IMG/VR virus record: IMGVR_UViG_3300034072_001378
Coordinates: 35,659 to 99,658 of that record
Direction: 5' to 3' (one strand)
DNA: 64,000 nt
Origin: a virus
Shown here: in pieces, positions 1 through 64,000 of the stretch
Position numbering within the stretch: position 1 is the first letter of the stretch
Layout of the letters: each line of letters starts with the position of its first letter
Position numbers and translations under genes: made by a program
Notes under the pieces: model-generated
The model's database searches: none
Seen by the model: the letters and a program-made list of their open reading frames with translations, nothing else
Told to the model about the DNA's origin: nothing

Positions 1-13
1 TTCTTTTGCTTTT

Positions 14-469
14 GTGTATGGTGAAGATGTTGATACTTTAAACATAAAACAAAGACCTAATTTCTATGAAGATACTAGAATACCTGAACAGTACAGAGTA
101 AAAAATATTGATTATATGTACATAAATATGGATAAAGGACACATTCAATCTGATGCTAGTAATGATTATTCCGAAGCTTCATTGAAAGAAACTTATGCCC
201 TTTCCAATGTTGTTCCAATGTACCCAAGAACAAATAGAATAAGTTATCTGCACATTGAAAAAAGAGAAAGAGAATTAGCAAAAGAATTTGGTACTATAAA
301 AGCACTAACATTAGTAAACTATACAACGTCTAAGATTAATGATATGTTTATACCAAAGGATTTTATAAAAGTATTTTTCACTCAAGGCTATAGTGAATGC
401 TATAAAATACCAAATGACAATAATTCATACAAAATAGAACAAATGAAAATTAGTTGTTCTGAAATTTAA
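14..469 (+). CDS. DNA/RNA non-specific endonuclease (NUC/EndoG-like His-Me finger), probably 5'-truncated by window edge
   Basis: DKGH (DRGH-like) motif followed by ETYALSNVVPM and N..SY..IE; frame is open upstream to the window start. Confidence 0.7.
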   Translation: MYGEDVDTLNIKQRPNFYEDTRIPEQYRVKNIDYMYINMDKGHIQSDASNDYSEASLKETYALSNVVPMYPRTNRISYLHIEKRERELAKEFGTIKALTLVNYTTSKINDMFIPKDFIKVFFTQGYSECYKIPNDNNSYKIEQMKISCSEI

Positions 470-474
470 TTTTT

Positions 475-502
475 AAAAGCTAGATATTTTATCTAGCTTT
501 TT
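475..502 (+). terminator. Rho-independent terminator (repeat family member)
   Basis: aaaagctagat-atttt-atctagc followed by a T run, directly after the ORF stop; same stem at 1305, 11216, 41594. Confidence 0.8.
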
Positions 503-607
503 AGTTTAGAAGACAAAATTTAAAATATTTTTTATCTTAAATTTTGTCTTTAAGTTAAATTTTTCTTTTAAATTGTTTATAAATAATATTAAAAAGGAAT
601 TTTTAAA

Positions 608-1306
608 ATGTATAATTTTAATATAAATGACAATCCCGAATATGATTTAAATGCTTCATTAATTGATGAAACTATAAATCTTTATGGTATTCCAGTAAAA
701 TTTTTAGTAACAACAAAATTAAATTCAGATGATAATATTTTTGGTGATTATAGTTCAATAAAAACAGACAACTCAAAAATATTTGAAATATATGCAATGC
801 CTGAAAACACTGAATCTTGGGATAGTGCTGGATATAATTTTTCTGAATTTGGTATGTTAAATTTGGATGCTGTTGCTGTTTTTGTTTCTAAAAATACAGT
901 AGAAAATATTATGGAATTGGATTTTAAACAAATGTACAACAATTTAGTAGTTATGCCAAATAATAAAGTAATGGAAGTAACCGATGTACAATTTGAAGTT
1001 CCTGGTGTAAATAATTTATTTACATTTAAGAATGCAAAGTCTGTTTATAAATTAACATTAAAACCTTATGCATTAAAATTAACTGATGAAATTAATAGAC
1101 AAGATATTTCAATTGAAGATGGTGAAGATTATAGCACATTAGATAATTATTTTGATGAATTACTTGATAGAAAAACTGCTGTTGATACCGAAATGGAAAT
1201 AAATCCTAGTGTAGATACTATTATTAAAAGTGATCCTATAGATATTGTTCAAAAGAAACCATTTATTAATAAAACAGAAGATAGTATTTTTGGCGAATTT
1301 AGTTAA
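608..1306 (+). CDS. gp14: neck/head-completion protein, T4 gp14-like
   Basis: IDETINLYGIPVKFL N-terminal motif and size fit gp14 family; TATAAATA late promoter at 578-585. Confidence 0.6.
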   Translation: MYNFNINDNPEYDLNASLIDETINLYGIPVKFLVTTKLNSDDNIFGDYSSIKTDNSKIFEIYAMPENTESWDSAGYNFSEFGMLNLDAVAVFVSKNTVENIMELDFKQMYNNLVVMPNNKVMEVTDVQFEVPGVNNLFTFKNAKSVYKLTLKPYALKLTDEINRQDISIEDGEDYSTLDNYFDELLDRKTAVDTEMEINPSVDTIIKSDPIDIVQKKPFINKTEDSIFGEFS

Positions 1307-1332
1307 AGCTAGATATTTTATCTAGCTTTTTT
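1305..1332 (+). terminator. Rho-independent terminator (repeat family member)
   Basis: aaagctagat-atttt-atctagc plus T run. Confidence 0.8.
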
Positions 1333-1405
1333 AGTTTAGAAAACTTATTTAAGTTCAAAAATTTCTTTAAAATGTTTATAAATAATATTAAAAGGAAATT
1401 TTAAA

Positions 1406-1984
1406 ATGAAAAATACATTTTTAGATTATGTCAGTAGTATTAATGAATCTTCTTCAACAATCGTTTATCACGGTGATGATTTCAACACAACTAAATTAGA
1501 ACCTAAATGGATGCTGCACAAAGATAGTAACAACCAAGAAGGCGTTGGAATATATTTTTCAATTAGACCTGAAACAGCAAAATCTTATGGGAAGAATATA
1601 GTTGCTGCTGAAATAAATCATAAAAATTTTATTGATAGTAGATCAGAACTAGGGAAAATAAATTCAAAGAAAATTGTAAATCTAATGAAGTATTTACACA
1701 GTTTAGATAATGAACCTCTTTGGTATCTTTTAACTGATTATGGGTTTGAAGTTTATGAACCTGAAGATGTTGAAGATTGGCATTTTTTAGAATTGCACAA
1801 GAAAATGAAAACAGAACATATCAGAAATTTTCAAATCGAATTGGTTCAAAAATTTAATACTGAAGATTTTGTTAAAGCATGGAATAAGTTTGTAAAAATA
1901 GATGGTACATTTCAAAAACAACCAAATGGAGATGTGTGGTATGCTATTATAAATACAGATATAAAAGTTAGTAAATATAATTAA
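1406..1984 (+). CDS. putative internal head protein with ADP-ribosyltransferase-like fold
   Basis: VYHG...EGVGIYFS...AKSYG motif pattern; N-terminal FLDYV..INES leader; late promoter at 1377-1384. Confidence 0.5.
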   Translation: MKNTFLDYVSSINESSSTIVYHGDDFNTTKLEPKWMLHKDSNNQEGVGIYFSIRPETAKSYGKNIVAAEINHKNFIDSRSELGKINSKKIVNLMKYLHSLDNEPLWYLLTDYGFEVYEPEDVEDWHFLELHKKMKTEHIRNFQIELVQKFNTEDFVKAWNKFVKIDGTFQKQPNGDVWYAIINTDIKVSKYN

Positions 1985-1985
1985 C

Positions 1986-2477
1986 TTACTTCAATTCTTT
2001 TTCTGTAAGAATTATGAATTTCATTCCTTTTTCTTTACAGAACTCTTCACAAGCTTTCCACTTTGCTGAATTCACAAGCCATGTTTGGTAAGCTTTCTGA
2101 TAATTTAAAATAGCCTTTTGAGTTTTCTTAGAAGGCTTTTTTGGTTCTACAGTTTCACCGCTACTTTTTATTTCTACTAAAAATTTTTGATTATTTTCAA
2201 ATTCAATAAACATATCAACAAAATATCTATGGATCTTTCCTGTGGTAGGTTTTAGATATCTAACTGCAAAAGGTTCAAGGCTCCACTTTTTAATGAATTT
2301 ATTCATATCGCAGTACTTTATTGCTTTTAATTCCAAACCTGACTTATAATTTATTTCTAAATTTTCACCATTTCTTCTTACAGATTTCATAACAGAATTA
2401 CTTTCATTTGTTTGCATAATGAATTTTTTAGTATTTAGTACAGTGTACCAACCTTGTTTAGCTGAATTATAAGCCAT
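1986..2477 (-). CDS. gp4: head completion nuclease, T4 gp4-like (TnsA-type endonuclease)
   Basis: YKSGLELK..YCD.N..I.KWSLE, HRYFVDM and LVEIK motifs, W.VN.AKW.A C-terminus. Confidence 0.85.
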   Translation of the reverse strand: MAYNSAKQGWYTVLNTKKFIMQTNESNSVMKSVRRNGENLEINYKSGLELKAIKYCDMNKFIKKWSLEPFAVRYLKPTTGKIHRYFVDMFIEFENNQKFLVEIKSSGETVEPKKPSKKTQKAILNYQKAYQTWLVNSAKWKACEEFCKEKGMKFIILTEKELK

Positions 2478-2505
2478 TATTTACTCCTAAAGTTCAAAAA
2501 ATCTT

Positions 2506-3201
2506 TTAAATTTTATTCTTAATTAACCAATACATTCCAATATATTTTCTTAATTTGTTATCAACAATAAAACCATTTCTTTCTAATTTTTCAATTATAT
2601 CTGATATTTTACCAGATGTATTATTTTTAACTTCTGAATAAGCATAAGCCATTTTCTCATAAACTGTATTATACAAATAATCATTATATATCTTTATATT
2701 TTTAAGTCTTAATTTATTCCATTCTTGCATAGATTCTTTTGTGTTTGTATTAAACAATTCTATTAATTTTTTCTCATTTGTATTTATTTGATTTACTATT
2801 TTTTCAGTTTGTTCAAAATAAGCATTTGAGTGTTTATGTTGAATTTTGTGTACCATTTCATGACCAATCATTGCTTCTATTTCGGGTAACTTATCATTTT
2901 TAGAATAATATACTGTTATTTGATCATTTTTCTTATCATAATGTCCACTCAATTTACTTTTATTGTCATATATGAATTTTATATTAATTTTTTTAAATTG
3001 TTTATTTAATTCATCTTCATCATATGTTTGTATTTTTATTTTTTCTGGTTCAATAACTGCTTCACACAAAAACATATTAAAATGCATAATATTATCATTG
3101 TGTGCATTTATTCTTGCTATCTCATTTTCAACTTCTATTAATTGAATAAAATATTTTCCGTTTTCTTCTTTTATTTTTAACCATTCTTTAAATGACATCA
3201 C
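2506..3201 (-). CDS. putative internal head protein with HEXXH zincin-like motif
   Basis: MMSFKEWL leader; IGHEMVHKIQ motif. Confidence 0.5.
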   Translation of the reverse strand: MMSFKEWLKIKEENGKYFIQLIEVENEIARINAHNDNIMHFNMFLCEAVIEPEKIKIQTYDEDELNKQFKKINIKFIYDNKSKLSGHYDKKNDQITVYYSKNDKLPEIEAMIGHEMVHKIQHKHSNAYFEQTEKIVNQINTNEKKLIELFNTNTKESMQEWNKLRLKNIKIYNDYLYNTVYEKMAYAYSEVKNNTSGKISDIIEKLERNGFIVDNKLRKYIGMYWLIKNKI

Positions 3202-3285
3202 TTTTATTCCTTTTTTAAATATTTATATTAAAAATTTTTTAAATTCAAATAGTTTAGAATATAAATAATTAAAAAAGGAATAAAA

Positions 3286-4761
3286 ATGGCAAATTTTTTA
3301 ACAGAAGTTCTAAAGCCTTTTCTTAAAAATGATAAGAAACCAGAGCTTTCTAGCCAAGTTGAACCACAAAATATAATAAATGACCTTGGTTCAGATTATT
3401 ATCATACATCAGGGAGTTTCTTTGATAGTACATCAAATTATTTAGGTAAATCAGAGCAAATTGATAATACATTCAGACAAGCAGAAAAGATTAAAAAATA
3501 TCGTTCACTAGCAACAATACCAGATGTAAATGATGGTTTAGATGAAATAACAAATGAAATTATTTTTTCTTTAGGTAAAGAACCACCAGTAAAAATTGAT
3601 ATAAATCAAGATAATAAACAACTTAAGGAAGCGATTGAAGAAAAATTTAAAGATATTCTTAAAAAGATGAATATTCGAAGAAATTTTTTTAGCATTGTAA
3701 AAAAATCATATATTGATGGTCAATTAAAAATTCACTTAGGATATAATGAAAAAACAAGAACAATTGATTCCATTAAAATGATCGACCCTTGTATGTTAGT
3801 ATATAACCCAGAAACAGAATTATATAGATATGTACAAGATAATTCTCAAATGTTCAGACAACAGGAAGAAATAACTTATTCAAGAGAAGAAATAGTTCAT
3901 AGTGATTTTGGTTTATATGAAAATGGTATTATTTTAAGTTATCTTGAATATGCTATAAAACCAGCAAATATGTTAAAAACATTAGAAGATTTACTTATTC
4001 CTATGAGATTTTCAAGAAGCATCTCAAGAAGAGTTTTCAATGTCGATATTGGGGACCTTCCGAATAAAAGAGGTCTTGAGGTTATGAATGAATATCAAAT
4101 GAAATTCAAATATAAAAAATTCTATAATACGGAAACTGGAGAAGTAACAAATCAACAACATATCACAAGTATGGTTGAAGATTATTGGTTTGCTAATAGA
4201 AGTGGTGGTAAAGGAACAACAGTTGAAACTATTGATGAAACTGGAAATCTTGGAGAACTTGGGGATATTTTATATTTTTATAAGAAATTATATAAAAGTA
4301 TGAAAATACCAATGTCTAGAATTTCAATGGATCCAGATTCAGATGGAACATTTAATTATGAAAGCACTGAAACATCAAAAGAGGATTTAAAATTCTTTAT
4401 GTTCATTAGTAGATGCAGAATTGTGTATTCTGAGGCTTTAAAAGAAATTTTAAAAAGAGAATGTATTTATTCTAAAATTATTAAAGATGAAAAAGAATGG
4501 GAGAGTATAGAAGATGATATCGATGTTTATTTTACAAATGATAATACGTTTATAGATAAAATGAATCTTGATAATTTCATTAAAAGGGTTGAAATATTTA
4601 CTGGTTTACAAGAACAACAGGGAAAATTATTTCCAGTCGAAAAAGTTCTTAAAGATATATTTAAAATGGATGATGAAGAAATTAAAGATAATTTTGAAGC
4701 TATTGAAAAAGAAAGATCAAATAAACTATATGCTAAATTTTATGAAACACAAGATGAATAA
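3286..4761 (+). CDS. gp20: portal vertex protein
   Basis: LEDLLIPMRFSRSISRRVFNVDIGDLP, MVEDYWF..RSGGKGT, YFYKKLYKSMKIPMSR motifs; late promoter 3260-3267. Confidence 0.95.
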   Translation: MANFLTEVLKPFLKNDKKPELSSQVEPQNIINDLGSDYYHTSGSFFDSTSNYLGKSEQIDNTFRQAEKIKKYRSLATIPDVNDGLDEITNEIIFSLGKEPPVKIDINQDNKQLKEAIEEKFKDILKKMNIRRNFFSIVKKSYIDGQLKIHLGYNEKTRTIDSIKMIDPCMLVYNPETELYRYVQDNSQMFRQQEEITYSREEIVHSDFGLYENGIILSYLEYAIKPANMLKTLEDLLIPMRFSRSISRRVFNVDIGDLPNKRGLEVMNEYQMKFKYKKFYNTETGEVTNQQHITSMVEDYWFANRSGGKGTTVETIDETGNLGELGDILYFYKKLYKSMKIPMSRISMDPDSDGTFNYESTETSKEDLKFFMFISRCRIVYSEALKEILKRECIYSKIIKDEKEWESIEDDIDVYFTNDNTFIDKMNLDNFIKRVEIFTGLQEQQGKLFPVEKVLKDIFKMDDEEIKDNFEAIEKERSNKLYAKFYETQDE

Positions 4762-4763
4762 CA

Positions 4764-5270
4764 ATGGGAGCATTTAGAGATTATTTAGAAAGTTTAGGTA
4801 AGTTAGAATACCTAAACGAAATTCACAGAACTGGCTCAAGTTCTTCTAGAGATGAATATTCAGGTGAAATGCATTTCAATAGATTAAAAGATAAGCTTAA
4901 ATTAATAAGATCAAATAATGATTATAATTTGTTTAAATTCAAAGATTATTTATTCTTAGTTAAAGATAATGAATATGTTGCTTATTTAGATGGAATAACT
5001 GATTATTTACTTTCTAAAAAAGCATTCTATATTTCTGTTATGCATTCTAAAGAAAGAGGTGCTATGGAGATTATTTACTCTTTGATGAAATCAGCTGGTT
5101 ATAAATATATTGTATCAGATATTCTTAATTCAGATGATGCAATTAAACATTTGGAAAAATCAATGAAGAAATATAAATACTTTGGAATTGATTATAAAGA
5201 TGAAATTGTAAAAGTTTCAGATGAAGAGCTATTAAATAACCCAGATTATAGAATAGTTTTTGAATTATAA
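4764..5270 (+). CDS. putative internal head protein, possible GNAT-like fold
   Basis: MGAFRDYLE...YLNE leader; V.HS..RG...IY..M...IVSD...S..A pattern. Confidence 0.45.
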   Translation: MGAFRDYLESLGKLEYLNEIHRTGSSSSRDEYSGEMHFNRLKDKLKLIRSNNDYNLFKFKDYLFLVKDNEYVAYLDGITDYLLSKKAFYISVMHSKERGAMEIIYSLMKSAGYKYIVSDILNSDDAIKHLEKSMKKYKYFGIDYKDEIVKVSDEELLNNPDYRIVFEL

Positions 5271-5292
5271 ATAATATAAAAAGGAGAATTAA

Positions 5293-5682
5293 ATGCAAAC
5301 ATTTAGAGAATGGTTAGCAGAAAAAGAGTTAAATGAAGCAAAAGACCAAGATATTATAAAATTAGATAATATGGGTGATTTTATAATCGATAGTTCCAGA
5401 GGAGCTGAACATTATAATACTAAATTACAAATATATAAGAAAGTTTTTGGAAAGACTAAAGTTGAAGAAGGTCATTGGTTTAAAATAATACGTTATAAAG
5501 GATCAGATGGAAAATTTCGTAAAGAAGATTGTGTTATTAGAGACTGGCTTGATGAAGACGCGGTAATCGTAAACAGTAAAGAAAGAAGTATTAGACCAAC
5601 GTTGTATGTAAGAAATAAAGGCGCATACGAAAATGGAGAATTCCCTCAAAAATATAAAGAATTCGAATTCCCAAGAAAATAA
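5293..5682 (+). CDS. putative internal head protein
   Basis: MQTFREWLAEKELNEA leader; aggag RBS; late promoter 5266-5273. Confidence 0.55.
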   Translation: MQTFREWLAEKELNEAKDQDIIKLDNMGDFIIDSSRGAEHYNTKLQIYKKVFGKTKVEEGHWFKIIRYKGSDGKFRKEDCVIRDWLDEDAVIVNSKERSIRPTLYVRNKGAYENGEFPQKYKEFEFPRK

Positions 5683-5809
5683 TTAGATTTAAATGAAGCT
5701 TCTAAATTAGATGTAAATTTTTTAAAAGAAAATACTTGGTATAAACCTAAAAAAACATATAAAATATTATTATAATACCTTTGTCATAACGGTTAGATCT
5801 AAATAATTA

Positions 5810-5915
5810 ATCTTCAGACCGAAATGTCTATAAACTACTAATTGAAGATATACATTATATCATTTAAATTCTGATTTAAGATATCAACTCCGAAATGAGT
5901 ATAAACTAATCTTAA
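5810..5915 (+). ncRNA. two tandem copies of an unnamed stem-loop motif (4-bp stem, CGAAAT loop, ATAAACTA) upstream of the sheath gene
   Basis: agac-cgaaat-gtct-ataaacta and actc-cgaaat-gagt-ataaacta, each inside an outer stem; third copy at 9206-9227. Confidence 0.45.
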
Positions 5916-6086
5916 AAAAATTTAGCTAAACTTTTTTGAAAAAGAACTAAAGCAGTACTAAATAGGTTCGTCCATTTAGTTTAATTAAGATTTCCAACTT
6001 AATTATAAATTGCAATGTTTTTCTGAGTGCAAAAGAACAAAGTTCTATGCATAAACAGAAAGTAAAGCTTAAAAAGGAGAATTAAA

Positions 6087-7514
6087 ATGGCAGAAATGTT
6101 GTCACCAGGCGTATATATCACGGAAATTGACGCAAGTCAAATCGTACCAACAGTTTCAAATTCAGTTGCAGTGTTCAGTGGGAATTTCCATCAGGGTCCT
6201 GTTAATAAGTATCAAATTATAACATCAGTAGATGAATTAATTACATATTATGGAAAACCTTCTAACACAAATTATAATGATTGGTATCAGGTTTACAATT
6301 ACCTACAATATTCTAATAAATTGCTAATATCAAGAGCTGCTAATACAGGTGGAACAAATACACCAATAAGTGGTGTTGTAACTTCAGAGGAAATCTTAGA
6401 AAACACAACAGATACATTTATTGTTGCAGAAACAACTGAAATAAAAGCAAATGATCTTATTAGTTTAGGCGACGATAACCTTAATTTTTACTTTGTAAAA
6501 TCAGTTACTACTGATTCATTGGCAGGAGAAACAACAATCGTTCTAGATAGACAAATCGAAACAGATTTTATTGCAGGAACAACAGTTAATTCTTATAAAG
6601 CACATATGAATGGTGTTGCAGAAGCTTTAAAAGAATCTTCAACAGCAGTTATAACAGATGATATGTACTACGGTAAATATTTAGTTATTGAAAATTCAGA
6701 TGATTATGAAATGAAAGAAACATCGTTAGCATTTGTTAACAACGATTCTAAAATCAAAATTATCGCAAAAAATCCAGGTAAATGGTCAGAAAAATTAGAA
6801 ATTGCAATTGCAAAACCTAGTGATTTTGGTGCAAGTAAAAAAGTATTTGATGGTATCTCTTTAGATGACCTTTATGAATACAGACCAACTGGTACTCAAG
6901 TAGGTATTGTTATAAGATATGAGGAAGAAATTAAAGAAATCTTTACAGTTGATTTTGATATGAACGCAAAAGATATTAATAACAAAAGTACTTATATTGA
7001 AACAGTTATTAATGGTTCAAGTTCTTACATTTATATTAAAGATAATGTAGATGTTACAGAAGATATTAAATCATATATCTTTGATGAAGAAGGAACAATT
7101 GAATTAGTACTTGGAAGAGACTCAGATATTCAAGCTGATGATTTATTAACAGCTTACGAAGTTTGGTCAAATAAAGAAGAAATTGAAATTGATATAATTA
7201 TCGCGAATGAGTTAGATAGCGGTGTAAGTGCGAAAAACCTTGCAGAAGCTAGAAAAGACTGTATAGCGTTTGTTGGAGCTGGGTATTCTGACACTGTTGG
7301 TAAAAAAAGTTCAGATGCGGTTGCTAAACTTATTGAATGGAGAACTACTGGTTCTTTAAATTTTAATAGTATGTTTGTTGCAGCATTCGCGAACTATAAG
7401 TACCAATATGATAGATACTCGGACAAGAACAGATGGGTAAACATCGCTGGCGATTGTGCCGGATTAAGGTCGGCAACAAATACAGACAGAGCTTCGTGGT
7501 GGGCAAGTGCAGGT
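6087..7514 (+). CDS. gp18: tail sheath protein, exon 1 of 6 (join 6087-7514, 7858-7923, 9406-9564, 9859-9974, 10273-10330, 10680-10775; 640 aa)
   Basis: LSPGVYITEID N-terminus, YQYDRYSDKNRWV...GDCAGL, ends WWASAG immediately before intron 1. Confidence 0.95.
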
Positions 7515-7857
7515 TAGAGATTTTCTAGGCCTGTTTATAAAATTAGAAATTTTATAATGGAATTCTTTTAATTGCTGGAACATCCTTAGAGTTGAATTAT
7601 AAGTTTGAAATTTATTTTAAATTTTAAACCCATGAACAAGATTCAAATTGGACAATCAGCAGCTAAGACATATATTAAATATGTAAAGTTCAGAGACTAT
7701 CCCAAAATGGGAGTACACTTATAGTTATAAAATTAAGTGGAAAAGGAGAACATCTTAAAAATTAAATGTTTAAGATGAAGATATAGTCCAATCTATATAG
7801 AAATATGTAGTTGTTTATAAACAACATATAAAGTAACGACTTATATGAAATATAATG
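7515..7857 (+). ncRNA. group I intron 1 (IA-like, no ORF) in tail sheath gene
   Basis: P1 gcaggU pairs with gcctgt (U-G at splice site); P aattgctggaa, Q aatcagcagc, R ttcagagacta, S aagatatagtc; ends in G. Confidence 0.92.
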
Positions 7858-7923
7858 CTAGAAAGAGGACAAGTTAAAAATGTAATTAAACTTGCTTTCA
7901 ATCCTGTACAGGCCATGAGAGAT
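7858..7923 (+). CDS. gp18: tail sheath exon 2 (LERGQVKNVIKLAFNPVQAMRD)
   Basis: continues the conserved W.S.AG-L.RG....KLA.NP....RD sheath motif. Confidence 0.93.
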
Positions 7924-9405
7924 TAAAAAAAATTATATAAATAAATTATATTTAATATAAGAAAGTCTCGGTAAAAAAGTAATTTTTTACAAAAATAAAT
8001 TTATCTAATTGCTGGAACATCCTTAGAGTTGAATTATAAGTTTTAATTTAAAAATTAGAACCCATGAACAAGATTCAAATTGGACAATCAGCAGCTAAGA
8101 ATTATTACATTTTTATATTAAAATTCGGAACTTTAATATAAGGAAAAATATATGAAACAAAAAATTAAACAATTAATAGAAAATTTTATACAAAATACCA
8201 ACAATATTGCTACTTTAAATAGTAGAACATTATTTGTTCGAGAAAATATGGAAGAAATTAAGAAATTAACTGATTTCTTACCAGAAAATTCTAAAGTAAA
8301 TGAAAGATTATATTTAATATATAATGAAATTTTTACTTTAGAAGAAATAAAATGTCCAATGTGTAATAACAATAAAAAATTTTATACATTTACAAGTGGA
8401 TATAATCTTTGTTGTTCTCGATCTTGCGCGACTAAATATCAACAAAACTTTTTAATTTCTAAAGAACAAAAAGAAATAATTTACAAAAAACGAACAGAAA
8501 ATAACCGTAAAAAACCAAAAGAAGTTTTAAGGGCTGAAGCAGACAAAAGAATAAAAACAACAATTGAAAGATATGGTGAGAATGCATTCTCACTTATAAG
8601 TAAAAAAGGTCATCAAACTAAATTAAAAAATGGTAATTATGTTGCGCCTTGGACAATTTTAAAAAATAATAACCCAATAAAATGGAAAGAAATGCATTTT
8701 AAAGCAGCTGAAACTATGAAAAATGACATAGATGAAAATGGTAATAATCATTATGATAGAGTTCATATAAAGAAATTAACAGTGTTAGATGAGAATGGAT
8801 TAAATAAATCAAAGAGTACATCTAAAACACTTAAGTAATATAGACGAGAACGGGAATAATTATTACGAAAGAAGAAATTTAAAGAACTATGAAACAGGTG
8901 TTTGGACTAAACCAGAAGACAAAACATTATTAGAACAATATAAAATAAAGGTTTAAAAGTTCATGTATAAATTTAAGGAAGAAATTAAACAATTAAAAAA
9001 TTTTGAATTAAGAGGTAGAACATCCGAAAATGGTTATCACTTGGATCATAAATTTTCCATTAAAGAAGGGTTTAACCAAAAGATTGATCCCGAAATAATT
9101 GGTCATATTTGTAATTTAGAAATGATTCCTGGTGAAATAAATCAATCAAAAATAGAAAATGCAGTATAGAATTAAACTCATTAATAAATGATATAAATAA
9201 TTACAACACCGAAAAGTGTATAAACTAAAATGTAATAATTAAAGTTCAACGACTATCACATAATGTGAGTACTGGGCAAGTGCCCGGGAAATGGTAGACA
9301 CCCTTTGTTCCGAAATATTAAAGGGTGAAGATATAGTCTAATCTATATAGAAATATATAGCAGTGAAAACGATTTAAGTTTAACGAGCTTAAATGAATAT
9401 AAATG
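7924..9405 (+). ncRNA. group I intron 2, carrying a degenerate HNH endonuclease ORF in the P6 loop region
   Basis: P1 gagaU pairs with agtctc (U-G); P/Q at 8007-8097, R gttcaacgacta ~9244, S aagatatagtc ~9329; ends in G at 9405. Confidence 0.92.
8152..9228 (+). pseudogene. intron-encoded HNH homing endonuclease, disrupted
   Basis: CPMC..CSRSC zinc motif, IDENGNN repeats, YHLDHKFS...IGHICNLEMIPGEINQSK HNH core; frameshift ~8810, in-frame TAA ~8953, second frameshift ~9155. Confidence 0.75.
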
Positions 9406-9564
9406 TTCTTATACAAAAACGGGTTAAATCCAATTGTAAGCTTTCCTGCTCAGGGTACTGTGGTATGGGGGCAAAAGGTGCTTTTAGATAAAGCAAGTTC
9501 TTTTGACCGTATAAATGTGCGAGGTCTTTTTAATACTTTAGAAAGATCATTAGCAAAAATGGCT
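9406..9564 (+). CDS. gp18: tail sheath exon 3 (FLYKNGLNPIV...DRINVRGLF...AKMA)
   Basis: LY..G.NP.V, WGQK.L, FDRINVR.LF sheath motifs. Confidence 0.95.
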
Positions 9565-9858
9565 AAAATATTTGGCCCTTTCAGAAGAGATTCTGAAATG
9601 AAAAACCTTTTAATTGCTGGGAACTCTAAGTCTTATTGAAAATAAGATATGACAATCAGCAGCCAAGGTTCAAATAGAAATTAATTTGAACAAGGTTCAA
9701 CGACTATCCAGAGATGGAGTACACTCAAGTGAGTGGAAATGGAGGTTACCTATAAAGGTAAAGATATAGTCTGAACTGTTTAGAAATAAACAGCTAATTT
9801 TAAAAATTTTATATTTTAAAATAGATTTAAGTTTAACGAGCTTAAATAAACATATTTG
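9565..9858 (+). ncRNA. group I intron 3 (no ORF)
   Basis: P1 ggcU/aaa pairs with tttggcc (U-G); P,Q,R,S elements present; ends in G at 9858. Confidence 0.92.
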
Positions 9859-9974
9859 AAGTATCAAGTAATGGAGTTTAACGACAACTTCACAAGAAAC
9901 AGGATTATAAGCATGATTAAGCCGTTCTTGTCTTCGGTACAGGCTGGAAGAGGTATAGCCGACTTCTTGGTGAT
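9859..9974 (+). CDS. gp18: tail sheath exon 4 (KYQVMEFNDNFTR...GRGIADFLV)
   Basis: EFND.FTR and RGI.DF.V sheath motifs; phase-2 junction AT|A gives Ile. Confidence 0.93.
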
Positions 9975-10272
9975 TAATCAATAGTCACCTTTTATTGGAA
10001 ACAATAAAATAAAAAAGTTCTTTAATTGCTGGGAACTCTAAGTCTTATTGAAAATAAGATATGACAATCAGCAGCCAAGGTTCAATATTTTATATTTGAA
10101 CAAGGTTCAACGACTATCCAGAGATGGAGTACACTCAAGTGAGTGGAAATGGGAACTAACCTTTGTCTCAAACTTTTAATTTAAAAGAAAGGTTAAAGAT
10201 ATAGTCTAGACTATATAGAAATATATAGCAGTGAAAACGGTTATAGATTAACGACCTATAATGAATAAATCG
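9975..10272 (+). ncRNA. group I intron 4 (no ORF)
   Basis: P1 ggtgaU pairs with gtcacc (U-G); P,Q,R,S elements present; ends in G at 10272. Confidence 0.92.
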
Positions 10273-10330
10273 ATGTGATGAATCTAATAATACTCCAGAT
10301 GTAATCTCGAGAAATCAATTAGTAGTAGAT
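10273..10330 (+). CDS. gp18: tail sheath exon 5 (CDESNNTPDVISRNQLVVD)
   Basis: CD..NNTP.VI.RN sheath motif. Confidence 0.93.
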
Positions 10331-10679
10331 GAAATTTGTCTACTATAAAGAACTCTAATTGCTGGAACATCCTTAGAGTCTAAATATAGATTCAAGTTTA
10401 AAAGAAATATTTTGTTTATAAACAAATAATATGCTTTTTAAATTTGAATTGATGAACAAGTTTAGAATTGGACAATCAGCAGCCAAGGTTCAAATGAAAA
10501 ATATTGAACAAGGTTCAACGACTATCCCATAACGGGAGTACACTCAAGTGAGTGGAAATGGGTTCTATTTTATCTACTCTAACAAATGATAAAATAAAGA
10601 TATAGTCTAGTCTTTATGGAAACATAAAGCAGTTTAATTAAAACGCATTTAATAGTAACATATTAAATGGAATATAACG
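10331..10679 (+). ncRNA. group I intron 5 (no ORF)
   Basis: P1 tagtagaU pairs with gtctacta (U-G); P,Q,R,S elements present; ends in G at 10679. Confidence 0.92.
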
Positions 10680-10775
10680 GTTTTCATAAAACCAAATTAT
10701 GTTGCAGAATTTGTTCATCTTAAATTTACTAACGCAGGGACAAATAGTTTTGCGTCAGTAATTGGTGGGGCATAA
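10680..10775 (+). CDS. gp18: tail sheath exon 6 (VFIKPNYVAEFVHLKFTNAGTNSFASVIGGA-stop)
   Basis: IKP...E.I.L.F C-terminal sheath motif ending at TAA. Confidence 0.93.
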   Translation, partial: VFIKPNYVAEFVHLKFTNAGTNSFASVIGGA

Positions 10776-10781
10776 GAATTT

Positions 10782-10811
10782 AATTAAATAGAAATTAATT
10801 TCTATTTAATT
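10782..10811. repeat. perfect 30-bp palindrome after sheath stop
   Basis: aattaaatagaaatt|aatttctatttaatt. Confidence 0.8.
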
Positions 10812-10831
10812 TCACAAATTTGGTAAAATTT

Positions 10832-10866
10832 AAAAGCTATGTAGAGAAAATCTGCATAGCTTTTTT
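10832..10866 (+). terminator. Rho-independent terminator after sheath gene
   Basis: aaaagctatgtaga-gaaaa-tctgcatagc plus T run. Confidence 0.75.
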
Positions 10867-10899
10867 AGTTTTCTAAAACATGAATTAGAGTTAATTAAA

Positions 10900-10923
10900 C
10901 TTTAATAATCTTTAGTATATAAT
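10900..10923 (+). promoter_or_regulatory. early (host sigma70-type) promoter repeat
   Basis: ctttaataatctttagtatataat, 2 mismatches from the CTTTAATATTCTTTTGTATATAAT consensus. Confidence 0.65.
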
Positions 10924-10941
10924 AAAATAAAAAGGATAAAA

Positions 10942-11169
10942 ATGGATACAATAATTGGATGGTTTAAAAGTATAGTAGGGTTTGTTTTTGGAACATTATT
11001 TTTGAGTTTTATAAGTGGATACTTAATCGGAAATTATTATGCAACAAAAGCAGCAATACAAGATAAAAATTTAATTACACCACACAATATAATTTCAATG
11101 ACGTTATTAAGGGCTTATGAAGTTCCTGGAGCAGAAAAATATACATATAAAAATTATGATAAAAAATAA
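10942..11169 (+). CDS. hypothetical membrane protein
   Basis: hydrophobic N-terminal helix; RBS and early promoter upstream. Confidence 0.6.
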   Translation: MDTIIGWFKSIVGFVFGTLFLSFISGYLIGNYYATKAAIQDKNLITPHNIISMTLLRAYEVPGAEKYTYKNYDKK

Positions 11170-11208
11170 TTTGAACATTAATAAAAATATATAGAAAAAG
11201 TAAGTACT

Positions 11209-11364
11209 AAAGTTTAAAGCTAGATAGAAATATCTAGCTTTTTTAGTTTAGAAGACAAATTTAAGTTCAAAAAATCTTTTAAATTTGCAATAGTCTTATA
11301 ACTAAAAATATCTATATGCTTTTTAAGTTAAATTTTTCTTTTAAATTTATTGAAAGTATAAATA
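11209..11364 (+). repeat. ~150-bp intergenic cassette (terminator + two TTAAGTT..TCTTTTAAA motifs + late promoter), near-copy of 41587-41747
   Basis: first ~47 bp identical to 41587 onward; internal motifs at 11261 and 11323; TATAAATA 11357-11364. Confidence 0.8.
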
Positions 11365-11383
11365 ATTTAAAAAGGAAATTAGA

Positions 11384-12172
11384 ATGGCTAATGTAGTACA
11401 AACAATGATACACAATGCTTTGGGTGATGGTGCTAGAAGTACAAAATTTGAATGTTATATAGGGTTAGATACTTTTGGAGCTGGATCAAAAACAATTAGT
11501 ACAATGGTTAAAACTGCTTCATATCCAAGTAAATCACATGATGTAATAGATTTTAAGTTCAAAGGTAGAAATATTCCTTTAAGAGGGCAAGTAAAATATG
11601 AACAAACTTGGACTTGTAATTTCTATATGGATGAATCTCATACATTAAAAAAAGCGTTTGAAGATGCTATTGAAGCTTTAGATGAAGTTCACACATATGA
11701 TGATCCAAATGGAACGGTTGCTAGACAACAGGGTAGAAATTCATCTAGATATACAAATACAATAACAATAGTTCAATTAGATTTTGATGGTTCTCAATCT
11801 ACCGCAATTTATACATTGTATAATGCATTTCCTAAAAATATAACTCAAATAGATATAGATTATTCAGAAGTTGGGAAAATTTTAGAATTCTCGGTTGAGT
11901 TTGCTTATTCTCATTTTGATATGCAAGTAGTAAAAGCACCTGATGGTTCTTTTATAGATGGAATAAAAGGCAGATTTTTAGGTGCTGTTGAAGGATTAAT
12001 ACAAAAAGGTAAGGATGCCGCGGCTGCCGCAATTGGGGATTTAATAAGTTCAGCAAAAGATTATGTAATGGCTAATGGCGCTGGTGATATTTTTGGAGCT
12101 ATTGGTTCAGGAATAGATTCTGCATTACTTTCATTGGAACAAATTGATTTTAATCCAAGTTCTATGTGGTAA
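11384..12172 (+). CDS. gp19: tail tube-like protein (gp19 paralogue)
   Basis: GARSTKFE, TASYPSKS, FKGRNIPLRG, YNAFPKNI.QID, EFSVEFAYS tube motifs. Confidence 0.8.
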   Translation: MANVVQTMIHNALGDGARSTKFECYIGLDTFGAGSKTISTMVKTASYPSKSHDVIDFKFKGRNIPLRGQVKYEQTWTCNFYMDESHTLKKAFEDAIEALDEVHTYDDPNGTVARQQGRNSSRYTNTITIVQLDFDGSQSTAIYTLYNAFPKNITQIDIDYSEVGKILEFSVEFAYSHFDMQVVKAPDGSFIDGIKGRFLGAVEGLIQKGKDAAAAAIGDLISSAKDYVMANGAGDIFGAIGSGIDSALLSLEQIDFNPSSMW

Positions 12173-13683
12173 TTATTATGACAGAAAGCACAAGCATTAA
12201 AACAATAGAATCTCCAGGAATTTTAATTTCTGAATCAAATTTTATACCTAATAATTATATAAACCCATCATTAAATGTTGCTGCATTTGTTGGAGAATTT
12301 GAGAAAGGGCCTATAAACGAACCAATTTTAATAACTTCGGCACTACAATTTAAGTTAATTTTTGGAAGAGCAACAGAAATAAACTATAATGACTGGTATC
12401 AAGTTTATAACTATTTACAATACGGAACTCCTAGAATATTTGTGTGTAGAAGTGCAGGCACAACACAAATAAAAGCAAATAATAATGGTAATATTGCAAA
12501 TACTCCTGGTTCTTGGGGAAATATTTTAACAGTTGAAATATATTATAAAACAAATTTAACAAATACTATTAGAGATATCTTTGGTTTACTTGATATAGAA
12601 CAAGAAAATAACTTTAAAAATTATTTTGTAATTATTAGAAGAAAAGATATAATTGTTGAACAATATAATATTGACACTCCCGAAGAACTAAATTCTAATT
12701 ATTTAGAAAGTATAAATTTGGAAGAAGGAATATTTAAACTTGAAAATGGTTATACCGATTCACCAAAAGAAGAAGATATTTCAGAAAGTTTAGAATTATT
12801 TTCTAAAGAAAATTATGATATTGATATTTTGATTGCTTCTGAATATTTTAATAATGAAAACATAAAATTAGCAGAAAGTAGAAAAGATTGTGTTGTTTTT
12901 ATGGGTGTACCTAGAAGATTTATTTATTTTTTAGTTATTAATGGATTAATATTAACAACAGAAGATGGAACAAAAATTGCTTCAAAAATTAAAAATTTAA
13001 AATTAACTATAACTGATTCAGATATTAAAGATATAAAACAATATATTTCTAAAATGCAAAAAAGTTCATATGCTTTTTGTGTTTTTGGTTTTAAAGTACA
13101 GTTTGATGAGTTTACTGGAAAAAATAGAGTAATAAATACAATAGGCGATATAGCAGGTTTAAAATCTTCTGCAGCTTTAATAAATCCTTGGAGCATTGGA
13201 GCAGGTATTGAAAGAGGAACTTTAAAGAATTTTGAGAGATTCACAATGCTATTAAAGAAATCAGATAAAGAAGATTTATATAAGATGGGAGTTAATACAT
13301 TAGAAAATAATGTTCTTATGTCTCAAAAACTTTTTGTTGATGAAACATTTAGTACACAAAAATTACATCAAAGAAATATCTATAATTATTTAAAAAGAGC
13401 ATCAGAGAAAATAATTAATAGATATATATTTAATCCAAATGAAAGGGCATTAAGACAACAGTTAGCATTTGAACTAAAAAAATTATTAGAAGATGTTAAA
13501 GCTAGTAGAGGTATTGAAGCAGGCAAGGTTGTTGTTACGGTTGATTCTGCAAATATAGAAGTGAATAATATAAATATAAATATTTACATAAAAATGGTTA
13601 ATATTTCTGAAATTGTGAAAGTGAACTTTATAAATGCAGGCACAAGAAATCTTTCAGAAATAGTACAAACTAAGGAGATATAA
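12166..13683 (+). CDS. second tail sheath paralogue (intron-free, divergent)
   Basis: SPGILISE, AFVGEFEKGP, NYNDWYQVYNYLQYG, GDIAGLK, W..GAG..RG motifs shared with the split sheath gene. Confidence 0.85.
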   Translation: MVIIMTESTSIKTIESPGILISESNFIPNNYINPSLNVAAFVGEFEKGPINEPILITSALQFKLIFGRATEINYNDWYQVYNYLQYGTPRIFVCRSAGTTQIKANNNGNIANTPGSWGNILTVEIYYKTNLTNTIRDIFGLLDIEQENNFKNYFVIIRRKDIIVEQYNIDTPEELNSNYLESINLEEGIFKLENGYTDSPKEEDISESLELFSKENYDIDILIASEYFNNENIKLAESRKDCVVFMGVPRRFIYFLVINGLILTTEDGTKIASKIKNLKLTITDSDIKDIKQYISKMQKSSYAFCVFGFKVQFDEFTGKNRVINTIGDIAGLKSSAALINPWSIGAGIERGTLKNFERFTMLLKKSDKEDLYKMGVNTLENNVLMSQKLFVDETFSTQKLHQRNIYNYLKRASEKIINRYIFNPNERALRQQLAFELKKLLEDVKASRGIEAGKVVVTVDSANIEVNNININIYIKMVNISEIVKVNFINAGTRNLSEIVQTKEI

Positions 13684-15995
13684 TGGCAGATTATATAACA
13701 ATAAGTGAATTAGCTTCAATATTAGGTCAGAATATAACAGGTGAAGAAGATTTTATTGTAACAAAAAACAATACTTCTTATAAAATAACATTAAGTGAAT
13801 TAGATAATTATCTAAGAATACAAGAAGTTGATAAATTATCAAAAAATGAAAATCTAGCTGATTTAGAAAATAAAGAAACAGCAAGAAATAATTTAGATGT
13901 TTATTCTAAAGATGAATCAAATGATATTTTAAATAATGCAATAATTGATTATGTCGTACCTTTAGGTGATAGTACTTCGGGTGATTATGTTAAAAATATT
14001 TTATCTGGAACTGGAATAAATATATTAAATGGTACTGGAGAAGGTTCAATCCCAGAAATTTCTATTTCGGACATTGGAACGGCTGGAACTTATACAAAAG
14101 TTATAACCAATAATAAGGGTCAAGTTATTGGAAATGAATTTTTAATTCCCTCGGATATACCTGATTTGGACGCAAGTAAAATAACATCGGGTATTATTTC
14201 AGCGGAAAGATTGCCTTCATTTGTTGACGATGTTTTAGAATTTCAAAATTATATAGATTTACCAACATTTGGAGAATCTGGAAAAATTTATGTTGTTATT
14301 TCTGATGAAAATATGAATAATCAAACGAGTACATATAGATGGACGGGAAGTGTTTTTGCGTTAGTTAGTAATAATTTAACTGCTTTAGATATAAAAAATT
14401 TATATGAATCTAATAATAATACCAATGCATTTACAGATACATTATTATCAAAACTAAATGGTGTTCAAAATGGAGCACAAGTAAATACCGTGACTAGTGT
14501 TTCTGGTAGAGTAGGTAATGTTATTTTAACTAAAAGTGATGTTGGATTAAATAATGTTCAAAATATTGATACAACAAATGCTTCAAATATATCTTCTGGA
14601 ACTTTAAATTCCGATAGATTACCTGATTCAGGTGTTATTGAAGGGTCATATGGTTCAGAAACTCAGGTTCCAATAATTAATGTTGATTCTACTGGTAGAA
14701 TAACAAATATTGAAAATGAAATTATATTTATTCCTAGTGGTGATATATCCGTTACTGGTGGTGATATAACATTAAGTGGGACAACTGGAGTAGAAATAAC
14801 AAATGCTACTTTAGTTGATACTGGGGTTACAACAGGAACTTATAGATCAGTGACAGTTGATTCTAAAGGGAGAATAACTGAAGGTACTAACCCAACAACA
14901 ATAGCAGAATATGAAATTTCTGATGCTTATACAAAAACAGAAGTACAAGAAACATTGCCAGCAGTTGGTTTTGATATTACAAATTTAATACCGCCAACAA
15001 GAATTGGACAAATGAAATGGAATCAAACAGAAGGCACAATAGACCTTGCATTAGAAAATGATGTTACACTACAAATAGGACAAGAAAATAATAGAAAAGT
15101 AAGAAATGATACAGCAAGCACAATTACAAATGGTACTCTTGTTATGTCTACTGGTAGTATTGGTAATAGCGGAAGAATAACTGTTGCACCATTTACCGGT
15201 TTAATTGGTCAAGCCAAATATATTTATGGAATTGTTACACATGATATAGCCCCTGATACGGATGGATTTGTTACAATTGATGGTAAAGTTAGAGATATTA
15301 ATACAACTGGTTCAACTGTTGGTGAAATTTGGGAAGATGGCGATGTTCTTTATGCAAAACCAAATGATAGTGGGCATTTAACAAAAATAGTACCCACTGT
15401 TGGAGAATTAAAAGTAAGTGTTGCACAAGTTGTTCATGCACACACAAATGGTACATTGGAAATAAGAATTTCATCTGTTGTTGATGAAAATGAATATGAG
15501 CCAAGAAATAGCAATATTCAAACCCATATTAGCGCAACAAATAATCCACACAATGTGACTAAGGAACAAATAGATTTAGGTAATGTTGATAATACTGCAG
15601 ATGTAGATAAAAATGTTCTTAGTGCAACAAAGTTATCAACCGCTAGAAAAATAAATGATGTTGATTTTGATGGGTCTTCAGATATAGAGATAAATTCTAG
15701 ATTAGGAACATCGATAGCATCAGCAAGTACTACAAATATTGGCACAACTAATACAAAAGAAACTGTTCATATAACGGGAACAGAAACTATAAATAGTTTT
15801 GGAATATCATCTACCGGGACGATAAGAAATTTAATTTTTGATGATATATTAACTATAAATAGCTCAAGTAATATTATATTCCCGTCAGACACAAATATAA
15901 CAACTGAAATAGGAAATATCTTCACATTTCTGTGTGAAGATGGTCCAAATGCTATTTGGAGATGTATAAGCACAACACCAAGTAGAATTTGGTAA
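13683..15995 (+). CDS. long fibre protein (tail, collar or head fibre)
   Basis: ITISEL N-terminus, KNENLADL, GTYTKV.T..KG / GTYRSVTVDSKGRIT repeats, NPHNVTKEQIDLGNVDNT, ARKIN.V.FDGS.DI fibre motifs. Confidence 0.75.
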   Translation: MADYITISELASILGQNITGEEDFIVTKNNTSYKITLSELDNYLRIQEVDKLSKNENLADLENKETARNNLDVYSKDESNDILNNAIIDYVVPLGDSTSGDYVKNILSGTGINILNGTGEGSIPEISISDIGTAGTYTKVITNNKGQVIGNEFLIPSDIPDLDASKITSGIISAERLPSFVDDVLEFQNYIDLPTFGESGKIYVVISDENMNNQTSTYRWTGSVFALVSNNLTALDIKNLYESNNNTNAFTDTLLSKLNGVQNGAQVNTVTSVSGRVGNVILTKSDVGLNNVQNIDTTNASNISSGTLNSDRLPDSGVIEGSYGSETQVPIINVDSTGRITNIENEIIFIPSGDISVTGGDITLSGTTGVEITNATLVDTGVTTGTYRSVTVDSKGRITEGTNPTTIAEYEISDAYTKTEVQETLPAVGFDITNLIPPTRIGQMKWNQTEGTIDLALENDVTLQIGQENNRKVRNDTASTITNGTLVMSTGSIGNSGRITVAPFTGLIGQAKYIYGIVTHDIAPDTDGFVTIDGKVRDINTTGSTVGEIWEDGDVLYAKPNDSGHLTKIVPTVGELKVSVAQVVHAHTNGTLEIRISSVVDENEYEPRNSNIQTHISATNNPHNVTKEQIDLGNVDNTADVDKNVLSATKLSTARKINDVDFDGSSDIEINSRLGTSIASASTTNIGTTNTKETVHITGTETINSFGISSTGTIRNLIFDDILTINSSSNIIFPSDTNITTEIGNIFTFLCEDGPNAIWRCISTTPSRIW

Positions 15996-16012
15996 TTTAA
16001 AAGGAGAAAAAT

Positions 16013-16762
16013 ATGGGTTATGGATTTAATATAACAGAACTTAAAAAAAATCTAGGACCAGGACTCGGATTACGTAAAAACCGGTTCCTAGTTGAAATTC
16101 CGATTCCGGGAATAGAAGGTAAAACATTAAATATTCTTTGTAGAAGTGCTGGGTTGCCAGAAAGAAATATAAGTACTACACAATATTGGCACAAAGGAAG
16201 AGTTTATAATGTTAGAGGCGAAACAGATTATGTGGGACAATATGAAATTTCAATTGTTGATGATTCTGATATGAAAATTAGAAACGTTTTTGATACTTGG
16301 TTAGAACAAGTTGATAATTCAAAACCAGCAAATCAGGGGATTTTAGGTGCTTCATTTGAAAAAGCAATGCCAGGTTTTTTAGGCGAATTGGGTAATACAA
16401 TTAAAACAGCAAATCAAATTAAAAATATAATAAAAAATCCTAATCAAATTAAAGATTGGTTCATTGGAGCTTTAGCTGGAACAAATGGTGAAGCACCGGC
16501 ATATCAAACTGATATAAATATTTGGCAATTAGGTAATGCTGATAATAAAGTATATGGTTATAAACTTCAAAATGCTTTTCCTAAAAGCATTGGTATTGTT
16601 ACTCTTGATGATGGTGAAGAAAATACATTATCTGAATTTTCTGTTGTATTTTCATTTAGTGAATTTGTACCTTTATTAAAAACAAAAGAGGCTTTTACAG
16701 ACGCAATTCTTGGTGATACAGGCTCGGATATTTTAAATGGTGTTGAAGCACTATTTGATTAG
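16013..16762 (+). CDS. gp19: tail tube-like protein (gp19 paralogue)
   Basis: RKNRFLVEI, LCRSAGLPER, YKLQNAFPKSIG.VTLD, EFSVVFSF motifs. Confidence 0.8.
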   Translation: MGYGFNITELKKNLGPGLGLRKNRFLVEIPIPGIEGKTLNILCRSAGLPERNISTTQYWHKGRVYNVRGETDYVGQYEISIVDDSDMKIRNVFDTWLEQVDNSKPANQGILGASFEKAMPGFLGELGNTIKTANQIKNIIKNPNQIKDWFIGALAGTNGEAPAYQTDINIWQLGNADNKVYGYKLQNAFPKSIGIVTLDDGEENTLSEFSVVFSFSEFVPLLKTKEAFTDAILGDTGSDILNGVEALFD

Positions 16763-16816
16763 AAATTTAAAATAAATTTTGAACTTAAATATAAATAATT
16801 AAAAAGGAGAAGATTA

Positions 16817-17152
16817 ATGGGAAAATTTAGAGAATGGCTTAGAGAAGCTGAAGAAAAAACAACAGAGTATCAAAAATTCTTTGCTAAGAAATTAGAAAAA
16901 TACGGAGTTAAAAGTCCTTCAGAATTATCAGACGAAGATAAAAAGAAATTCTATGATGAAGTTGATGCAGAATGGGAAGGAGAAGATGAAAAACCTGAAG
17001 ACGGCGAAAAAGAAGAAACATCTGAAATTTCAGAAGCTAAACAAATGGTTGATAAAAAACAATTAGAGTGGTTTATTGGGTTAACTAATAAAGCTAAAAA
17101 TTTAGATGAACTAATTGAAGATTTAGAATTAATGAAAGGATTGGTAAAATGA
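16817..17152 (+). CDS. putative internal head protein
   Basis: MGKFREWLREAEE leader; YQKFF.K.L.KYGVKSP..L..E.KKKF motif; late promoter 16790-16797. Confidence 0.6.
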   Translation: MGKFREWLREAEEKTTEYQKFFAKKLEKYGVKSPSELSDEDKKKFYDEVDAEWEGEDEKPEDGEKEETSEISEAKQMVDKKQLEWFIGLTNKAKNLDELIEDLELMKGLVK

Positions 17153-17355
17153 TAAAGTTTAGAGAATGGTTAGAAACAAAAGATAAAGAAAATTTAGATA
17201 TTAATGAATCTTCTAATAAAATTATCGAAGAATTATTAAAAGATGTTGATTCTTTATATGAGAAATTTAATAAAGCAGAACAGAAGATAAAAATATTCTC
17301 ACAATCAAAATTAACTGAAATAAAAGTTAAAATAATGGATTTGTTAGAAAAATAA
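17149..17355 (+). CDS. putative small internal head protein
   Basis: MIKFREWLE...DINES leader; ATGA-type coupling to the previous gene. Confidence 0.55.
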   Translation: MIKFREWLETKDKENLDINESSNKIIEELLKDVDSLYEKFNKAEQKIKIFSQSKLTEIKVKIMDLLEK

Positions 17356-17396
17356 TATTTTTAATAATATAAATAATAATAAAATAGGAGATAAAT

Positions 17397-17975
17397 ATGT
17401 CTTTAGCACAATTAAAAAATGCGCTTGGCGCAGTTGCAAGACCGAATAAATATAGAATTAACTTTTCTATTCCTGCTGCAGTACCTGTTAAATCTGATTT
17501 GGCAAATGCAGATGTTCTTTGTAAAGCGGCATCTTTTCCAAGTATGACAATTGGACAAATTGAAGTATGGAATCAAGGAAGAAAATTAATAATTCCTGGT
17601 GATACAAGTTTTACAAACACTTGGGAATTAACATTCTATCAAACAGAGGACCACGCATTAAGAAAAGATTTAATATCTTGGATGGTTGCGGCAGACCACT
17701 TTCAAACAAATACGCATAGTGGTAATCCAAATAGTATTTTGGGTGAATTATCTGTTGAACAATTGGATTCTGCTGGTAATGCAACAGCAAGATATACATT
17801 TCACAATGTATTTGTATCAGAGGTTGGTGAAGTAACTTTAGGAGATGATACTCAAGATACACCCCAAGAATACACCGTACAATTTTCATTTAGTGATTGG
17901 ATTCTAGGCACTGGTGAAATTCAAAATCCAGCTTCAGGAAATAAAGCTACTTTAAATGAAATAGCAACTAGATAA
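17397..17975 (+). CDS. gp19: major tail tube protein
   Basis: ARPNKYRI, LCKAASFP, GRKL.IPGD.SF.NTW..TF, FHNVFVSEVGEV.L motifs; strong RBS and late promoter. Confidence 0.9.
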   Translation: MSLAQLKNALGAVARPNKYRINFSIPAAVPVKSDLANADVLCKAASFPSMTIGQIEVWNQGRKLIIPGDTSFTNTWELTFYQTEDHALRKDLISWMVAADHFQTNTHSGNPNSILGELSVEQLDSAGNATARYTFHNVFVSEVGEVTLGDDTQDTPQEYTVQFSFSDWILGTGEIQNPASGNKATLNEIATR

Positions 17976-17984
17976 TTTTTAATA

Positions 17985-18007
17985 GGAGACTAATTGAATT
18001 AGTCTCC
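17985..18007 (+). terminator. hairpin between tube gene and GIY-YIG gene
   Basis: ggagactaat-tga-attagtctcc. Confidence 0.6.
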
Positions 18008-18032
18008 ATTTAAGAATTTTGAAAGGATTTAA

Positions 18033-19211
18033 ATGAAAAAGAAAAAATATCATTATGTTTATAGAATAACAAATAAAATTGAAAAGAAGCATTATATAGG
18101 TGTTAGAAGTTGTAATATTGACCCATATTTAGATTTAGGTAAAGAATATAAAGGAACTAGTTTAGATTCAGATTTTGTTAAAGATCAGAATGAAAATCCC
18201 CAAAATTATATATATCAAATTTTGGATTTTTTTGAGAATAGAAAAGATGCAATAAAAAGAGAAATGTACTTACACGAAATTTATAAAGTTAATTTAAATG
18301 AATCTTTTTATAATATTCGCAAACAAGGTAGTACTAAATGGGATAACACAGGAAATAAAAAAATTGCCAAAAAAATTAGTATCGCGAATAAAGGTAGAAT
18401 TGTAATTAATAATGGCGAAGTTAAAAAACATATAAAACCCGAAGAATTTGAAAGATATTTGCAAGATGGATGGATAAAGGGTGGTGTATCTCCATCACCT
18501 GAAGTAATACTGAAAATGAGTATATCTAATTCAGATACAATATATATGAATAATAATATAATTGAGATAAGATTAGAACAAAATGAGATTGACGAATATC
18601 GTATTCTTGGTTTTACTGAAGGTAGATTACCAATGAAAGATATACAAAAATTTCAATTATTTTTATCTCACACAGGTAAAACTTTATCAGAAGAACATAA
18701 AGAAAACATCGGCATTGGTGGTAAAGGTATTAAAAAATCAGAACAAATGAAAATGAAATTATCTGAAACCAGAACAGGAATGATTTATATAAATAATGGA
18801 GAAAAAGAGAAGATAATACAACCATACGATTTACAAACTTATATTTATGATGGTTGGGAAGAAGGTAAATTACCAATGCCGGATAGTCATAAACAAGCAA
18901 TTAGTGATGCTTCATTTGGCAAACCCGGTACAACAACTGGGAAAATATCGGTTGTTAAGAATAATATCGTAAAGTATATTTCACAATCTGAATTAGATGA
19001 TTATTTATCGGATGGATGGGTACAAGGTGGTAAAAAGTTTTCACAAGAAACTAAAGAAAAGTTAAAAGGTAGAAAGGGGTCAACTGCTGGAAGAATAGGT
19101 ATAAATAATAATATAAAGAACAAATATATTAATGCTGATGAATTAGATAAATATTTAAAAGAAGGTTGGGTAAAAGGATTAAAATCCAAAAAGAAGGTAA
19201 CCAATGGCTAA
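18033..19211 (+). CDS. free-standing GIY-YIG homing endonuclease (seg-like)
   Basis: HYVYRITNKIEKKHYIG catalytic motif, NESFYN, NUMOD3-like SEEHKENIG, repeated INNG..K.I...E...YL..GW..G units. Confidence 0.88.
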   Translation: MKKKKYHYVYRITNKIEKKHYIGVRSCNIDPYLDLGKEYKGTSLDSDFVKDQNENPQNYIYQILDFFENRKDAIKREMYLHEIYKVNLNESFYNIRKQGSTKWDNTGNKKIAKKISIANKGRIVINNGEVKKHIKPEEFERYLQDGWIKGGVSPSPEVILKMSISNSDTIYMNNNIIEIRLEQNEIDEYRILGFTEGRLPMKDIQKFQLFLSHTGKTLSEEHKENIGIGGKGIKKSEQMKMKLSETRTGMIYINNGEKEKIIQPYDLQTYIYDGWEEGKLPMPDSHKQAISDASFGKPGTTTGKISVVKNNIVKYISQSELDDYLSDGWVQGGKKFSQETKEKLKGRKGSTAGRIGINNNIKNKYINADELDKYLKEGWVKGLKSKKKVTNG

Positions 19212-19764
19212 AATTAAAGAAAAAGAATTTACTGTTAAAGATAGTATAAATATTGTTAAAAATATGTTCAAGGATAAATCTAGACAGAAAAAATTAAGTT
19301 CTTTAGTTCCTGGAGATTTATTCTTTGGTGTATATGATGCAAAAAACAAAGAAGCTGTTTTTGATAAAAGACCTTTTGTTATTATATTGAGAAAATCAAA
19401 ATCATATATTTTGGGGGTCAATTTTAACTGGGCACCTTTGCCGCTTAGAGTAGTACTTGTTAAAAAAATTCTTCAAATGAATACAAAAAATATAAAAAAT
19501 AATAAACCTCTAGAATTTTCATATAAAGATTTAAAGCCCTTTATGAAAAAAATTGGCTTTGCCCCAATTATTAGATTATATATAACTAAAAGAATGAGTA
19601 ATAATGTTGTTCAGGTTCCACCCGAACATTTAATGACTGCCGCAAGATTACAAACTGCTGTATTTACAAATGGTAAAAAAGCAGAAGAACTTTATAAAAG
19701 AGCTATAGCAGGCAATAAAGCATATAGAAGTGGCCGAAGAAGAGTAGGTACAAAATATCAATAA
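19204..19764 (+). CDS. gp2: DNA end protector, T4 gp2-like
   Basis: PGDLFFGVYDAK...FDKRPFV...LGVNFNW.P..LR motifs. Confidence 0.8.
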   Translation: MAKIKEKEFTVKDSINIVKNMFKDKSRQKKLSSLVPGDLFFGVYDAKNKEAVFDKRPFVIILRKSKSYILGVNFNWAPLPLRVVLVKKILQMNTKNIKNNKPLEFSYKDLKPFMKKIGFAPIIRLYITKRMSNNVVQVPPEHLMTAARLQTAVFTNGKKAEELYKRAIAGNKAYRSGRRRVGTKYQ

Positions 19765-19861
19765 TCTAAAATTATAAATAATATTAATAAGAATAATTTT
19801 ATTCTTAAGATATTAATTATACTTAATGTATAAATAATTAAAATAACATGAAAGGATAAAA

Positions 19862-20065
19862 ATGGAAGATACACAAGTAAATGTTCTTGATTATGTAGCT
19901 GATAAAAAATATTCAGATTTTTCTGCAGCCGTAAAAAAAGAATTATTATATAAATTGGGAAATTCAAATGAAATAAAATCATTTGCTTCTGAGTATGATA
20001 AAATTCAACAAATGAAAAGTTTATTTTCACAAATTAGTAATGTTGGTTCTAATTCTGTAGAATAA
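19862..20065 (+). CDS. small prohead core protein (gp67-like)
   Basis: position immediately before gp21, size, late promoter upstream. Confidence 0.45.
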   Translation: MEDTQVNVLDYVADKKYSDFSAAVKKELLYKLGNSNEIKSFASEYDKIQQMKSLFSQISNVGSNSVE

Positions 20066-20098
20066 TATAAATAATTATAAAATAGAGAGGTTAAAGAT

Positions 20099-20938
20099 AT
20101 GAAATATCTAATAGATGAAGCATTAATTGTTGAATCTGTTGTTCAGGATGAGATTAATGAAGCAACGGGTAAAAAAGAAAAGAATTATTATATTGAAGGA
20201 ATATTTAGTACACCTGGACAAAAGAATAGAAATGGTAGAATTTATCCATTATCTATTTGGGAAAGAGAAGTTGCTAAATATCAAGAAGAAATTAAAAATA
20301 ATTCTATGAATACTTTAGGTGAATGGGAGCATCCAGCGAGAGTTTCTGTTGATCCATTGGAAGCAGTTATGAAAATTGTTGAATTAAAAATTGATAATGG
20401 GTTAGTTGTTGGAAAAGCAAAAATTTTAAATAATAATTCTCCTAAAACAAATCAATTAAAAGCACTTATTGATGAAGGGTATAAAATTGGTGTTTCTTCA
20501 AGAGGTACTGGTTCTGTTAAAGGTGATATGGTTGAAAATTTTAATCTTACTACATATGATGCTGTAAGCTCACCTTCAGATTATAATGCAAACTTAACAG
20601 GTTTATGTGAATCTTTAGAATCAAGTGTAATTTTAGAAACTTCAAAAGAATCTGAAATTATTGAAGAACCAATTGTAGAAGCTAAAAAAGAAATTTCGCT
20701 TAGAGAAAAAGAACTTTTGCAAAAAGAATTTAAAAATAAATTCAATGAATTTTTAAGCAATTTAAAATCAAAAGATTTAAATGAATCTTTGAATGAAGGA
20801 TTAAAAGTTAATAGTAAAATGTCAGTATTAAATGCTATAAAAATTGTTCACGATAAATTAACAGATGAAAAACAAAAAGATATGTTAAATGCTTCTTTAG
20901 AATTTTTATCTAAAGAATTTGATATATCATTAAAATAA
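20099..20938 (+). CDS. gp21: prohead protease
   Basis: YIEGIF, KNRNGRIYP, LGEWEHP, GVSSRG.GS, D.V..PS motifs. Confidence 0.95.
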   Translation: MKYLIDEALIVESVVQDEINEATGKKEKNYYIEGIFSTPGQKNRNGRIYPLSIWEREVAKYQEEIKNNSMNTLGEWEHPARVSVDPLEAVMKIVELKIDNGLVVGKAKILNNNSPKTNQLKALIDEGYKIGVSSRGTGSVKGDMVENFNLTTYDAVSSPSDYNANLTGLCESLESSVILETSKESEIIEEPIVEAKKEISLREKELLQKEFKNKFNEFLSNLKSKDLNESLNEGLKVNSKMSVLNAIKIVHDKLTDEKQKDMLNASLEFLSKEFDISLK

Positions 20939-21051
20939 AAAAAAAATATAAATAATATAAATTAAACACATATAGGTTTTAATATAAAGGGATTTAGGTT
21001 ATCCTTTAATGAAATAGTTTGAAATAAAATCTATAAAAAAGGAGAAAAAGA

Positions 21052-21846
21052 ATGTTAGAAAAACTTTTAGAGTCTTTAGACAAAGAAGTGTATTCTGCTG
21101 AAATGCTAGAAGATATTCAGAATCAATTCAATGAAGCTGTATTAGCTAAATCTGAAGAATTATCTGAAAAATTCATTGCTGAAGCATTAGAAACTAAAAC
21201 TGCGGAAATTGAAGCAAAAGCTGAAGAATTTATTTCTGAAAAATTAGCTGAAATGACAGAATCATTTGATGCTAAAGAGAAGGAATTAGAAGAAAAATCA
21301 AAAACTGAATTAGCTGAAAAATTAGCAGAAATTAATGAGAATTTGAATTTATTCTTAGATAAAGTTATTGAGGAATTTGTAGTTGAATCGAAAGAAAAAT
21401 TAAATGAATCTTTAAAATCAGCAAAAGCAGATATGATTATTGAGGCATATGATGCAATGATCGCGGCTGGATCTTTAGATGTTGCTAAAATTGTTGAAGC
21501 AAAAGATAGTTCAGCAGTTGAAAGAAAATTATCTGAATCGGTTGAAAAATATGATGCTTTAATGCTTGAGCATTTAGAGCTTAAAAAAGAAAAAGAACAA
21601 TTAATTAAAACTGGAATTATCATGGAAATGAAAGAAGGTTTAAGTTTAGTTGAATCTAAAAAATTCGAAAAATTAGCTGAAATGGTTCCTTTTTCACAAG
21701 ATGAAAAATTCATGGAAAGATTAACAGTTATTAAAGAATCTGTTTCTGGTGTTTCTGAAAAAGAAATTATTACTGAGAGTACAAAAGAAATTGAAGTAAA
21801 AGTTGATAAAAAACCTTCTACAGCAGATTTTTCGCACTTAGTATAA
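21052..21846 (+). CDS. gp22: prohead core scaffolding protein
   Basis: acidic coiled-coil with many (L/I/V)xES sites, between gp21 and gp23. Confidence 0.88.
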   Translation: MLEKLLESLDKEVYSAEMLEDIQNQFNEAVLAKSEELSEKFIAEALETKTAEIEAKAEEFISEKLAEMTESFDAKEKELEEKSKTELAEKLAEINENLNLFLDKVIEEFVVESKEKLNESLKSAKADMIIEAYDAMIAAGSLDVAKIVEAKDSSAVERKLSESVEKYDALMLEHLELKKEKEQLIKTGIIMEMKEGLSLVESKKFEKLAEMVPFSQDEKFMERLTVIKESVSGVSEKEIITESTKEIEVKVDKKPSTADFSHLV

Positions 21847-21890
21847 AAAATATAAATAATAATATAAATTAAAACAAGGAGATTTAAACA

Positions 21891-23216
21891 ATGAATGAAA
21901 ACATTCAAAAATTATTAGAAAGCACTAAATATGCTCCATTAAATGGTTCAGATAAAAATGCTATGAATTTACTTTTAGAAAATGCTCAAAGAGATTTAGA
22001 TGCATTAATTAACGAAGGTACATTAGCAGGTGATGTTGCACAGTTTACGCCAATTTTAATGCCAATGGTAAGAAGAGTTTACCCAACTTTAATTGCTAAT
22101 GAATTATTAGGTATCCAACCAATGACTATGCCAACTGGGTTTATTTATGCATTAACTAACCAATATATTGGTACAAATAATAACAATGCTACACCAAATT
22201 CAAATGCTATTATTGTTGAATTAGATGGTCCTACAACTGTTGTTGAAGGTGCTACAGTATTTACTGATGCTAAAGTATTATATGTTGAAGGAAACAAAGT
22301 TCTTATTAATTTAGGTGCTACTCCAGTTGCAGTAGGTGATGCTATTGAAGTTGGTGTTTTAGTTACTGGAAAATATACAAATGAAGCTTCTTTTAGAAAA
22401 ATCTTAAAAGGTTACACAGGTACTTACTCTACAGCAGCTGGTGAACAATTAGGTAAAGACATGAGAGAAATTGGATTTAGTATTTCTAAAAAATCAGTAG
22501 AAGCTAAAACAAGAAAATTAAAAGGTCGATATTCTGTTGAAATGTACCAAGATTTAAAAGCACAACACGGTTTATTAGCAGATGAAGAAATTATGTCATT
22601 AATGTCATATGAAATTCAAGCTGAAATTGATAGAGAAGTTGTTGATTTTGTTAATGCTAATAGTACAATTTTAGCTGATACTGCTTTCACTGCTGATTCA
22701 ACAGATGGGACAGGAAGATGGGAAATTGAAAAATACAGAAGAGAAGTTATTAGAATTTCTAAAGAAGCTGCTCAAATCGGTATTGATACAAAAAGAGGTC
22801 AAGGTAATACATTATTAGTTTCTCCAAAAGTTGCTACAATGTTAGAACAAGTTGGAAAATTCAAAGTTGCAGAAGTTAACGGACCTGATGGTGTTAAATC
22901 TCCTATTTCTGGTGGAGTTGCTGGTATTTTTGATGGAAGATTTAAGGTAATTGTAGACCAATATGCTACTTCAGATTATGCAACTGTATTATATAAAGGA
23001 GCAGATCGAAGAGATGCAATGGGCTTCTTTGCTCCATATGTACCTTTATCATTCCAAAAGGTAACAAACACTGATTCTGGTCAACCAGCAATCATAGCGG
23101 CTACTAGATATGCTTTAGATACAATCCCAGGAGTTGAATCTTCAATCTCTAATGATAGAGCTAAAACATACTCAAGATCGTTTGGAATTGATTTTGCCAA
23201 TACAATTCTTAACTAA
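21891..23216 (+). CDS. gp23: major capsid protein
   Basis: MVRRVYP.LIANEL.G.QPM..PTG.IYAL, VEAKTRKLK..YS.EM.QDLKAQHG, EIQAEIDRE, FFAPYVPL, TRYAL motifs. Confidence 0.97.
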   Translation: MNENIQKLLESTKYAPLNGSDKNAMNLLLENAQRDLDALINEGTLAGDVAQFTPILMPMVRRVYPTLIANELLGIQPMTMPTGFIYALTNQYIGTNNNNATPNSNAIIVELDGPTTVVEGATVFTDAKVLYVEGNKVLINLGATPVAVGDAIEVGVLVTGKYTNEASFRKILKGYTGTYSTAAGEQLGKDMREIGFSISKKSVEAKTRKLKGRYSVEMYQDLKAQHGLLADEEIMSLMSYEIQAEIDREVVDFVNANSTILADTAFTADSTDGTGRWEIEKYRREVIRISKEAAQIGIDTKRGQGNTLLVSPKVATMLEQVGKFKVAEVNGPDGVKSPISGGVAGIFDGRFKVIVDQYATSDYATVLYKGADRRDAMGFFAPYVPLSFQKVTNTDSGQPAIIAATRYALDTIPGVESSISNDRAKTYSRSFGIDFANTILN

Positions 23217-23217
23217 T

Positions 23218-23247
23218 TTTAAACTAGGAAATATTTCCTAGTTTAAA
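23218..23247. terminator. bidirectional terminator (perfect 30-bp palindrome) at convergent gene junction
   Basis: tttaaactaggaaat|atttcctagtttaaa right after the gp23 stop. Confidence 0.8.
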
Positions 23248-23520
23248 TTACTTTCAAAACTTCTTAAAATCACAAAATCTGTTAAATCTAAAGATTTATA
23301 AATTTTATTTTGTATATATTCAGAAAGCAAATACACTTCATTTTGGTACCTTTCTATTTAAAAATAATTTCAATAAATTCAGGAGATGTTTCAGGTAAAT
23401 AAATATTCCATTCACTATAACTTATAACACCATCATAATAAAGAAGAAAATCTATTTCAGTCTCATCTTTAGCACCTTGTTCTCTCATTTCTTTAGTTAA
23501 GTTTTCTAATTCGATTAAAT

Positions 23521-23712
23521 TCATTTTATATCCTCATATTTCACATCTTGTGCTTCATATGATTTACATTCTACATTGTGCCCATCTTGATTATTAATAG
23601 TAAAAGCTCCACTAAATGTATTAAAAAATACAACTTTATACCATTCACCTTTTTTTAAATTACTTCTTTCATCGCCATTAAACTTAATCCATTTTGGTTT
23701 TTGTTGTTCCAT
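23521..23712 (-). CDS. hypothetical protein (early)
   Basis: ORF with RBS and early promoter repeat upstream. Confidence 0.6.
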   Translation of the reverse strand: MEQQKPKWIKFNGDERSNLKKGEWYKVVFFNTFSGAFTINNQDGHNVECKSYEAQDVKYEDIK

Positions 23713-23738
23713 TTTATATCCTTTAATTTATATAATTT

Positions 23739-23762
23739 ATTATATACAAAAGAATATTAAAG
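23739..23762 (-). promoter_or_regulatory. early promoter repeat
   Basis: exact CTTTAATATTCTTTTGTATATAAT on minus strand. Confidence 0.75.
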
Positions 23763-23774
23763 TTATATTAAAAA

Positions 23775-24167
23775 TTAATTTGATAGAACTCTATTTTTCA
23801 GATTGTTCATTGCAATTTTTCTTTCATTATTTTCTAATGACCATTTATCAGAATCAATAAATTTAATAAATGTGTTTTTACCTCTATCATTTATTTTTGC
23901 ATTATATTCACACATAATATGCGCTAGTGCTTGAATATATACACTTTGAATAAACCCAGGATTTAAATGCTCATTGTAATTATAATTTTTTAAAGATTCA
24001 TATAATAAATCTTGATTATTTTCTAATAAAACTCTAATTGTATTATCATCTTGAATGAGTTTACCAAAATCATCATACCTAATATTTAAAATATCAAAAA
24101 TAAAATCTTGCAAATCCATACCATCATCACCATCTAGTGGCCCATACTCAAACCATCCCATTTTCAC
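23775..24167 (-). CDS. hypothetical protein
   Basis: ORF in coupled minus-strand run; GWF.YG..DGD.G.D N-terminal motif. Confidence 0.6.
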   Translation of the reverse strand: MKMGWFEYGPLDGDDGMDLQDFIFDILNIRYDDFGKLIQDDNTIRVLLENNQDLLYESLKNYNYNEHLNPGFIQSVYIQALAHIMCEYNAKINDRGKNTFIKFIDSDKWSLENNERKIAMNNLKNRVLSN

Positions 24168-24358
24168 CCCTTTATAAAAATATAAGATATTTTACCAGTT
24201 GTTGAAAATTTCATATTATCGAACATGTTATATTCAAATTCACTTTCAAGCCCACCAGCACCACCAAGCATTTTATCTGTAAAAATCATAATATATGGTA
24301 GTGTTATTATAAACCATGTCCATTCTAATGTTTCTTGTAATATTTCTTTTAATTTCAT
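24164..24358 (-). CDS. hypothetical small membrane protein
   Basis: coupled ORF with short hydrophobic stretch. Confidence 0.5.
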   Translation of the reverse strand: MKLKEILQETLEWTWFIITLPYIMIFTDKMLGGAGGLESEFEYNMFDNMKFSTTGKISYIFIKG

Positions 24359-24567
24359 TTAATAAACCCTTGTATTTTTGCTTTTTCTTCTGTATCTAAT
24401 TCACAATTATAAATATCTATTCTAATATTTTCTGCAATATTTTCTTTTGTTTGTGTTCCAACAAAAGATTCATCCTCATTTTCATAAAATTCCCATTGTT
24501 CTAAAATATACTTTTTAAGATATGGAAATTCTTCAATTAATTGTTGTTTATATGATTTTCTTGCCAT
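24355..24567 (-). CDS. hypothetical protein
   Basis: coupled ORF. Confidence 0.55.
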   Translation of the reverse strand: MARKSYKQQLIEEFPYLKKYILEQWEFYENEDESFVGTQTKENIAENIRIDIYNCELDTEEKAKIQGFIK

Positions 24568-24568
24568 T

Positions 24569-24946
24569 TTAATTTTCCCTTATTAATTTATTAAATTTTA
24601 TTTCTGCCAAATCTCTTGCTCCCGCAATAAAACTATCAATTTTTTCATTATTAATAAAAATATCCCAAGAATAAATATCATCCCACAATTTAATCTTTTT
24701 TAATTGTGTTATATTCCCATTTTTTGATACTTCGCATAAATCTATACCATTGTATTGTTTATATTCTAATATTGCGTTATTTAATTGATGTTCTAAATCT
24801 TCGTCTATATGAACATTATAAGAATTAAATATTTCTGCAATATTTTTTGATTCAAATATTGATTTTAATGTTATATTTATTAATTCATCGTCTTGTTCAC
24901 AGTATAAGTATACTATATTTTTATAATGATTTGCATAAACTCTCAT
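24569..24946 (-). CDS. hypothetical protein (early)
   Basis: ORF with RBS and early promoter repeat upstream. Confidence 0.6.
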   Translation of the reverse strand: MRVYANHYKNIVYLYCEQDDELINITLKSIFESKNIAEIFNSYNVHIDEDLEHQLNNAILEYKQYNGIDLCEVSKNGNITQLKKIKLWDDIYSWDIFINNEKIDSFIAGARDLAEIKFNKLIREN

Positions 24947-24972
24947 TTTATATCCTTTAATTTATATAATTT

Positions 24973-24996
24973 ATTATATACAAAAGAATATTAAAG
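24973..24996 (-). promoter_or_regulatory. early promoter repeat
   Basis: exact consensus; 24944-24996 is identical to 23710-23762 (53 bp incl. RBS and ATG). Confidence 0.75.
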
Positions 24997-25746
24997 CTAA
25001 ATTAAATATCCAAATTCATTAAATAAATGTGCTCTAATAAAATATTTTTTACTATCTATTTCTCTATATATAAAGTCTATATATTTTTTAGTTATATTTC
25101 CTATTTCTGTTTCAATTTCAAGTAATCTTACTGCGTCAATTTGTTTATCTTCTAAAGATTCTCTTAAATTATTCATTTTATATTCATAAGCACTTAAATT
25201 AGTTGATGATAAATCACATTCTCCTGCTTTAATATTCTTTAAAAATCTTAAATCTAAATTAAAAATATGTTCATTATTCATAATTGCTTCTGCAAAATAT
25301 AAACCTCTTATAAAATGACTTGCTGTTTTAGGATTATATCTTTTTCTAATTGTTTTTAAATCTCTTTTTGCCATTCCTAAATATGATTTTATGATTTTAG
25401 TGTTATAATAATTTAAAGCATCTCTTAGATTAGGAAATTTTTTCTTGAATTCATTTGATTGAAGAACTTCATAATTAATTGTACTATCACCAGTAATAAT
25501 ATTCAAACAAAATTGTTCAAGTGATGTAAAAATATAATTAATATTATTATTTTCATCATTATATTGAAGTTGATGATGTGAATTTAATGTTCCTCTATTA
25601 AATACAGAATCAATATAAATAATTAATATATCTTTATCAGAATTTTCATTTTGTAAATTATACATATATGAACCAACTTCAATTTCAAATATCTTATTTT
25701 GCATTAATTCATTAAATAATTTTTTATTTTTAAAGTGTATATTCAT
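24997..25746 (-). CDS. predicted nucleotidyltransferase (Pol-beta fold, nrdC.11-like)
   Basis: VGSYMYNL.NE.SDKD motif; helical C-domain with K.ASHFIR. Confidence 0.75.
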   Translation of the reverse strand: MNIHFKNKKLFNELMQNKIFEIEVGSYMYNLQNENSDKDILIIYIDSVFNRGTLNSHHQLQYNDENNNINYIFTSLEQFCLNIITGDSTINYEVLQSNEFKKKFPNLRDALNYYNTKIIKSYLGMAKRDLKTIRKRYNPKTASHFIRGLYFAEAIMNNEHIFNLDLRFLKNIKAGECDLSSTNLSAYEYKMNNLRESLEDKQIDAVRLLEIETEIGNITKKYIDFIYREIDSKKYFIRAHLFNEFGYLI

Positions 25747-25902
25747 TTTGATTTCTTAAGTTCTTTTAATTCTTTTATTGCTTCGGTTATTAATTTTTTA
25801 TCAATAATAACTTCTTCGGTAGTTGAAGAATACTTAACAAAATTAAAGTTTTCTTTCTTTAGCTCAGTTAAAATATATAATGCTTTTTTCATTTTTATTC
25901 CT

Positions 25903-26409
25903 TTAAAATTTTATATTTTTATATGATTTATTTGCTAAAATTGTATCTTTATGAAATTTCATTCCTAATTTTTTACACATATTTTTAGCAAAATTATCTG
26001 CGTCTTTTTCAAGAATTTTATCTTCGTGAATTTCTACACCTTTATCTTTTATATATGAATTTCTATAAAAATCTTTCATATGTGTTTGCTGATACCAATG
26101 TCTCATTTCGTGAAATAAATAATATGGTACTTGTAACTCGTGTTTTTTATACATAAGTATAAAACAAGTTTCAATATCAGGCATCTCATATACACATGTG
26201 CCTCCTGCATTTTTAAAAAATTCTTTTGTTTTCTTAAATGTGTGATAATATTCATATTTTCTAAAATAGTACCAAGTTAAAATTAAACCAATAAAATTAT
26301 AAGGTAATATAATCAAGGGTTTATCATACGTTCTATAGATATCTGGCATTTGTGAAATAAAATAATTTATTGTCTTATTTCTAGTTAATGTAAAATTTAT
26401 TATTTTCAT
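25903..26409 (-). CDS. hypothetical HEXXH zincin-like protein
   Basis: LFHEMRHWYQ and LE.DADNFA motifs. Confidence 0.6.
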   Translation of the reverse strand: MKIINFTLTRNKTINYFISQMPDIYRTYDKPLIILPYNFIGLILTWYYFRKYEYYHTFKKTKEFFKNAGGTCVYEMPDIETCFILMYKKHELQVPYYLFHEMRHWYQQTHMKDFYRNSYIKDKGVEIHEDKILEKDADNFAKNMCKKLGMKFHKDTILANKSYKNIKF

Positions 26410-26551
26410 TTTTTCTAATCTTTAATATTTTATATTCATTTGATTTTAAATGCTTTAGTAAATTAACCGCATTTTGTGTTTTTGTTACAAATATATTAAT
26501 TTCGTTATCTTTCTGTGTATAAATTGTATGTGTATTTAGCATTTTATTTCC

Positions 26552-26896
26552 TTAAATTTCTAATTTTTCTTCGATTATAAATTCCCTTGATTCACAGAAT
26601 TGTGATATAAAATCAAATAAATTAAATTTCGAAAGATTAAAATATTTAGATTTTATTTCACTATAATTATTTTCTAATTCATTAATTTCTTCTTCTGATC
26701 TTCTACATAATTCCCTCGGATAATATTTAGCATCCAATTTAGCATATAGCTTTTTCATATCTAAGAAGAAACTTTCTATCTCTTCTTCTAAAGCAGGTAT
26801 TAAATTTTCTAATTTTTCTTTATCTTTTGAAACGCAAACTGTAGATGTTGAAGAACCGTCATATCCATTATCTTCTAGTATTGTTAAAATTTTCAT
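26552..26896 (-). CDS. hypothetical protein (early)
   Basis: ORF with RBS and early promoter repeat upstream. Confidence 0.6.
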   Translation of the reverse strand: MKILTILEDNGYDGSSTSTVCVSKDKEKLENLIPALEEEIESFFLDMKKLYAKLDAKYYPRELCRRSEEEINELENNYSEIKSKYFNLSKFNLFDFISQFCESREFIIEEKLEI

Positions 26897-26922
26897 TTTA
26901 TTTCCTTTTATTTTAATAAATA

Positions 26923-26946
26923 ATTATATACTAAAGAATATTAAAG
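26923..26946 (-). promoter_or_regulatory. early promoter repeat
   Basis: CTTTAATATTCTTTAGTATATAAT, 1 mismatch from consensus. Confidence 0.7.
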
Positions 26947-27195
26947 TTAAATTAAATTACTAAAATAGTTCTTATTTTCATTAAATATTTCTATTATTTG
27001 ATCTTTTGTTAAAGTATATTCAGTAAATGTATTTATTCTATAATTTGCAATATGAATTAATGTGTTGGATTTTATTTTAAAATTATTGCACTCTAATATA
27101 TCTAGAAAAATTAAGCATATTGTTTTCTTCATTATTTCTAAATTTGAATTAATTAAATTATTTTTATTTTCTTTTAGTATTATATATTTTTGCAT
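26947..27195 (-). CDS. hypothetical protein
   Basis: ORF 26947-27255; ATG at 27195 right after the upstream stop is the more likely start. Confidence 0.4.
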   Translation of the reverse strand: MQKYIILKENKNNLINSNLEIMKKTICLIFLDILECNNFKIKSNTLIHIANYRINTFTEYTLTKDQIIEIFNENKNYFSNLI

Positions 27196-27196
27196 A

Positions 27197-27775
27197 TTAA
27201 TACCAATGTTTATATTTAAGAACATTATTAATAGTATTTTGATTATATTCTTCATTTAAAATTGTTTTAATTGCTTTAACTATATTATATTTTGATTTTA
27301 AACTTCTAGCTCTTGGTAATTTCATAATCAATTTTTCAAAATGATGACTATAAGGCAAATATCTATGAATATTTTTAATACAACTTGGGATAGCTATAAT
27401 TGAATCAAATTCATATCTTTTTTCATAATCAATATAATTGTATTGTCTCGCATGAAGATTTTGAATCTCTTCATTTAAAATTACATCTGATTCATCTTCG
27501 AGAATTATGTATTTTGAATCTTTTAAATAATCACCGTTATAATCTGCTCGGTAGAAATATTCTTTATAAAGATTATATTTTGTGTATTCTATATTTGAAA
27601 TATTAAATTCTCTTTTTAAAATTTTTGTTAAAAGATCATTTTGTTTATCTGATAAAGTTTGTTTTATTTCAAATTGATTTTTTAAAGATTCAAAAATTTT
27701 CTTTTCTGATTCATTTAAAGAACTCAATTCACTTAATGCTATATTGTATTTTTCGATTAAATTTGTGTTATTCAT
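27197..27775 (-). CDS. hypothetical protein (early)
   Basis: ORF with RBS and promoter repeat at 27800-27823. Confidence 0.6.
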   Translation of the reverse strand: MNNTNLIEKYNIALSELSSLNESEKKIFESLKNQFEIKQTLSDKQNDLLTKILKREFNISNIEYTKYNLYKEYFYRADYNGDYLKDSKYIILEDESDVILNEEIQNLHARQYNYIDYEKRYEFDSIIAIPSCIKNIHRYLPYSHHFEKLIMKLPRARSLKSKYNIVKAIKTILNEEYNQNTINNVLKYKHWY

Positions 27776-27904
27776 CTTAATTCCTTTTTAAATTAAATAA
27801 TTATATACTAAAAATATTTAAAGTTTTATTAAAATTTGAATTTTAAAGAATTTTTTGAACTTAAAATATAAATATTATAAAATAATCATAATGAGGTAAC
27901 AATT

Positions 27905-28210
27905 ATGGGAAAGGATATAAAATTAATGCTAGATGAAAATCAAGATGGTATAATTTCACAAGATGAACTCACAATAGCAAAAGAGCTTCAAGATTTAAAA
28001 GATAAAATGAAAAAAAGTGAAGATCAAAGTAAAATGGCTTGGATATCTTTAATAGCAATATTAGTTTTTACTGCATTTTTATTTAGTCCTTATGTTGATG
28101 TTACTAGAGTTGATGCAATAAGTGAATTTATTGGTATGTTTTATATAACATTGGCTGGAGTTGTTGCGGCATATATGGGAACACAAGCTTGGGCTATGAG
28201 AAAATCATAA
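27905..28210 (+). CDS. EF-hand-like plus two-TM membrane protein (holin-like candidate)
   Basis: DENQDGIISQDE loop then two hydrophobic helices and basic C-terminus; late promoter 27867-27874. Confidence 0.55.
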   Translation: MGKDIKLMLDENQDGIISQDELTIAKELQDLKDKMKKSEDQSKMAWISLIAILVFTAFLFSPYVDVTRVDAISEFIGMFYITLAGVVAAYMGTQAWAMRKS

Positions 28211-28221
28211 AGGAAAAATAA

Positions 28222-28734
28222 ATGAAACTAAAAGACGCTATAATAAAAGCATATGATACACATTGGAGTATGATAAATACTTTCACAGTTCAATTTGATT
28301 TTCCGTTTAGATTTAATAATTTATTAAAAACAAAATTCGATGATTCAATAAATTTATGTATAAAATCAATCAATACACCCGATTTTCAAAATAATCCTAT
28401 TGAATCATTTGTTGGTAATAAATGGAGAATTCAAAATGGAAGAGATGAGATTTATAAATTCAGTATAACGTTTAGAGATAAAGACCAAATGAGTTTATAT
28501 AAATCTTTTTACAATATATATAGACAAACAAGAGAGCAATATTTTGATAATTGTTCATTTAAGGTTATTATATATAAAGATTCTGATTATTCAAGTGAAT
28601 ATGATAAAAAATTTATGGAATTAAGTGGAACATTAATAGAAAGTGTTTCAAATTTAGCTTTTTCGAATGAAACGGGAAGTGAAATAGCTGAATTTACAGT
28701 AAATTTTAAATGCGTTTCGCCAAATATATTTTAA
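28222..28734 (+). CDS. tail tube-fold baseplate protein (gp54-like tube initiator)
   Basis: IKSINTPDF, FSITFRD, IAEFTVNF tube-fold pattern; heads the baseplate cluster. Confidence 0.6.
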   Translation: MKLKDAIIKAYDTHWSMINTFTVQFDFPFRFNNLLKTKFDDSINLCIKSINTPDFQNNPIESFVGNKWRIQNGRDEIYKFSITFRDKDQMSLYKSFYNIYRQTREQYFDNCSFKVIIYKDSDYSSEYDKKFMELSGTLIESVSNLAFSNETGSEIAEFTVNFKCVSPNIF

Positions 28735-28743
28735 AGGACGTAA

Positions 28744-29421
28744 ATGACTAATACACAAACAGAAACAAAATATGAGTACACAATAGAATTGGATAAAAAA
28801 TACAAAGTTAGAAAATGGAAAGCAAAAGAGAAAAAAGAATTTTTGAACTTAATTAAAAAAGGTGAATCTTTAGATGCTTTAGCAGATATATTGGTTTATA
28901 ATTGTATAGATGGTAAAGCAGCTTTTAATTCAGATGAGTTCAAATATTTTTTCTCAAAAATGAGACAAATAAGTTTAGGTAATGAAATAAATTTAGAATT
29001 TTATTGTGATGAATGTAAAAGTAAATTCTTAAAAACAATAGAATTAGATAAAATAATAAAACCTTTATTTAGTAATATAAAAGATATAAAAACAAAAAAT
29101 TATACTATAAAGATTGGTTCGATTAGAAATACAGATTTTTATAAGCAAATAATAAGTTCCAATCCTGAAAATTCAAATGAATATGATTTTTATTTAAGAA
29201 TTAGTTCTATAAATTCTAATGATTCTATGACATTAGAAGAAATTGTTAATTTATTTGATAATATGGATATTGATGAATTTGATAGTATTTTTGAGCAATG
29301 GGAAAATATGAGATTTAAAATAGATGATACAACTTCAATTGAGTGTAATAATTGTTCACATACTGTTAGATATAGTTTTGATGAAGTTCCAGGATTCTTT
29401 CCTAGTTCTTGGTTTAAATAA
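28744..29421 (+). CDS. gp26: baseplate hub assembly protein, gp26-like
   Basis: KVRKWKAKE, F.KMRQISLG, CDEC and CNNC zinc motifs. Confidence 0.7.
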   Translation: MTNTQTETKYEYTIELDKKYKVRKWKAKEKKEFLNLIKKGESLDALADILVYNCIDGKAAFNSDEFKYFFSKMRQISLGNEINLEFYCDECKSKFLKTIELDKIIKPLFSNIKDIKTKNYTIKIGSIRNTDFYKQIISSNPENSNEYDFYLRISSINSNDSMTLEEIVNLFDNMDIDEFDSIFEQWENMRFKIDDTTSIECNNCSHTVRYSFDEVPGFFPSSWFK

Positions 29422-29430
29422 GGATAAAAT

Positions 29431-30132
29431 ATGTACAAGTACCCAGTTCAAATAAATTCAAAAAAATTTTTAATAGAACCATATAACACTGAAAGAGAAA
29501 AAGACTTATTAATTATGAGTTCATTTGAAATATATGATATGAATGAAGTACTTAGAGTTCTTGGATGCTCACAAGAACTTATAGAATCATTAACAGATAA
29601 TGAAAAAAAGGTGCTATTGTATAAATTTAGAGAAATATCTGTTGGTGATGAATTAAATATAAAGTTTAAATGCACCGAATGTAAACATCCAAATGAATCT
29701 TCAATTTCTTGTACTGATTTTATAACTGAACCAGAAGAATATAATCCGGAAATAAAACAATTAGATATTGAAGTAAACGACGAGAATTTAAAATTTTTTT
29801 TAAACTTAAATGAAGAAGAAATTGAGAATTTGGATATAGATGAATATGAAGAACTATTGGAAAAAGTTCAAAAAAATCAAGTTAAATATAATTTTGTAAA
29901 AACTTGTAAATGCTTTAAATGCAAAGCAGAAAATAAATTTCACGTTGGTGAACCTAAATATATAATAGAAAGTTTGTCGGAAGATACATTAATGAGTATG
30001 TACAGAACATATAACGATATGTGTATGTTTGGTAATTATAATAAAAGAGACATAGATTCTTTATACCCGTTTGAAAGGACAATTTTAATAGGTTTAATCA
30101 ATAAAACTAGAGAGGATATGAAAAAAGGATGA
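29431..30132 (+). CDS. baseplate hub assembly protein (gp26-like fused to gp51-like C-terminus)
   Basis: PYNTEREK.LL, R.ISVG, CTEC/CFKC, C-terminal L.P.ER.I..GLI. Confidence 0.6.
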   Translation: MYKYPVQINSKKFLIEPYNTEREKDLLIMSSFEIYDMNEVLRVLGCSQELIESLTDNEKKVLLYKFREISVGDELNIKFKCTECKHPNESSISCTDFITEPEEYNPEIKQLDIEVNDENLKFFLNLNEEEIENLDIDEYEELLEKVQKNQVKYNFVKTCKCFKCKAENKFHVGEPKYIIESLSEDTLMSMYRTYNDMCMFGNYNKRDIDSLYPFERTILIGLINKTREDMKKG

Positions 30133-30139
30133 TATTAAT

Positions 30140-32491
30140 ATGAGAACATACAAAGAACAAATAAAAGTTCCAAATTCCGACACCATGACACCCGAAAAAG
30201 AAAACAAATTAAAGGGGTCAATTTCTGAGTTTTTAGAAAATTTAGGTGAAAGTAGTGCAGCTAAATATATACAGGAAGAATTTTCAACTATAAACCCTTA
30301 TAGTAAACAAATAGAAAAAATAGAAAAAGAAAGAAATGAAGAACTTGTAAAAATTTCAATGCTTAATTCAGGTATTTTAGATAAATTAGAAAGTATTGAA
30401 AAATCCCTTAAAAAGGGTCAAGATACTTCTGTACAAAGTATTGTTAAACCAACAGAAAAAACTGCTTTGCAGAAAGTAAAAGAAATACACACAACTAAAG
30501 CAGATAATTCATTTGGGTTATTTGATTTATTTTTAAGTGGTATTCTTGGTGCTGGTATGTTATCATTCTTAAAAGGGTTTAAAAATATCGGACCTATCGC
30601 ATTCGCATTAAAACTTGTTCAAATGGGTTGGGAAGGAATAAAAGATAAAATAAAAGATCTTGTAACATCTGTTGCTAAAAATCTAATGAAACCTATGGAA
30701 GATTTAATTCAGTGGATGCTAGAAAAATTAAGTAAAATACCTGGTTTAGAAGAATTTGGAACAAAAAAGAAAAATACAACTTCAGGAACAGAAAAATCAA
30801 AAGAAAAAACATCAACAACTGATAAAAAACCAACAAAAGCTCCAACCGCTGTTGATTCAGCAAAATTAGAAAAAGAAGTTGGTAAAGAAGTAGCAAAGGT
30901 TGGTGGTAAATCATTGGCTAAAAAGATACCATTATTGGGTTTGGGTGCCGCCGCAGCATTTGCTGTTGATAGAGTACTTGATGGTGATGTTGTTGGAGCA
31001 GGTATGGAAGTTGCTTCAGGTATTCTTGGTACTGTTGGACCATTAACATTTGGAGCAGGTACTGCAGCAAGTTTTGGTGTTGATGCTGCTATTGCTATAA
31101 GAGACATTAAAAGAGCAAAAGAAGAAGTTATAACAAGATTAGATGACGCCGGTATAATAGATAAAGGATTCTTTGGGGATACAACAATTGAAGATTGGGA
31201 AAGACTACAAAAATTACCAATTGAAGAATTAAGAATGCTTTCAGAGTTGGGAGATTTAGATGAAAATGATGAAGCTAGATTAAATAATTTAATATTTAAA
31301 ATGGAACTTGAAAGAGTTAAAGAACCAACAAATCTTGAAGAATTTAACGAATCAGGTGTTAAAGTAATTTTTAATGAAAGAGAAATATTAGCAGATGCAT
31401 TATTAGAATCAGACAATAAATTACAAGATTTTATATTAAAAAATCCATTTACTGAAGATAATGTTGAAAAAACTGAAACAGAAATAGACGGTAAGAAAGT
31501 TCTAGAAATAAAATACAAAGATGAAAATCTAAATGCGGAATATATAAGATTAAAAGAAAAATATGATGAAGATTTCAAGAAGTATAAAGAAACAAGGGAA
31601 GCTCAATTAAGAAATGTTGGTGATGCTTATGATATAGACGGAAATACATTTTCTGAACAAGAGTATAATGCGTATCAAAATTTAAAAAATTCTGGATATA
31701 TTAATACTTCGGATTTTTACAAATCCGCAGTTACCCAAAACGCTCAAAAAGATGTTGCGGCGGCATTGAATATGAATTTAAAAAATATTACAATACCAAC
31801 AGGTTCTTTGGTTGATAGGATAAAGAAAAATGAAGGGTATAGATTAACACAATACATAGATTCAGTTGGAAGACCAACAATTGGATATGGGCATTTAATA
31901 AAACCAAATGAAAGTTATTTAATGGGTGCTACTATAACACCCGAACAAGCTGAAGCATTATTTGCTAAAGATTTTGCAGAACATAAAGCAGCTGCGGAAA
32001 AAATACCATCATTTAATGAACATTCTAAAGCAGTTCAAGATACTCTTATTGATATGACATACAATATGGGTCCTGCTTGGTATAAAAATTGGCCAAATAC
32101 TATAAAAAGTTTAACAGAAAAAAATTATGAAACAGTTAAAAATGATATTTTAAGTTCGCGATACGCTTCTCAAGTTAAAGGTAGAGCATTAGTAAATGCT
32201 AAGGTTTTTGAAAAAGAAGCAGAAGTTAAAAGTGCATCAGAAAATGTTTCAACACCAACAAGTGATGCAGTTGTTAAAACAAATGAAAATATAAATATTT
32301 TAAATAAAGAAAATGCTATAGAACAAAAGCAAGAAAAAGCACAAACAGCCGAGGAAATAAATAAGAATTTAGTAAAAAATACGTCTAGTACAACAGTTGT
32401 TAATAATTATAATACAACATCTAGTTCAAATAATACATCTGCTGATATTCAAAAAGCACCTTTAAGTGCTTTATTTGGTTCATATTCATAA
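30140..32491 (+). CDS. baseplate hub/tape-measure protein with C-terminal T4-type lysozyme domain
   Basis: Gly/Ala-rich AKKIPLLGLG..AAFA segment; IKKNEGYRLTQYIDSVGRPTIGYGHL with E-D-T spacing of T4 lysozyme. Confidence 0.75.
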   Translation: MRTYKEQIKVPNSDTMTPEKENKLKGSISEFLENLGESSAAKYIQEEFSTINPYSKQIEKIEKERNEELVKISMLNSGILDKLESIEKSLKKGQDTSVQSIVKPTEKTALQKVKEIHTTKADNSFGLFDLFLSGILGAGMLSFLKGFKNIGPIAFALKLVQMGWEGIKDKIKDLVTSVAKNLMKPMEDLIQWMLEKLSKIPGLEEFGTKKKNTTSGTEKSKEKTSTTDKKPTKAPTAVDSAKLEKEVGKEVAKVGGKSLAKKIPLLGLGAAAAFAVDRVLDGDVVGAGMEVASGILGTVGPLTFGAGTAASFGVDAAIAIRDIKRAKEEVITRLDDAGIIDKGFFGDTTIEDWERLQKLPIEELRMLSELGDLDENDEARLNNLIFKMELERVKEPTNLEEFNESGVKVIFNEREILADALLESDNKLQDFILKNPFTEDNVEKTETEIDGKKVLEIKYKDENLNAEYIRLKEKYDEDFKKYKETREAQLRNVGDAYDIDGNTFSEQEYNAYQNLKNSGYINTSDFYKSAVTQNAQKDVAAALNMNLKNITIPTGSLVDRIKKNEGYRLTQYIDSVGRPTIGYGHLIKPNESYLMGATITPEQAEALFAKDFAEHKAAAEKIPSFNEHSKAVQDTLIDMTYNMGPAWYKNWPNTIKSLTEKNYETVKNDILSSRYASQVKGRALVNAKVFEKEAEVKSASENVSTPTSDAVVKTNENINILNKENAIEQKQEKAQTAEEINKNLVKNTSSTTVVNNYNTTSSSNNTSADIQKAPLSALFGSYS

Positions 32492-32502
32492 AAGGAAGAT
32501 AA

Positions 32503-33336
32503 ATGGCAACAGAACAGAATAATCAAAGTGCAATGGTGTTGCACTGGTATCCTGATTATATAGTAAACCCTATACATAAAAATAGATGTGTAAAAATAAT
32601 CGTTAAAGAATCCCCTATGACAATACAAGGAAACTGGGATACTTTGGCAACAGAGGCAGAAAAAAAAGCTAATGAAATACAAAAAGTTATTAAAGAATCA
32701 GGAGATTTATGGGCACAAGGTAAAAAGGTTTCTGATATTGATACAACCGGCGCAATAGAGAATACTAAAAAAATAAGAGGTGGAGACCCTATCTACGCTT
32801 GTTGTTTACCTTTACCAAACGAATTTTTAGATGCACAAAATCATAACTGGCAAGCTGATCAAAGTTTATTATCTGATTTTGCTAATAAAATTCCTGGATA
32901 TAGCACTGTGAACTCGGTTACGGCAAATGCCGCTCATTACTTTGGATTTAGAAAACCGATGGTTGATCCTGGATTATTTCAAAATTATACTGGAAGTACC
33001 CCAAGAGGATTTTCTATGAATTTTGATTTTATACCAAATAATGAACTTGAAGCAAGAAATATTATGAATATTATATTAAATCTAAAGAAATTCTCACTAC
33101 CTAGAGCTGTAATTGATGGCGTTGCATTATTAGCACCATTTACATTTGAAATAGAACTCGGGAATGATTGGTTAAAAAAATTAATTAATATGAATGATGT
33201 TGTTATTACTGGAGTTACTACTAATTATGGTGCAGATGGTGGTATGCAAATGTTTTCTAATGGTGTACCAAAACACATAACATTACAATTAGACTTTGCC
33301 GAAAGATCATTAATACCTTCGCAATTCTATGATTAA
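32503..33336 (+). CDS. gp48: baseplate tail-tube cap, gp48-like
   Basis: LPLPN...D.QNHNW, FQNYTG..PR.F...FDFIPNN..EA, GVPKHITL.L.F.E motifs. Confidence 0.75.
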   Translation: MATEQNNQSAMVLHWYPDYIVNPIHKNRCVKIIVKESPMTIQGNWDTLATEAEKKANEIQKVIKESGDLWAQGKKVSDIDTTGAIENTKKIRGGDPIYACCLPLPNEFLDAQNHNWQADQSLLSDFANKIPGYSTVNSVTANAAHYFGFRKPMVDPGLFQNYTGSTPRGFSMNFDFIPNNELEARNIMNIILNLKKFSLPRAVIDGVALLAPFTFEIELGNDWLKKLINMNDVVITGVTTNYGADGGMQMFSNGVPKHITLQLDFAERSLIPSQFYD

Positions 33337-33347
33337 AAGGAGAAAAA

Positions 33348-33830
33348 ATGACAAATTCAGTACTTAATTATGATTATGAAGAATTAGATGAATTTATTGT
33401 ATCAGATTATACAAGTAAAAAAATTGATCTTTATAATATACTTCAAGAAATGAAAGATAATAATAGATTAAATGAGTTTTTTGAGGTTTATAGAATAGCA
33501 GATGATGATAAATTAGAAAGAATATCTTATGCTGTGTATGGTACTACAGATTATTGGGATATATTACTACAATTAAATGATAGAAATCCTTTATTTGAAT
33601 TACCTTATAATCTTGATACAACCTTTGAAAAAGCAGAAGCATTTTGGGATTATTATGCAAACAGTATATATTTTCAAGCACCATTAGACAATAATTTAAT
33701 ACAAGAATTAATAGATGCAGAAATTGAAATAATGAAAGAAAAAAATGAAATTTATAGATTTATATATATAGTAAAAACATCAAAAATGAATGAATTTCTT
33801 AAAATCTTAAGAGAAAGAGATTACATATGA
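33348..33830 (+). CDS. gp53: baseplate wedge protein, gp53-like (LysM-like)
   Basis: DDDKLERISYAVYG..DYWDILL.LN motif. Confidence 0.8.
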   Translation: MTNSVLNYDYEELDEFIVSDYTSKKIDLYNILQEMKDNNRLNEFFEVYRIADDDKLERISYAVYGTTDYWDILLQLNDRNPLFELPYNLDTTFEKAEAFWDYYANSIYFQAPLDNNLIQELIDAEIEIMKEKNEIYRFIYIVKTSKMNEFLKILRERDYI

Positions 33831-34993
33831 TCGTACTAGATAAATTACCTGAGCAAACAAGTGCATTAAGACACATTGAATATGAGCTTATCGATAATGT
33901 TGGTAAAACAATTAAATTACCTAATGAATATGTACCTGCATTTGAGTGTTTTTTTAAAAGACACACACCAACAGTTATGGGGTCGTTGCTTTATATTGAT
34001 AGATTAGACCTTTCTAAACAAATAGATTTAAAAACATCTTCTGTAAAGGTTTATTATGTTGATTTATTTAATAAAATGTTTTTTAGAACATTTAAAATAA
34101 TAAATATAAATGAAATAAAAAGTGAAAATGGTTTGAAAATGTTTGATTTTAAGTTAAGAGATTCTGTTTCATATTTTTTAGATAATCTTTATATTTCAAA
34201 ATCATTTACAGGTAGTAGAGTTTCTGCTTTAACACAAATATTTTCTGAATATAATTTAAGTTCTAAATTAACTGAAACAAAATTAAAATTTCAAACAGAA
34301 GATGATGGTATAAAGGGTAATTTAGTTCTTAATAAGAATTTATCTGTTCTAGATTTTTTTGAAAAAGAATTTCATAGAATAGGTTATTCTTTTTATCAAG
34401 ATAAATCTGGTATGTACATAAAAAATAAAGAAAATTTACTTCCTGGTAAAATACCTGAAATTACATCACCATTTAGCCAAAGAATAACAAATCAATTTTA
34501 TAAAAATAAAATTTATGAAATAATAACTGTTCCGACAAGTAAAGAAGAAATCGATAAGCAACCAAAGCAACAATCTTTTTACTATGATATTGAAAAAAGA
34601 CAAATGATTAGTATTAATACAAATATTGGTTCTTTACAAAGTGAAATTACTTTAAATAAAGATAATTCTGATGTTCAAGAGACTGTTGGATTTAAAGCAA
34701 AATTTCAAAATAGAAGTGATTCAGCACAGCAAAAAACAGAAATTATTGAACAATTTTTAAAATTAAGTACTTCTAAAATTGTTGTTAATGGTTATATAGA
34801 GAATGATATAAATAAAGTTATAGATTTAGAAATTTTAGGTGAAAAAGGTAATACAAAATCACATTTAGCTGGTGATGAGGTTAGTTCAGGTAAATACATT
34901 ATTCTTTCTGTTACAGATAAAATTATAGCAGATAAAATGCTTCAGTTAATTGAAGTTGGAAGAAGCGATACTGGAAAGGTTAGTAAAGCCTAA
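33827..34993 (+). CDS. baseplate hub protein, gp27-like
   Basis: size, position before gp5, C-terminal SGKYIILSVTDKI motif. Confidence 0.6.
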   Translation: MIVLDKLPEQTSALRHIEYELIDNVGKTIKLPNEYVPAFECFFKRHTPTVMGSLLYIDRLDLSKQIDLKTSSVKVYYVDLFNKMFFRTFKIININEIKSENGLKMFDFKLRDSVSYFLDNLYISKSFTGSRVSALTQIFSEYNLSSKLTETKLKFQTEDDGIKGNLVLNKNLSVLDFFEKEFHRIGYSFYQDKSGMYIKNKENLLPGKIPEITSPFSQRITNQFYKNKIYEIITVPTSKEEIDKQPKQQSFYYDIEKRQMISINTNIGSLQSEITLNKDNSDVQETVGFKAKFQNRSDSAQQKTEIIEQFLKLSTSKIVVNGYIENDINKVIDLEILGEKGNTKSHLAGDEVSSGKYIILSVTDKIIADKMLQLIEVGRSDTGKVSKA

Positions 34994-35008
34994 TGAAAAG
35001 GAGAAAAA

Positions 35009-35539
35009 ATGTTCTATAGAGCCATTGTTGAAAATAATGCTGATCCAAAACAATTGGGTAGGGTACAAGTAAGGGTATTTGGAATTCACGACTCTGGTTC
35101 AGGTGTGAGTACTTCAGATTTACCTTGGGCTGAAGTAGCAGGAGGCACTGATTTTGCTCTTTATCAGGGAGTTGGTATAACTTCTGTTTTAAGAATAGGT
35201 ACACTTGTTTGGGTATTTTTTAATAATGATGATTATAATTATCCTGTTGTATTTGCAGCAATAAAAGGCGCTGGTGAAATAAATTCTGTGGCAAAAGGGT
35301 CGTATGGTAATATTGCTACAATAAAAACATCTAGCGGGCATATTATTGAATTGGGTGATTCAGGTGGAGCAGAAAAGATAGAAATAAAACATGCTTCGGG
35401 TTCTAAGATAGTTATGCAACCAGATGGTAGTATATTAATTGATTCAGTTAATAATGTGATTCACAACGTAGCCAATAATTATGATATAACTGCTGGTGGA
35501 AATTTTAAAGTAACAGCAGCAAGAATAGACTTGAATTAA
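35009..35539 (+). CDS. gp5: short gp5-like central spike (OB fold plus short beta-helix, no lysozyme)
   Basis: VENNADPKQLGRVQVRVFGIH, LPWA, VWVFF...D..YPVV, T.SGH.IEL.D motifs. Confidence 0.85.
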   Translation: MFYRAIVENNADPKQLGRVQVRVFGIHDSGSGVSTSDLPWAEVAGGTDFALYQGVGITSVLRIGTLVWVFFNNDDYNYPVVFAAIKGAGEINSVAKGSYGNIATIKTSSGHIIELGDSGGAEKIEIKHASGSKIVMQPDGSILIDSVNNVIHNVANNYDITAGGNFKVTAARIDLN

Positions 35540-35548
35540 GGATTTAAG

Positions 35549-36097
35549 ATGACATTTAACCCACAAAATATTTTAGGAGAAACAAGAGTAGAAACAAATT
35601 ATTCTTTTAATTGTACTTTAGAATTAGAGAATATAAGCACTCCAACAGAAACAATAACAGAAGAAATTGAAAGTATTGAAATAACACCAAATTCGGATTA
35701 TGTAAATTATATAATAACAAATAATATTATTAATTTTTATGGTAATATTCCTTTAGATGTTTTTGATTTATACAAGTTTAAATATGTTGATAAAGGGAGT
35801 TCAGATAAAATAATGACACCTATTATAACAAATATGTATGGTGTCCCAGATAGAAAAGATTTATTTGAAGTTACACCTGATACTAGACAATCCGTGCAAG
35901 TACCGAATGATTCTTTTATAAATGTTAAAGTTCAAATTAAAAGAACAATAACAGAAATAAGTACCCCACCAGCAGAACCAACTGATCCAATTATTGAATA
36001 TATAGATTATGAGCACAATTATAAAATAACAGCAACGCAAGATATGGATTTATTAAAAAATTGGATAAAAGATTATTTTGAAAATAGATATAACTAA
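35549..36097 (+). CDS. hypothetical baseplate-associated protein
   Basis: ORF between gp5 and PAAR gene. Confidence 0.55.
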   Translation: MTFNPQNILGETRVETNYSFNCTLELENISTPTETITEEIESIEITPNSDYVNYIITNNIINFYGNIPLDVFDLYKFKYVDKGSSDKIMTPIITNMYGVPDRKDLFEVTPDTRQSVQVPNDSFINVKVQIKRTITEISTPPAEPTDPIIEYIDYEHNYKITATQDMDLLKNWIKDYFENRYN

Positions 36098-36107
36098 GGA
36101 GTTTTAA

Positions 36108-36392
36108 ATGCCTGCAGCAACAAGAATAAATGATCAATGTTCCGGACACGGATGTCACCCACCAAGACCAAATATACAAGGGTCCGGTAATGTTTTTATT
36201 AATGGTTTAGCGGCTCATAGACAAGGTGATGCTTGGGCAGTACATTGTTGTGGGAGTGATTGTCACGATAGTATAACATCTGCTGGGTCAAGTAAGGTTT
36301 TTATTAATGGTAAACAATTAGCAAGAATAGGTGACCCTGTAGCATGTGGAAGTGTTATAGCTCAAGGCTCTGGAAATGTTTTTGCGGGATAA
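36108..36392 (+). CDS. PAAR spike-tip protein (gp5.4-like)
   Basis: MPAATRI.D.C.GH, GS.NVFING, H.C, ARIGD.V.CG..IAQGS.NVFAG. Confidence 0.92.
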   Translation: MPAATRINDQCSGHGCHPPRPNIQGSGNVFINGLAAHRQGDAWAVHCCGSDCHDSITSAGSSKVFINGKQLARIGDPVACGSVIAQGSGNVFAG

Positions 36393-36446
36393 AATTTAAA
36401 AGATTTTTTGAACTTAAAAATTTAAGTTAAATTTTTCTTTTAAAAT
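36393..36446. repeat. inverted pair of the TTAAGTT..TCTTTTAAA motif before a late promoter
   Basis: aatttaaaagattttttgaacttaa / ttaagttaaatttttcttttaaaatt; similar pair at 36829-36883. Confidence 0.7.
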
Positions 36447-36477
36447 TCAATATATAAATAATTAAAAAGGGCATATT

Positions 36478-36828
36478 ATGTACAAAGATCTAATTTCAAT
36501 TGAAAATAACAATACAGATGTTTCAGCAATTAATAATAGTATAAAAAATATATTGTTAACAAGAAGAGGTTCCGTTCCTGGTATACCTAGATTTGGGTCA
36601 GATTTACACACATTAATTTTTTCACAATTGGATACTTTAACAGAAACTGTAGCAAAAAGTATGATTATGTCGGCTTTAAATGAGTTTGAAGATAGAATAA
36701 ATGTAAAATCTATTGAATTAAAACAAGTGCCGGAGTACAATAGACTGGTTATTGAGATAATTTATGTTTATAGAGATCAATTCAATACTACTGAAACAAC
36801 AACCGCTTTAATTTCTATTAATCAGTAA
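36478..36828 (+). CDS. gp25: baseplate wedge subunit gp25
   Basis: AINNSIKNILLT.RG..P..P.FGS, ALNEFEDRI motifs. Confidence 0.88.
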   Translation: MYKDLISIENNNTDVSAINNSIKNILLTRRGSVPGIPRFGSDLHTLIFSQLDTLTETVAKSMIMSALNEFEDRINVKSIELKQVPEYNRLVIEIIYVYRDQFNTTETTTALISINQ

Positions 36829-36995
36829 AATTTAAAATATTTTTTGAACTTAAATTTTTAAGTTAAATTTTTCTTTTAAATTTCTATAATTCTTTATAAT
36901 TAAAATCTATTTTGCATTTGAAATTTAAAATTTATTTTGAACTTAAAAATCTTTTTTAAATTTCAATAATATAAATAATTAAAAAAGGAAAGTGA

Positions 36996-38876
36996 ATGGC
37001 AACAATAAAGCAAACAATTCCGTTTAATTATAATGACTTATTTCAAAAAACACAAGAAAAGTTCATAGAAAAAGGTTATGATATACAACCTGGGAGTAAT
37101 ACTATGCAACTTGTGACTGCTATGTCTTATTTAGTTAGTATGTTAAACACAAATACAGCAGTAAATATAAATGAAATGCTTTTAACATTAGCGAGAAAAA
37201 GAAATAATATTTTACAAGATGCTAGATTATTAGGTTATGAACCAGGAAATAAAGTTTCATATAGATATGAATTAGAATTAACTTTACCGGGTGGTGATTT
37301 TATTCTTCCCAAATATACTGAATTTACTTCGGGCGATAAAAAATATTATTATTTTGGGAATATAATTACCATACCAAATGCTCCTGCTGGATACAAATTA
37401 AATATTGAAGTAAAAGAAGGTGAATTATTTAGATCATTCGATTCGCCTGAACTTTCTATTACAATTGAAAATTTTATTGAAAATGGTGTTGAAAGACCTC
37501 AGTACTATGTGGATTTACCTTACACAAATGTTGAAGATGATGGAATTGAAGCATTTTTAACTTATTATGATGAAGACGGTATTTTATTTAATAAAGAAGA
37601 ATGGACAAAAATAGCAACATTTACAGTTGATTCAGATACAATTTTAAGTAAACAATTTTATAGATTAAATAATATTGATTATGAAACACCTAGAATATTT
37701 TTTAAATTACCTAATACGGGTGCGGATTTAAGATTAGGAACAAAAATTGAAATGAATGTTTTAAAAAGCTCTGGTTCTACAGGTGAAATGTTAGAATTAC
37801 CTAGTACAACATTAGATTGTGAAGTGACTAATTACACATTAAAAATTCAAGGAACAGAAGAAGAAACAAATGAAAGTATAAAACACAATGCTCCATTATT
37901 TTGGAATTCTGCAAATAGAGCAGTAACTAAAAATGATTACAGGAGCATTTGTGAAAGATTAACGTTGATTAATAGATTACAAATTTGGGATGGAAATAAA
38001 GAGTATCCTAAAGTTCCTGGAAAAATTTGGTTTAGTTTCTTACCTGAAACATTTAAAAGAGTTTTTTTAAGAAATGCATTTAGAACAACATTTGAATTGG
38101 ATTTATTAACTGATGAGACTAATTGGTTCTTAGAAGATGCAGAAATAACACAAATTTTTGATTATTTAGATGTTTATAAAATACCAACTTTAGAATTAAT
38201 ACACAGGAATCCAGTATTTTTAGATTTTGAATTTGATATAGAAATTTTAAAATATGATATTACTTCATCAGAAAGTTCACAAAATGAACTTATTTTTGAT
38301 GTTATAGATAAATATTTTTATGATATTTCTGGTTCTTCTAATTCAATTTCTAAAATGGAAGATTTTGATACAGAATTTTTTAGAAGTAATCTTGTTAAAA
38401 AAATAGATACACAAATAACAGATATTACTGGTTTGAATTTAGTACTAAAAAATAGTATTACTCTTTACAACAGAAATATCATAAATGAAAATTCTGAAAA
38501 ATTTATTTCTTTTGCGTTGGGATTACCTTATGAAGAATATTTTGATATAAATGGTAATTTCTTAATTGAAAAAATGCCAGGAATTGATACAGAAAATTTT
38601 ATAGATAATAAAAATTTAACTGTTGATTGGTCACAAACACAAGCAGGAGATGCATTTTTGGAATCTGTTATATATGATATTTTGTTGGATACAGATAAAA
38701 TAGGTGAATACAGAATTTATAAGGATAAGCAAATTATTATAAATATTAATATTGATGGTGTATTAGTAACAGAAGAAAATATTGAACAAAAAATTTTAAA
38801 TGTACAATATCAAAATGGTAATATAGCAATGTCTAAAAATACATTACCAAGGTTAAGAAAGGTTAATTTTATATAA
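36996..38876 (+). CDS. gp6: baseplate wedge subunit gp6
   Basis: NE..L..A.KR.NI...A..LGY.P, E.NESIK.NAP.F...NRAVT..DY motifs. Confidence 0.88.
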   Translation: MATIKQTIPFNYNDLFQKTQEKFIEKGYDIQPGSNTMQLVTAMSYLVSMLNTNTAVNINEMLLTLARKRNNILQDARLLGYEPGNKVSYRYELELTLPGGDFILPKYTEFTSGDKKYYYFGNIITIPNAPAGYKLNIEVKEGELFRSFDSPELSITIENFIENGVERPQYYVDLPYTNVEDDGIEAFLTYYDEDGILFNKEEWTKIATFTVDSDTILSKQFYRLNNIDYETPRIFFKLPNTGADLRLGTKIEMNVLKSSGSTGEMLELPSTTLDCEVTNYTLKIQGTEEETNESIKHNAPLFWNSANRAVTKNDYRSICERLTLINRLQIWDGNKEYPKVPGKIWFSFLPETFKRVFLRNAFRTTFELDLLTDETNWFLEDAEITQIFDYLDVYKIPTLELIHRNPVFLDFEFDIEILKYDITSSESSQNELIFDVIDKYFYDISGSSNSISKMEDFDTEFFRSNLVKKIDTQITDITGLNLVLKNSITLYNRNIINENSEKFISFALGLPYEEYFDINGNFLIEKMPGIDTENFIDNKNLTVDWSQTQAGDAFLESVIYDILLDTDKIGEYRIYKDKQIIININIDGVLVTEENIEQKILNVQYQNGNIAMSKNTLPRLRKVNFI

Positions 38877-38885
38877 GGAGTTTAA

Positions 38886-40526
38886 ATGAAAAATGAATTG
38901 TTAGCAATTTTTAAAGCAATAACTCCTGATAACATTAAAGATTTACCTTTAATTTCAGATAGTATGGAGATTTTTATAGAACTACTATCTGAAAATTCTT
39001 ATATAAGTTCAGATGTAAAAAGAGCTCTTTCAGAAAGAACAACAGATAGTATTTCAGAGGAATTACCAAAAATATATTTATCTGATTATTATAGTATGAT
39101 AGAAAATTTAAGAACAAATAAAACAGTTGTTAATAAATTTAAAAAATGGAATGATACATTAAAACCAAATTTATATCCAATTGGTATGCCTGTTATTAGT
39201 GATAAGTTATTAATAAACTATTTTATTATAGGCGAAGAGGGTTCTCCTTTAATTGAAGAAGGTTCTGAAGGCGATACTGAATGGAATATAAGCCCACTTT
39301 CAGGTAAGTTGGATGAATTAAGTAAAAATATTTTAAAAAATACACCTGAAAATTACTATATTAATAGAAAATTTAAAGAATCAAAGGGATTAAAAAAATC
39401 AGTTCAATTTATTTATGATATTATTAATGAATATATGGTAAGTCCAGATGAAAGAAAACCGTTGGAATTTAATGAAACAGGTAATCCATTTGAGATAGAA
39501 TTAATCTCTGGATCAATAGATAAAGATCTATATGAAGAATCTGTTGCATATTTGGCACATCCATTAGGATTTACATATAATTATGTTTATAAATCAGAAA
39601 TGAATTTTGTTGATGATTTTTCATTAAGAAATTTTTACGATATAAAAATGCTAGAAGTTAGATGTTTAAATGGGAATATTGAGACTTATAATAAAGATGT
39701 TATTTTTGTGCAAGAAAAAATAAATTATTTAAAAATAATATTTTATGATGGAACTTATTTACTTCAAGAAAATGATGTTGTGAAGTATTTTAATGCAAAT
39801 GATACAATTATAAAATTATATCCACCTGAAAATCATTGTAGTATATATTTAGATTATGAAATAGTTTATGAAACGCGTGTTACAGATAAATTAGTATTTA
39901 AAGAACTTTCAGAACCATTTATTGATAATGTACAAATTTCTGATGATGAATGGTTTAAATATATTTTTAAAATAGATCAAAATAATTTTATTATTGGTTT
40001 TAGTTATATAGGTTCAGGAGATATTTTATCGGATGATTCAGATATATATGAATCAGTTAAAATAAAAGATGAATTTAATTCAGATTTAGAACATTTATTT
40101 ACTGAATCTTATATGGTGTTGGATGATTTAATTTATAGCACAAATATAATAAGTACAGATAATGTTGAAATAAATGAAACATTTAAATCAATAGATGAAG
40201 ATTATGTTCAAGATAATTATACATACAATATATCAGATATTTTAGATAGTTCATCTTTAAATAATATAACTGATGATTTTAATATAAATGATACTTTAAA
40301 TTCTAATTATGCATCTAGTTATACAGATATTAATAGTACAATTATAGATGATATTTTAAGTGCAGAAATAATTGAAGAAACTTCAGAAGATTTTAATATT
40401 ACTGCTTTGGATATATTTTTAGAACCTGAAACAAATAATACATTTATAGAACCAAATCAAAGTTCACCCGAAGAATCATATAACATACAAAATTCAATAG
40501 AAGAATTTAGTATCGAAATTATGTGA
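38886..40526 (+). CDS. baseplate wedge protein (gp7-like)
   Basis: follows gp6; KESKGL..SV..IY and LAHPLGF motifs; stop codon overlaps the adjacent IS remnant end. Confidence 0.55.
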   Translation: MKNELLAIFKAITPDNIKDLPLISDSMEIFIELLSENSYISSDVKRALSERTTDSISEELPKIYLSDYYSMIENLRTNKTVVNKFKKWNDTLKPNLYPIGMPVISDKLLINYFIIGEEGSPLIEEGSEGDTEWNISPLSGKLDELSKNILKNTPENYYINRKFKESKGLKKSVQFIYDIINEYMVSPDERKPLEFNETGNPFEIELISGSIDKDLYEESVAYLAHPLGFTYNYVYKSEMNFVDDFSLRNFYDIKMLEVRCLNGNIETYNKDVIFVQEKINYLKIIFYDGTYLLQENDVVKYFNANDTIIKLYPPENHCSIYLDYEIVYETRVTDKLVFKELSEPFIDNVQISDDEWFKYIFKIDQNNFIIGFSYIGSGDILSDDSDIYESVKIKDEFNSDLEHLFTESYMVLDDLIYSTNIISTDNVEINETFKSIDEDYVQDNYTYNISDILDSSSLNNITDDFNINDTLNSNYASSYTDINSTIIDDILSAEIIEETSEDFNITALDIFLEPETNNTFIEPNQSSPEESYNIQNSIEEFSIEIM

Positions 40527-40885
40527 AATGCTTGTGCTTCATAATTAAAATTTTCTATTGAAAATTAACAAAAGGCTAACCGGGCAGTCCATGCCCTTAG
40601 CTAGAGCTTAAGCTCTAGCTATTATATTAAAACTATTTTTAAGATGATAAGATAATGTAATATTCCAAGCTTAATTAAAAGAAATGAAATGATTGTCTAA
40701 AGTTCAATTTGAGTTTTATTTGGGACAAATTTGTACTTAAAAACTTTATTTATTTTCATTTCTTTAATCTCCTTTTAAAATATTTTTATATAGATTATAA
40801 CATATAAATTAATTTCATATAGAAGAAAAAAGAAAAAGCTAATTCATCTCCTACCTAAAGAAAGGGAGTCTTCTTAGCTTAAAGA
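40524..40885 (-). mobile_element. internally deleted IS200/IS605-family (tnpB) element
   Basis: minus strand: end hairpin agctaagaagactccc..taggagatgaattagct, aggag RBS, MKINKVFKYKFVPNKTQIEL then frameshifted NHF..FN*AWN, jumping to a 24-bp palindrome and gaagcacaagcatttca end. Confidence 0.65.
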
Positions 40886-41009
40886 CTGATAAAAGTCTAA
40901 AAGGAAATTCGCACATTTAGTACTAAACACAAACATTTAAACAAAAATTATTGCATAAAGAAATTTTTTGTTAGTCTAAAATATAAATAATAATAAAAAG
41001 GAAATTGAA

Positions 41010-41573
41010 ATGAAAGATTTATACACAAATAAAGTAAAAGGTCATATAGTAATTGAGTGCTTAGATTCAAATAAAAATGTTATTGATAGATTTGAAAATA
41101 AGAACTTAATTATGGATAGTGCTAGAATTGCGATGTCTGATATTTTATGTGGTTTGGGTACAGCTGAACCAATTGAAAAATTTGTTCTTGGAACAGAAGG
41201 TCATGTTACTGGTGATTATTTAACACCTAAAACAGAATTGGAAGGATTTGTTAGTTCAAGAACACAATTATTTTCAGAAGAATTAAGTTCATATACTTAC
41301 CCAATTGTATTTACAAATCCTGGTGTTGCTATTGGAGCATGCACAATTGTTTCTGAACCAGATAGCGGTACAACTATAAATTTAGATCATACTGGAACTG
41401 ATGTTCAATATATAATTGAAATACCCGAATTGGCGGCAAATAACACAGGTGTTGTTGTTTTTACTGAAGCTGCTTTATATGCTGGAACAAATATATTCAG
41501 TATGAAATGCTTCCCAGGTAAAATTAAAGATAATACTGTTTCTTTAAAAATCACTTGGACTATTAAGTTATAA
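41010..41573 (+). CDS. baseplate/tail-fibre attachment protein
   Basis: KGHIVIE......F.NKNLIM, F.LGT, FTEAALY, K.TW.I pattern; late promoter upstream. Confidence 0.6.
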   Translation: MKDLYTNKVKGHIVIECLDSNKNVIDRFENKNLIMDSARIAMSDILCGLGTAEPIEKFVLGTEGHVTGDYLTPKTELEGFVSSRTQLFSEELSSYTYPIVFTNPGVAIGACTIVSEPDSGTTINLDHTGTDVQYIIEIPELAANNTGVVVFTEAALYAGTNIFSMKCFPGKIKDNTVSLKITWTIKL

Positions 41574-41586
41574 TGATTACTCATTA

Positions 41587-41747
41587 AAAGTTTAAAGCTA
41601 GATAGAAATATCTAGCTTTTTTAGTTTAGAAGAACTTAAACAAATTTAAGTTCAAAAAATTCTTTAAATTTATATTCTTATAACTAAAACACATTATCTA
41701 TTTGCTTTTAAGTTTAAAAAATCTTTTAAAATTCTAAAATATAAATA
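41587..41747 (+). repeat. ~150-bp intergenic cassette (terminator + two motifs + late promoter), near-copy of 11209-11364
   Basis: aaagtttaaagctagatagaaatatctagcttttttagtttagaaga identical in both copies. Confidence 0.8.
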
Positions 41748-41778
41748 TCTATATAAATTATATAAAGGAGAAATAACA

Positions 41779-41946
41779 ATGATAATTGGCGAACATAATC
41801 TTATTATTGGTAAAAATTATACTGTTATTTCTGATTTTAGCTTAACTGCATTTTTTGCTTTTAAAAATACTTTAAATTTTACGATAAAATTATTTAATAA
41901 TATAATTATTAAAATTATTCCTATATCAAATTCACCACCATTTTAA
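41779..41946 (+). CDS. small hypothetical protein (55 aa, below ORF-track cutoff)
   Basis: aaggag RBS, ATG, open to TAA at 41946; late promoter 41740-41747. Confidence 0.35.
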   Translation: MIIGEHNLIIGKNYTVISDFSLTAFFAFKNTLNFTIKLFNNIIIKIIPISNSPPF

Positions 41947-41990
41947 AATTATAAATAATTAAAAATATAAAATAAAAATAGGAGAAAAAT

Positions 41991-42377
41991 ATGGCAATTA
42001 CGACATATACGGATTTTGTTAATAATTATTTAACAAAAAATGGGATGATTGGGAATGCTGCTAATATTAATAAAGCACCAGACCAATTAAAATTAGAAAT
42101 TGATGAAGTTAATTTAAGTATTACTAATGCGAATATTTCTAGAGCAGATAAGTTTTTGGCTGCTCAAAATATAGCGAATATGATATACAATACTTCAGGA
42201 GATTTAATAAAAATAAGATATACAAATAATACAGATGTTAATTATGAAGTTCTAGCTTATAATACAAATGGTGATTTAATAACAATTCAGCATTATGTTG
42301 AAAGTATTCTAAATGGTACCACAACTTTAAGTTATACTGCTGGTGAATTAACATCTGTAGTTTATATAGCTGCATAG
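41991..42377 (+). CDS. hypothetical tail-associated protein
   Basis: strong RBS, Y...GDL repeats, heads the fibre cluster. Confidence 0.55.
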   Translation: MAITTYTDFVNNYLTKNGMIGNAANINKAPDQLKLEIDEVNLSITNANISRADKFLAAQNIANMIYNTSGDLIKIRYTNNTDVNYEVLAYNTNGDLITIQHYVESILNGTTTLSYTAGELTSVVYIAA

Positions 42378-42385
42378 GAGTTTAA

Positions 42386-43015
42386 ATGGATGCAATAAGT
42401 TATTCACATAGTGCCAAACAAGCACGAAGAATTAAAAAATTTATAAATAATCCTGATAGTGATTCAGGTGTAGTAACTGTACCAAGTACAATTGCTACTG
42501 GTGAGACGATTACAGTACCAGCAGGTAGAACAGCTATTTTACCAGATGTAACTGTAGAAGGTGATTTAGTAGTTGAAGGTGGTGTATTTATTCCTACTGG
42601 AAGTACATATACACAAGAGACTATTAAGACTGAAGCTATTAGTAATGTAGCTGGGACTACTGTTGTTGATGTTACTGATATAGCTAAAAGTAGTGTTATT
42701 ACACCTGCATTAGCTTTAAAAGCAAATACTACGGATTTAAAAGAAATTGGAGTAGGTCAAACTTGGCAAGATGTTACAACTAGTAGAAGTTTAGGGGTTA
42801 CATATACAAATACAACTGGTAAACCAATAGAAATAAAAGTATCTGTAAATTGTACTGCTGGAACTGGAAATACTCTAAGAATTAATGGAAATCCTATTGA
42901 CACTATAACAGACCAGTCAGCTGGTCTACATTCGTTTTCTGCAATTATTCCAAATAATTCAAAATACATGATAGATAATTTTAATACTATATCAAGATGG
43001 TCAGAACTAAGATAA
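42386..43015 (+). CDS. tail fibre protein 1
   Basis: C-terminal GVGQTWQDVT.SR..GVTYTNTTGKPI fibre-tip domain ending WSELR. Confidence 0.75.
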   Translation: MDAISYSHSAKQARRIKKFINNPDSDSGVVTVPSTIATGETITVPAGRTAILPDVTVEGDLVVEGGVFIPTGSTYTQETIKTEAISNVAGTTVVDVTDIAKSSVITPALALKANTTDLKEIGVGQTWQDVTTSRSLGVTYTNTTGKPIEIKVSVNCTAGTGNTLRINGNPIDTITDQSAGLHSFSAIIPNNSKYMIDNFNTISRWSELR

Positions 43016-43024
43016 GGACAATAA

Positions 43025-43348
43025 ATGAGAAATTTTTTTAAAGATGAAAATAATAAGGTTTATGAGTATGATAACGAGCAAGTAAAGCAAGGATATGGAA
43101 AGGATTTAATTTCTATAACAGAAGAAGAAATGTTAGCAATAACAAATCCGCCTAAAACAGAAGAACAATTACTAGCTGAAAAAAATCAAGAAGCTAACTC
43201 ATACCTAACTCAAACAGATTGGGTAGAAACTTATAAACTTAGACATGATTTAGGATTAGAATTAATTCCAGAAGATAGCTCTAAATGGGAAGTTATAAAT
43301 AAAAGAGAAGAATATAAAACATTCTTAAAATCAATAGGAGGTAACTAA
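43025..43348 (+). CDS. tail fibre assembly chaperone-like 1
   Basis: FFKDENNKVYEY, A..YL..TDW, KREEY motifs; follows a fibre gene. Confidence 0.65.
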   Translation: MRNFFKDENNKVYEYDNEQVKQGYGKDLISITEEEMLAITNPPKTEEQLLAEKNQEANSYLTQTDWVETYKLRHDLGLELIPEDSSKWEVINKREEYKTFLKSIGGN

Positions 43349-45729
43349 TGGGTTTACTTTTACAAGGTGGTAGTGGAAACATTGCCAATATACAATTTGA
43401 GGGTGGTGATGGAAACAAATCTATCATCATTCCTAAAGAAGGTGGCAGATTAGCTATTGGAGCTAATTTATCAGGAGTAGCACCTTATAATTTATTAGCT
43501 GGAGATTTAAGTGTAAGTAATGAAGTTATTACTAATGGATTTAGTACAACGTTATATACTGGTAGTGGCAGTGCTAACACCATTAATACTGGTATAGATA
43601 TGGACACACAACATGGTAATGATGCTAGTGAGAGATTTGGAGGGTTAGTATGGTTAAAGAGCAGAAGCTTAGTATCTAATAATGCTTTTTTTGATACAGT
43701 TAGAGGTGCTACAAAGTATGTAGTGCCAAATACAACTGATACAGAAATAACTCAAGTTGCTTCTGTAACTTCATTTAATAATAATGGATTTAGCTTAGGT
43801 ACTTCATTTAATACAAATTTAGCTACCTATGTGTCTTGGAACTTCCAAACAACACATAGAAGAACTGGTACTACAAATCACGGTAAAACATTTACTGAAC
43901 ATTATAATCCATTTACAGGATTTACAATTATTAAGTACGAAGGAAGTGGTTTAGCTGGGCACGAGATACCACATGCATTAGGTAGAAAGTTAGGGTTTGT
44001 AGCTGTTAAGAATTTAAGTGCTACTGTAAATTGGGTAGTAACAAATGAAAGTAATAAATTTATGTATCTAAATTTAACTGACGCAATCACTTCAAGTATT
44101 GTTGCTTTTGGCGATGTACTAAATAACGTCGTAACTATTAATACATCTGCGTCTGTAAACACATCAACAAACCAATATATAATGTACGGTTGGGCTAATA
44201 GTTACTTTGATGAGTCTAATAAACTAATAGGTAATTATGAAATAGGTACTTATCAAGGTACTGGAGCAGCTGGTAATAAAATTACAACTAGAGATAAACC
44301 GGCTTGGTTATTAATTAAAAGATTGGACGCAGCTGCAGATTGGGTAATTATAGATAACCAAAGAACGACAAAATATTTATTAGCTAATAGTTCTCAAGCT
44401 GAGATTGATGATGTAAATGATGTACTATTTAGTTCTCTAGATTTTACTATCAATAGTACCGGAACGACATGGAATGCTTCAGGCGGACAATACCTATATA
44501 TGGTAGTATATGACAATGACTCTGGTTCAGGTAAATCAAAATATCCAAGAGCTACTGATACAAGTAACTTACAAATCAATAATGCTTTAATACCTTTTGC
44601 TAATGGTATAGATAGTAATGGTACTAAGAATAGTATTATAAGTAAGAATGAAAGTATTACTGGATTAACTTATACAGCTGGTAAGAACTATGTTTATACT
44701 TTAGAAAATGGTACTTATGGAGTTAAACCATTTAGACCTAGATACTTAAGAAGTGATTTAGTAGCTGAAAGAGCTGGAGATAACCCTGATTACTTTGATG
44801 TATTTAGTAATAAATGGTTTAGTACAATTGCAAGTAGTGAGTTAGTTACTAATGGTACATTTACTGATGGGACTACAACTGGTTGGATTTCTACATTGGG
44901 TACTTCAATATCTAATGTTAGTAGTACATTAAGAATATCTGCGTTAAGAGCTACAGTAGGAAAGACATATACAAATGTAAGTCTTATACCTGGCAAAAGA
45001 TATAAATTGAAACTTAATTATTCACAAGTTAATACAAATATGTTATTTTATTGCTGGTTTGAAAACTCTAGTGATGTAGAACAGCTTAGAGTTTTAACTG
45101 GAGCTAGTAGTGGTACAGTAGACTATGAATTTATTGCACAAAACGGGTATGATAGATTAGTTACTTATGTTGGTGGAGGTGCTAGTGGTGACGGGTTATA
45201 TTCCATAGATAATGTAAGTATTTATCCAATTGATTTGGTTTTAGACACAGAAATACCATCAAGAAACTATATGAATCATATAGTGTATGCAGATGCTAAT
45301 GGACAATTAACTTATGAAGAAGAATTACCTAAAACTCAATACTTTGATAGAATTGAAACATCTGAAAATAGGAAAGTAATTTACTTAGCTGACAGAGGTA
45401 TTAGCGCTATTCAAGTTAATAAAAGATACGTTTTAGAAAATCCATTTGGAAATGAGAATTTTATGGATTGTGACACCAAGCTAGAGATTTATGATAGTGG
45501 TATAAATGATTGGATTAGCATTGGTGGAATAACTCAATCATCATCTTTATATTTTGGCTCAAATGTATACTCTATAAAGGAAGGCATAGAAATTACAACA
45601 GCATCAAATAACTTAGCTAGAGCAGATACAGCATATGGTAATCAATCAAAACCAGCTTCTGGTAACCTTACTTCTGCGCCAGCTAGAGTAACAATTCAAT
45701 ATAATGGAAAAACAGGGAGAGTAAAATAA
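43348..45729 (+). CDS. tail fibre/receptor-binding protein 2
   Basis: GGLVWLKSRS, GFTIIKYEGSG, PAWLLIKR.D beta-rich repeats; carbohydrate-binding-like ELVTNGTF module. Confidence 0.75.
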   Translation: MGLLLQGGSGNIANIQFEGGDGNKSIIIPKEGGRLAIGANLSGVAPYNLLAGDLSVSNEVITNGFSTTLYTGSGSANTINTGIDMDTQHGNDASERFGGLVWLKSRSLVSNNAFFDTVRGATKYVVPNTTDTEITQVASVTSFNNNGFSLGTSFNTNLATYVSWNFQTTHRRTGTTNHGKTFTEHYNPFTGFTIIKYEGSGLAGHEIPHALGRKLGFVAVKNLSATVNWVVTNESNKFMYLNLTDAITSSIVAFGDVLNNVVTINTSASVNTSTNQYIMYGWANSYFDESNKLIGNYEIGTYQGTGAAGNKITTRDKPAWLLIKRLDAAADWVIIDNQRTTKYLLANSSQAEIDDVNDVLFSSLDFTINSTGTTWNASGGQYLYMVVYDNDSGSGKSKYPRATDTSNLQINNALIPFANGIDSNGTKNSIISKNESITGLTYTAGKNYVYTLENGTYGVKPFRPRYLRSDLVAERAGDNPDYFDVFSNKWFSTIASSELVTNGTFTDGTTTGWISTLGTSISNVSSTLRISALRATVGKTYTNVSLIPGKRYKLKLNYSQVNTNMLFYCWFENSSDVEQLRVLTGASSGTVDYEFIAQNGYDRLVTYVGGGASGDGLYSIDNVSIYPIDLVLDTEIPSRNYMNHIVYADANGQLTYEEELPKTQYFDRIETSENRKVIYLADRGISAIQVNKRYVLENPFGNENFMDCDTKLEIYDSGINDWISIGGITQSSSLYFGSNVYSIKEGIEITTASNNLARADTAYGNQSKPASGNLTSAPARVTIQYNGKTGRVK

Positions 45730-46058
45730 TGGAAATATCAGTAATAATAAATGGAGTACCTCAAATGGTAGCAGTTTCTAAGCTAGAAGCTCTACCTGAT
45801 GGAACATTTGCAGAATATTACAACGAAGATGGTACTATTGATACAGTGACAGAAGATAGAGTGAAAGCTGAAAAAGAAGCTAAAGATAGTATCAACGAAG
45901 CTAAGCAATATCTAACAGATACAGATTGGATAGTTGTTAAGCTACAAGAAGCACAATTACTTGGAACAGATATATCTGAAATGCTTACAAAGTATTCTAC
46001 AGAACTTACAAAAAGAGAAGAATGCAGAGCTTTAATAAATAAATTAGGAGGTAACTAA
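45729..46058 (+). CDS. tail fibre assembly chaperone-like 2
   Basis: AKQYLTDTDW..VK and KREECR motifs. Confidence 0.65.
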   Translation: MEISVIINGVPQMVAVSKLEALPDGTFAEYYNEDGTIDTVTEDRVKAEKEAKDSINEAKQYLTDTDWIVVKLQEAQLLGTDISEMLTKYSTELTKREECRALINKLGGN

Positions 46059-47230
46059 TGATAAAAATTAGTGGGACAACTGGTATAGATATGGGAGGAA
46101 ACCCTGTATCTAATGCTACAGACGTTGAAACAAATAGAGGAAATTTAACTGAAGTTTTTGACTTTACTTCATTTAGCAAACCAAATGAATATAAAAATAA
46201 AGTTATATTTACAAAAACTGATCCAGCTGGATTCTCAATACCTGCTGGTGTAATTGTTAAAGTAAATAATAATGTTATAAAACTAGAAAATATAATTAAT
46301 TTAAGTTTAAATACAAATCTAGACATTGGGGCGAAAGTGCCTGGAACAGATTATTATGTTTATATTTCAGAAGATGGATCTGCTTTTATTAGTGCAAATA
46401 AGAATATTACAACATCTAGATTAATAGGTGGATTTCATTATGGATTAACAGGCGAAACTGAAATAAGACCTTCACCGTCTTTAAAAACTGAATCAGATAT
46501 GATTATGAATAGAGGTATTAAAGGATATTCATTTTGGGATTTGGCTTGGTTACCTTCTAATGGAATACCAGAAGGTAAGGTTCTAGTTAATAATATGTTT
46601 TGGAGAGATATATACCCAGCTGATTCAGATTACGCAATAAGAGGTTATAGTTCTTGTTTTGCGATAGGTGGAGGTATTGCAAAACTTGCGGGTGGAGCAG
46701 CAACAAACGGGAGATTATTTCCAAAAATACCAATAAGTTATGGTGGTAATGGTACTATTAATTATGGATCTTTAACATGGTATGAATCTTCTGAAATTGC
46801 GGGTTCTGTAGGTGGAAGATTGCCTAATTACGCAGAATTTGCAAATAGTTCTTATGGTGTTGTTGAACAAAAATCTCTTGGAGAGTTAGGTTACGCAACA
46901 GGAACAGGAAATATACAACATTATCCAGAACTTGAAAGTAAATGGGGTGTTGAGATGGCGACGGGTGTTCAATATTATTGGGGTTCACAGATTATGAATG
47001 GGTATGGGACCACTGATTTTGCTCATAGATTAAATTTAACAGAAGGCAGGGGGTCTTTATACTCTACATCAAACTCACCTATAGGTATAAGATTAGGTGG
47101 TTATGAATTAGGTACGAGTACCGCTGATGTAGCTGGTTCACGTTACTTGAATTTGTCTGATTATGTGTGGCGCACTGATTGGTATTATGGTTTTTGCGTA
47201 CTTTGTGACCACATGAACCTTGCGGTGTGA
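46058..47230 (+). CDS. DGR target protein: tail fibre/major tropism determinant-like (CLec fold) with C-terminal VR
   Basis: IGGFHYG, FWDL.W.P, RLP.Y.EF, S.WG..MATG...WG, GSRY.N...W and CDH C-terminus; VR matches TR. Confidence 0.9.
   Translation: MIKISGTTGIDMGGNPVSNATDVETNRGNLTEVFDFTSFSKPNEYKNKVIFTKTDPAGFSIPAGVIVKVNNNVIKLENIINLSLNTNLDIGAKVPGTDYYVYISEDGSAFISANKNITTSRLIGGFHYGLTGETEIRPSPSLKTESDMIMNRGIKGYSFWDLAWLPSNGIPEGKVLVNNMFWRDIYPADSDYAIRGYSSCFAIGGGIAKLAGGAATNGRLFPKIPISYGGNGTINYGSLTWYESSEIAGSVGGRLPNYAEFANSSYGVVEQKSLGELGYATGTGNIQHYPELESKWGVEMATGVQYYWGSQIMNGYGTTDFAHRLNLTEGRGSLYSTSNSPIGIRLGGYELGTSTADVAGSRYLNLSDYVWRTDWYYGFCVLCDHMNLAV
47116..47212 (+). repeat. DGR variable repeat (VR)
   Basis: 97 bp aligned without gaps to 47738-47834; 13 mismatches, all at TR adenines. 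Confidence 0.97.
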
Positions 47231-47244
47231 GTGAAAACTCACAC
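47225..47244 (+). promoter_or_regulatory. DGR target-recognition hairpin downstream of VR/IMH
   Basis: gtgtgagt-gaaa-actcacac, perfect 8-bp stem with GAAA loop overlapping the target stop codon. Confidence 0.88.
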
Positions 47245-47271
47245 ATAAATACATTACACTAAAGGATAACA

Positions 47272-47697
47272 TTGCAAATAATAAACGAAACAAATAAAAT
47301 GATAGAAGATTTTTTAAAGATACAGAATATAAAAAAATTTCTAGAGGAAGATCTTGGCGAAAATATAATTATAATTAGAAAATATGATGCATTTCTTAGA
47401 TATGTTTATCCAATTATGCTAAAAATACCAAATGAGCACAAATATCTAAAGGATTCTTTAATTTCTAATATTTTTGAGACTATAGATCTGATAAATAAAG
47501 CTTTAAAAACTGATCAAATATCTAAATTATATGAAATTGATGCTAATCTTTCATCAATTAGATATAAAATTAAATTCTTAAGTTCAGAAAAAATAAGATC
47601 AGTATCGACCGAACAACTGAAAATTTCTAATATATTACTTTCTGAAGTTGGTTCTATTCTAAACTCTTGGATTACAAGTAAAAGAAGTAGAAGCTAA
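47272..47697 (+). CDS. avd: accessory variability determinant (Avd, four-helix bundle); TTG start uncertain
   Basis: P.M..IP..HK.L...L, LYEIDA.L..IR..I.FL, IS..Q......LL.EVG.IL..W pattern; between VR and TR. Confidence 0.85.
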   Translation: MQIINETNKMIEDFLKIQNIKKFLEEDLGENIIIIRKYDAFLRYVYPIMLKIPNEHKYLKDSLISNIFETIDLINKALKTDQISKLYEIDANLSSIRYKIKFLSSEKIRSVSTEQLKISNILLSEVGSILNSWITSKRSRS

Positions 47698-47737
47698 ATA
47701 TAAATATAATGTACCTAATGGTACAGGGTTAAAGATA

Positions 47738-47834
47738 GAGTACCGATAATGTAGCTGGTTCACGTAACTTGAATTTGAATAATTATGTGTGGAACACTAA
47801 TTGGAATAATGGTTTTTGCGTACTTTGTGACAAA
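47738..47834 (+). ncRNA. DGR template repeat (TR)
   Basis: non-coding, nine AAY codons in target frame, matches VR except at adenines. Confidence 0.97.
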
Positions 47835-47997
47835 TTTATTTAGAAATAGGTCAGTCAGAACTGCTAAGGCACAATGGTGATCTTCAATTTTAAATGGTCA
47901 GCTTTAATCCCGTGTAAACAAATTATATGGGTCTGGATAACTACGAGTACGACAATATGTTTGGAAAGTAGAAGCCAGCATTTAACAAAGGAATTTA

Positions 47998-49344
47998 TTG
48001 AAGAAAATAACAAGAACACAAAAAGTAAAAAATTTTTTAAGAAAATCGCCTAACTATATGCTAATTAGTTCTAAAAGAAAAGAATTAGACAACTACACAT
48101 TATCTGAATTGGGATTTCTTTTAAAAGATTATGAAATAATTCAAGAAATAAAAAGAAGAAAACAGTATTATATAAATGCAGAAATAAAACAAAAATATTT
48201 GACTTCTATAAAAATACCTGAAATTCCAAAAAAGAAAAGCAATAAATATAAAAATTTGATGAAATATATCACACAAGATTCAAATTTATTAAATGCATTT
48301 TATAAAGCGGCAAAGGGTAATAAAAACAGTAAATCATATTTTAAATTTAATAAAAATAGAGATATAAATTTAACAATACTAAAGAATGAATTATTAGAAA
48401 AAACATATAAAAGAGGAGATTATTATACATTTATTGTTTTAGATCCAAAAGTAAGAGTTATTAATTCTTTGTCATTTAGGGATAGAGTGGTTCAACATGC
48501 TATAAACAATATTATAGAACCAATATTTGAAAGAACATTTTATATACATTCTTATGCATGCAGAAAGAATAAAGGTACTCATAAATGCGCAAAAGAAACA
48601 CAAGCTGCAATTAGAAGAATAAATAAAAGGTATGGAACTTGTAAAGTTCTAAAAATGGATTTTTCCAAATATTTTTCATCTATAAATTCTGATATTCTTA
48701 TAAATGAGATAAGAAAAAGAATAAAGGATGAAGAACTTATGAATATTCTTTTGCAATATATAAATAATATTGGAATAAATATTGGTAACTTATTATCACA
48801 GTTATTCGCTAATATTTATGGAAATATTTTTGATTTATATATAAAACACGAATTAAAAATAAAATATTATTTTAGATATATGGATGATACCGTTATTCTT
48901 TCAAATGATGTGAATATTCTCTATAATATAAAAGAAAAATTAGATAAATTTATAAAAACCAAAATGAATCTTAAATTTAGTCATTGGTACATACATGATG
49001 TTGAGGAAAAATCAGTGAATTTTGTTGGATATAGAATAAGAAATAAATATAAACTAATAAGAAAACAAACTTCATTAAGGTTTAAAAGAAAATTAATTAA
49101 ATTTAATCATATTTTAAAAGAAAATTTAAACGAATTAAAGGATCTTTTATTTGATTATAGGGAAATATATAATATACCATATCATTTTAAGTATAAAATA
49201 TTTAAAATACTTCAAGAAAATTTTAATTCATTTGAGATGATATTGGGTGCATATAAGGGTATATCATTGTTAGCAGATAATCAAAAAGTAAAAATTAACT
49301 TAAAAGGAGAATATACAAAATGGAAGAAAATGCAATTAACATAA
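47998..49344 (+). CDS. DGR reverse transcriptase
   Basis: K.R.I.SLSFRDRVVQHA, SYACRKNKGTH, KMDFSKYF.SI, GNLLSQLFANIY, YFRYMDD, NFVGYRI motifs. Confidence 0.97.
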   Translation: MKKITRTQKVKNFLRKSPNYMLISSKRKELDNYTLSELGFLLKDYEIIQEIKRRKQYYINAEIKQKYLTSIKIPEIPKKKSNKYKNLMKYITQDSNLLNAFYKAAKGNKNSKSYFKFNKNRDINLTILKNELLEKTYKRGDYYTFIVLDPKVRVINSLSFRDRVVQHAINNIIEPIFERTFYIHSYACRKNKGTHKCAKETQAAIRRINKRYGTCKVLKMDFSKYFSSINSDILINEIRKRIKDEELMNILLQYINNIGINIGNLLSQLFANIYGNIFDLYIKHELKIKYYFRYMDDTVILSNDVNILYNIKEKLDKFIKTKMNLKFSHWYIHDVEEKSVNFVGYRIRNKYKLIRKQTSLRFKRKLIKFNHILKENLNELKDLLFDYREIYNIPYHFKYKIFKILQENFNSFEMILGAYKGISLLADNQKVKINLKGEYTKWKKMQLT

Positions 49345-49655
49345 AGAATGCTATATATAAATTAACAAATAGACCAATAGCGATGAATGAGGGTAAATAT
49401 ATTTATTTTGACACATTAAGTATTGGTATTGAGGAAGTAACATCTGAAATCTTAAAAGAAGCTGAAGTATTAGCAAAAGCAGAGTTAGATAAAAAAATAT
49501 TGAATGATAAAATAACTGAATATCAGGCTTATTTAAACAAAACAGATCATAAGTTCTTTAATGGATATAAACCTAAAGATGGTGAAGATTTGTTCGCAAT
49601 TGAAGCTAAGAGAGATGAATACAGAGAATTTATTAGATCAAATGGGATTATATAA
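49320..49655 (+). CDS. tail fibre assembly chaperone-like 3
   Basis: YQAYLNKTDHK and KRDEYREFIR motifs shared with the two upstream chaperones. Confidence 0.6.
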   Translation: MEENAINIKNAIYKLTNRPIAMNEGKYIYFDTLSIGIEEVTSEILKEAEVLAKAELDKKILNDKITEYQAYLNKTDHKFFNGYKPKDGEDLFAIEAKRDEYREFIRSNGII

Positions 49656-50398
49656 TGACAGAAATACTAATAGTCCTAGGAATTATACTAGGCTTAGTAC
49701 TTACTGGAGTCTTGAATAGACTTAGAGGCACTGGATTAATTAAACACTTTGGAACATTAAGAATACAAGAACATGAGTTTAAAATATATAAGTACAAACT
49801 AAAAGTACCAGAGATGAGTATAGAAATTAAGCTAGTATGGAATCATATATATGGATTGTACTTTGCGTTAATATTTGGATACTTAACTGGTTCAATTGGA
49901 ATTGGAGTAGCTGCATTAGTTGCTTATCTAGTTGGAGAATCTAAAGGTTGGGGAGAATGGGTTGGAGCTTTAACTAGATGGGAACCTAAAAATGAGGCTT
50001 GGCTTATTAGGCAATATGAAGATGATGAAGGTAAAAAGTTTCCATTTATACATCAGATAGCTAACTATTTCATTAAAGAAAAAGGTTTTGGTTCTTTGGA
50101 CGATAGATTAAAACAGTATACTAAATATGCTACTTTAGCATTAACTCTTAGAGGAATATATTGGTTCTTACCGATGACATTAATTGCTATATTTACAGGA
50201 TTAATTAGTTGGTACTTTGGATTGTTATCATTGGTATTAATTGGAGTATCATTTCCATTGGCTTGTTACTTGGGAAAATTGATTAAGTTCAAAAAATCTT
50301 TTAAATTTCTGCATTTTAGCAGAGGCTGGGAAAATCAAGAATTTGTTTATGGTATTTTCCATTTCATATTCTTTATATTACCATTAATACTTCTTTAG
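49655..50398 (+). CDS. multi-pass membrane protein
   Basis: several TM helices; LNRLRG and GWE.QE..YG motifs. Confidence 0.65.
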   Translation: MTEILIVLGIILGLVLTGVLNRLRGTGLIKHFGTLRIQEHEFKIYKYKLKVPEMSIEIKLVWNHIYGLYFALIFGYLTGSIGIGVAALVAYLVGESKGWGEWVGALTRWEPKNEAWLIRQYEDDEGKKFPFIHQIANYFIKEKGFGSLDDRLKQYTKYATLALTLRGIYWFLPMTLIAIFTGLISWYFGLLSLVLIGVSFPLACYLGKLIKFKKSFKFLHFSRGWENQEFVYGIFHFIFFILPLILL

Positions 50399-50409
50399 AA
50401 TTAATACTA

Positions 50410-50433
50410 CTTTAAATAATCATAGTATATAAT
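50410..50433 (+). promoter_or_regulatory. early promoter repeat (divergent copy)
   Basis: ctttaaataatcatagtatataat. Confidence 0.55.
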
Positions 50434-50437
50434 TCAC

Positions 50438-50478
50438 TTACATAAAATCATAAAGTAAAATTTTATGATTTTATGTAA
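50438..50478. repeat. 17-bp inverted repeat in non-coding gap
   Basis: ttacataaaatcataaa-gtaaaat-tttatgattttatgtaa. Confidence 0.8.
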
Positions 50479-50684
50479 AAAATAAACTTATCTATTTACA
50501 TTTTTTTAAAAAATATTATATAATATTATACTTAAAAATCTACAAATTTGATAAAATCAAAAAATCTTAATATTGTTAATCACAAAATAAAATATAATGC
50601 TATACTAACTAGCACTTGTACTAAAAGTACACTCAAATTAAAACTATTCAAAAACTTACATCACATAAATTTCAAAGGAGCTTA

Positions 50685-51233
50685 ATGCAATTAACAAAAA
50701 TTCCGGACTTTAATAGACTCGAGAAATCAAAGAAAGATAAATACAAAACAAAAGAAGAACTTCCAGTACATATGCTTTATTTAACTGAAGACCACGTGCT
50801 TGGTGCAGAATTATGTGAATTAATGCAGATTCATATGGCTAATATTAGTAATCTTAAACTACCTAGTATTTTAAAATTTGGAAATTGTCCTATTCTTTGT
50901 AAATCAGATTCTAATTTACCCCCAAAAATAAAAAGTAATCTTTTTAGATCAGATTTAACATCTTTAAAAGATAAAATTCCATTATCATATTTTAAATCAG
51001 AATATAATTTAACAAATGAAGAAATATTGAAGCACGTTGCTGATAAAATTGAGATTATTGCAGGTAGGAAAATTCTTTGTTATAAACCTGAATTCTTACA
51101 AAAAATAAAAAGATACAAGATTGATAATATGATTTATATTGCAGATAGAAAGGAATTAAATGAATTTCTTTATGAATATGAAGATATAGATTATATAGCA
51201 GTTTCAAAAAATAAATATATTGTTATATATTAA
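50685..51233 (+). CDS. hypothetical protein, possible HTH DNA-binding
   Basis: aaggag RBS; LGAELCELMQIHMANISNL helix pattern. Confidence 0.5.
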   Translation: MQLTKIPDFNRLEKSKKDKYKTKEELPVHMLYLTEDHVLGAELCELMQIHMANISNLKLPSILKFGNCPILCKSDSNLPPKIKSNLFRSDLTSLKDKIPLSYFKSEYNLTNEEILKHVADKIEIIAGRKILCYKPEFLQKIKRYKIDNMIYIADRKELNEFLYEYEDIDYIAVSKNKYIVIY

Positions 51234-51259
51234 ATTAAACTAAATTAAAGGAGAATAAA

Positions 51260-51448
51260 ATGGCATTTTATGAATATAAGTGCACGAATGAGAAGTGCAA
51301 AAATTATGGAGAACTAAAAACAGTATCAATTCCAATGAGTGAATACTCGGAAGAAAAACTACCAATTTGTGAAGAATGCAAGCAAAAAACAGTAAGAAAT
51401 TATACTGCTAATGCGCATTCTACGTTCTCTGATGGCTACAAAGGGTAA
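51260..51448 (+). CDS. FmdB-family zinc-ribbon protein
   Basis: M..YEYKC...C ... P.CEEC pattern. Confidence 0.8.
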   Translation: MAFYEYKCTNEKCKNYGELKTVSIPMSEYSEEKLPICEECKQKTVRNYTANAHSTFSDGYKG

Positions 51449-51907
51449 CTAAACAATTTTGAAATAATCAAATTTTAAACTTAAATCCATCGTTGATTCT
51501 GTTTCTGGGTTTGTTGTATCTAATTCAATGTCGCCAATACTTTCGATTCTGCAATTATAAAATTCAAACTTTAAAATTTTATTTGATTTTGAATTATTTA
51601 ATTCTATCCAAAAAGAAAATGGAGTATTTGAAAATGTCCCATCAGGTGTATCAACTGCTAAATTTAAGTACTCATAAAATTTTCTGTAAATTTCAAATTC
51701 TTCATCAATTAAAAATGTGAAGTTCAAAGTGTTATAAGAAACAGTGTCTGATGCTAGATTTAATTTTGAACCAAATCTAGCCCCTGTTTCAGGTAAATTA
51801 AATGTCATACCGGGAATATTAACGGTTGTTAGATAAAATGGTATTAGTTCAAATCTATCAGAACCACCGGTCCAGTTGGTTTTTTGTGCAAAATTATGAA
51901 TATTCAT
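51449..51907 (-). CDS. gp3: tail terminator/sheath stabiliser, gp3-like
   Basis: NFAQKTNW, TVNIPG, Y..LNFTFLIDE.FE.Y, FYNC...S.GD.ELD motifs. Confidence 0.8.
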   Translation of the reverse strand: MNIHNFAQKTNWTGGSDRFELIPFYLTTVNIPGMTFNLPETGARFGSKLNLASDTVSYNTLNFTFLIDEEFEIYRKFYEYLNLAVDTPDGTFSNTPFSFWIELNNSKSNKILKFEFYNCRIESIGDIELDTTNPETESTMDLSLKFDYFKIV

Positions 51908-51996
51908 TTAGATTCCTTTTTAAATTATTTATATTCTATATAAAAGAAATTAATATTTTGTTATATATAATTATATATACAAAATAAAGGAGCTAT

Positions 51997-53088
51997 ATGA
52001 CAGAAATATATGAAATACCTAAAAATAAATCAAAAAAAGAAAAATCTCAAAATCAATACATTAATGAAACAGAATTAAAGTCATTAATTATAAGAATAAA
52101 CAATAAAACTTTTAAAGATTATCTGAGTCTTTATTTTTCAGAATTAAATAATTTACTTAAAGACTCAAAAAATAATAAAGAACAAATAGTTCAAATTCTT
52201 AAAAATATTATAAAGGATAAAAAATATCAATTACTTTTACTATCTGATGAAGATCTAAAGGAATTAAAGGATTTAGTTCTAAATTTTACAGAAGAAAAAG
52301 ATGATAAAAATTTTAAAAGTATTCTTAAAATTGTAGAACCTTTAAATAAAGAAATTTTTGAAAAGACAAAATATTTGAATTTAGAGTATAAAAATGATCT
52401 AAAAAGATTAAGTAAATACATAAAAAAACACCATAAAAGTAAATCACAAAAATACAAAAGAATTTTAAGAGATAGTATAATAAAAATATCAGAAAGAAAT
52501 ATTATAGATTCTGAATCATATGAAAGATTTGGAGAATTGGTTCTTCTAATTATAAAAAATATACTAAAGAAACCTAAATTCAGCGGTTATACTTATAGAG
52601 ATGAATTTTATTCGGATAGTACAGATAAAATTTTTAGATATATGAAGAACTTTAATCATAAACTTATATCTAAAATAACAAATCAACCAGTAAATGCATT
52701 TAGTTATATAAGCCAATATGTGCACAATAGTATTTTACATATTATTAATACAAAGAACACAGAAACAGAAGAAACACAAAATTTTATTAATTCTTATAAT
52801 TCTGCACTAAATGATGAAACAAATAACAGTTCATTAGATTTCTTTGATTTAAGAGTAAAAGAATTTAATTGCAGCATTAAAAAAATAAATGATTCATTGT
52901 TACTAGAAATACAAAAGGAATTGGATAATATTGATTCAGATAAATTTTTGAAATACACTGATTTTGTATTTTTTTATCCAGAAGATTATAAAATATCTTT
53001 AGATGAATATAAAGATATTCTAAAACTAAAAGAAAATTTAACAGGAACTTTAACAATAACTAAACAAAAAGCAAAGGAGCAAATTTGA
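51997..53088 (+). CDS. gp55: late-transcription sigma factor, gp55-like, with insertion
   Basis: YINETEL, FG..VLLI..NI.K.PKFSGYTY.DE..SD, NF, NAFSYI.Q...NS motifs. Confidence 0.85.
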   Translation: MTEIYEIPKNKSKKEKSQNQYINETELKSLIIRINNKTFKDYLSLYFSELNNLLKDSKNNKEQIVQILKNIIKDKKYQLLLLSDEDLKELKDLVLNFTEEKDDKNFKSILKIVEPLNKEIFEKTKYLNLEYKNDLKRLSKYIKKHHKSKSQKYKRILRDSIIKISERNIIDSESYERFGELVLLIIKNILKKPKFSGYTYRDEFYSDSTDKIFRYMKNFNHKLISKITNQPVNAFSYISQYVHNSILHIINTKNTETEETQNFINSYNSALNDETNNSSLDFFDLRVKEFNCSIKKINDSLLLEIQKELDNIDSDKFLKYTDFVFFYPEDYKISLDEYKDILKLKENLTGTLTITKQKAKEQI

Positions 53089-53354
53089 ATTTAATACAAG
53101 AAAATGAATTAACAGAACAGGAACTTTATCCTGTTTTATTAAATAAAATACTAAAATATATTATAAAAGTAAAAGAATCAGATAAAGAAACATCTATGCT
53201 AGATTTAATTTTAGAATATTCTATGAGAAATTCATTAGATATAGAATTAATTGGTGATGCGATAAGCACAGATGATTACTTCAAGAATATTTTACAAAAA
53301 GATTTAGAAATAAACAATTACGGTTCTGAAAAAAAGGTTAATTATGATTGGTAA
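53085..53354 (+). CDS. gp33: late-promoter co-activator, gp33-like
   Basis: SMLD.ILEY.....LD.E.IG..I pattern; directly after gp55. Confidence 0.6.
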   Translation: MNLIQENELTEQELYPVLLNKILKYIIKVKESDKETSMLDLILEYSMRNSLDIELIGDAISTDDYFKNILQKDLEINNYGSEKKVNYDW

Positions 53355-53601
53355 AGTTCAAAGATTAAAAGACATTCAACATAGACTGAAAAGTATGACA
53401 GATTCAGAGAAAATAAATTATCTAAGATTTGACTTGCCTGAAGATATAGACTACATTATTAATATTGATAATGATTCAGTTTATATACATTTGGGTTATA
53501 ATAAACATGAAGAAAGTATTGGTGTTGAATTTGATGAGTTTGGATATTCACTATTGAGAACATTATTTGAGTGCTTAGCATTAAAATCAGATTTTGTTTA
53601 G
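53344..53601 (+). CDS. hypothetical protein
   Basis: coupled ORF. Confidence 0.55.
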   Translation: MIGKVQRLKDIQHRLKSMTDSEKINYLRFDLPEDIDYIINIDNDSVYIHLGYNKHEESIGVEFDEFGYSLLRTLFECLALKSDFV

Positions 53602-53613
53602 AATTTAATTTAG

Positions 53614-53637
53614 CTTTAATATTCTTTTGTATATAAT
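53614..53637 (+). promoter_or_regulatory. early promoter repeat
   Basis: exact CTTTAATATTCTTTTGTATATAAT. Confidence 0.75.
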
Positions 53638-53664
53638 TATATTATATAAATTAAAGGATATTAA

Positions 53665-54213
53665 ATGCAATATTTAGATAATATAATTTTAGAATTAACA
53701 AAAGATATTCAAGAAAAAACAGTTGAATGGATATTCCAAGCAATTGAGAAAACAAGAGAATTGGATATTACATTATATCAAAAAGCAAATGATTTAGCAT
53801 TAGAAAAAATCCCTAATGACAGAAGAGAAAGAGTTTATGCAGTTCCTTCTATTATAAAAGAAATTATTGAAGAAACTATTGGAACAAATACATATAATGT
53901 TGGTAAATACTACATTCAAAGAGGAGTTAATAGAAATTTAAGAGCAGAAAAAGTTTTAGAAGATGTTCAAAAAGATTTTAACGGAAAAAGAATAGCTTTA
54001 AAAAATAAAATTTTAAAATCTTGTGAAAAATGCAATTCAGAAATAAATGAAATTTCAAAAATATATCCTTTAGATAATAATACTCTTGGAGCAGAAATTT
54101 TGCTAGAAAATAATGATAAAATAATTATTTCTATTATTTGTGCTGGTGGATATAACATTCAATGCTTTCATTATAGAAGCAATATTAAAATTATTAAACA
54201 CAAAGGAAAATAA
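53665..54213 (+). CDS. conserved hypothetical phage protein (early)
   Basis: C-terminal I.AGGYNIQ..HYR motif; promoter and RBS. Confidence 0.6.
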   Translation: MQYLDNIILELTKDIQEKTVEWIFQAIEKTRELDITLYQKANDLALEKIPNDRRERVYAVPSIIKEIIEETIGTNTYNVGKYYIQRGVNRNLRAEKVLEDVQKDFNGKRIALKNKILKSCEKCNSEINEISKIYPLDNNTLGAEILLENNDKIIISIICAGGYNIQCFHYRSNIKIIKHKGK

Positions 54214-54426
54214 ATGGGATTTACGGGATTATATAAAGAATACTATTACTATTCTTGGTTTATTTTTGTTCTTAGATTTAGAAGTGGATCATATGACTAT
54301 AGAAGAAATGGAGAAGAAAGATGCGGATGGGCAGAAAAATCTGATTTAATTGATGTAAGATTAACACCCTCTAAAGCAAAGCAAGTAGCGGAAGAATTAA
54401 ATATGATTAGAAAAACAATTCTATAA
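54214..54426 (+). CDS. hypothetical protein
   Basis: coupled ORF. Confidence 0.45.
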   Translation: MGFTGLYKEYYYYSWFIFVLRFRSGSYDYRRNGEERCGWAEKSDLIDVRLTPSKAKQVAEELNMIRKTIL

Positions 54427-54438
54427 AAATAATGATTA

Positions 54439-54765
54439 ATGATTTACTCAAAAGAAATTAAAAAAGATCCGAAAGGATTTGTTATAAAATCAACAAACCA
54501 AAGAATATTACTATATGGTAAATTAGTAAAAATAATTAAATACAAAGAATATTTTGGTAAAGTTTTAGTTTTTTATAAACAAAAAGGAAAAATTTATCAA
54601 AAATATTTTGTAAAAGATTATTTCAAAGAAAGAGTTGGAAGTAACGTTGAAATGACAAGATTTATATTACAATACAAAAATATATTATTGCTTAGAAAAG
54701 TAAAAGAATTAGCAAGAAGATATCTAATAAGATATAAGTACTATGAGTATTTAATTAAACTTTAA
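54439..54765 (+). CDS. hypothetical basic protein
   Basis: ORF in operon. Confidence 0.45.
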   Translation: MIYSKEIKKDPKGFVIKSTNQRILLYGKLVKIIKYKEYFGKVLVFYKQKGKIYQKYFVKDYFKERVGSNVEMTRFILQYKNILLLRKVKELARRYLIRYKYYEYLIKL

Positions 54766-54783
54766 TATTCTTTTGTATATAAT
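54760..54783 (+). promoter_or_regulatory. early promoter repeat
   Basis: exact CTTTAATATTCTTTTGTATATAAT. Confidence 0.75.
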
Positions 54784-54804
54784 AAAATAAAAAGGAAAAA
54801 TATT

Positions 54805-55026
54805 ATGAATAGAATTAATAAATTTATTAAATTTTTAGATATAGTTGATGAAAAAATTGGAATTGGATTAGGTATTGATTATGAATATATTACTGAAGAG
54901 AATATAGATTCTTTAAAGAAAGAATTTATAGAAAAATTTACAGTACGCCATAATTATAATAATATTTTAAATAGATTAAATGAAAATTTTAATAAAAGTT
55001 ATATGGAAATTTTAAATGAAATATAA
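54805..55026 (+). CDS. hypothetical protein (early)
   Basis: ORF with RBS after promoter. Confidence 0.55.
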   Translation: MNRINKFIKFLDIVDEKIGIGLGIDYEYITEENIDSLKKEFIEKFTVRHNYNNILNRLNENFNKSYMEILNEI

Positions 55027-55402
55027 TTTCCGAGAATGGTTATTAGAAAAAGAATTAAATGAAGCATTAAAGGATAAACAATTTAAAATTATTATAAATG
55101 ATATAGAATATACAGTTATTAGAGATAATCATTTAACACAAAAAAGAAAAGGTGACCCAAAGCCTAAAGATTTTAAAATGACTAAAAATAAGTACCAAGA
55201 AGTATTGCAAAATTTAGACAAAATAAACATTGAAGAACCATTTAGCTTTACTTGGACTATTAACAATAAATCAAATATAATTTCAGCAAGTATAAAGGAT
55301 AAAACAATAACAATATTTGGTGCTATTATGAATTCTGATAAACCAGAAGAAAAACTTTATTCTGATGTTACCAATAGAGCATCTATACAAGCACCAAAAT
55401 AA
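55016..55402 (+). CDS. putative internal head protein
   Basis: MKYNFREWLLEKELNEA leader. Confidence 0.55.
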   Translation: MKYNFREWLLEKELNEALKDKQFKIIINDIEYTVIRDNHLTQKRKGDPKPKDFKMTKNKYQEVLQNLDKINIEEPFSFTWTINNKSNIISASIKDKTITIFGAIMNSDKPEEKLYSDVTNRASIQAPK

Positions 55403-55939
55403 TTAATTAAAAGGGCTTATCCCAAATTCAGTAAATAGTTTTTCAAGAGGTTTAGTTAATTTTCCTGAATTTGGGTATTCTGGGAATTTGGCTTTTCTTT
55501 TTTCTTGTGTATATAATTTTTTAAGTTTATTATAATTACTTTTAGAAATTTTAGGGTCTTTTTTTACTTCATTTGGGTGGATATAATAAAATCCATTTTC
55601 ATCGATATAAGCACCTTTTTCAAAATATTCAGCGGCATTTCTTAGAAAATCAGAAATATTAAAATCAGGGTCTTTATCTAAACCTGTCCTCTTTAAAGAA
55701 TTTTCTAGTTTACCTAGTACCGCATTTACTCTGAAATCTAAAGAAGTTCTTATTACTCCCTTTATTTCAGAGTATTCTTCTGATTTTGTTTTATGTGCAT
55801 GATCCAAAGCCATTTTTTCTAATGGTATTTCTTTATTAAGAACAGGGCATTTTTTATTATTATCTAACCAAATTTTTTCTTTAAGAATTTTTATATCTGA
55901 TGCTTTCATTTCTATGTATTTAAACTCTTTAACTTGCAT
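55403..55939 (-). CDS. gp49: recombination endonuclease VII (Holliday junction resolvase)
   Basis: CP....I....LDHAH...G.IR..L...VNA.LGK.E, LRNAAEY motifs. Confidence 0.8.
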   Translation of the reverse strand: MQVKEFKYIEMKASDIKILKEKIWLDNNKKCPVLNKEIPLEKMALDHAHKTKSEEYSEIKGVIRTSLDFRVNAVLGKLENSLKRTGLDKDPDFNISDFLRNAAEYFEKGAYIDENGFYYIHPNEVKKDPKISKSNYNKLKKLYTQEKRKAKFPEYPNSGKLTKPLEKLFTEFGISPFN

Positions 55940-56092
55940 TATTTTCCTTTGTTTCTAAAATATAATCTGAATTTATATAATTTTTTAGTACCAATTTTAT
56001 ATATTCATCTCTGTTTTCTTCTGAAATTTTATTTTTTATTGTTTCATTATAAAATACAAAATAACAATCATTTAAATGTTTCAAAGATTGTT

Positions 56093-56404
56093 TTAAACCT
56101 TTTTCTTTGCTTCGTGCACTGATAAATCTAGCCATTTTGGTTTCCACCCTTTCTCTTTCCAAAATTTACAATAATGATAAAATCTTATATTATAGAATTT
56201 TCTTATTTTATAATGTGATTCATATTCAATACCTGTATTTTCACATATTAAGTTACCGTAGTAAATTTTGTTTGAATCTATGGCAAATCTAATACCATAA
56301 TAAGTTCTTTCTTTATCTAAAATTAAATACCAATAATTTGAATAATTTGCATTTATTTCGTAATCAGAAGTACAAAAACAAATTTTTAATTTTTTAAATT
56401 TCAT
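56093..56404 (-). CDS. hypothetical protein
   Basis: ORF with aagga RBS. Confidence 0.45.
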   Translation of the reverse strand: MKFKKLKICFCTSDYEINANYSNYWYLILDKERTYYGIRFAIDSNKIYYGNLICENTGIEYESHYKIRKFYNIRFYHYCKFWKEKGWKPKWLDLSVHEAKKKV

Positions 56405-56444
56405 TTAAATCCTTTTTTAAATATTTATATCTCAAGGAGTCCCT

Positions 56445-57626
56445 TTGCAAAAATCAATTTATGATGAAACAATACAAAATATGTTCAGTAATAAAGACTA
56501 CACGGATGATTATATTTTTTACGCATGTCTTTTAAGTAAATGTAATGTTTATTTCTCAGATACATTAGAATCACCAGCAGGTGTTTCTTTTACAGATAAT
56601 TATAATCTATATATAAATTTAAAACTATTTTCTGAGTATTCTTTAGAAAATAGGATGGCAATTTTAAAACATGAAATGCTACACATTTTAAATGGGCATT
56701 TATTATATAGAAATGAAAATAAACATCACAAAAATTGGAATCTCGCGACAGATTGTGCAATTAATCAGTTAATAGATAAAAATCATTTACCTAGTAATTG
56801 TATAACACCTGAATATATAGAAGAATTAACAAAAGATAAGGTTAAAAAATTAGAACCATCTGAATATTATTATAATCTTTTAGAAAAATCAAATATAGAT
56901 ACTTCAGAATTAGATAAAAATATAGACGAACACGCGACATGGGAATTAAATGATTCAGAAATTTCTGAAGATGCACAAAAACAAATAACAACCGAAATGA
57001 TAGAAGAAACAATGCAGGAATCAATGAATATGATAGGTAATTATCCAAATAAATGTAGTACTTGGTTAGAAATAAATAAAAGAAAAACAAAAATAAATTG
57101 GAAAGCATTACTAAAAAACTATTTGAAAAGTTCAAATTATAAAAGAACAATATTTAAAAGAAATAGAAGAAATCCAGATAGAAAAGATTTAAAAGGTAAA
57201 ATTAATTTAAAAGAAACATCAATTTTATACATTATAGATGCTTCAGGTTCTGTTCAAAATTCTGCATTTAAAAAATTGAATTCAGAAATACTTTCATTGT
57301 GTTCAGAATTAAATATAGAAATTACCGCAATTCAAGTAGATACGGAAGCATCAGAACCAGAGAAATTAACTAAAACTATCAAAATGCTCCAAAGAAAAAG
57401 AAATGCAGGTACATTTTTAAGTTCTGGATTAGTTAAAGCAAAAGAGCATAAATTAAAATTTGATAGCATTATAATAAGTACAGACGGATATTTAGCACCA
57501 TCCGATATTGATGAATTTGTTAAAACAAAAAAGAAACTCATATTTTTAATTTCTAGTAATGGTTCGGATGAAGTATTCAAAAAATATAAAAATAAATTAA
57601 AATATATAAAATTACCAAAAGATTAA
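56445..57626 (+). CDS. HEXXH metallopeptidase plus vWA-like domain protein (DUF2201-like)
   Basis: LKHEMLHIL, WN.A.DCAIN, IDASGSV, GT.L..G, I..TDGY motifs; TTG start. Confidence 0.8.
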   Translation: MQKSIYDETIQNMFSNKDYTDDYIFYACLLSKCNVYFSDTLESPAGVSFTDNYNLYINLKLFSEYSLENRMAILKHEMLHILNGHLLYRNENKHHKNWNLATDCAINQLIDKNHLPSNCITPEYIEELTKDKVKKLEPSEYYYNLLEKSNIDTSELDKNIDEHATWELNDSEISEDAQKQITTEMIEETMQESMNMIGNYPNKCSTWLEINKRKTKINWKALLKNYLKSSNYKRTIFKRNRRNPDRKDLKGKINLKETSILYIIDASGSVQNSAFKKLNSEILSLCSELNIEITAIQVDTEASEPEKLTKTIKMLQRKRNAGTFLSSGLVKAKEHKLKFDSIIISTDGYLAPSDIDEFVKTKKKLIFLISSNGSDEVFKKYKNKLKYIKLPKD

Positions 57627-57681
57627 GAAAATTAATGTTTTTAGATATATAATTATCTTATATCTAAAGAAAGGATAAAAC

Positions 57682-57936
57682 ATGACAATAAAAATTGAAA
57701 ATATTCCAGATGGTCAAAAAATAAAAAGTATTAATTTTAATATTGATTTTGAATCAGGAGATTCTGAAACATTTGTTAAAATGCCTGTTGTTGAAAGACC
57801 ATCAACTCCTTATGAACAAATAATAGTTCCGATGAATACAACGGGTGTAAATGAAACTACACCAATCACAGCAGTAGATATTGAGCAAAGAGCACCTAAA
57901 GAGGTTCCAAACGAAATGCTAGATATGGAATTCTAA
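57682..57936 (+). CDS. hypothetical protein (paralogue of next ORF)
   Basis: C-terminal RAPKEVPNEMLDMEF. Confidence 0.55.
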   Translation: MTIKIENIPDGQKIKSINFNIDFESGDSETFVKMPVVERPSTPYEQIIVPMNTTGVNETTPITAVDIEQRAPKEVPNEMLDMEF

Positions 57937-58244
57937 TGGCTTTTAAATTATTAATAGAATGTTCAAAGGATATTGATACACTTCATATAAATTTTTCTGA
58001 TGGGACTTCTGTTGTTACTTCAAACGAAGATAAACCTGAAAAGGTTAAAGACAAAAATAAAGAGGAAAAATCAACTCAAGGTGAATCAAAAGAGCAAAAA
58101 GAACCAAAAAGAAAAAAATTAGAACAATATTTAGATACTGATGAAGATTTTACAGTTAATTCAGAAATTATTGAAAAACCAAAAATTGAAGATTTGGTTA
58201 GACCACCTAAGGTTACAGATGAACTTCAAAATTTAGATTTTTAA
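57936..58244 (+). CDS. hypothetical protein (paralogue of previous ORF)
   Basis: C-terminal RPPKVTDELQNLDF. Confidence 0.55.
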   Translation: MAFKLLIECSKDIDTLHINFSDGTSVVTSNEDKPEKVKDKNKEEKSTQGESKEQKEPKRKKLEQYLDTDEDFTVNSEIIEKPKIEDLVRPPKVTDELQNLDF

Positions 58245-58261
58245 GAAAACAAAGGAGATAA

Positions 58262-58642
58262 ATGAAAGCGATTAAAAAACAAATTAAAAGAAAATTTAGA
58301 ATACCATTAGAAGATGTTTTAATTAAAACATCTAAGGATAGTACTCAAAGATTAGCAAAAGCATATGAAGATGTTATTATTACCGAAGATGATGGAAGTG
58401 AATATAGTATGTCAAAGGAAACATTTCACAAAAAATATGATGTTATTAATAGTGAAGAAGCAATTTCAAAACCAAATAAAATAGATTTTGTTTTAAATAC
58501 AACAAATTTACCAATAGTTTTTACTGCTTCATGGGGTGAAGAAATTACTGCTTATCCAAATGCTGCAATTGTTATTGAGAATAGTAAATTTGGTTACGCA
58601 ATACAAGAAAAAGAATTTGCAGAAACATATAATATTGTTTAA
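58262..58642 (+). CDS. hypothetical protein (PGDYG-like)
   Basis: F.KKYD, ASWGE.I......IV, Y.I...EF.ETY pattern. Confidence 0.5.
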   Translation: MKAIKKQIKRKFRIPLEDVLIKTSKDSTQRLAKAYEDVIITEDDGSEYSMSKETFHKKYDVINSEEAISKPNKIDFVLNTTNLPIVFTASWGEEITAYPNAAIVIENSKFGYAIQEKEFAETYNIV

Positions 58643-58704
58643 AATACAAAAGAAATTAATACTTTGTGTATTAAAATACATTAAATTCAAAAACAAGGAG
58701 AATT

Positions 58705-59661
58705 ATGAAATATATATTAGCACAAGACGTTGGTTATGGTGACAATAAGTGCTGCTTAATGTCTGAAACAGGAGAGATTTTAAAAATCTTCAAATTCCCA
58801 TCTTTAGTGGGAATAACTAAAAAGAATGAATTTATTAATGATAATAGAATTTATGAATTTAAGGGGCATGCATATTATGTTGGTGAAAACGCTTCAACAT
58901 TACCATCAGAAAATTTAATCGATATTACAGAATATAAAAATTTAGAGTTTTTTGCACCATTGTTTTTATATCATACTTTAAAATTAATTGATGTTATTCC
59001 AGATGTTATTATTACTGGGTTATCAAAAGCACAAATTCAAAATTCAGGATATTTTAAAGAAGCTCTTCAAGAGTTTACTGTTAATACAGAAACATTTAAA
59101 TTCAACGATATTTATGTACTTCCACAAGGTGCTGGTTCTAAATTAACAATCGATAAATACGGAACAAACTTTCCACAAATTCAAACAGAATTTTTAGGAA
59201 ATAGTACGTACGTTGGGGTAGACGTTGGCATGAATACGCTGGACGTCTTTATGGTAACAGATGGAAAAACGTCCCCAACACTTTTCGAAGGAATTGAAAA
59301 AGAAGGTGTTATGAAAATCGCAACTGAAGTAGCTAAAAAAGTTAAAGAGCTACACGGTAGACAAATTACATTACAAGAAGCAAAAGAAGTACTAAACACA
59401 GGTATTTACAAATTAAGAAATGTTGAACACGATATGAAAGATTATGTTTCAGAAATTAAGAAACAATATTTAAAAGATTTATTGTCTTTAATTGAATCAA
59501 AATATGGTAAAGTACTAGATAAATGTAACTATATTTTCTTAAGCGGTGGTGGAAGTACATTCTTTAAAACAACAGAAGATGGATTTATTAGGGTACCAAA
59601 AACAAAACACGAATTTTACAATTCTATAGGGTTTGGATTGTTCGGGGTAACAAAAATATGA
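58705..59661 (+). CDS. actin-like ATPase of ParM/StbA type
   Basis: DVGYGDNK (phosphate 1), VLPQGAG, GVDVGMNTLDV (phosphate 2), LSGGGS (adenosine) motifs. Confidence 0.85.
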   Translation: MKYILAQDVGYGDNKCCLMSETGEILKIFKFPSLVGITKKNEFINDNRIYEFKGHAYYVGENASTLPSENLIDITEYKNLEFFAPLFLYHTLKLIDVIPDVIITGLSKAQIQNSGYFKEALQEFTVNTETFKFNDIYVLPQGAGSKLTIDKYGTNFPQIQTEFLGNSTYVGVDVGMNTLDVFMVTDGKTSPTLFEGIEKEGVMKIATEVAKKVKELHGRQITLQEAKEVLNTGIYKLRNVEHDMKDYVSEIKKQYLKDLLSLIESKYGKVLDKCNYIFLSGGGSTFFKTTEDGFIRVPKTKHEFYNSIGFGLFGVTKI

Positions 59662-59948
59662 CAATTTATACAGATGTTGAAATATCGCAAGAAGTTGAAG
59701 TTAATTTAGATATTGATGAAATTTATAAAAGTTTATCAAAATTTGAAAAAGAAGAACTTTTTGAACTTCTTTTGTCTGAAAAATATAGATACAATAAAGA
59801 TTATTATTTAGAAACTTTATTCTCAGGTAAAACAGATGCACAAATTCTTTCGAATAAGAAGACGATTGATAATTTAATTAGAATAATTAAATACAATCAC
59901 GTTGACCAATCTTTGGTTCAATATATAATTGAAGAACTTTCTTATTAG
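59658..59948 (+). CDS. hypothetical acidic protein coupled to the actin-like gene
   Basis: ATGA overlap with the ParM-like stop. Confidence 0.55.
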   Translation: MTIYTDVEISQEVEVNLDIDEIYKSLSKFEKEELFELLLSEKYRYNKDYYLETLFSGKTDAQILSNKKTIDNLIRIIKYNHVDQSLVQYIIEELSY

Positions 59949-60021
59949 TTCTTCAATTCTCAAAGAAAATTAATACTTTTGGTATTATAATTACATATAA
60001 ATTAAAACAAAAAGGAATAAA

Positions 60022-60723
60022 ATGAATAAACAATTAGTTGATACTTTATCACAATTAAATACAATTACAAACACATTAATCTTAAAACACCCAATTACAG
60101 TTGCTGCGTCAGAAGCAAAGGATATTTATGTTCACTTAGATGTTTCAGAAATTGATCAAAATTCGTTCCCAGATATTGGATTAAATGGGAATTTAGGAAA
60201 TTACTTAAATCTTTTTAAATTATTTGATGAAAATAGAATAGTAAATTATAATGGTGATACTATTGAAATTTCTTCTGATAAAATCACAAGTTCTTATATT
60301 TCAGATAATATCGCACTAATGGAATCATATAATATTAGTCCTGATCAATTTGATAAAACAGAACAAGTGCCAACAGTGTGTACAATTGATTTAACAGTTG
60401 ATGATATTAAAAAATTAAAATCAGCAACAGGTGTTTTCAAAGATTTATCTGAAATTATTTTTAAATGCAAGGATTCAGAAGTTTCATTATCATTAGGCGC
60501 AACAAGTAAATTTAATGCTAGAGATAACTCTTATAAAATTACTAAAGACTCAACGTCATCAAAAGATTTTGAAATTAAAATTCCTGTTGAGAATTTCAAA
60601 AAAATTCCTGAATCAGATTATACTTTAGAAATTAAATATAATGAATCAAGAGATGCATACAGATTATTATTAAAAAATAAAGCATTAACTGGATTAAAAT
60701 TAATTCTTTCTGTTATAAAATAA
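60022..60723 (+). CDS. gp45: DNA polymerase sliding clamp
   Basis: L..L..I.N.L, F..IG...L..YL.L..LF, size and position before gp32. Confidence 0.7.
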   Translation: MNKQLVDTLSQLNTITNTLILKHPITVAASEAKDIYVHLDVSEIDQNSFPDIGLNGNLGNYLNLFKLFDENRIVNYNGDTIEISSDKITSSYISDNIALMESYNISPDQFDKTEQVPTVCTIDLTVDDIKKLKSATGVFKDLSEIIFKCKDSEVSLSLGATSKFNARDNSYKITKDSTSSKDFEIKIPVENFKKIPESDYTLEIKYNESRDAYRLLLKNKALTGLKLILSVIK

Positions 60724-60925
60724 GAAATATAAATAATATAAATTCAAGGTTCTTAAATATACCTTGAATTTGATTATTCATTTTAGATAATTTTTTAAGT
60801 TATTTTTAATGAGTAATCAGGCTCAATATGTATTTTCGATAGATGTTTATAAATTATAAACAAACACTTCGATTTAACTTCGATAAAGTCCAACGAGACT
60901 CAAAAATAGAAAGGAAAAATAAACA

Positions 60926-61864
60926 ATGGAAAATTTAACAGTAAGCGCATTCGATTTCGATAATATGGTACAAGAAGTAGGAGCAGACCCTTTTGCAGCT
61001 CAATCAAATAAATATGCAGAAGATGATAGATTCTATAAATTGAAAAAAGATAAAGATGGAAATGGTGGAGCAGTAATCAGATTTTTACCTGATAAACACA
61101 AAAATATGATTATGCAAGTAAATAAAATTAATACAACAATTGAGAAAAATGGTAAAAAAAGATTTGTAAATGAATTATCACCAATTACAATCGGTGCAGC
61201 ATGTCCTTTCCAAGAAGAATGGGCAAGACTATGGAATGCAGGTGATAAAGAGGGCGCTAAAAAATTCAGTAGAGCAATTAGATATTATGCTAATATTAAA
61301 GTTATTAAAGATCCAGCAGCACCTGAAAATGAAGGTAAAATCTTCTTATTAGATATGTCTGGAACGTTAAAAGATAAAATTCAAAAAATTGTAAGTCCAT
61401 CTCAAGCAGATAAAGACTTGGGTGCAGTTGCAAAACAATTATTTAATCCAATGAAAGGTAATTCATTTAGATTAGTTGCAAGAAAAGGTACAAATGGTAT
61501 CACAAATTATGATAGTTCAGATGCAATTGCAGAAGAAACAGCAATTTATGACTCAATTGAAGCAGCTTTTGCAGATATTAGAGATAATGCTCATGATTTA
61601 AGTGATTTCAAAAAACCTGAAACATATTTATCATATGAAAAATTACAAGAAAAATTAAGATGGGTTACATTCTCAGATGCATCTCAAACTCCAGCAGTTC
61701 AAACTGTTGCTGCTGTTTCAGCACAAACAGAAATTAATGCTGCTACTTCTACAACAGCAACTGTTTCTACACCAGTTGAACAAATTTCAGTACCTGTTCA
61801 AACTGAATCTGCTCAGGAACAAAAATCACAATCATTAGACGACATGTTACAAGGCTTAATTTAA
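60926..61864 (+). CDS. gp32: single-stranded DNA binding protein
   Basis: DDRFYKL..DKDGNG.AVIRFLP, YANIKVIKDPA.PENEGK.F, acidic DDML tail. Confidence 0.93.
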   Translation: MENLTVSAFDFDNMVQEVGADPFAAQSNKYAEDDRFYKLKKDKDGNGGAVIRFLPDKHKNMIMQVNKINTTIEKNGKKRFVNELSPITIGAACPFQEEWARLWNAGDKEGAKKFSRAIRYYANIKVIKDPAAPENEGKIFLLDMSGTLKDKIQKIVSPSQADKDLGAVAKQLFNPMKGNSFRLVARKGTNGITNYDSSDAIAEETAIYDSIEAAFADIRDNAHDLSDFKKPETYLSYEKLQEKLRWVTFSDASQTPAVQTVAAVSAQTEINAATSTTATVSTPVEQISVPVQTESAQEQKSQSLDDMLQGLI

Positions 61865-61865
61865 T

Positions 61866-61889
61866 GAAAATCCCAAATCCGGGATTTTC
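61866..61889 (+). terminator. terminator-like hairpin after gp32
   Basis: gaaaatccc-aaatcc-gggattttc. Confidence 0.7.
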
Positions 61890-61912
61890 AAAACTAACAC
61901 AAAGGATTAATA

Positions 61913-63001
61913 TTGATTTTAATCGATTTTAGCAGTACAATGCATAGGATGATATATTCTGCATCCAAAGATTGTGAACCTCAAGAAGATGGTAAAATTA
62001 GAACAGAAGATTTTATATTTCTTACAAAATATTTAATTATACAAGAGATGCACAACATATATTCTGAACATAAAAATAAATTTGGTGATTTGGTTCTTTG
62101 TTTAGATAATTCACAAGGTGGATATTGGAGAAAAGATGTTTATGAAGGTTATAAAGCAAAAAGAAAATCAACAAAAGATGCATCACCATATAATTGGGAT
62201 GAAATATTTAATTACATTAACGAAATGCTAGATGTTTTTAGAGATCACTTACCTTGGAAAGTTGTTTCAGTTCCTAGAGCAGAAGCAGATGATATAATGC
62301 TGGTTCTAGCTAGACACTATAATCAATTTGAAAATATATTAATTCATTCACCTGATAAAGATATGATTCAAGCGCAAAAAGATTCGAGCGGGAAGGTTCA
62401 ACAATATAGCGCTTTAACAAAAAAATGGATTGTTCCAGAAAATAAACATGATGATATGGATGATTGGTTACTTGAACATGTTTGTCTTGGAGATGCTTGT
62501 GACGAGGTACCAAGAATTGTTGATGAAACAGTGTTTAGCGAAAACTTTTTAAAGTACTTAAAGGAAAATAATATTAGTGCAGAAACACCTATGGATTTTG
62601 AAAAATTAGATAATACATTAAAAAATGAACTACTGTCTAATTATAATGTTTATAAAACAAATAAAAAAGGTGAAGAAACCGAATTAGATATTTATTTTAA
62701 GGAAAGACTTGGATTAAGCACATTAAAGAAAAAGATTCAAAAAATAGGTTCTTTAGATGCATTTTTAGATTCACACCCCTTATATAGAAAACATTACAAC
62801 AGAAATTATACTTTGGTTATGGAAGAAGGAATCCCATCAGATGTTTGGAATAATATTCTTTTAGCATATAAAGAATCAAAATCAGAATTAAATTTAGTTC
62901 AATTTGAAAATTATTTAGATAAACACAATTTAGGTTCTTTAAAATTAACAATAGCATTTGAAAATACTAAAGAATTATCAGCGGAAGACTTTGGATGGTG
63001 A
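61913..63001 (+). CDS. rnh: RNase H / 5'-3' flap exonuclease (T4 rnh-like)
   Basis: ILIDFS, YWRK.VY..YK.KR, EADDI, SPDKDM.Q, GD..D.VP, Y.RN..LV motifs; TTG start. Confidence 0.9.
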   Translation: MILIDFSSTMHRMIYSASKDCEPQEDGKIRTEDFIFLTKYLIIQEMHNIYSEHKNKFGDLVLCLDNSQGGYWRKDVYEGYKAKRKSTKDASPYNWDEIFNYINEMLDVFRDHLPWKVVSVPRAEADDIMLVLARHYNQFENILIHSPDKDMIQAQKDSSGKVQQYSALTKKWIVPENKHDDMDDWLLEHVCLGDACDEVPRIVDETVFSENFLKYLKENNISAETPMDFEKLDNTLKNELLSNYNVYKTNKKGEETELDIYFKERLGLSTLKKKIQKIGSLDAFLDSHPLYRKHYNRNYTLVMEEGIPSDVWNNILLAYKESKSELNLVQFENYLDKHNLGSLKLTIAFENTKELSAEDFGW

Positions 63002-63025
63002 AAATAATAAGAAAGGAGAAATAAA

Positions 63026-63550
63026 ATGATAACATTTAGAGAATGGTTAAACAAAGACATAGTAGAATCAGGAAATTCAGCAAGTAAAGTTACTTGGAGA
63101 AAAGACGGAAATGCTAAAATTGGAGAATTTCAAGTAACATCACCAAAAACAAAAGAAATAAGTAATTTTACAATAGTAATAAATAAAAAAGAAAAATATA
63201 AAGGTTATTTACTTAAAGATATTGAAATATTTGAATTTAAGTTCTATGACTCTGACGGAAATATAGAACTTGTAAATAATATGGAATTTGTTCTTGGTGT
63301 TGGGCCAACAATTAAAAAGGAGTTCAGCAATTTACTAGATTCAAGACCAGAAGCAGTAATTTTTAGTGCAGATAAATACGAAAAATCAAGAGTAAAACAC
63401 TATGATAAGTTCGCAAAAAAGATAGCAGATGAATATAATTATGAAATATTCTTTAAAACCGCAATAACATCTGGAGATGATGAATATTGTTTAGTGAGAA
63501 AAGATAAAATTCAAGATTTTAAAAATAACTTTATAACAACAAAAATTTAA
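63026..63550 (+). CDS. putative internal head protein
   Basis: MITFREWLNKDIVES leader; P..VIFSA....SR...Y..FAKK motif. Confidence 0.55.
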   Translation: MITFREWLNKDIVESGNSASKVTWRKDGNAKIGEFQVTSPKTKEISNFTIVINKKEKYKGYLLKDIEIFEFKFYDSDGNIELVNNMEFVLGVGPTIKKEFSNLLDSRPEAVIFSADKYEKSRVKHYDKFAKKIADEYNYEIFFKTAITSGDDEYCLVRKDKIQDFKNNFITTKI

Positions 63551-63567
63551 GCTCAAAAGAGCTTAAA
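63546..63567 (+). terminator. hairpin at end of gene
   Basis: tttaagctc-aaaa-gagcttaaa. Confidence 0.55.
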
Positions 63568-63617
63568 TTAATATCTATTAATATATAATATCTTAAATAA
63601 ACTCTCAAAGGAACTAA

Positions 63618-64000
63618 ATGATCAGTTCAATAAATAAAAAATACTTTTTAACTGCTGTTTCAGGAACAAGAATAGGAAAACAAACTGATGTTGATATAGC
63701 AGTAAGATGCCCAATTTGCGGTGATTCATCAAAAAACCAAAGATCTACAAGACTGCACTTATTTCATAAAAATGGTAAAGATTCAATTAAATGCTTTAAC
63801 GGAGATTGTGCTCTGTCTGATGGAACTCAAAGCACACAGTCATTTTTATATAATTTCTTCCCAAAATTATATGAAAATTATAAAAGAGAAACATTTCTAA
63901 ATAGAATAGATAATTTTAAAGATAATACGGATGTTTTTTCAAATATTAAAGAAGAAATTATCCAAATTAAAGAAGAATCACAAAAACCTTTAACACATAA
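63618..64000 (+). CDS. gp61: DNA primase N-terminus (3'-truncated by window edge)
   Basis: RCPICGDS.K...R ... CFNGDC zinc-binding domain, FL..F.P.LYE.YK.E; frame runs off the window. Confidence 0.85.
   Translation, partial: MISSINKKYFLTAVSGTRIGKQTDVDIAVRCPICGDSSKNQRSTRLHLFHKNGKDSIKCFNGDCALSDGTQSTQSFLYNFFPKLYENYKRETFLNRIDNFKDNTDVFSNIKEEIIQIKEESQKPLTH

Follow-up and report, generated by a model that had tools for sequence, protein, structure and literature searches.

Phage structural genes with several introns are already known, and the tail sheath gene analysed here is an extreme case. According to Landthaler and Shub (1999), as cited in PMC11878797, the tail-tube gene orf142 of Staphylococcus phage Twort holds three group I introns and undergoes exon skipping. 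The gene that we describe lies in a 64,000-nucleotide stretch of viral DNA (the window) and, as far as that account goes, resembles orf142 in being a late myovirus tail gene with several small, mostly ORF-less introns of subgroup IA and short internal exons. It differs in that it encodes the sheath of a T4-like phage, whereas the Twort gene encodes the tube of a Herelleviridae phage, and in the number of introns. Taking at least three introns in one late virion gene as the measure, there are five in the window and six in its relative L141, against three in Twort, and 17 sites are used among relatives. Splicing and skipping were demonstrated in Twort, whereas splicing of the window gene is predicted from its DNA. 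In sequence, the intron cores of the window resemble Staphylococcus phage records, which make up 151 of the 351 matching records.

Introns of T4 relatives, known from td, nrdB and nrdD of T-even phages and from gene 43 of Aeromonas phage 25 and JSE, are likewise of group I, some with endonuclease genes, some with truncated ones and some using free-standing endonucleases, but they occur singly and in DNA-metabolism genes, not five in one virion gene. In the review by Petrov et al. (2010, PMC2993671) introns of T4 relatives are described as much less common than genes for free-standing endonucleases. The Bastillevirinae have at most three group I introns per gene, with exon skipping seen by nanopore cDNA sequencing. 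Small internal exons and IA-type cores are shared with the window, but the Bastillevirinae introns lie only in polymerase, terminase and nucleotide-metabolism genes and are fewer per gene, and the authors ask why introns spare structural genes (Weglewska et al. 2025, PMC11878797). Cluster J mycobacteriophages have group I introns in capsid and tail genes, with splicing confirmed by RT-PCR; these too are found in some close relatives only, and some contain endonuclease genes, but there is one per gene and no paralogous array in about 500 nt of coding sequence (PMC3706429). Jug phages average about 18.5 group I introns per genome, with terL in two or three fragments. Like crAss-like phages, they share with the present case many group I introns, essential genes in pieces, endonuclease genes and presence or absence by strain, but Jug introns are distributed over many genes, whereas here a single gene contains every copy found in 127 kb (for Jug phages, PMC12880540). 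The original prediction had placed phage introns mostly in DNA-metabolism genes, which is only partly true, since capsid, tail and tail-tube introns have been published. Prophages of the Bacillus cereus group have group I introns in the tape-measure gene, present only in some close relatives and in some cases with endonuclease genes, and are not known to have a paralogous array confined to some 500 nt of a coding sequence. The fungal mitochondrial gene cox1 is intron-rich, with many group I introns, endonuclease genes and strain variation; it is organellar, unlike a phage sheath gene.

Sequence comparison confirms positions 6087-10775 of the window as a T4 gp18-type tail sheath gene, with six exons and a predicted product of 640 aa. 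Its parts are as follows, with gp18 of Vibrio phage Va1 as the reference protein.

6087..7514, + strand: exon 1, codons 1-476, last residues ...WWASAG; ORF 6087-7517
7515..7857, + strand: intron 1, 343 nt, ORF-less, final G; RF00028 72.5 bits, E 1.8e-16
7858..7923, + strand: exon 2, 66 nt, LERGQVKNVIKLAFNPVQAMRD; tblastn match to Va1 gp18 residues 486-507
7924..9405, + strand: intron 2, 1482 nt, group I core split by a decayed HNH-type endonuclease gene in the P6 loop
8152..9169, + strand: endonuclease gene remains in intron 2, in pieces 8152-8838 and 8963-9169
9406..9564, + strand: exon 3, 159 nt, FLYKNG...AKMA; tblastn with Va1 gp18, frame check
9565..9858, + strand: intron 3, 294 nt, ORF-less; RF00028 108.1 bits, E 4e-27
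9859..9974, + strand: exon 4, 116 nt, KYQVMEFND...FLV and 2 nt of an Ile codon
9975..10272, + strand: intron 4, 298 nt, ORF-less; RF00028 97.4 bits, E 6e-24
10273..10330, + strand: exon 5, 58 nt, (I)CDESNNTPDVISRNQLVVD; tblastn match to Va1 gp18 residues 600-618, frame check
10331..10679, + strand: intron 5, 349 nt, ORF-less; RF00028 61.0 bits, E 5e-13
10680..10775, + strand: exon 6, 96 nt including the stop, VFIKPNYVAEF...VIGGA; tblastn match to Va1 gp18 residues 617-648, frame check

The exons, of 1428, 66, 159, 116, 58 and 96 nt, contain neither stop codons nor frameshifts and sum to 1923 nt, that is, 640 aa and a stop; exons 2-6 together make up 495 nt. Used as a tblastn query, the uninterrupted Va1 gp18 recovered all six exons in order and with the junction peptides of the original prediction, whose coordinates and junctions all hold in this search and in the frame check, as do its two very short exons (2 and 5). 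Identity to Va1 gp18 is 62% for exon 1 and 95% for exon 4 (residues 561-599 by tblastn), and the spliced product is colinear with the annotated protein at 68% identity over residues 1-639, with no gap at the junctions. It is also colinear, at 92% identity over residues 1-640, with the product of L137, a relative from another metagenome in whose intron-less sheath gene no Rfam match was found. The Va1 homologue matches solved T4-type sheaths (E 1e-78 to 1e-83), and similarity to pyocin, Afp and PVC sheaths is found over its residues 446-636, in the C-terminal domain common to contractile sheaths; the intron-less relative P0002 has PF04984 and PF17482. With Pfam Phage_sheath_1 and Phage_sheath_1C as the family reference, similarity to gp18-type sheaths extends over the full length, C-terminal domain included. 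Colinearity with Va1 and L137 and the matches to RF00028 together support the predicted division of the gene by five group I introns within about 490 nt of coding sequence.

Short-read contigs break at stretches of 30-60 nt that are identical between introns, and the record is only about 68% complete, as might be expected if the interruptions were an assembly artefact of repeat-driven mis-joins. We regard this, or a dead gene in a decaying, prophage-like remnant, as so improbable as to be negligible. Each junction lies within an independent contig: Logan contigs of run X1 span every exon-intron junction with no mismatch, several junctions are also spanned by contigs from other studies, and both exon 2 junctions fall inside single contigs of runs X1 and X4. 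The sequence occurs in runs of 8 studies. L141, a separate assembly with an exon 1 98% identical to that of the window, repeats the layout except that one intron is additional and another is shifted; its six introns separate seven exons, whose total is 1923 nt as in the window. A minor relative in X1 has exons 4/5 and 5/6 joined exactly, and so presents empty sites for introns 4 and 5. The open exons and the covariation of the intron structures described below argue against a dead gene. The only runs labelled RNA-Seq behaved as DNA and were devoid of exon-exon joints; that the five introns are actually spliced is what we infer from the genomic sequence.

The group I identity proposed in the original prediction is borne out by RF00028, for which the Rfam gathering threshold is 50 bits: introns 3, 4, 1 and 5 pass it, and intron 2, whose P6 is split by about 1.1 kb of ORF, was for this reason found only in two parts. 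All five introns are preceded by T and terminate in G. The predicted P1 helices are of 4-9 bp with a terminal U.G pair, formed in exon 1 by its final U and the G of the guide GCCUG(U), and in four of the five introns they adjoin a P10 of 5-8 bp. The resulting contiguous P1+P10 guides measure 6+8 bp in intron 1 (UUUUCUAG against CUAGAAAG), 5+8 bp in intron 2, 4+6 bp in intron 3 (P1 GGCU/GGCC) and 9+5 bp in intron 5 (P1 GUAGUAGAU/GUCUACUAU); intron 4 has a P1 of 6 bp (GGUGAU/GUCACC) and a weak P10 of only 2 bp. Taken alone, the P1 helices are of a length within chance in AT-rich window DNA. Of the signs first put forward, the insertion after U, the core elements and the final G stand, and the P1 helix by itself does not; what carries weight is the match of the cores, the contiguity of the P1 and P10 guides and a reading frame that is restored exactly. 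Removal of the introns restores a conserved gene, relatives have empty sites, and no further copies were found elsewhere in the 127-kb record.

In five ORF-less copies, compensatory changes affect 29 of the 57 pairs of the predicted structure, which was derived from the same five sequences and in which pairing extends to 96.8% of cells; slid controls gave 35-43% paired and 4-8 compensatory pairs, and shuffled controls at most 85.6% paired. Because the changes are compensatory among paralogous introns, they support the prediction of folded, functional ribozymes. Hairpins P7.1 and P7.2, which covary, are predicted between P7 and P3' (alignment columns 236-248 and 252-275), and an insert after GACUA is present in all Rfam alignments. 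Two such hairpins between the 5' strand of P7 and the 3' strand of P3 are typical of subgroup IA in the Michel-Westhof scheme, and it is by this scheme, not by a subgroup-specific model, that the introns are assigned to predicted subgroup IA.

The two parts of the intron 2 core (5', about 7966-8115; 3', 9226-9405) are linked by a perfect P6 stem of 11 bp (8100-8110 with 9230-9240). The 3' half scores 44.8 bits with RF00028 (E 1e-9), and the family HMM matches the halves at E 1e-27 and 1e-37. An insertion of 108 nt (8627-8734) and a TAA stop (about 8954-8956) interrupt the endonuclease gene that lies between the halves. In L141 and in runs X4 and X5 the 108 nt are absent, TAT stands at the stop position and a 323-aa ORF is intact. 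The C-terminal piece in the window matches phrog_5104 (E 2e-18), a family with no assigned function, as does the intact 339-aa ORF of L016. The window ORF aligns to the latter only across a stop and with a change of frame, and it had no match in a Pfam search. The ORF with the HNH motif is intact in L141 and L016, whereas the window has no intact one, and its intron 2 endonuclease gene is dead. Since the window genome has no intact intron-encoded endonuclease, homing from it would now be impossible.

Sheath genes that are 92-98% identical contain no introns (L137), five (the window) or six (L141). At the site of intron 3 (codon 551) L143 has an intron and L141 has none, the intron of L141 lying at codon 557 instead. 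Across the clade there are 17 insertion sites in the sheath gene, with occupancy varying between strains; the 12 sites beyond the window's five (codons 9, 66, 367, 372, 391, 442, 449, 469, 471, 513, 535 and 557) emerge from family introns in L016, L014, L138, L139, L143, L145, L147 and L102. The intact 323-aa endonuclease ORF of L141 lies in its intron 2, L016 has a further HNH ORF that matches phrog_655, and L145 has an intact GIY-YIG ORF within an intron copy. In the database, proteins that share 70% identity or more with exon 1 are nearly all truncated ORFs, and more distant ones are mostly full length. The varying content, the intron-less L137, the 12 other sites and the endonuclease genes point to selfish mobile elements and not to a conserved regulatory design, and the distribution fits selfish, mobile introns.

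A regulatory device, in which splicing sets the timing or amount of sheath, or skipping of exon 2, exon 3 or exons 4+5 yields variant sheaths, seems to us very unlikely. The original arithmetic on skipping is correct, the lengths of exon 2 (66 nt) and exon 3 (159 nt) both being divisible by three. Exons 4+5 amount to 174 nt, and the yield of full-length mRNA must drop with every added intron. Summaries of published work also include group I exon skipping in the Twort gene orf142 and in phage SIOphi. However, neither intron number nor position is conserved between the closely similar genes described above, and conservation of the protein is highest in the part that skipping would remove (local identity 0.65-0.84, against 0.54 overall). 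Functional skipped variants are unlikely because the skipped parts fall in the C-terminal domain that all contractile sheaths, including those of pyocins, Afp and PVC, have in common.

The observed anatomy, family membership, frame restoration, structural covariation and presence/absence polymorphism lead us to consider it highly probable that a T4-like sheath gene has been colonised by five paralogous, selfish IA introns that splice themselves and are spread by homing endonucleases. The owner would be an uncultured, very AT-rich T4-like myovirus, in which the conserved C-terminal domain was invaded by one intron family that is mobile in the phage clade and has at least 17 sites in the sheath gene. 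A late pre-mRNA of about 4.7 kb would self-splice five times. The internal guide of each intron would pair with the 5' exon (P1, with U.G at the cut); that of introns 1-3 and 5 would pair with the 3' exon as well (P10). Free guanosine would attack after the U, and the freed 5' exon would then attack after the terminal G, to yield a 1923-nt mRNA for a 640-aa sheath. With five introns in one gene, every sheath subunit would need five splicing events, and the dependence of each virion on them, as originally proposed, is supported at the structural level by the six exons and five group I introns. In-frame stops lie at or just past four of the five 5' splice sites (intron 1 begins with UAG and intron 2 with UAA); in intron 3 the stop is 24 codons downstream of the site. 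These stops would bar ribosomes from most of the ribozymes; in T4 td, the ribozyme is protected in this way by in-frame stops close to the 5' splice site. The introns themselves would be selfish passengers carried by homing endonucleases, intact HNH and GIY-YIG genes being present in relatives' copies, and we infer homing as the means of spread.

It is conceivable, though we hold the idea only tentatively, that the introns help the phage in mixed infections, an occupied site being immune to the matching endonuclease of a co-infecting relative and endonuclease-bearing copies cutting and converting rivals (marker exclusion). Many variants with different intron sets co-occur in the same wastewater and subsurface samples, relatives have intact endonuclease genes, and identity between the window and L141 drops from 98-99% upstream of position 9521 to 90.5% downstream, as expected of co-conversion tracts. 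By the account given in PMC11620839, an intron endonuclease of PhiPA3 acts in phage competition. Weighing against this, the only endonuclease gene in the window is dead. Such an array would be the record of an arms race and not of pure parasitism, and is compatible with the selfish-intron explanation.

Under that explanation, homing by itself gives no account of ORF-less copies at 17 different sites. New sites could instead have been reached at the level of RNA: an intron would reverse-splice into sheath mRNA where a short stretch matches its guide, and reverse transcription and recombination would follow. We think this route unlikely, and to our knowledge reverse splicing that leads to genomic fixation has never been demonstrated in a phage. 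The genome has a diversity-generating retroelement at 46058-49344 that does encode a reverse transcriptase, but retroelement reverse transcriptases of this type are template-specific. Most copies are ORF-less, and adjacent introns are each other's closest relatives (80% and 78%), a likeness that gene conversion between neighbours would also cause. Shared descent of the guides or the target preferences of endonucleases could likewise produce the bias seen at the insertion sites, where GAU precedes 9 of 17 sites as against 7.6% of coding U positions (binomial P ~1e-6, for a pattern noticed before the test). The guides of the GAU sites have a GUC core in common, and two sites have GUGAU before the insertion and A after it, with the guide GUCAC.

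The T4 gp18-type tail sheath gene lies in a 127-kb IMG/VR virus record (about 68% complete, about 26% G+C) with a T4-like phage gene order. An ORF at 6087-7517 terminates ...WWASAG* and shares 62% identity with residues 1-485 of the gp18 annotated in Vibrio phage Va1; tblastn with the complete Va1 protein placed its missing 163 residues downstream as five more pieces, in order. A scripted border check defined six exons and five introns, with T before each intron and G as the final base of each:

6087-7514, (+): sheath exon 1
7858-7923, (+): sheath exon 2, following intron 1 (343 nt)
9406-9564, (+): sheath exon 3, following intron 2 (1482 nt)
9859-9974, (+): sheath exon 4, following intron 3 (294 nt)
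10273-10330, (+): sheath exon 5, following intron 4 (298 nt)
10680-10775, (+): sheath exon 6, following intron 5 (349 nt)

The exons sum to 1923 nt, or 640 aa and a stop. When their borders were recomputed, the junction peptides and the exon sizes of 66 and 58 nt in the original prediction were found to be correct, and the stretch of coding sequence it had put at about 490 nt measured 495 nt. All five introns fall inside the C-terminal domain common to every contractile sheath. Introns 1 and 2 open with an in-frame stop (UAG and UAA respectively), and in-frame stops follow after 3 codons in intron 4, 5 in intron 5 and 24 in intron 3; in the td gene of T4, stops of this kind shield the ribozyme from ribosomes. 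Beyond the sheath gene and a 75-aa ORF with no Pfam match (10942-11169), the next large gene (11384-12172) contains no intron and has a weak, sub-threshold match to the T4 gp19 tail tube (Pfam E 5.5e-4); its counterpart in L141, a 98%-identical strain, carries PF23849 (Phage_TTP_2).

The assignment of the insertions to group I, as originally predicted, is borne out by the Rfam group I intron model RF00028, which matches four of the five over its gathering score of 50 bits (108, 97, 72.5 and 61 bits; E 4e-27 to 5e-13). Intron 2 contains the same core as two halves, separated by about 1.1 kb in a P6 loop that is closed by a perfect 11-bp stem (8100-8110/9230-9240). RF00028 has no further match elsewhere in the 64-kb window or in the remainder of the 127-kb record, and a family HMM agrees. 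The predicted guides pair with the 5′ exon end in P1 (U.G at the cut) and, directly adjoining, with the 3′ exon start in P10; P1 and P10 comprise 6 and 8 bp in intron 1, 5 and 8 in intron 2, 4 and 6 in intron 3, 9 and 5 in intron 5, and 6 and merely 2 in intron 4. P1 helices were rejected as stand-alone evidence, since in such AT-rich DNA roughly one in two randomly chosen U positions has a helix of at least 4 bp by chance. Among the five window introns both sides are altered in 29 of 57 predicted pairs, and paired cells make up 96.8%, versus 35-43% when the 3′ partner is slid and at most 85.6% in shuffles. Two extra hairpins between P7 and P3′, a mark of subgroup IA, are present in all copies, and the cores resemble those in Staphylococcus, phiKZ-like, Enterococcus and Vibrio phages. 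The window introns are only 59-80% identical to one another, which makes them paralogues and not the recent duplicates we had considered.

Independent assemblies support both the DNA and the spliced frame. Assembled (Logan) contigs of sequencing run X1 tile 6000-10900 without a mismatch, every junction included, and several junctions also lie inside contigs of runs from other studies. The best control on the spliced frame is a natural one: L137, a Logan contig from another run, carries an uninterrupted 638-aa sheath (233-2149), which matches the predicted spliced product at 92% identity along its full 640 residues. This contig has no Rfam match and represents a natural intron-less allele. In addition, exons 4, 5 and 6 are contiguous in a minor X1 contig, joined precisely where predicted and with differences that are all synonymous. 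Because wastewater runs carrying an RNA-Seq label proved to behave as DNA and yielded no RNA evidence (they contain no exon-exon joints, which does not count against splicing), we infer splicing of the sheath introns from sequence.

Nine sheath relatives in IMG/VR, at 32-64% identity, have no introns and had suggested a singular case, a view overturned by closer relatives that bear introns. Close cultured relatives were not found, the sole megablast match being 33 nt of intron core in Flavobacterium phages. Exon 1 of L141 is 98% identical to that of the window; exons of the other intron-bearing relatives apart from L102 are 75-88% identical to the window's. Introns were placed at the following sheath codons:

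L141 (ENA contig, 32.9 kb; sheath region 6001-10930): six introns, codons 476, 498, 535, 557, 590 and 609; seven exons of 1428, 66, 107, 71, 97, 58 and 96 nt, again summing to 1923 nt
L016 (metagenome contig RRZU010348529.1, 1-5201): after codons 9, 66, 367, 372 and 391
L014: codons 9 and 449
L138: codons 449, 476 and 590
L139 and L140: codons 9, 66 and 469
L143: codons 9, 476, 513, 535 and 551
L145: codon 442, with a GIY-YIG gene
L147: codons 471 and 498; also, close to codon 9-12, the 3′ end of an intron
L102 (a less closely related sheath gene): introns at three sites, about codons 367, 513 and 557

Relative to the window, L141 has an extra intron at codon 535 and is occupied at codon 557 instead of 551; the latter site, that of window intron 3, is empty in L141 and reads GCG there versus GCU in the window. 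L016 has at least five introns in the first 391 codons, the contig stopping before the C-terminal part; a 14-nt exon (2928-2941) lies between two of its introns, and two or three of them hold endonuclease ORFs. A complete gene of the L016 or L143 type may have more than six introns. The 3′ splice site of the L102 intron near codon 513 is not fixed, the expected frame position lacking a G. In L147 a 279-aa ORF on the opposite strand (2066-2905, (-)) separates the 3′ half of an intron from the sheath exon that follows. The clade (window, L014, L016, L102, L138-L147) totals 17 insertion sites in the sheath gene. These sit in conserved stretches, with local identity of 0.54-0.83 at the 11 sites measured versus 0.54 overall; the variable region, codons 100-200, contains none of the 17.

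We propose that the array is very probably a swarm of mobile introns, tolerated by the phage because the introns would splice, and not a control device. This reading is favored because the pattern matches what the homing cycle of selfish introns would predict: near-identical strains differ in intron content, some alleles are empty, some copies hold whole endonuclease genes and others decayed ones, and DNA identity between the window and L141 drops downstream of 9521. L141 has an intact version of the putative endonuclease ORF of intron 2 (8065-9036, 323 aa), and intact intron ORFs also occur in L016 (387-1403) and L145 (2008-2610). Two lesions disrupt the intron 2 ORF in the window: a 108-nt insertion (8627-8734), missing from wastewater variants and from L141, and a TAA stop (8954-8956) where the variants read TAT. 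The endonuclease reading of the intron ORFs comes from PHROG matches and from a motif recognised by eye; Pfam found no HNH domain in them. DNA identity between the window and L141 is 98-99% and falls to 90.5% downstream of 9521, as homing might leave it. The original prediction had also suggested splicing-dependent control of tail assembly, or exon skipping to give variant sheaths. Both are unlikely: nothing supports either, and the exons that could be skipped code for the protein's conserved core. The anatomy in that prediction holds, and its regulatory inference is not supported. Occupied sites may protect the phage against endonucleases of co-infecting relatives.

It is improbable, in our estimate, that this intron family reaches new sheath sites at the RNA level, by reverse splicing into sheath mRNA followed by reverse transcription and recombination into DNA. 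In such a scheme a short guide with the core GUC would find ...GAU in the sheath mRNA. GAU precedes nine of the 17 5′ splice sites, versus 7.6% expected (P about 1e-6, in a post hoc test), the guides matching GAU sites have the common core GUC, and two sites have GUGAU|A in common, with the guide GUCAC. Most intron copies have no ORF, and neighbouring introns are most closely related to one another. The genome also codes for a retroelement reverse transcriptase, whose link to the introns is speculation. It belongs to a diversity-generating retroelement at 46058-49344 with these Pfam-confirmed parts:

46058-47230: Mtd-like target protein
47272-47697: bAvd
47998-49344: reverse transcriptase

If reverse splicing did operate, the clade would offer a first opportunity to trace, in nature and between close genomes, the transposition of group I introns by that route.

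Mobile introns of this kind are not new: publications already describe group I introns in genes for virion proteins of phages, and phage genes that contain two or three. T4-type phages have one intron per gene in td, nrdB, nrdD and gene 43 (PMC2993671), Cluster J mycobacteriophages have introns in capsid and tail genes (PMC3706429), and Bastillevirinae have genes with up to three introns, for which exon skipping has been shown (PMC11878797). In Jug phages the mean is about 18.5 introns per genome, distributed among many genes (PMC12880540). Three introns is the highest count for one phage gene in the literature that we found; against that literature the five-intron sheath has the top count per phage gene and is the first found in a T4-type sheath gene. 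What is unusual is density, with five introns (six in the 98%-identical strain) within about 165 codons, exons down to 58 nt (14 nt in L016), and 17 sites in one gene across close relatives that include an intron-less allele. This unusually informative set of near-identical genomes, which differ mainly in introns, provides material for studying how group I introns gain new sites, candidate routes being reverse splicing and homing in which the endonuclease partner changes, and the same genomes allow the cost of many introns to a highly expressed virion gene to be asked. They also carry a warning for annotation: gene callers give the sheath of these phages as a truncated protein of 337-476 aa without a Pfam domain. 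At 70% identity to exon 1 or above, the database proteins are with few exceptions such truncated ORFs, again without a Pfam domain; most of those further away are full length.

At least 112 IMG/VR contigs contain the P3-P5 core motif, and in a few of them three or four introns are clustered, one example being a major head gene. One GC-rich IMG/VR contig (L097, 1-1900) has three or four group I cores packed into about 1 kb behind the 3′ end of a gene for a major head protein (phrog_283), with a GIY-YIG-like ORF after them; four other loci (L026, L045, L116 and L030) contain three or four cores each. The sheath of Campylobacter phage CJLB-14, annotated as two CDS, has a gap of only 70 nt and no evident intron. 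Position had suggested a sheath intron in Vibrio phage D181 (L135), which proved to lie in an RNA-polymerase beta-like gene. At 145.6-146.6 kb of D181 this related intron carries a homing-endonuclease gene, and the split polymerase gene is annotated only as hypothetical proteins.

Follow-up and report, generated by a model that had tools for sequence, protein, structure and literature searches.

Sheath gene and intron class

The window, i.e., the whole stretch of 64,000 nt that was analysed, carries the gp18 tail-sheath gene of a T4-like phage, which is interrupted by five introns (I1 to I5; Table 1). Splice junctions were set by gap-free alignment of the spliced protein with the Vibrio phage Va1 sheath protein, which is uninterrupted. 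The spliced gp18 comprises 640 aa in an open frame and shows no gaps against the Va1 protein at any of the five junctions. A search of the phage's own record listed 3/5 sheath introns; in its 127 kb, all intron cores located by a motif scan lie within the sheath gene.

With regard to RF00028 (Rfam), four introns score above the threshold of 50 bits (Table 1). The 3' half of I2 reaches 44.8 bits, which is due to the ORF that splits its P6; its 5' half shares 90% identity with I1. Every Rfam alignment contains an insertion of 31-43 nt between P7 and P3' with two short inverted repeats inside; extra hairpins at this position (P7.1/P7.2) are the hallmark of subgroup IA2 within the Michel-Westhof classes. 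Each of the five introns has its own P1 guide that pairs with its own 5' exon, as had been claimed in the preliminary description, with a U.G pair at the 5' splice site and G as last base. Given these features, we classify all five as group I introns of an IA2-like subgroup, for which self-splicing is predicted. None of the sequencing runs listed with this stretch is an RNA run. They form one family, within which I1 has an extended P5 and an enlarged P7.2, while I5 comes without P2 and has the longest P5 extension of the five.

The search for an intact intron-encoded homing endonuclease gene was negative, i.e., I1, I3, I4 and I5 are ORF-less and the I2 ORF is in three pieces, the last of which is preceded by an in-frame TAA (8954-8956) that reads TAT in the runs X4/X5/X7. 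This last piece matches phrog_5104 (2e-18) and shares 65% identity with the C-terminus of an intact 319-aa ORF in intron 7 of the related phage L164. A Pfam search of the intron ORFs gave no match, and of the I2 pieces, only the C-terminal one matches phrog_5104. Endonuclease-like ORFs are common in the introns of the clade.

Table 1. Exons, introns, guides and shared modules of the gp18 gene (positions refer to the window).
Feature	Position	Strand	Remarks
gp18 tail-sheath gene	6087-10775	+	T4-like phage; five introns inside, group I, IA2-like
Exon 1, aa 1-476	6087-7514	+	62-68% identity to Vibrio phage Va1 sheath protein, colinear
Intron I1, 343 nt	7515-7857	+	ORF-less; RF00028 72.5 bits; junction SAG/LERGQ
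I1 P1 guide GGCCTG	7528-7533	+	
P3-P5-P4' module, I1 copy	7569-7668	+	I2 copy 8006-8100; 90% identical overall
Exon 2, 22 aa	7858-7923	+	alignment to Va1 sheath protein
Intron I2, 1482 nt	7924-9405	+	broken endonuclease-like ORF within P6; junction MRD/FLYK
I2 P1 guide GTCTC	7965-7969	+	
Decayed ORF in I2	8152-9169	+	pieces 8152-8838, 8804-8956 (frame-shifted), 8963-9169
J8/7-P7'-P9 module, I2 copy	9328-9371	+	I4 copy 10196-10239; 95% identical, 29-nt identical run
Terminal hairpin, I2	9371-9394	+	identical in I3 (9824-9847)
Exon 3, 53 aa	9406-9564	+	alignment to Va1 sheath protein
Intron I3, 294 nt	9565-9858	+	ORF-less; RF00028 108 bits; junction KMA/KYQV
I3 P1 guide GGCC	9574-9577	+	
P3-to-P3' module, I3 copy	9609-9742	+	I4 copy 10021-10152; difference only in P6 loop
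Exon 4	9859-9974	+	alignment to Va1 sheath protein
Intron I4, 298 nt	9975-10272	+	ORF-less; RF00028 97 bits; mosaic
I4 P1 guide AGTCACC	9983-9989	+	
Exon 5	10273-10330	+	alignment to Va1 sheath protein
Intron I5, 349 nt	10331-10679	+	ORF-less; RF00028 61 bits; junction VVD/VFIK
I5 P1 guide GTCTACTA	10338-10345	+	
I5 P4'-P6-J6/7	10472-10526	+	P6 stem GGTTCAA / TTGAAC common only to I3, I4, I5
Exon 6 and stop	10680-10775	+	alignment to Va1 sheath protein

Blocks shared between neighbouring introns

Identical blocks had been described for I1/I2 (38 nt at 7569/8006, 42 nt at 7627/8059) and for I3/I4 (65 nt at 9609/10021, 59 nt at 9684/10094), and we find all of them at these coordinates and lengths. 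The blocks reported for I5 are present as well, i.e., 24-26 nt shared with I1/I2 (10354-10379) and 27-28 nt shared with I3/I4 (10535-10562). Additional blocks are found for I2/I4 (29 nt, 9343/10211) and I2/I3 (24 nt, 9371/9824). Identical runs of 59-65 nt between AT-rich sequences of 300 nt are far above chance.

The divergence between the sheath introns is bimodal, not uniform. The identity of I3 and I4 is 1.00 in P3-P5 and P7-P3', 0.76 in P9 and 0.38 in P8, and the two are unrelated in P1, P2 and P8. I1 and I2 show 0.90 in P3-P5 and 0.61 in P7-P7.2, and the identity of I4 to I2 in P9 is 0.95. The terminal hairpin stems of I1, I4 and I5 differ in the alignment with both sides altered. That is, the even full-length similarity expected of whole-element duplicates is not observed, since values range from 0.38 to 1.00 within single pairs. 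Simple duplication followed by drift does not fit a pair similarity that jumps between 100% and ~40-60%.

We also studied where else these blocks occur. Within an exact scan of IMG/VR (2.9 million viral contigs), neither the P4-P5 block of I3/I4 nor the P6 block of I3/I4/I5 was found in any other intron, and the 24-nt core of the 42-nt I1/I2 block has zero exact matches in IMG/VR. The loci L125-L129 were rejected as intron carriers of the P4-P5/P6 blocks, their matches being chance matches in coding DNA. Among named phages, megablast of the whole gene yields no match beyond 33 nt of P7'-P9 in Flavobacterium phages, and distant blastn hits are restricted to the core, with at most ~76% identity over at most half an intron. 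Since the variable P5/P6 blocks are private to the neighbouring introns, i.e., the exact scans show them in no other IMG/VR intron, a recent exchange of sequence among these neighbours is strongly suggested.

Breakpoint tests

Respective breakpoint tests, for which the constraint that varies along a structured RNA is a confounder, are significant for I4 as a combination of I3 and I2 (max-chi2 37.5, permutation p=0.0005) and for I2 as a combination of I1 and I4 (p=0.0005), while both tests are weak for I5 (p=0.20 and 0.024). The nearest relative of I4 is I3 through P3' and I2 from J8/7 onward; for I2 it is I1 through P4', I4 in P9 and, at the terminal hairpin, I3, where the exact switch positions have to be read with the caveat that the ends of shared blocks fall in conserved elements by necessity. 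The strongest mosaic is I4 (I3 x I2).

I5 had been described as a chimera with a 5' half of the I1/I2 type and a 3' half of the I3/I4 type, a claim that we regard as weak. Besides the weak breakpoint tests, its signature blocks belong to the family consensus: exact copies exist in 27 other IMG/VR stretches for the 27-nt block and in 5 for the 24-nt block, many of them in unrelated contigs, and a single foreign sheath intron (L031) contains the two together. Furthermore, its P3-P5 has an identity of 0.61-0.66 to I1/I2, which is no higher than the 0.68 to unrelated introns. The P4'-P6-J6/7 segment of I5 has an identity of 0.85-0.91 to local introns vs. at most 0.75 to external ones, and the P6 stem is the sole private link of I5 to I3/I4. 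This link and an I4-type P6 in a sister strain (see below) speak for some exchange that involved I5.

Insertion sites in related phages

The preliminary description had proposed a comparison of intron occupancy in related phages, which we performed. The I1 site is filled in L164 (intron 4) and L058, the I2 site in L167, the I3 site in L058 (with near-identical P1 and related P2-P3) and the I5 site in L164 (intron 9) and L197 (intron 4). For the I4 site, there is no counterpart intron in ~170 sheath loci. That is, 4/5 sites are shared, which argues against local duplication, while the unique I4 site fits it. The chance of 4/5 sites coinciding is ~1e-4, a rough estimate based on ~17 used sites and ~270 U-ending positions. 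Across the clade, at least 18 distinct sites are used in the C-terminal half of gp18, some of them only 7-18 nt apart (L164 intron 5 vs. I2, L046 vs. I1, L164 intron 8 vs. I3). Nine sheath loci found via exon 1 show no Rfam match at the gathering threshold; a motif scan found one ORF-bearing intron, which lies shortly upstream of the sheath gene in L006.

Based on strictly intronic sequence, i.e., with exon bases excluded, introns of the same site are among the two top-ranking ones only for I3 (P1-P2), I2 and I5 (tails of both), and P1-P2 of I1 bears no relation to P1-P2 of L164 intron 4. Sequence support for a common descent of same-site introns is thus modest; alternatively, the recurrent sites could reflect a strong target preference with parallel insertions. 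Similarity is also found across sites: P2 of I3 resembles P2 of L164 intron 1, and P9 of I5 has an identity of 0.95 to P9 of an L065 intron.

L164 shows ~88% protein identity and carries 11 introns in its sheath gene. Their groupings shift by segment, e.g., introns {4,5,7} group in P3-P5, {1,5,7} in P6 and {1,4,5,8,10,11} in P9. L164 repeats the incongruent module sharing.

Strain-level differences are visible in Logan contigs from wastewater, i.e., in short contigs of mixed communities (X4/X5/X7, where X4 seems to duplicate the data set of X5), which reveal a strain that is 99.3% identical in exon 1 with a different intron set. In this strain, I5 continues into an I4-type P6 (joint 10470->10063, 23 nt shared), and an additional intron starts from ~9507. 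We take the joint to be read-supported, because the 23 shared nt are shorter than the assembly word of the Logan contigs, which is presumably 31 nt. The joints 7669->10513, 10331->7991 and 10038->8082 are supported at low depth or by a shorter side of fewer than 30 letters and were set aside, since they are possibly from other organisms. Strain variants occur in public wastewater and groundwater runs.

Discussion

We consider it rather probable that one intron lineage occupies recurrent sites while gene conversion between neighbouring cores is ongoing. In a clade of T4-like phages, a single IA2 group I lineage would have colonised many positions of the gp18 C-terminal half. Given that their sites recur in other phages, I1, I2, I3 and I5 were most likely inherited or acquired by homing rather than made in the present phage. 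The modules P3-P5, P6, P7-P7.2-P3', P8, P7'-P9 and terminal hairpin would have been copied repeatedly between neighbouring introns. As mechanism, we infer homologous recombination or gene conversion via the universally conserved core elements AATTGCTGG, ACAATCAGCAGC, GTTCAACGACTATC and AAGATATAGTC as common homology; the direction of each transfer is likewise interpretation, while the mosaic, the private blocks, the common sites and the differences between strains are demonstrated. Conversion that is anchored in the core would produce what we observe, i.e., private blocks of 100% identity that adjoin unrelated segments. Only non-crossover conversions would persist, since exon sequence of an essential gene would be lost with any crossover between direct repeats. 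The only candidate for a locally generated copy is I4. That is, the idea of a local copy from the preliminary description may hold for I4 alone, because I4 is both the strongest mosaic and located at a site seen nowhere else.

A more dynamic picture is possible, and we put it forward tentatively. Here, the gene would host an actively turning-over swarm of mostly ORF-less introns, whose sites are gained and lost between ~99% identical strains and whose new positions arise only bases away. I4 would be a fresh product of intragenomic transposition, either by reverse splicing or by the repair of an endonuclease break templated by the neighbouring intron.

That all introns multiplied within this genome by reverse splicing or ectopic transposition, with re-adapted P1 and I5 as recombinant of types 1/2 and 3/4, is unlikely. 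The private identical blocks, the ORF-less state of 4/5 introns, the clade's clear ability to reach sites only 7-18 nt apart and the unique site of I4, built of I3 and I2 parts, agree with such a multiplication, but 4/5 sites are filled in other phages and the supposed duplicates are unrelated in P2/P8 and different in P9. For I5, the proposed recombinant is at odds with signature blocks that recur exactly in 5 and 27 other IMG/VR stretches (both in the L031 intron), with a P3-P5 as close to unrelated introns as to I1/I2, and with the breakpoint p-values of 0.20 and 0.024. The notion of five recent duplicates is not supported, given the shared sites and pair identities that leap between 100% and ~40-60%. 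From the broader claim of local proliferation, recombination between cores survives, as it fits the mosaic, while a fresh duplication of all five introns is unlikely.

It is quite improbable that the five introns arrived independently by homing from a diverse external pool, in which case similarity would reflect the conserved core or very similar donors without exchange between neighbours. The identical blocks span the family-variable P5 loop and P6 stem and are restricted to neighbours among 2.9 million viral contigs, named phages provide no more than ~76% identity over half an intron, and nearest neighbours are incongruent within one gene. This outweighs that sites are common to other phages, that several modules cross genomes at different sites (P2 of I3 and L164 intron 1; P9 of I5 and L065) and that endonuclease-like ORFs are frequent in the clade's introns. 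Finally, a false identity due to collapsed or mis-joined metagenome repeats is hardly credible even for a metagenome-derived viral contig for which short-word contigs break exactly at the repeated blocks, since contigs of run X1 match every unique inter-block segment with 0 differences, the stretch is present in runs of several studies, and the exons follow the order of an uninterrupted homologue, with the spliced frame open over 640 aa.

The favoured reading, i.e., conversion between neighbouring cores of one lineage, has relatives among known systems. Bryk and Belfort are said to have described, in Nature in 1990, domain shuffling among the T4 td, nrdB and sunY introns. These are likewise IA2 introns of a T4-type phage, for which recombination via short conserved core elements results in chimeras, but they reside in different genes and were reportedly recombined by laboratory crossovers that deleted the intervening DNA. 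In contrast, the partners within the sheath gene are 300-1500 bp apart in one essential gene, and the products are natural, repeated and non-crossover-like. To our knowledge, T4 crosses in the laboratory are the only setting in which group I introns have been shown to exchange domains. Gene conversion also underlies the concerted evolution of dispersed repeats, e.g., of rRNA operons, where copies within a genome are more similar than same-position copies across genomes. Unlike these, the sheath introns homogenise module-wise and incompletely, and as ribozymes, each of them has to retain a private guide.

One phage gene with several related self-splicing group I introns is also described for Staphylococcus phage Twort, i.e., orf142 with three of them (Landthaler & Shub, PNAS 1999, cited in PMC6669764). 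This compares to five in the present sheath gene and eleven in L164. We are not aware that mosaic modules or identical private blocks have been reported for orf142. Homing is also the route by which introns spread among T-even-like phages (Sandegren & Sjoberg 2004; review PMC2993671), and these introns share with those of the sheath gene the subclass, the fixed sites common to related phages and the decaying endonuclease ORFs (as in I2). For T4 relatives, the review lists only a few introns, located in nucleotide-metabolism or polymerase genes, one per gene (PMC2993671), whereas the sheath introns form a swarm of mostly ORF-less elements in a structural late gene. Our literature search found no report of multi-intron sheath genes.

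Since gene callers fragment this essential gene, sheath-based phylogenies and annotations of the clade will be wrong unless the introns are removed. The natural spread of group I introns to new sites is, as far as we know, rarely caught in progress. The sheath gene, its 11-intron relative and the strain variants form a natural series in which site gain, site loss and module conversion are separable and their rates obtainable.

The sheath gene and its introns

The phage is T4-like, and its IMG/VR record, of which the window is a part, is 127 kb long. Among named phages it is closest to Vibrio phages Va1 and phiKT1024 (61-63% amino acid identity over sheath exon 1). Five matches to the Rfam group I model fall in gp18, the tail-sheath gene, and are numbered I1 to I5 from 5' to 3'. 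Splice junctions were set by aligning the 640-aa spliced product to the uninterrupted sheath protein of Va1, with zero gaps at all junctions. Each intron pairs its 5' exon with its own guide sequence, including a terminal U.G, and ends in G; all five carry the extra hairpins P7.1 and P7.2, as is typical of phage IA2 introns.

Features of the window and of related contigs (L-numbers; X-numbers are public sequencing runs)
Feature	Position	Length	Remark
gp18	6087-10775		tail sheath
I1	7515-7857	343 nt	no ORF
I2	7924-9405	1482 nt	broken ORF inside P6
I3	9565-9858	294 nt	no ORF
I4	9975-10272	298 nt	no ORF
I5	10331-10679	349 nt	no ORF
I2 ORF deletion	8626-8735	108 nt	flanked by 14-nt direct repeats
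I2 ORF in-frame TAA	8954-8956		TAT in X4, X5, X7
Strain-variable part	9345-10635		intron complement appears different in wastewater strains (X4, X5, X7)
AT-rich intergenic stretch	10868-11048		ahead of next gene; contig depth rises 5-10-fold in all four runs, many loose ends at 10891-10933; perhaps a late-promoter or intergenic repeat
L164 sheath (JACCED012106166.1)	1-5100		11 group I introns
L164 antisense ORF	2480-3436 (-)		phrog_5104 confirmed
L046 antisense ORF	2107-2949 (-)		phrog_5104 confirmed
L031 antisense ORF	1898-2530 (+)		antisense to the gene
L058 antisense ORF	2-497 (-)		
L006 intron	5005-5917		ORF-bearing
L025 intron clusters	3900-4710; 10510-11040		

Shared blocks and mosaic structure

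The preliminary description took the five introns for recent duplicates, with I5 a chimera of a type 1/2 and a type 3/4 intron. Every identical block that it listed is present at its position. Beyond these, I2 and I4 agree in a run of 29 bases of P9 (9343/10211), with 86% similarity across 80 nt, and I2 and I3 have an identical terminal hairpin of 24 nt (9371/9824). By direct reading of the alignment, this hairpin has other stems in I1, I4 and I5, altered on either side around a conserved loop.

We cut the introns at universally conserved core elements and compared the segments with those of 54 further introns from this family. I3 and I4 are identical (1.00) in P3-P5 and in P7-P7.2-P3', with values of 0.76 in P9, 0.60 in P1-P2 and 0.38 in P8; for P9, I4 reaches 0.95 with I2. 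Likewise, I1 and I2 show 0.90 in P3-P5 and 0.61 in P7-P7.2. We read this pattern as a mosaic rather than a set of duplicates.

A single-breakpoint max-chi-square test with permutation supports I4 as child of I3 and I2 and I2 as child of I1 and I4 (p=0.0005 each). The signal is strongest for I4 and weakest for the intron picked out in the preliminary description, I5 (p=0.20 for I1 and I3 as parents, p=0.024 for I2 and I4). Since uneven ribozyme constraint confounds such tests, we rely more on the outside comparisons that follow, beginning with exact block scans of 2.9 million IMG/VR contigs.

In these scans, I5's 'type 3/4' block of 27 nt (P7.1-P7.2-P3') is found exactly in 27 other stretches, spread over many unrelated contigs, and its 24-nt 'type 1/2' block in 5 other contigs. 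Of these 5, L031 has both blocks in one intron, and L046 has near-exact copies of both. In P3-P5, the identity of I5 to I1/I2 is only 0.61-0.66, level with unrelated introns (0.68 for L043). Since its signature blocks are family consensus and joined in L031, and its P3-P5 is no closer to I1/I2 than to unrelated introns, the combination in I5 appears to be an ordinary arrangement of the family and no evidence of a local cross. What stands of the proposed chimera is the P6 stem shared with I3/I4.

That stem behaves differently: no other intron in the same scan has the P6 stem of I3/I4/I5, the P4-P5 block of I3/I4 or the I1/I2 block. Their few exact matches are chance occurrences in coding DNA. 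As these private blocks lie in elements that vary freely within the family, finding them identical in neighbouring introns speaks for a local and recent transfer. In named phages the best identity is about 76%, and it covers half of an intron at most.

Intron occupancy in related phages

With exon 3 as bait we gathered 160 sheath loci from IMG/VR and metagenomes, and 9 more via exon 1; insertions were mapped by tblastn and are given as residues (q) of the window's spliced protein. The majority of related sheath genes are uninterrupted (e.g., Va1, L130, L132). Insertions are found in L031 (q367, q512, q557), L197 (q367, q531, q609), L058 (q551 and, with only the 3' end on the cut contig, q476), L046 (q471), L106 (q531) and L167 (q498, q531). 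The metagenome contig L164 (about 88% protein identity over the part of the gene on the contig) has 11 introns, confirmed by splicing with a single one-residue gap to the window protein, at the intron 8 junction. They interrupt about 1 kb of sheath coding sequence, with exons down to 13-27 nt and whole modules identical between introns. No phage gene with a higher number is known to us.

The clade has about 18 distinct insertion sites, some pairs being just 7-18 nt apart (L164 intron 5 and I2, L046 and I1, L164 intron 8 and I3). Four of the five window sites recur exactly: that of I1 in L164 intron 4 and L058 (3' end only), of I2 in L167, of I3 in L058, and of I5 in L164 intron 9 and L197 intron 4. 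The I4 site holds no intron in any other of the 160 + 9 loci. Occupancy speaks against local duplication for four introns and would allow it for I4.

Same-site introns appear partly related in sequence. I3 and the L058 intron share P1 with its loop, and their P2 and P3 are related. Between P4' and P9, I1 and L164 intron 4 agree at about 80%, having in common the P8 stems, a J6/7 and P7' variant and the 3' end; their P1-P2 are unrelated. The tail of I2 is closest to L164 intron 5 and L167, that of I5 to L164 intron 9. In a strictly intronic comparison, the margins of same-site similarity are small.

Introns of the same family also lie outside these sites. The L006 intron, missed by the Rfam search at gathering threshold, directly precedes a sheath gene that is otherwise uninterrupted, and probably belongs to the gene next to it. 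On the IMG/VR contigs L025, L037 and L026, introns are clustered in groups of two to four that span a few hundred bases; genes with several introns may be frequent in this family. Among I1-I5 and the L164 introns, 12/16 5' splice sites follow GAT (seven) or GGT (five), in many cases an entire codon for Asp or Gly, which may reflect a short guide-sequence target preference or simply codon usage.

The clade's intron-borne endonuclease-like proteins match phrog_5104 and, more weakly, homing and HNH endonuclease families. The ORF lies in sense orientation within P6 in I2, where it is broken, and in the L058 intron, whereas in several sheath introns it occupies the 3' part and runs antisense to the host gene. 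It seems to be mobile in its own right, apart from the ribozyme.

Strain variation in public runs

The stretch is present in public groundwater and wastewater runs of several studies. We compared Logan contigs of four runs with the window, of which X4 and X5 look like a single data set filed twice. X1 contigs show zero differences in every unique segment and break at repeated blocks. The strain in X4, X5 and X7 differs from the window at 9 of 1288 exon 1 nucleotides (99.3% identical). It has I1, and I2 with a 108-nt in-frame deletion between direct repeats and a changed in-frame stop codon. The I2 ORF is caught at differing stages of decay between strains.

One contig of this strain leaves exon 3 after 9507 for a different intron start, apparently that of an extra intron, near q531, the site used by L167, L197 and L106. 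Another joins exon 4 (here ~5% diverged) only from 9878, after an intron 3' part unlike that of I3. A further contig follows I5 until 10470 and continues with 61 nt of I4-type P6. Since the 23 nt shared at this switch are shorter than the assembly word, which we take to be 31 nt, we regard the junction as read-supported. Coming from mixed communities, these contigs are good indications, short of proof, that sites are still turning over and modules still being exchanged.

Exchange between introns and the origin of I4

Domain shuffling between T4 introns, reportedly obtained by Bryk and Belfort in 1990, is the nearest precedent, there in the laboratory. The nearest natural multi-intron phage gene is Twort orf142, reported to have three introns. 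For T4-related genomes, a review gives only a handful of introns, one per gene (PMC2993671). Full-text literature searches turned up neither multi-intron sheath genes nor phage introns described as mosaics at module level.

Direct observations are the mosaic, the blocks private to this gene, the sites occupied in other phages as well, and the variation from strain to strain. We infer that intron modules are exchanged by T4-type homologous recombination, for which the 9-15-nt conserved core elements and longer shared modules would provide the homology; breaks made by the endonuclease-like proteins may stimulate it. Since crossovers between direct repeats would delete exon sequence of an essential gene, surviving products would be conversions.

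Of the preliminary reading, local exchange between neighbouring introns is retained as real and recent, judging by the private blocks, and duplication fits I4 at most. As a mosaic of I3 and I2 at a site with no intron in the other loci, I4 could be of local origin, as a new insertion templated by its neighbours or by reverse splicing; it could equally stem from an unsampled donor.

Each genome has its own intron 'house style'. In the L164 introns, AATTGTCTGG replaces AATTGCTGG and a tail is common to them, and module groupings are incongruent ({4,5,7} for P3-P5, {1,5,7} for P6, {1,4,5,8,10,11} for P9). Module by module, copies within a genome are closer than same-site copies between genomes, a pattern characteristic of concerted evolution through conversion.

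Follow-up and report, generated by a model that had tools for sequence, protein, structure and literature searches.

The gene at 38886-40526 in a 64,000-nt stretch of viral DNA (the window) is separated by 483 nt from the next gene, 41010-41573, and the locus raises the question of what occupies this gap and whether it does anything for the phage. We found that the gap is filled almost completely by an internally deleted, tnpB-only IS200/IS605 element of 460 nt, on the minus strand at 40523-40982, in an uncultured T4-like phage and between two genes of the tail-baseplate region (Table 1). The original prediction from the sequence had described a mini IS200/IS605 element with its two ends kept and tnpB gutted, and every minus-strand feature that it listed was present, including the ribosome-binding site, the palindrome and the GGGCA/TGCCC hairpin (positions in Table 1). 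The predicted element was real but its bounds (40524-40900) were not: the left end is about 80 nt longer. We believe that the element is very probably a dead, non-autonomous, PATE-like derivative of a tnpB-only IS200/IS605-family element of ~1.56 kb.

Table 1. Features of the element and its insertion site (positions in the window).
Feature	Position	Strand	Remarks
Whole non-autonomous element	40523-40982	-	Left end, gutted tnpB and right end; 460 nt
TAM TTTAT	40983-40987	-	Directly 5' of the left end; ATAAA on the plus strand; from the sequence and the empty site
Left end, noncoding	40760-40982	-	Promoter-like AT-rich stretch and ribosome-binding site (40776-40769); from the sequence
TnpB codons 1-42	40635-40759	-	One T lost after codon 20; tblastn with P0090
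Internal-deletion junction	40632-40634	-	~1.08 kb missing, codon 43 to about codon 403 of 409; comparison with P0090 and L106
Last seven TnpB codons and stop TAA (40610-40608)	40608-40631	-	C-terminal residues as in L106:1576-1842 and P0090-P0093
Hairpin A, perfect 24-nt palindrome	40598-40621	.	12+12 nt, 100%; spans the TnpB stop codon
Hairpin B, GGGCA/TGCCC 5-bp stem with GGGAC-type loop	40582-40596	-	Conserved hairpin of the omegaRNA region
Hairpin C, 7-bp AT stem	40549-40566	-	Predicted in the window, L098 and L099
14-nt deletion site	40535-40536	-	Most of terminal hairpin D is lost; L098 keeps the 14 nt, which form the hairpin there
TEM TTCAC	40523-40527	-	Last five bases of the element; from the sequence and homologous right ends
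Flank in guide position	40503-40522	-	3' of the TEM; antisense to the final codons of 38886-40526; putative guide
New last codon ATG and new stop TGA of gene 38886-40526	40521-40526	+	AT from the flank, G from the element
T4-type late-promoter box TATAAATA	40982-40989	+	Precedes gene 41010-41573

A gutted tnpB between two transposon ends

The element retained its left end, the first 42 and the final seven codons of tnpB, and its right end. A broken TnpB N terminus of about 45 codons had been predicted; the stub is real and has 42. It starts with the ATG at 40759 (minus strand), and in a tblastn search with a full-length TnpB (P0090) it was matched in two segments with 20/20 and 21/25 identities (joint E of 2e-17). 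Codons 1-20 (40759-40700) were identical to P0090 at 20/20 residues and codons 21-42 (40700-40635) at 21/22. The loss of a T between the two segments brings in a TAG at 40699-40697 that ends the original frame, and a TAA at 40673-40671 stands in place of residue 30. The sequence had also been said to jump directly from the stub to the palindrome. There is a deletion junction, at about 40633, but it leads to the final seven TnpB codons, whose stop lies within the palindrome. On either side of the junction, contigs from runs X3, X4, X5 and X6 leave the window sequence at 40633 and continue as full-length tnpB.

The left end had counterparts at other TnpB loci. Positions 40728-40810 were 73% identical to the region preceding the other TnpB of this genome, and a contig from X4 joined the same left end (1 mismatch over 40633-40986) to a full-length tnpB. 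The X4 contig led us to reject a reading of the outer 47 nt of the left end as captured foreign flank. We also rejected this contig as proof of a full-length copy at this site; it contains only 4 nt of flank, all within the TAM. In the IS200/IS605 family, each end carries a subterminal hairpin for the Y1 transposase; here, a left-end hairpin, folded as DNA, was not significant (z = -0.27).

The resemblance to tnpB is neither chance nor an assembly artefact, an explanation to which we give almost no weight. The 20 exact residues and the 21/22 shared with real TnpBs, the recovery of the same insert in the assemblies of L098 and of runs X3 and X5, and the conservation of the right end in seven other loci together refute it, even though the Pfam match of the stub alone (HTH_OrfB_IS605) was weak (E of 0.008) and the very AT-rich composition of the region inflates weak nucleotide matches.

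The insertion site and its empty allele

The insertion is defined by an exact empty site. An empty-site allele, suggested at the outset as a check, was found in a wastewater contig (run X6) in which 40520 is followed by 40981 and 460 nt are absent, with a 2-nt ambiguity ('AT') at the join. We assigned the AT to the left end because nine independent copies, whose flanks are unrelated, all have a right end (terminus ...TTCAC) that finishes at CAC; the flanks of L098, L099 and six genomes all diverge from this point. With the terminus fixed by homology, there is no target-site duplication. The intergenic gap at the homologous junction was at most ~60 nt in 30 of 33 related loci (found through an alignment of relatives of the downstream protein; single-protein searches with the two upstream genes yielded none). 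Judging from the 460-nt skip in X6, the short gaps in these 30 loci and the stop codon TAA kept in L010 and L011, the insertion appears to be recent.

The ends of the element match a characterized TAM/TEM pair. The right end terminates in the TEM TTCAC (40527-40523), the counterpart of the TAM TTTAT, and the pair is identical to that of ISGst2, which was shown experimentally and in which TTTAT is the TAM of TnpB2 and TTCAC the wild-type TEM (PMC10055086). In the empty allele, the sequence that would serve as guide stands directly after TTTAT. As originally proposed, any guide would come from the flank, from 40522 downward, and would lie antisense to the upstream gene at its 3' end. The element in the window and that in L098 were 98.9% identical, compared with 91.9% for the adjoining 3' part of the upstream gene; this higher conservation could reflect recent conversion or constraint.

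The element rebuilds a stop codon and a promoter box

The right end of the element supplies the stop codon of the upstream gene and the last base of its final codon, and the empty-site contig, together with L010 and L011, bore out this part of the original prediction. The gene ends in ...ATT ATA TAA in the empty allele and in ...ATT ATG TGA in the filled one, the complement of TTCAC being the source of the new TGA (40524-40526). The original TAA (40984-40986) is stranded inside the box TATAAATA, the first T of which is the last base of the element on the plus strand. L010 and L011 still have the TAA at the corresponding place within TATAAATA. In the window there are 44 copies of the box (27.8 expected), of which 40 lie on the plus strand, and we take the one before gene 41010-41573, from what is known of T4, to act as its late promoter.

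The remnant was probably tolerated because both signals are restored by the element. We propose that the parent element inserted directly 3' of the minus-strand TTTAT, which is the complement of part of TATAAATA. The upstream gene's stop codon and the box overlap, and insertion would have severed the gene from its TAA. The terminal TTCAC, however, would read ..G TGA on the other strand, altering only the last residue (Ile to Met), and the first base of the element would restore the T of TATAAATA before the downstream gene. Insertion itself would have been made by a Y1 TnpA acting in trans. A stop codon that overlaps a promoter can thus take such an element harmlessly, with the conserved ends rebuilding both.

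The upstream gene had been called an essential baseplate gene, a description that goes further than the data. Its place in the baseplate module, directly after a gp6-like wedge gene, is what ties it to the baseplate, and a search of PDB sequences with its 546-aa product gave no match.

The right end is a damaged omegaRNA scaffold

Homologues of the retained 3' part occur as right ends downstream of intact TnpB genes, in agreement with the predicted identity of this part as the omegaRNA region. The C-terminal stub together with the right end shared 89% identity with L099/L106, a viral contig in which the 3' end of such a tnpB is present, and a layout of four hairpins is common to this right end and those behind intact TnpB genes in Firmicutes. 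From the shared hairpins, we conclude that the right end is evidently omegaRNA-scaffold sequence. A search of the region against Rfam gave only sub-threshold chance matches (P26, mir-4922) and no matching family.

The hairpins differed in conservation. Hairpin A is present in L099 at the same place as a shorter, 6-bp version, and at the position of hairpin C the bacterial right ends have a longer insert. In hairpin B, both sides had changed at three of the four stem pairs scored across right ends from phages and Firmicutes, with 100% of cells paired, and hairpins B and D covaried (94.7% of cells paired; none of 500 shuffles was as good). Hairpin D, which is the subterminal hairpin of the right end and the last stem of the omegaRNA, adjoining the guide, had compensatory stem changes in contigs from X3, X5 and X6, in L099 and in six genomes, and was kept in L098 as well.

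The scaffold in the window is incomplete: hairpin D, next to the guide, has been lost, and the tnpB-internal 5' part is gone at 40633. OmegaRNAs usually begin in tnpB-internal sequence. The form with the 14-nt deletion was assembled independently in run X3. The copy in the window has three marks of decay, namely the frameshift, the premature stop and, relative to the sister allele L098, the 14-nt hairpin loss. The order of the mutations could be read: after insertion, ~1.08 kb of tnpB would have been deleted, followed by the 1-nt frameshift and the nonsense codon, and the 14 nt of the terminal hairpin would have been lost last, in this lineage only. We infer that the remnant is now without function, immobile and unable to provide a functional guide RNA. 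The suggestion that it might be a kept regulatory RNA, or a guide for a TnpB encoded elsewhere, therefore did not hold up well; both are unlikely for the copy in the window, given the loss of 14 nt of the terminal hairpin and of the tnpB-internal sequence, the inactivating mutations, and a 127-kb contig with neither a cognate TnpB nor a Y1 TnpA.

We considered whether the element might have been co-opted as a regulator, with an antisense RNA from the left-end promoter damping the upstream gene or with the palindrome, as a plus-strand terminator, uncoupling the two late genes. The palindrome with the T-rich stretch after it does score on the plus strand as a terminator-like site, the sole one in 40300-41200 (1 versus 0.1 expected), but the palindrome is inherited right-end sequence, as its counterpart in L099 indicates. 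There is a promoter-like site on the minus strand (40650-40621, 10 of 12 matches), but such sites were no more frequent than in shuffled sequence (8 versus 7.0). The 3' end of the upstream gene (40493-40509) is complementary to 40546-40562 at 15 of 17 positions. The spacer is missing in 30 of the 33 related loci and in the near-identical phage of X6, and the element is therefore dispensable; it is also a remnant that is gathering deletions. Co-option is, in our view, quite improbable.

TnpB relatives and action in trans

The parental TnpB belongs to a subfamily found only in metagenomes. Its full-length members (P0090-P0094) are 409-415 aa long, agree with the stub exactly over codons 1-20 and nearly so over codons 21-42, and have all three TnpB Pfam domains (P0090 scores for PF12323, PF01385 and PF07282); among isolated phages, no relative of P0090 was above about 35% identity. 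By these comparisons, the element is classed as a derivative of a tnpB-only (IS1341-type) IS200/IS605 element and no longer a coding member. Blastn of the region found nothing in isolated phages and one 45-nt chance match in plasmids. Exact-pattern scans of viral contigs with the window sequence also found nothing, likely because a loop base and small indels set other copies apart; other right-end copies were recovered once the pattern allowed any sequence in the hairpin stem. In a sensitive blastn comparison of the element with about 80 loci, AT-rich noise dominated, and matches to other TnpB loci were confined to the promoter and start region.

We looked for intact tnpB and tnpA genes with matching ends, another of the checks suggested at the outset. 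Full-length relatives were present in metagenomes and in one other viral contig. The 127-kb contig of this phage (68% complete) had no cognate TnpB and no Y1 TnpA (PF01797). Its only other TnpB (L005, at the contig end) was 31% identical to P0090 and belongs to another TnpB lineage in these phages, whose right end, in the relatives L044 and L045, is unrelated to that of the element. A full-length cognate tnpB was present in samples of the same study (X3, X4), and it is possible that TnpB acts on the element in trans. Contigs with the deletion junction came only from this phage lineage. In wastewater runs, contigs of the full-length form had 5-40 times the depth of the phage; at 40633 the high-depth contigs of X5 and X6 run on into full-length tnpB, with no sign that the deleted form was amplified. 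As for PATEs, the element is short and protein-less and keeps both IS200/IS605 ends; it is single-copy.

These findings bear on whether the element could spread as a guide without a nuclease gene. The left-end promoter would drive the stub and right end as an omegaRNA, with the flank (40522-40503) as guide; a cognate TnpB would be supplied by a full-length copy, either at another place in the phage or in a phage infecting the same cell; and this TnpB would cut empty-site genomes (TTTAT followed by the same flank), after which recombination repair would copy the element in. The geometry is exact, down to the X6 allele in which TTTAT precedes the would-be guide sequence, and the cognate full-length tnpB is in the same samples. 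All four right-end hairpins are intact in L098, the element is conserved above its upstream flank, and PATEs that encode omegaRNAs for a TnpB in trans have been described (PMC10055086). However, the hairpin adjoining the guide is destroyed in the window, all tnpB-internal sequence before the final seven codons is lost, no cognate TnpB was found in the visible 127 kb, and the deletion-junction form was not amplified. We consider this scheme unlikely for the window copy. Taken alone, the element as a dead remnant is real but ordinary, a decaying member of a well-studied transposon family, and nothing indicates importance to the phage.

Late-promoter boxes as possible landing sites

The window and L030, from a distant phage, have two unrelated TnpB elements (25% identical) at the same AT|ATAAATA junction. 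We suggest, tentatively and as somewhat doubtful, that IS605-type elements with the TAM TTTAT use TATAAATA, the complement of which contains the TAM, as a ready landing and homing site. Junctions of late genes in T4-like phages would then be recurrent targets, insertions would survive when the ends rebuild the stop codon and the box, and full-length copies, together with guide-only ones (the L098 allele, for example), would spread through RNA-guided cutting of empty alleles at co-infection. The junction shared with L030 and the empty allele that matches the guide fit this proposal. A TTTAT target built into the late-promoter box, with a second, unrelated hit, suggests that TnpB elements in T4-like phages may behave like RNA-guided homing endonucleases.

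Comparison with known systems

The closest parallels are ISGst2 and the PATE-like, ORF-less elements of Geobacillus stearothermophilus (Meers et al. 2023; PMC10055086), where protein-less derivatives keep both ends and the omegaRNA region. ISGst2 and the element described here are both tnpB-only and of the IS605 family, insert without a scar after the TAM TTTAT, end in the TEM TTCAC, and have a right end that is the omegaRNA region, with the flank in guide position. In contrast to ISGst2, the TnpB here is from a different, metagenome-only subfamily and the carrier is a lytic T4-like phage. This copy arose by a traceable internal deletion, is single-copy, unlike an amplified PATE family, and has lost its terminal hairpin.

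ISCaje1-3, in the T4-like Campylobacter phages CP220 and CPt10 (Timms et al. 2010; PMC2853527), are likewise tnpB-only IS200/IS605 elements in T4-like myoviruses, with locations that are polymorphic between close phages. They are intact, however, and the target reported for ISCaje2 and ISCaje3 is ATTTT. The free-standing homing endonuclease genes of T-even phages, Seg and Mob (reviewed in PMC13565253), are also selfish nuclease cassettes. They are inserted between late genes that are conserved, vary in presence from one close relative to the next, and spread when they cut the empty allele in a co-infected cell. Here, unlike with Seg and Mob, recognition would be RNA-guided (by TnpB), the copy is without a nuclease gene, and homing is putative.

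The right ends that follow TnpB genes in L102, L103 and L105 (from Lachnospiraceae, Christensenellaceae and Lacticaseibacillus) have the terminal hairpin, the ...AGTTCAC terminus and the GGGAC-loop hairpin, with four hairpins in the same order after the tnpB stop. They span 150-165 nt from stop codon to end, whereas those of the phage subfamily span about 100 nt. From public data, a single IS605 element can be read in empty, full-length, internally deleted and further decayed states.

Borders of the insertion

The element was inserted recently, and its two borders can be placed exactly. The window comes from a 127-kb IMG/VR contig (bases 35659-99658; 68% complete) of a low-GC, T4-like phage, and the metagenome runs holding the stretch are from subsurface and wastewater. 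Of 33 related viral loci, 30 have the flanking genes overlapping or separated by about 60 nt or less; larger gaps are found in L030, L031 and L033. The proposed comparison with relatives uncovered an empty-site allele: a 4.3-kb wastewater contig from sequencing run X6, otherwise 92-98% identical to the window, joins 40520 to 40981 and so lacks 460 nt, the join being ambiguous by 2 nt (AT). The conserved right end stops at ...TTCAC in the sister allele L098, the viral contig L099 and six genomes of bacteria or archaea, and the flanks beyond are unrelated. The right-end terminus is thus fixed by homology, and with it the limits of the element (see table). There is no target duplication, and the left flank ends in TTTAT. 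This pair of target motif (TAM) and right-end motif (TEM), TTTAT/TTCAC, is exactly that set experimentally for ISGst2/TnpB2 of Geobacillus stearothermophilus (PMC10055086).

Coordinates of the element, its parts and its neighbors
Feature	Position	Strand	Description
Element	40523-40982	-	Bordered by X6 empty site and conserved TTCAC terminus
Gap holding element	40527-41009		483 nt, flanked by two plus-strand genes
Upstream gene	38886-40526	+	546 aa; PHROG matches all unnamed
Downstream gene	41010-41573	+	187 aa; phrog_5417
Hairpin A	40598-40621		Palindrome
Hairpin B	40582-40596		GGGAC-type loop
Hairpin C	40549-40566		
Hairpin D			Terminal hairpin of right end
L030 TnpB	L030:2522-3900	-	Intact, 423 aa; between homologous genes

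The upstream gene is a member of the baseplate module, placed there by gene order, because the gene just before it encodes a gp6-like baseplate wedge protein and gene order is identical in Vibrio phage Va1 (one of the closest isolates), where both flanking genes are annotated as hypothetical. In a comparison of 40101-40982 with L098, identity was 98.9% in the element, 98.0% in the downstream gene and 91.9% over the final 420 nt of the upstream gene; recombination around the insert could explain this mosaic.

Stop codon and putative late-promoter box

The element supplies the stop codon of the upstream gene, as the original prediction held. In the empty allele and in related loci L010 and L011, this gene ends ...ATA TAA, with the TAA inside TATAAATA. 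The element entered between AT and ATAAATA, and because its TTCAC end reads G TGA on the plus strand, the gene now ends ...ATG TGA; only the last residue of the protein is changed. In front of the downstream gene, the T of TATAAATA is rebuilt by the left end's first base. TATAAATA matches the T4 late-promoter consensus and, from what is known of T4, we take it to be a late promoter here. It occurs 44 times in the window (27.8 expected), 40 of them on the plus strand, which is the strand of the late genes, and this distribution fits T4-type late promoter use. The box often lies about 20-30 nt before ORF starts (e.g., at 36970, 40982 and 41950). Among the papers searched, none links the TTTAT TAM with the late-promoter box.

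A second TnpB element occupies the same junction in L030 (IMGVR_UViG_3300024054_000550), a distant relative whose downstream protein is about 40% identical. Its TnpB is only 25% identical to P0090, a full-length TnpB described below, and here too TTTAT, lying within TATAAATA, forms the left flank. Compared with the uninterrupted locus L029, the break falls after AT, giving the AT/ATAAATA junction seen in the window. This element ends in G TCA, not G TGA, so there is no immediate stop and the upstream gene is extended by about ten element-encoded codons.

The tnpB stub and its parent

On the minus strand, a ribosome-binding site precedes an ATG at 40759 and an open frame that ends after 20 codons; Pfam gave the stub alone a weak HTH_OrfB_IS605 match (E 0.008). 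We traced relatives by a right-end pattern that held the terminal hairpin's outer parts constant and left the stem free, and it matched one viral contig and six genomes. The viral contig (L099/L106) has the last 88 TnpB codons, and the right end after them shares 89% identity with 40523-40633. Using the L106 fragment as a query for longer proteins, we found five full-length TnpBs (P0090-P0094, 409-415 aa), of which P0090 has all three TnpB Pfam domains. Their residues 1-20 match the open frame exactly, residues 21-42 resume past one lost T (21/22 identical), with a stop codon at residue 30, and their last seven residues match a stub ending in TAA at 40610-40608. From these matches, the window copy retains two pieces of the 409-codon gene, codons 1-42 and about seven at the end, and is missing about 1.08 kb, with the deletion junction at about 40633. 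The predicted broken TnpB N-terminus is therefore present and so is the abrupt jump after it, although 42 codons are kept and not ~45.

Right end and omegaRNA scaffold

The right end of the element is omegaRNA-scaffold sequence, in agreement with the original prediction. Between the tnpB stop and the terminus, four hairpins folded in the window, L098 and L099, with seven bases, TTCAC last, 3' of hairpin D. The hairpin order and terminus found in the phage recur in right ends that follow intact TnpB genes (Lachnospiraceae, Christensenellaceae and Lacticaseibacillus). In a seven-sequence alignment, hairpins B and D were 94.7% paired, with five pairs changed on both sides; none of 500 shuffles equalled their pairing score. 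The search pattern itself had preset hairpin D's outer pairs.

TnpB systems take their guide from the flank 3' of the right-end terminus. Here that flank runs from 40522 downward, so any guide would be antisense to the 3' end of the upstream gene, as had been proposed. The same putative guide sequence directly follows TTTAT in the empty allele.

A 17-nt inverted repeat (15/17) links 40493-40509 in the upstream gene to 40546-40562 in hairpin C. Its coding arm is conserved in L010 and is therefore older than the insertion; the repeat may be due to chance. By eye, a TnpB-like frame in a high-GC contig (L097:3835-3863; JAAUXZ010185037.1) holds hairpin B, stem unchanged, in its 3' end, so this hairpin can be coding in other TnpB lineages.

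Decay of the window copy

The window copy of the element is decayed. L098, which was assembled from a metagenome and belongs to the same phage lineage (95% identity across 6 kb), carries the same insert, frameshift and stop codon and has an additional 14 nt that complete hairpin D. This hairpin is intact in X5 and X6 contigs, and an X3 contig carries a version whose stem changes compensate each other. The 14-nt loss is real, as it was independently assembled in run X3 too. The order of events was insertion, internal deletion, frameshift and stop, and then hairpin loss.

PATE-like, protein-less IS605 derivatives encoding omegaRNAs for TnpB in trans have been described (PMC10055086), as have tnpB-only IS200/IS605 elements in T4-like Campylobacter phages (PMC2853527). 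A guide for a TnpB encoded elsewhere had first been suggested. The related reading as a guide-only homing element could apply mainly to L098, the allele in which the hairpin is intact; we set it aside for the window copy, which has lost 14 nt of hairpin D and is most likely functionless.

The search for intact partners gave a divided answer. The 127-kb contig (68% complete) yielded no Y1 transposase and no cognate tnpB; the only other TnpB there, truncated where the contig ends, shares 31% identity with P0090, and its relatives have right ends unrelated to that of the element. Cognate full-length genes were found in the habitat. In wastewater runs, short contigs over parts of the element reach 60-590x, compared to 13-47x for the phage flanks, and branch at 40633 into full-length tnpB, indicating that the full-length family is multi-copy there. 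The deletion junction was seen only with this phage. Contigs from X3 (depth 8, compared to 18 for the phage) and X4 have the full-length gene joined to this same right or left end; cognate TnpB is therefore present in the same habitat.

The inner part of the left end (40812-40925) is at 120-470x in wastewater runs and the outer 47 nt (40936-40982) are not at such depth; more elements seem to have this inner module in common than the remainder. A contig from X6 matches from 40935 onward and is unrelated to the left of that point. The contig-end TnpB (L005:1501-2448; source contig bases 126117-127065, outside the window) belongs to another lineage. Contig ends also truncate its close relatives L043 and L046, and one related phage has two copies, L044 and L045; these observations suggest that elements of this type are multi-copy and break assemblies.

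Follow-up and report, generated by a model that had tools for sequence, protein, structure and literature searches.

The window (the whole 64,000-nucleotide stretch that was analysed) very probably carries a functional diversity-generating retroelement (DGR) of the BPP-1 type among the tail and baseplate genes of a T4-like myophage. The first-pass annotation had described this DGR as complete, and our comparisons agree: three proteins homologous to Mtd, Avd, and Brt of BPP-1 are encoded here together with a template repeat (TR), a variable repeat (VR), and a hairpin, and the target ORF, avd, and the reverse transcriptase (RT) with its YMDD box are all intact. The mechanism is already known, as are DGRs of lytic phages; for its occurrence in the T4-like group we found no published report, and a literature search turned up no paper connecting DGRs to T4-like phages, to gp23, or to phages of Campylobacter. 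The features of the cassette are as follows.

46058-47230, + strand: Mtd-like target gene, 390 aa; the VR lies in its C-terminal C-type-lectin fold (Pfam PF21916 mtd_2nd, E 1e-14)
47116-47209, + strand: VR, 94 nt, with 11 differences from the TR, 11 of 11 at TR adenines
47210-47224, + strand: VR-specific flank, unlike the post-TR sequence and without a counterpart in the TR; almost invariant among the VR alleles
47225-47244, + strand: hairpin or cruciform, 8-bp stem and GAAA loop, with the target stop codon inside the 5' arm
47272-47697, + strand: avd, 141 aa, initiated at TTG downstream of an AAGGA ribosome-binding site (Pfam PF22296 bAvd, E 5e-22)
47699-47706, + strand: TATAAATA, late-promoter motif of the T4 type, located after the avd stop and before the TR
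47738-47831, + strand: TR, 94 nt, 27 adenines, nine AAY codons in the VR frame
47832-47997, + strand: TR-RT spacer, a long conserved block in the alignment with relatives L087 and L086
47998-49344, + strand: DGR RT, 448-aa ORF with a predicted TTG start (Pfam RVT_1)

Proteins and repeats of the cassette

The target protein matches the Mtd structure 1YU0 (phmmer E 9e-30) over residues 41-387, with homology running through the VR. Its AF2 model (pLDDT 86) is most similar to Mtd in Foldseek searches (TM 0.74-0.76) and then to FGE-type lectin folds, which suggests a receptor-binding protein on the tail. Avd is 32% identical to Bbp7/Avd of BPP-1 (E 2e-26). The RT, for which BPP-1 Brt is the best match in the phage database (40% identity, E 1e-72), consists of a core at residues 81-369, a putative 80-aa N-terminal extension, and a putative C-terminal extension, both lineage-specific. 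Both signatures of the DGR clade are present, the motif-4 [I/L/V]GxxxSQ and the YxDD box, and IGNLLSQ/YMDD aligns with IGSLTSQ/YMDD in Brt.

The gene order is identical to mtd-avd(bbp7)-TR-brt of BPP-1 (Rauchvirus). The two systems also share a target protein of the same fold (~30% identity to Mtd), a C-terminal VR within the C-type-lectin fold, mismatches only at adenines, and an 8-bp GRNA-loop hairpin after the VR. Other aspects differ. The carrier here is a gp23-type T4-like myophage of ~190 kb, whereas BPP-1 is a temperate podophage of 42 kb; the repeats measure 94 nt instead of 134 nt; the RT ORF has 448 aa with extensions at both ends instead of 328 aa; and, unlike in BPP-1, avd and the RT have TTG starts and 40 nt holding the late-promoter motif separate avd from the TR.

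The TR and VR align without gaps at an offset of 622 nt. A 97-bp pair with 13 mismatches, all at TR adenines, had been reported at first; with A at 30 of the 97 positions, the chance of 13 of 13 is ~2e-7. The alignment is indeed gapless and every mismatch does face a TR adenine, but the homology stops at 47209. Positions 47210-47212 read C-A-C in all seven VR alleles described below, so that the last two mismatches of the first count (47210 and 47212) belong to the VR-specific flank, and the robust figure is 11 adenine mismatches in 94 nt. Because the VR differences are confined to adenines, gene conversion and ordinary recombination were rejected as their source. The nine in-frame AAY codons of the TR were recovered, and the product 15^9 recomputes to 3.8e10; all 27 TR adenines can vary, and the repertoire is larger still, at ~1.6e14 stop-free peptides. 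The proposed scan for remote VRs has now been run, and the 127-kb contig from which the window derives holds a single VR.

At their 3' ends the repeats share an A-poor 22-mer (47188-47209 in the VR) and then diverge fully over the 15-nt flank. The IMH of BPP-1 comprises a 14-bp GC-only block shared with the TR and a 21-bp block with a few TR mismatches; no GC-only 14-mer is present at the VR or TR of the window. From its sequence, the flank is a probable IMH-like determinant of directionality, and the 22-mer and flank together may be functionally equivalent to an IMH. The hairpin begins 15 nt past the end of the TR/VR homology, has no copy after the TR, and is unchanged in sequence in six relatives. 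Its folding energy (-7.9 kcal/mol, z -2.15) bears out the first-pass call. According to Guo et al. (2011, PMC3240598), such hairpins lie 4-34 bp downstream of the VR; their stems measure 7-10 bp, and their loops are GRNA tetranucleotides. The hairpin in the window agrees with this rule in stem, loop, and distance, and its stem (50% GC) is less GC-rich than those described there.

The TATAAATA motif occurs 44 times where 27.8 copies are expected, with 40 copies on the + strand and many of them just upstream of genes. The copy ahead of the TR is retained in L087 and is a possible start signal for the TR RNA. By analogy with BPP-1, the TR-RT spacer is presumed to belong to the DGR RNA. No significant structure emerged when the RNA of the avd-TR-spacer region was folded (z = -1.26).

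Natural variation of the variable repeat

Independent assemblies yielded seven VR alleles, each paired with the same TR sequence, and all seven contigs compared as DNA (7/7) have distinct VRs. Adenines of the TR account for 87 of the 91 substitutions, and 25 of its 27 adenines are altered in at least one allele. The four substitutions at non-adenine sites are T to G (three) and C to G (one), some of them from assemblies of ~1x coverage. Among members of the protein cluster, differences are almost confined to VR-encoded residues. Divergence between L089 and the window is concentrated in the same way: 18.3% in the VR, compared with 2.4% in the gene body, 0.8% in avd, 0% in the TR, and 0.3% in the RT. 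The TR is 100% identical in L086, L087, L089, L090, and L092, even where avd and the RT are 16-21% diverged. Three contigs with an identical Avd (L083-L085) are 100% identical to the window.

Variation is also seen within single metagenomes, as bubbles of Logan contigs that share ~22-30 nt of identical flank. In run X2, two VR contigs (depth 5.7 and 6.3) lie between single flanking contigs (depth 10.9 and 13.8), and their alleles differ at nine sites, 9/9 of which face TR adenines. Run X6 contains three VR alleles. The VR is clonal in X1 and X3, which are samples of the source study. The DGR had been called apparently active, and VR variation that is largely restricted to adenines, both between and within metagenomes, is in line with this. 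Natural variation around an invariant TR shows adenine mutagenesis indirectly, and populations in sewage and groundwater evidently make use of the cassette.

These alleles could instead be old standing variation. If the cassette is intact but dormant, or only very rarely active, then selection and recombination among co-circulating strains might have sorted the VRs into their present combinations. The body of the target gene is mosaic (2.4-14% divergent between strains), which indicates frequent recombination; several related strains occur together in single samples; and the VRs of X1 and X3 are clonal. A distant relative, L095, has a degraded hairpin and yet retains 10 of 11 TR/VR mismatches at TR adenines, so adenine mismatches can outlive function. 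We nevertheless consider dormancy unlikely. Alleles 9-17 adenine sites apart lie on flanks, including avd, TR, and RT, that are identical or differ by 0-0.8%, no two of the contigs compared at the DNA level share a VR, and the perfect conservation of the TR across relatives as diverged as those above points to ongoing selection for its function as a template.

An active DGR would operate here much as in BPP-1. The TR region would be transcribed, possibly from the late-promoter motif directly upstream, and an RT-Avd complex would copy the RNA into cDNA with misincorporation opposite adenines. The GAAA-loop hairpin and the VR-specific flank would then direct this cDNA to the 3' end of the target gene, where it would replace the VR. 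The predicted outcome is a lectin-fold protein at the tail tip that varies from virion to virion in its ligand-binding residues, on a constant protein scaffold and with an unchanging TR.

The T4-like carrier

The DGR lies on a 127-kb contig, estimated to be 68% complete, from a phage of groundwater and sewage. Its assignment as T4-like holds up well. PHROG matches include a gp20-type portal (E 1.6e-111) and a gp23-type capsid (E 1.5e-100) as well as sheath, hub, and wedge proteins; the capsid matches 2585 T4-like records; and gp25 and PAAR are called in relatives. Downstream of the cassette is a gp55-type late sigma factor (51997-53088; phrog_234, phrog_19643), and an exonuclease (phrog_107) is the only match seen that would fit a T4-type replication module (gp43 polymerase, gp41, gp44/62, gp45, gp32). 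The absence of lysogeny genes noted for the window extends to integration genes across the larger contig: no tyrosine or serine recombinase (PF00589, PF00239), integrase, or resolvase was found in its 127 kb, or about 68% of the genome. The carrier is probably virulent, and to our knowledge all characterised gp23-type T4-like phages are.

The carrier might not be strictly virulent and might instead persist in a plasmid-like or carrier state in which the DGR acts as in temperate phages. A ParM/partition-like gene (58705-59661; phrog_691) and the ~32% of the genome that is unseen leave room for such a lifestyle, and this missing third might harbour lysogeny genes or additional VRs. Given the lack of any integrase or resolvase in the 127 kb and the virulence of the gp23-type T4-like phages characterised so far, we judge this lifestyle improbable. 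It is far less probable still that the DGR of a temperate phage or bacterial chromosome was mis-joined to a T4-like contig during assembly or binning. The nearest relatives of the cassette do reside in genomes of Campylobacterota and in (pro)viruses of 30-37 kb that bear an integrase. However, the DGR sits between the same T4-like baseplate/fibre and late-sigma genes in six or more assemblies made independently in different studies (ENA, Logan, JGI), among them contigs of 10-85 kb, GC content is uniform, and TATAAATA motifs of the T4 type are found throughout the region. An artefact is effectively refuted by these observations. The cassette also occupies the same site in three diverged relatives, and a second gp23-type phage with a DGR was found.

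Relatives, host, and origin

DGRs of Campylobacterota (pro)phages have the same cassette type, with RTs of 325-345 aa rather than 448 aa, and where genomes were checked they reside in 30-40 kb integrase-bearing elements. The nearest named relatives of the RT (50-52% identity) and of Mtd (43-47%) come from Aliarcobacter butzleri, Malaciobacter mytili, Sulfurimonas, and Sulfurovum. Since these are all Campylobacterota, an Arcobacteraceae host is likely on sequence grounds. RT matches that fell mainly in AT-rich Clostridia and Bacteroidales MAGs (32-45% identity) were discarded as a host signal; they are an artefact of back-translated patterns. The receptor is a matter of speculation, and phase-variable glycans are one candidate. 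A point against this host is that the capsid has its nearest isolates not among the Campylobacter T4-like phages CP220, CP21, and NCTC12673 (40-50% identity, 49% for the closest comparison) but in the Vibrio phage Va1/phiKT1024 group (68%); both sets are of a similar genome size class. Neither the listing of phage records that have a DGR-type RT nor the 13 records with an Mtd homologue includes any of these phages. The cassette DNA has no match in 50,697 phage records.

The first-pass statement that phage DGRs are mostly found in temperate phages is dated. Cook et al. (2021, PMC7981956) reported them widely on lytic phages in a slurry virome, RTs of the DGR type occur in crAss-like phages, and an IMG/VR survey places DGRs on lytic or large uncultivated phages (Roux et al. 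2021, PMC8144416). As in the window, these systems have a tail-protein target, no lysogeny genes, and VR hypervariability in metagenomes. They belong to other phage lineages and mostly to other RT clades, and the crAss-like RTs are 32-37% identical to the RT described here.

The RTs of the T4 lineage form one clade nested among Campylobacterota RTs, on a long branch of 1.16 substitutions per site, and the nearest small DGR contigs carry integrases. This arrangement suggests that the cassette was acquired a single time from temperate Campylobacterota phages. A fuller scenario, which we offer only tentatively and regard as rather doubtful in its entirety, is that a virulent T4-like lineage infecting Arcobacteraceae of sewage and groundwater gained its BPP-1-type DGR in a single event from temperate phages that infect the same group of hosts and then rewired it to the T4 late programme, with TATAAATA placed before the TR and the RT lengthened at both ends. 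If this is true, then every lytic burst would release a library of receptor-binding tips. The phage would amount to a natural system that diversifies its own host range while being strictly lytic, and its enlarged RT would be a new variant of DGR RTs. Independently of this scenario, the three diverged relatives with the cassette at one site and a TR of 100% identity show that the BPP-1 cassette can move into, and be retained in, the T4-like architecture, the most complex among virulent phages. For phage applications and studies of host range, a large strictly lytic phage that diversifies its receptor-binding protein holds practical interest, and it would provide a natural system for following DGR action during lytic growth by metagenomics. 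The understanding of the DGR mechanism itself is unchanged.

Window positions 1-20000 were compared with 184 Arcobacteraceae genomes, with two candidates scored per genome, and produced no spacer-like match, only AT-rich noise. The same spacer-style search encountered one 1.2-kb contig of a related phage in one Arcobacteraceae MAG.

The retroelement and its repeat pair

The window contains a real and complete diversity-generating retroelement (DGR) that is very probably active. Its gene order is identical to that of the DGR of Bordetella phage BPP-1, and it consists of the following features:

46058-47230, Mtd-like target ORF, 390 aa (Pfam mtd_2nd)
47116-47209, variable repeat (VR)
47225-47244, hairpin with an 8-bp stem and GAAA loop, starting fifteen nt past VR
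47272-47697, accessory gene avd (bAvd match)
47699-47706, TATAAATA motif, the T4 late-promoter consensus, between the avd stop and TR
47738-47831, template repeat (TR)
47998-49344, reverse transcriptase (RT) ORF, 40% identical to Brt

Residues 41-387 of the target protein are directly homologous in sequence to BPP-1 Mtd (PDB 1YU0, E 9e-30). An AlphaFold model of this protein (pLDDT 86, pTM 0.85) superposes on five Mtd structures with TM 0.74-0.76, and the next-ranked structural matches are lectin folds of the formylglycine-generating-enzyme type. The avd product is 32% identical to BPP-1 Bbp7, and in the RT both IGNLLSQ, the DGR signature, and the YMDD box align with Brt. Because residue 81 of the RT aligns with Brt residue 2, the window protein is longer by ~80 residues at either end, and both extensions also occur in the 81% identical RT of the type found in the relative contig L087. 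The hairpin conforms to the pattern conserved at phage DGR targets (Guo et al. 2011, PMC3240598), with a stem of 7-10 bp, a GRNA loop and a distance of 4-34 bp to VR; no hairpin of this kind is found downstream of TR. The homologies to Mtd, Bbp7 and Brt, together with the hairpin, support the first-pass annotation of a complete element with target, hairpin, avd, TR and an intact YMDD-containing RT. The GC-only IMH block is a BPP-1 feature that is absent here, whereas all other defining DGR features tested are present, and the element is mechanistically textbook. Both avd (47272) and the RT (47998) have an apparent TTG start 5-6 nt past an AAGGA-type ribosome-binding site. These starts are called alike in independent assemblies and may be a sign of deliberately low translation.

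VR and TR form a direct repeat of 94 nt without gaps, at an offset of 622 nt, with 11 differences that each fall on an adenine in the downstream copy. A gapless span of 97 nt with 13 mismatches had originally been proposed. All 13 sites are indeed TR adenines (chance ~2e-7 for that adenine content), but the last two, at 47210 and 47212, are VR-side sequence past the end of homology and are not mutagenesis. These positions read C-A-C in 7/7 natural VR alleles and the two copies diverge completely from there on, which places the homology end at 47209. The count of nine AAY codons of TR in the VR frame is borne out. Twenty-seven TR adenines are able to vary, none of them creates a stop codon, and ~1.6e14 peptides are possible by computation. 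A scan for remote VRs covering the 127,065-bp IMG/VR virus contig that includes the window (positions 35659-99658; CheckV completeness 68%) found this VR only.

The TR RNA would start at the TATAAATA copy just upstream of the repeat. This motif is enriched in the window (44 copies versus 27.8 ± 5.5 expected), with 40 of the 44 on the coding strand and frequently directly 5' of genes. The gene for a gp55-type late sigma factor is found 4 kb further downstream.

Variation between and within samples

The window stretch is present in subsurface runs, its likely origin, and in wastewater runs, from a total of eight studies. Clustering the target protein at 90% identity yields 13 variants that differ almost solely in VR-encoded residues, plus an exchanged N-terminus. 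Five relatives have contigs that extend to TR (L086, L087, L089, L090 and L092), and its 94 nt are identical in all of them. The VRs of the window, these five and L091, which stops short of TR and contributes a VR only, are all different. Relative to TR, and omitting position 1 as a synonymous boundary polymorphism, 87 of 91 substitutions in these seven alleles are at adenines. They change 25 of the 27 adenines, and the replacement bases are evenly spread (G 34, T 27, C 26). Divergence between L089 and the window is 18.3% in VR, 2.4% in the gene body, 0.8% in avd, 0.3% in the RT and 0% in TR. In L087, TR is identical at 94/94 positions despite 21% divergence in avd and 16% in the RT, which argues for selection on TR as the template.

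The four non-adenine substitutions (T to G three times, C to G once) adjoin mutated adenines, and some come from ~1x coverage assemblies. Rare changes of this kind (T to G, T to A), directly beside mutated adenines in otherwise adenine-only alleles, occur at 47147 and 47185 (alleles of L089 and single metagenome run X6), at 47143 (L086) and at position 1789 of the distant relative L095. The L089 allele is not a sequencing error, since it is found again in six cluster members.

The assembly graph of single runs branches exactly across VR. In run X2, two contigs of 121 nt (47094-47214), with depths of 5.7 and 6.3, lie between lone flanking contigs at 10.9 and 13.8, and all nine sites at which they differ are TR-adenine sites. 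There are three such VR contigs in X6 and one each in X1 and X3, and X4 has a break of the same kind over VR. Being assembled contigs and not reads, they show coexisting alleles, as opposed to frequencies or long-range linkage. The adenine bias, the constant TR and these coexisting alleles agree with the initial description of the DGR as apparently active. In the TR-RT spacer (47842-47892), a minority variant at ~20% of depth in source-study runs X2 and X3 carries the differences of the L087-type strain, which puts two or more related strains in these samples.

The T4-like carrier and its DGR site

PHROG and tblastn matches identify a gp20-type portal, gp23-type capsid, sheath, hub, gp5-like lysozyme spike, tube cap, gp6-type wedge and late sigma, as expected if the carrier is the T4-like phage first proposed. 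The best capsid matches are in the Vibrio phage Va1 group (68%), followed by Campylobacter phages (40-50%), with 2585 T4-like records matched. No tyrosine or serine recombinase was found in the 127-kb, 68% complete contig, in keeping with the reported lack of lysogeny genes in the window.

In independent assemblies of 8-85 kb, the DGR occupies one common site, 3' of baseplate/fibre genes and 5' of the late-sigma gene. L095, whose target is 69% identical, has a DGR at the same site with its own TR/VR pair, in which 10 of 11 mismatches are at adenines. This shared site excludes mis-assembly of the DGR into a T4-like contig, and it indicates from sequence comparison that the element is old in the lineage. 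The L095 post-VR hairpin (L095:1856-1900) is shortened and poorly paired, and its TR directly abuts the avd stop without TATAAATA; this DGR may be impaired or work differently.

Directly 5' of the mtd-like gene is a 3.3-kb block (42618-45962) that includes a 793-aa DUF7483 tail-fibre-like protein (43348-45729). L087 and L089 instead have ~0.2-1.5 kb of other small ORFs, and the N-terminal ~40-120 residues of the target protein exchange together with the block. This region beside the DGR resembles a hot spot at which fibre-gene modules are swapped. Elsewhere, tail-sheath family matches (phrog_23) occur in two separate ORFs (6087-7517 and 12166-13683), near a homing-endonuclease-like ORF (18033-19211). 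A ParM/partition-like protein (58705-59661; phrog_691, E 7e-37) is relevant to the question of a strictly virulent lifestyle.

Other DGRs, origin and host

DGRs on lytic phages have already been published (PMC7981956), and those of IMG/VR have been surveyed at large scale (PMC8144416). None of the 13 records of isolated phages with an Mtd homologue is T4-like, no T4-like phage is among the phage records listed as RT matches, and a literature search turned up no paper that connects DGRs with T4-like, gp23-type or Campylobacter phages. The window phage is nonetheless not unique as a gp23-type carrier. L037 (IMGVR_UViG_3300010283_000005), a complete 142,407-bp gp23-capsid phage genome with direct terminal repeats and no integrase, carries an unrelated DGR at 4192-7149. 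A 460-aa ORF carries the VR (5428-5542) at its end, TR (5751-5865) and VR have adenine-only mismatches, and the RT (6052-7149) is 32% identical to that of the window. This DGR is Avd-less, with a VR-TR interval too small for the gene, whereas the window DGR has avd.

Every named relative, whether of the RT (50-52%) or of Mtd (43-47%), belongs to the Campylobacterota (Aliarcobacter butzleri, Malaciobacter mytili, Sulfurimonas and Sulfurovum), and further genome-contig matches are to Sulfuricurvum and to Arcobacteraceae and Helicobacteraceae MAGs. Maximum-likelihood analysis groups the three RTs of the T4 lineage in a single clade (support 99/87), which is nested, on a long branch, among Campylobacterota RTs; with rows picked by similarity and a midpoint root, this topology does not prove the direction of transfer. 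The closest non-T4 DGR contigs are 31-36 kb, and two of three have an integrase. The host is rather probably a member of the Arcobacteraceae, as supported by the GC content (21-32%), the wastewater habitat and, weakly, a related-phage fragment: 16502-17969 is 71-74% identical to a 1.2-kb contig (G071:C82) binned in an Arcobacteraceae MAG.
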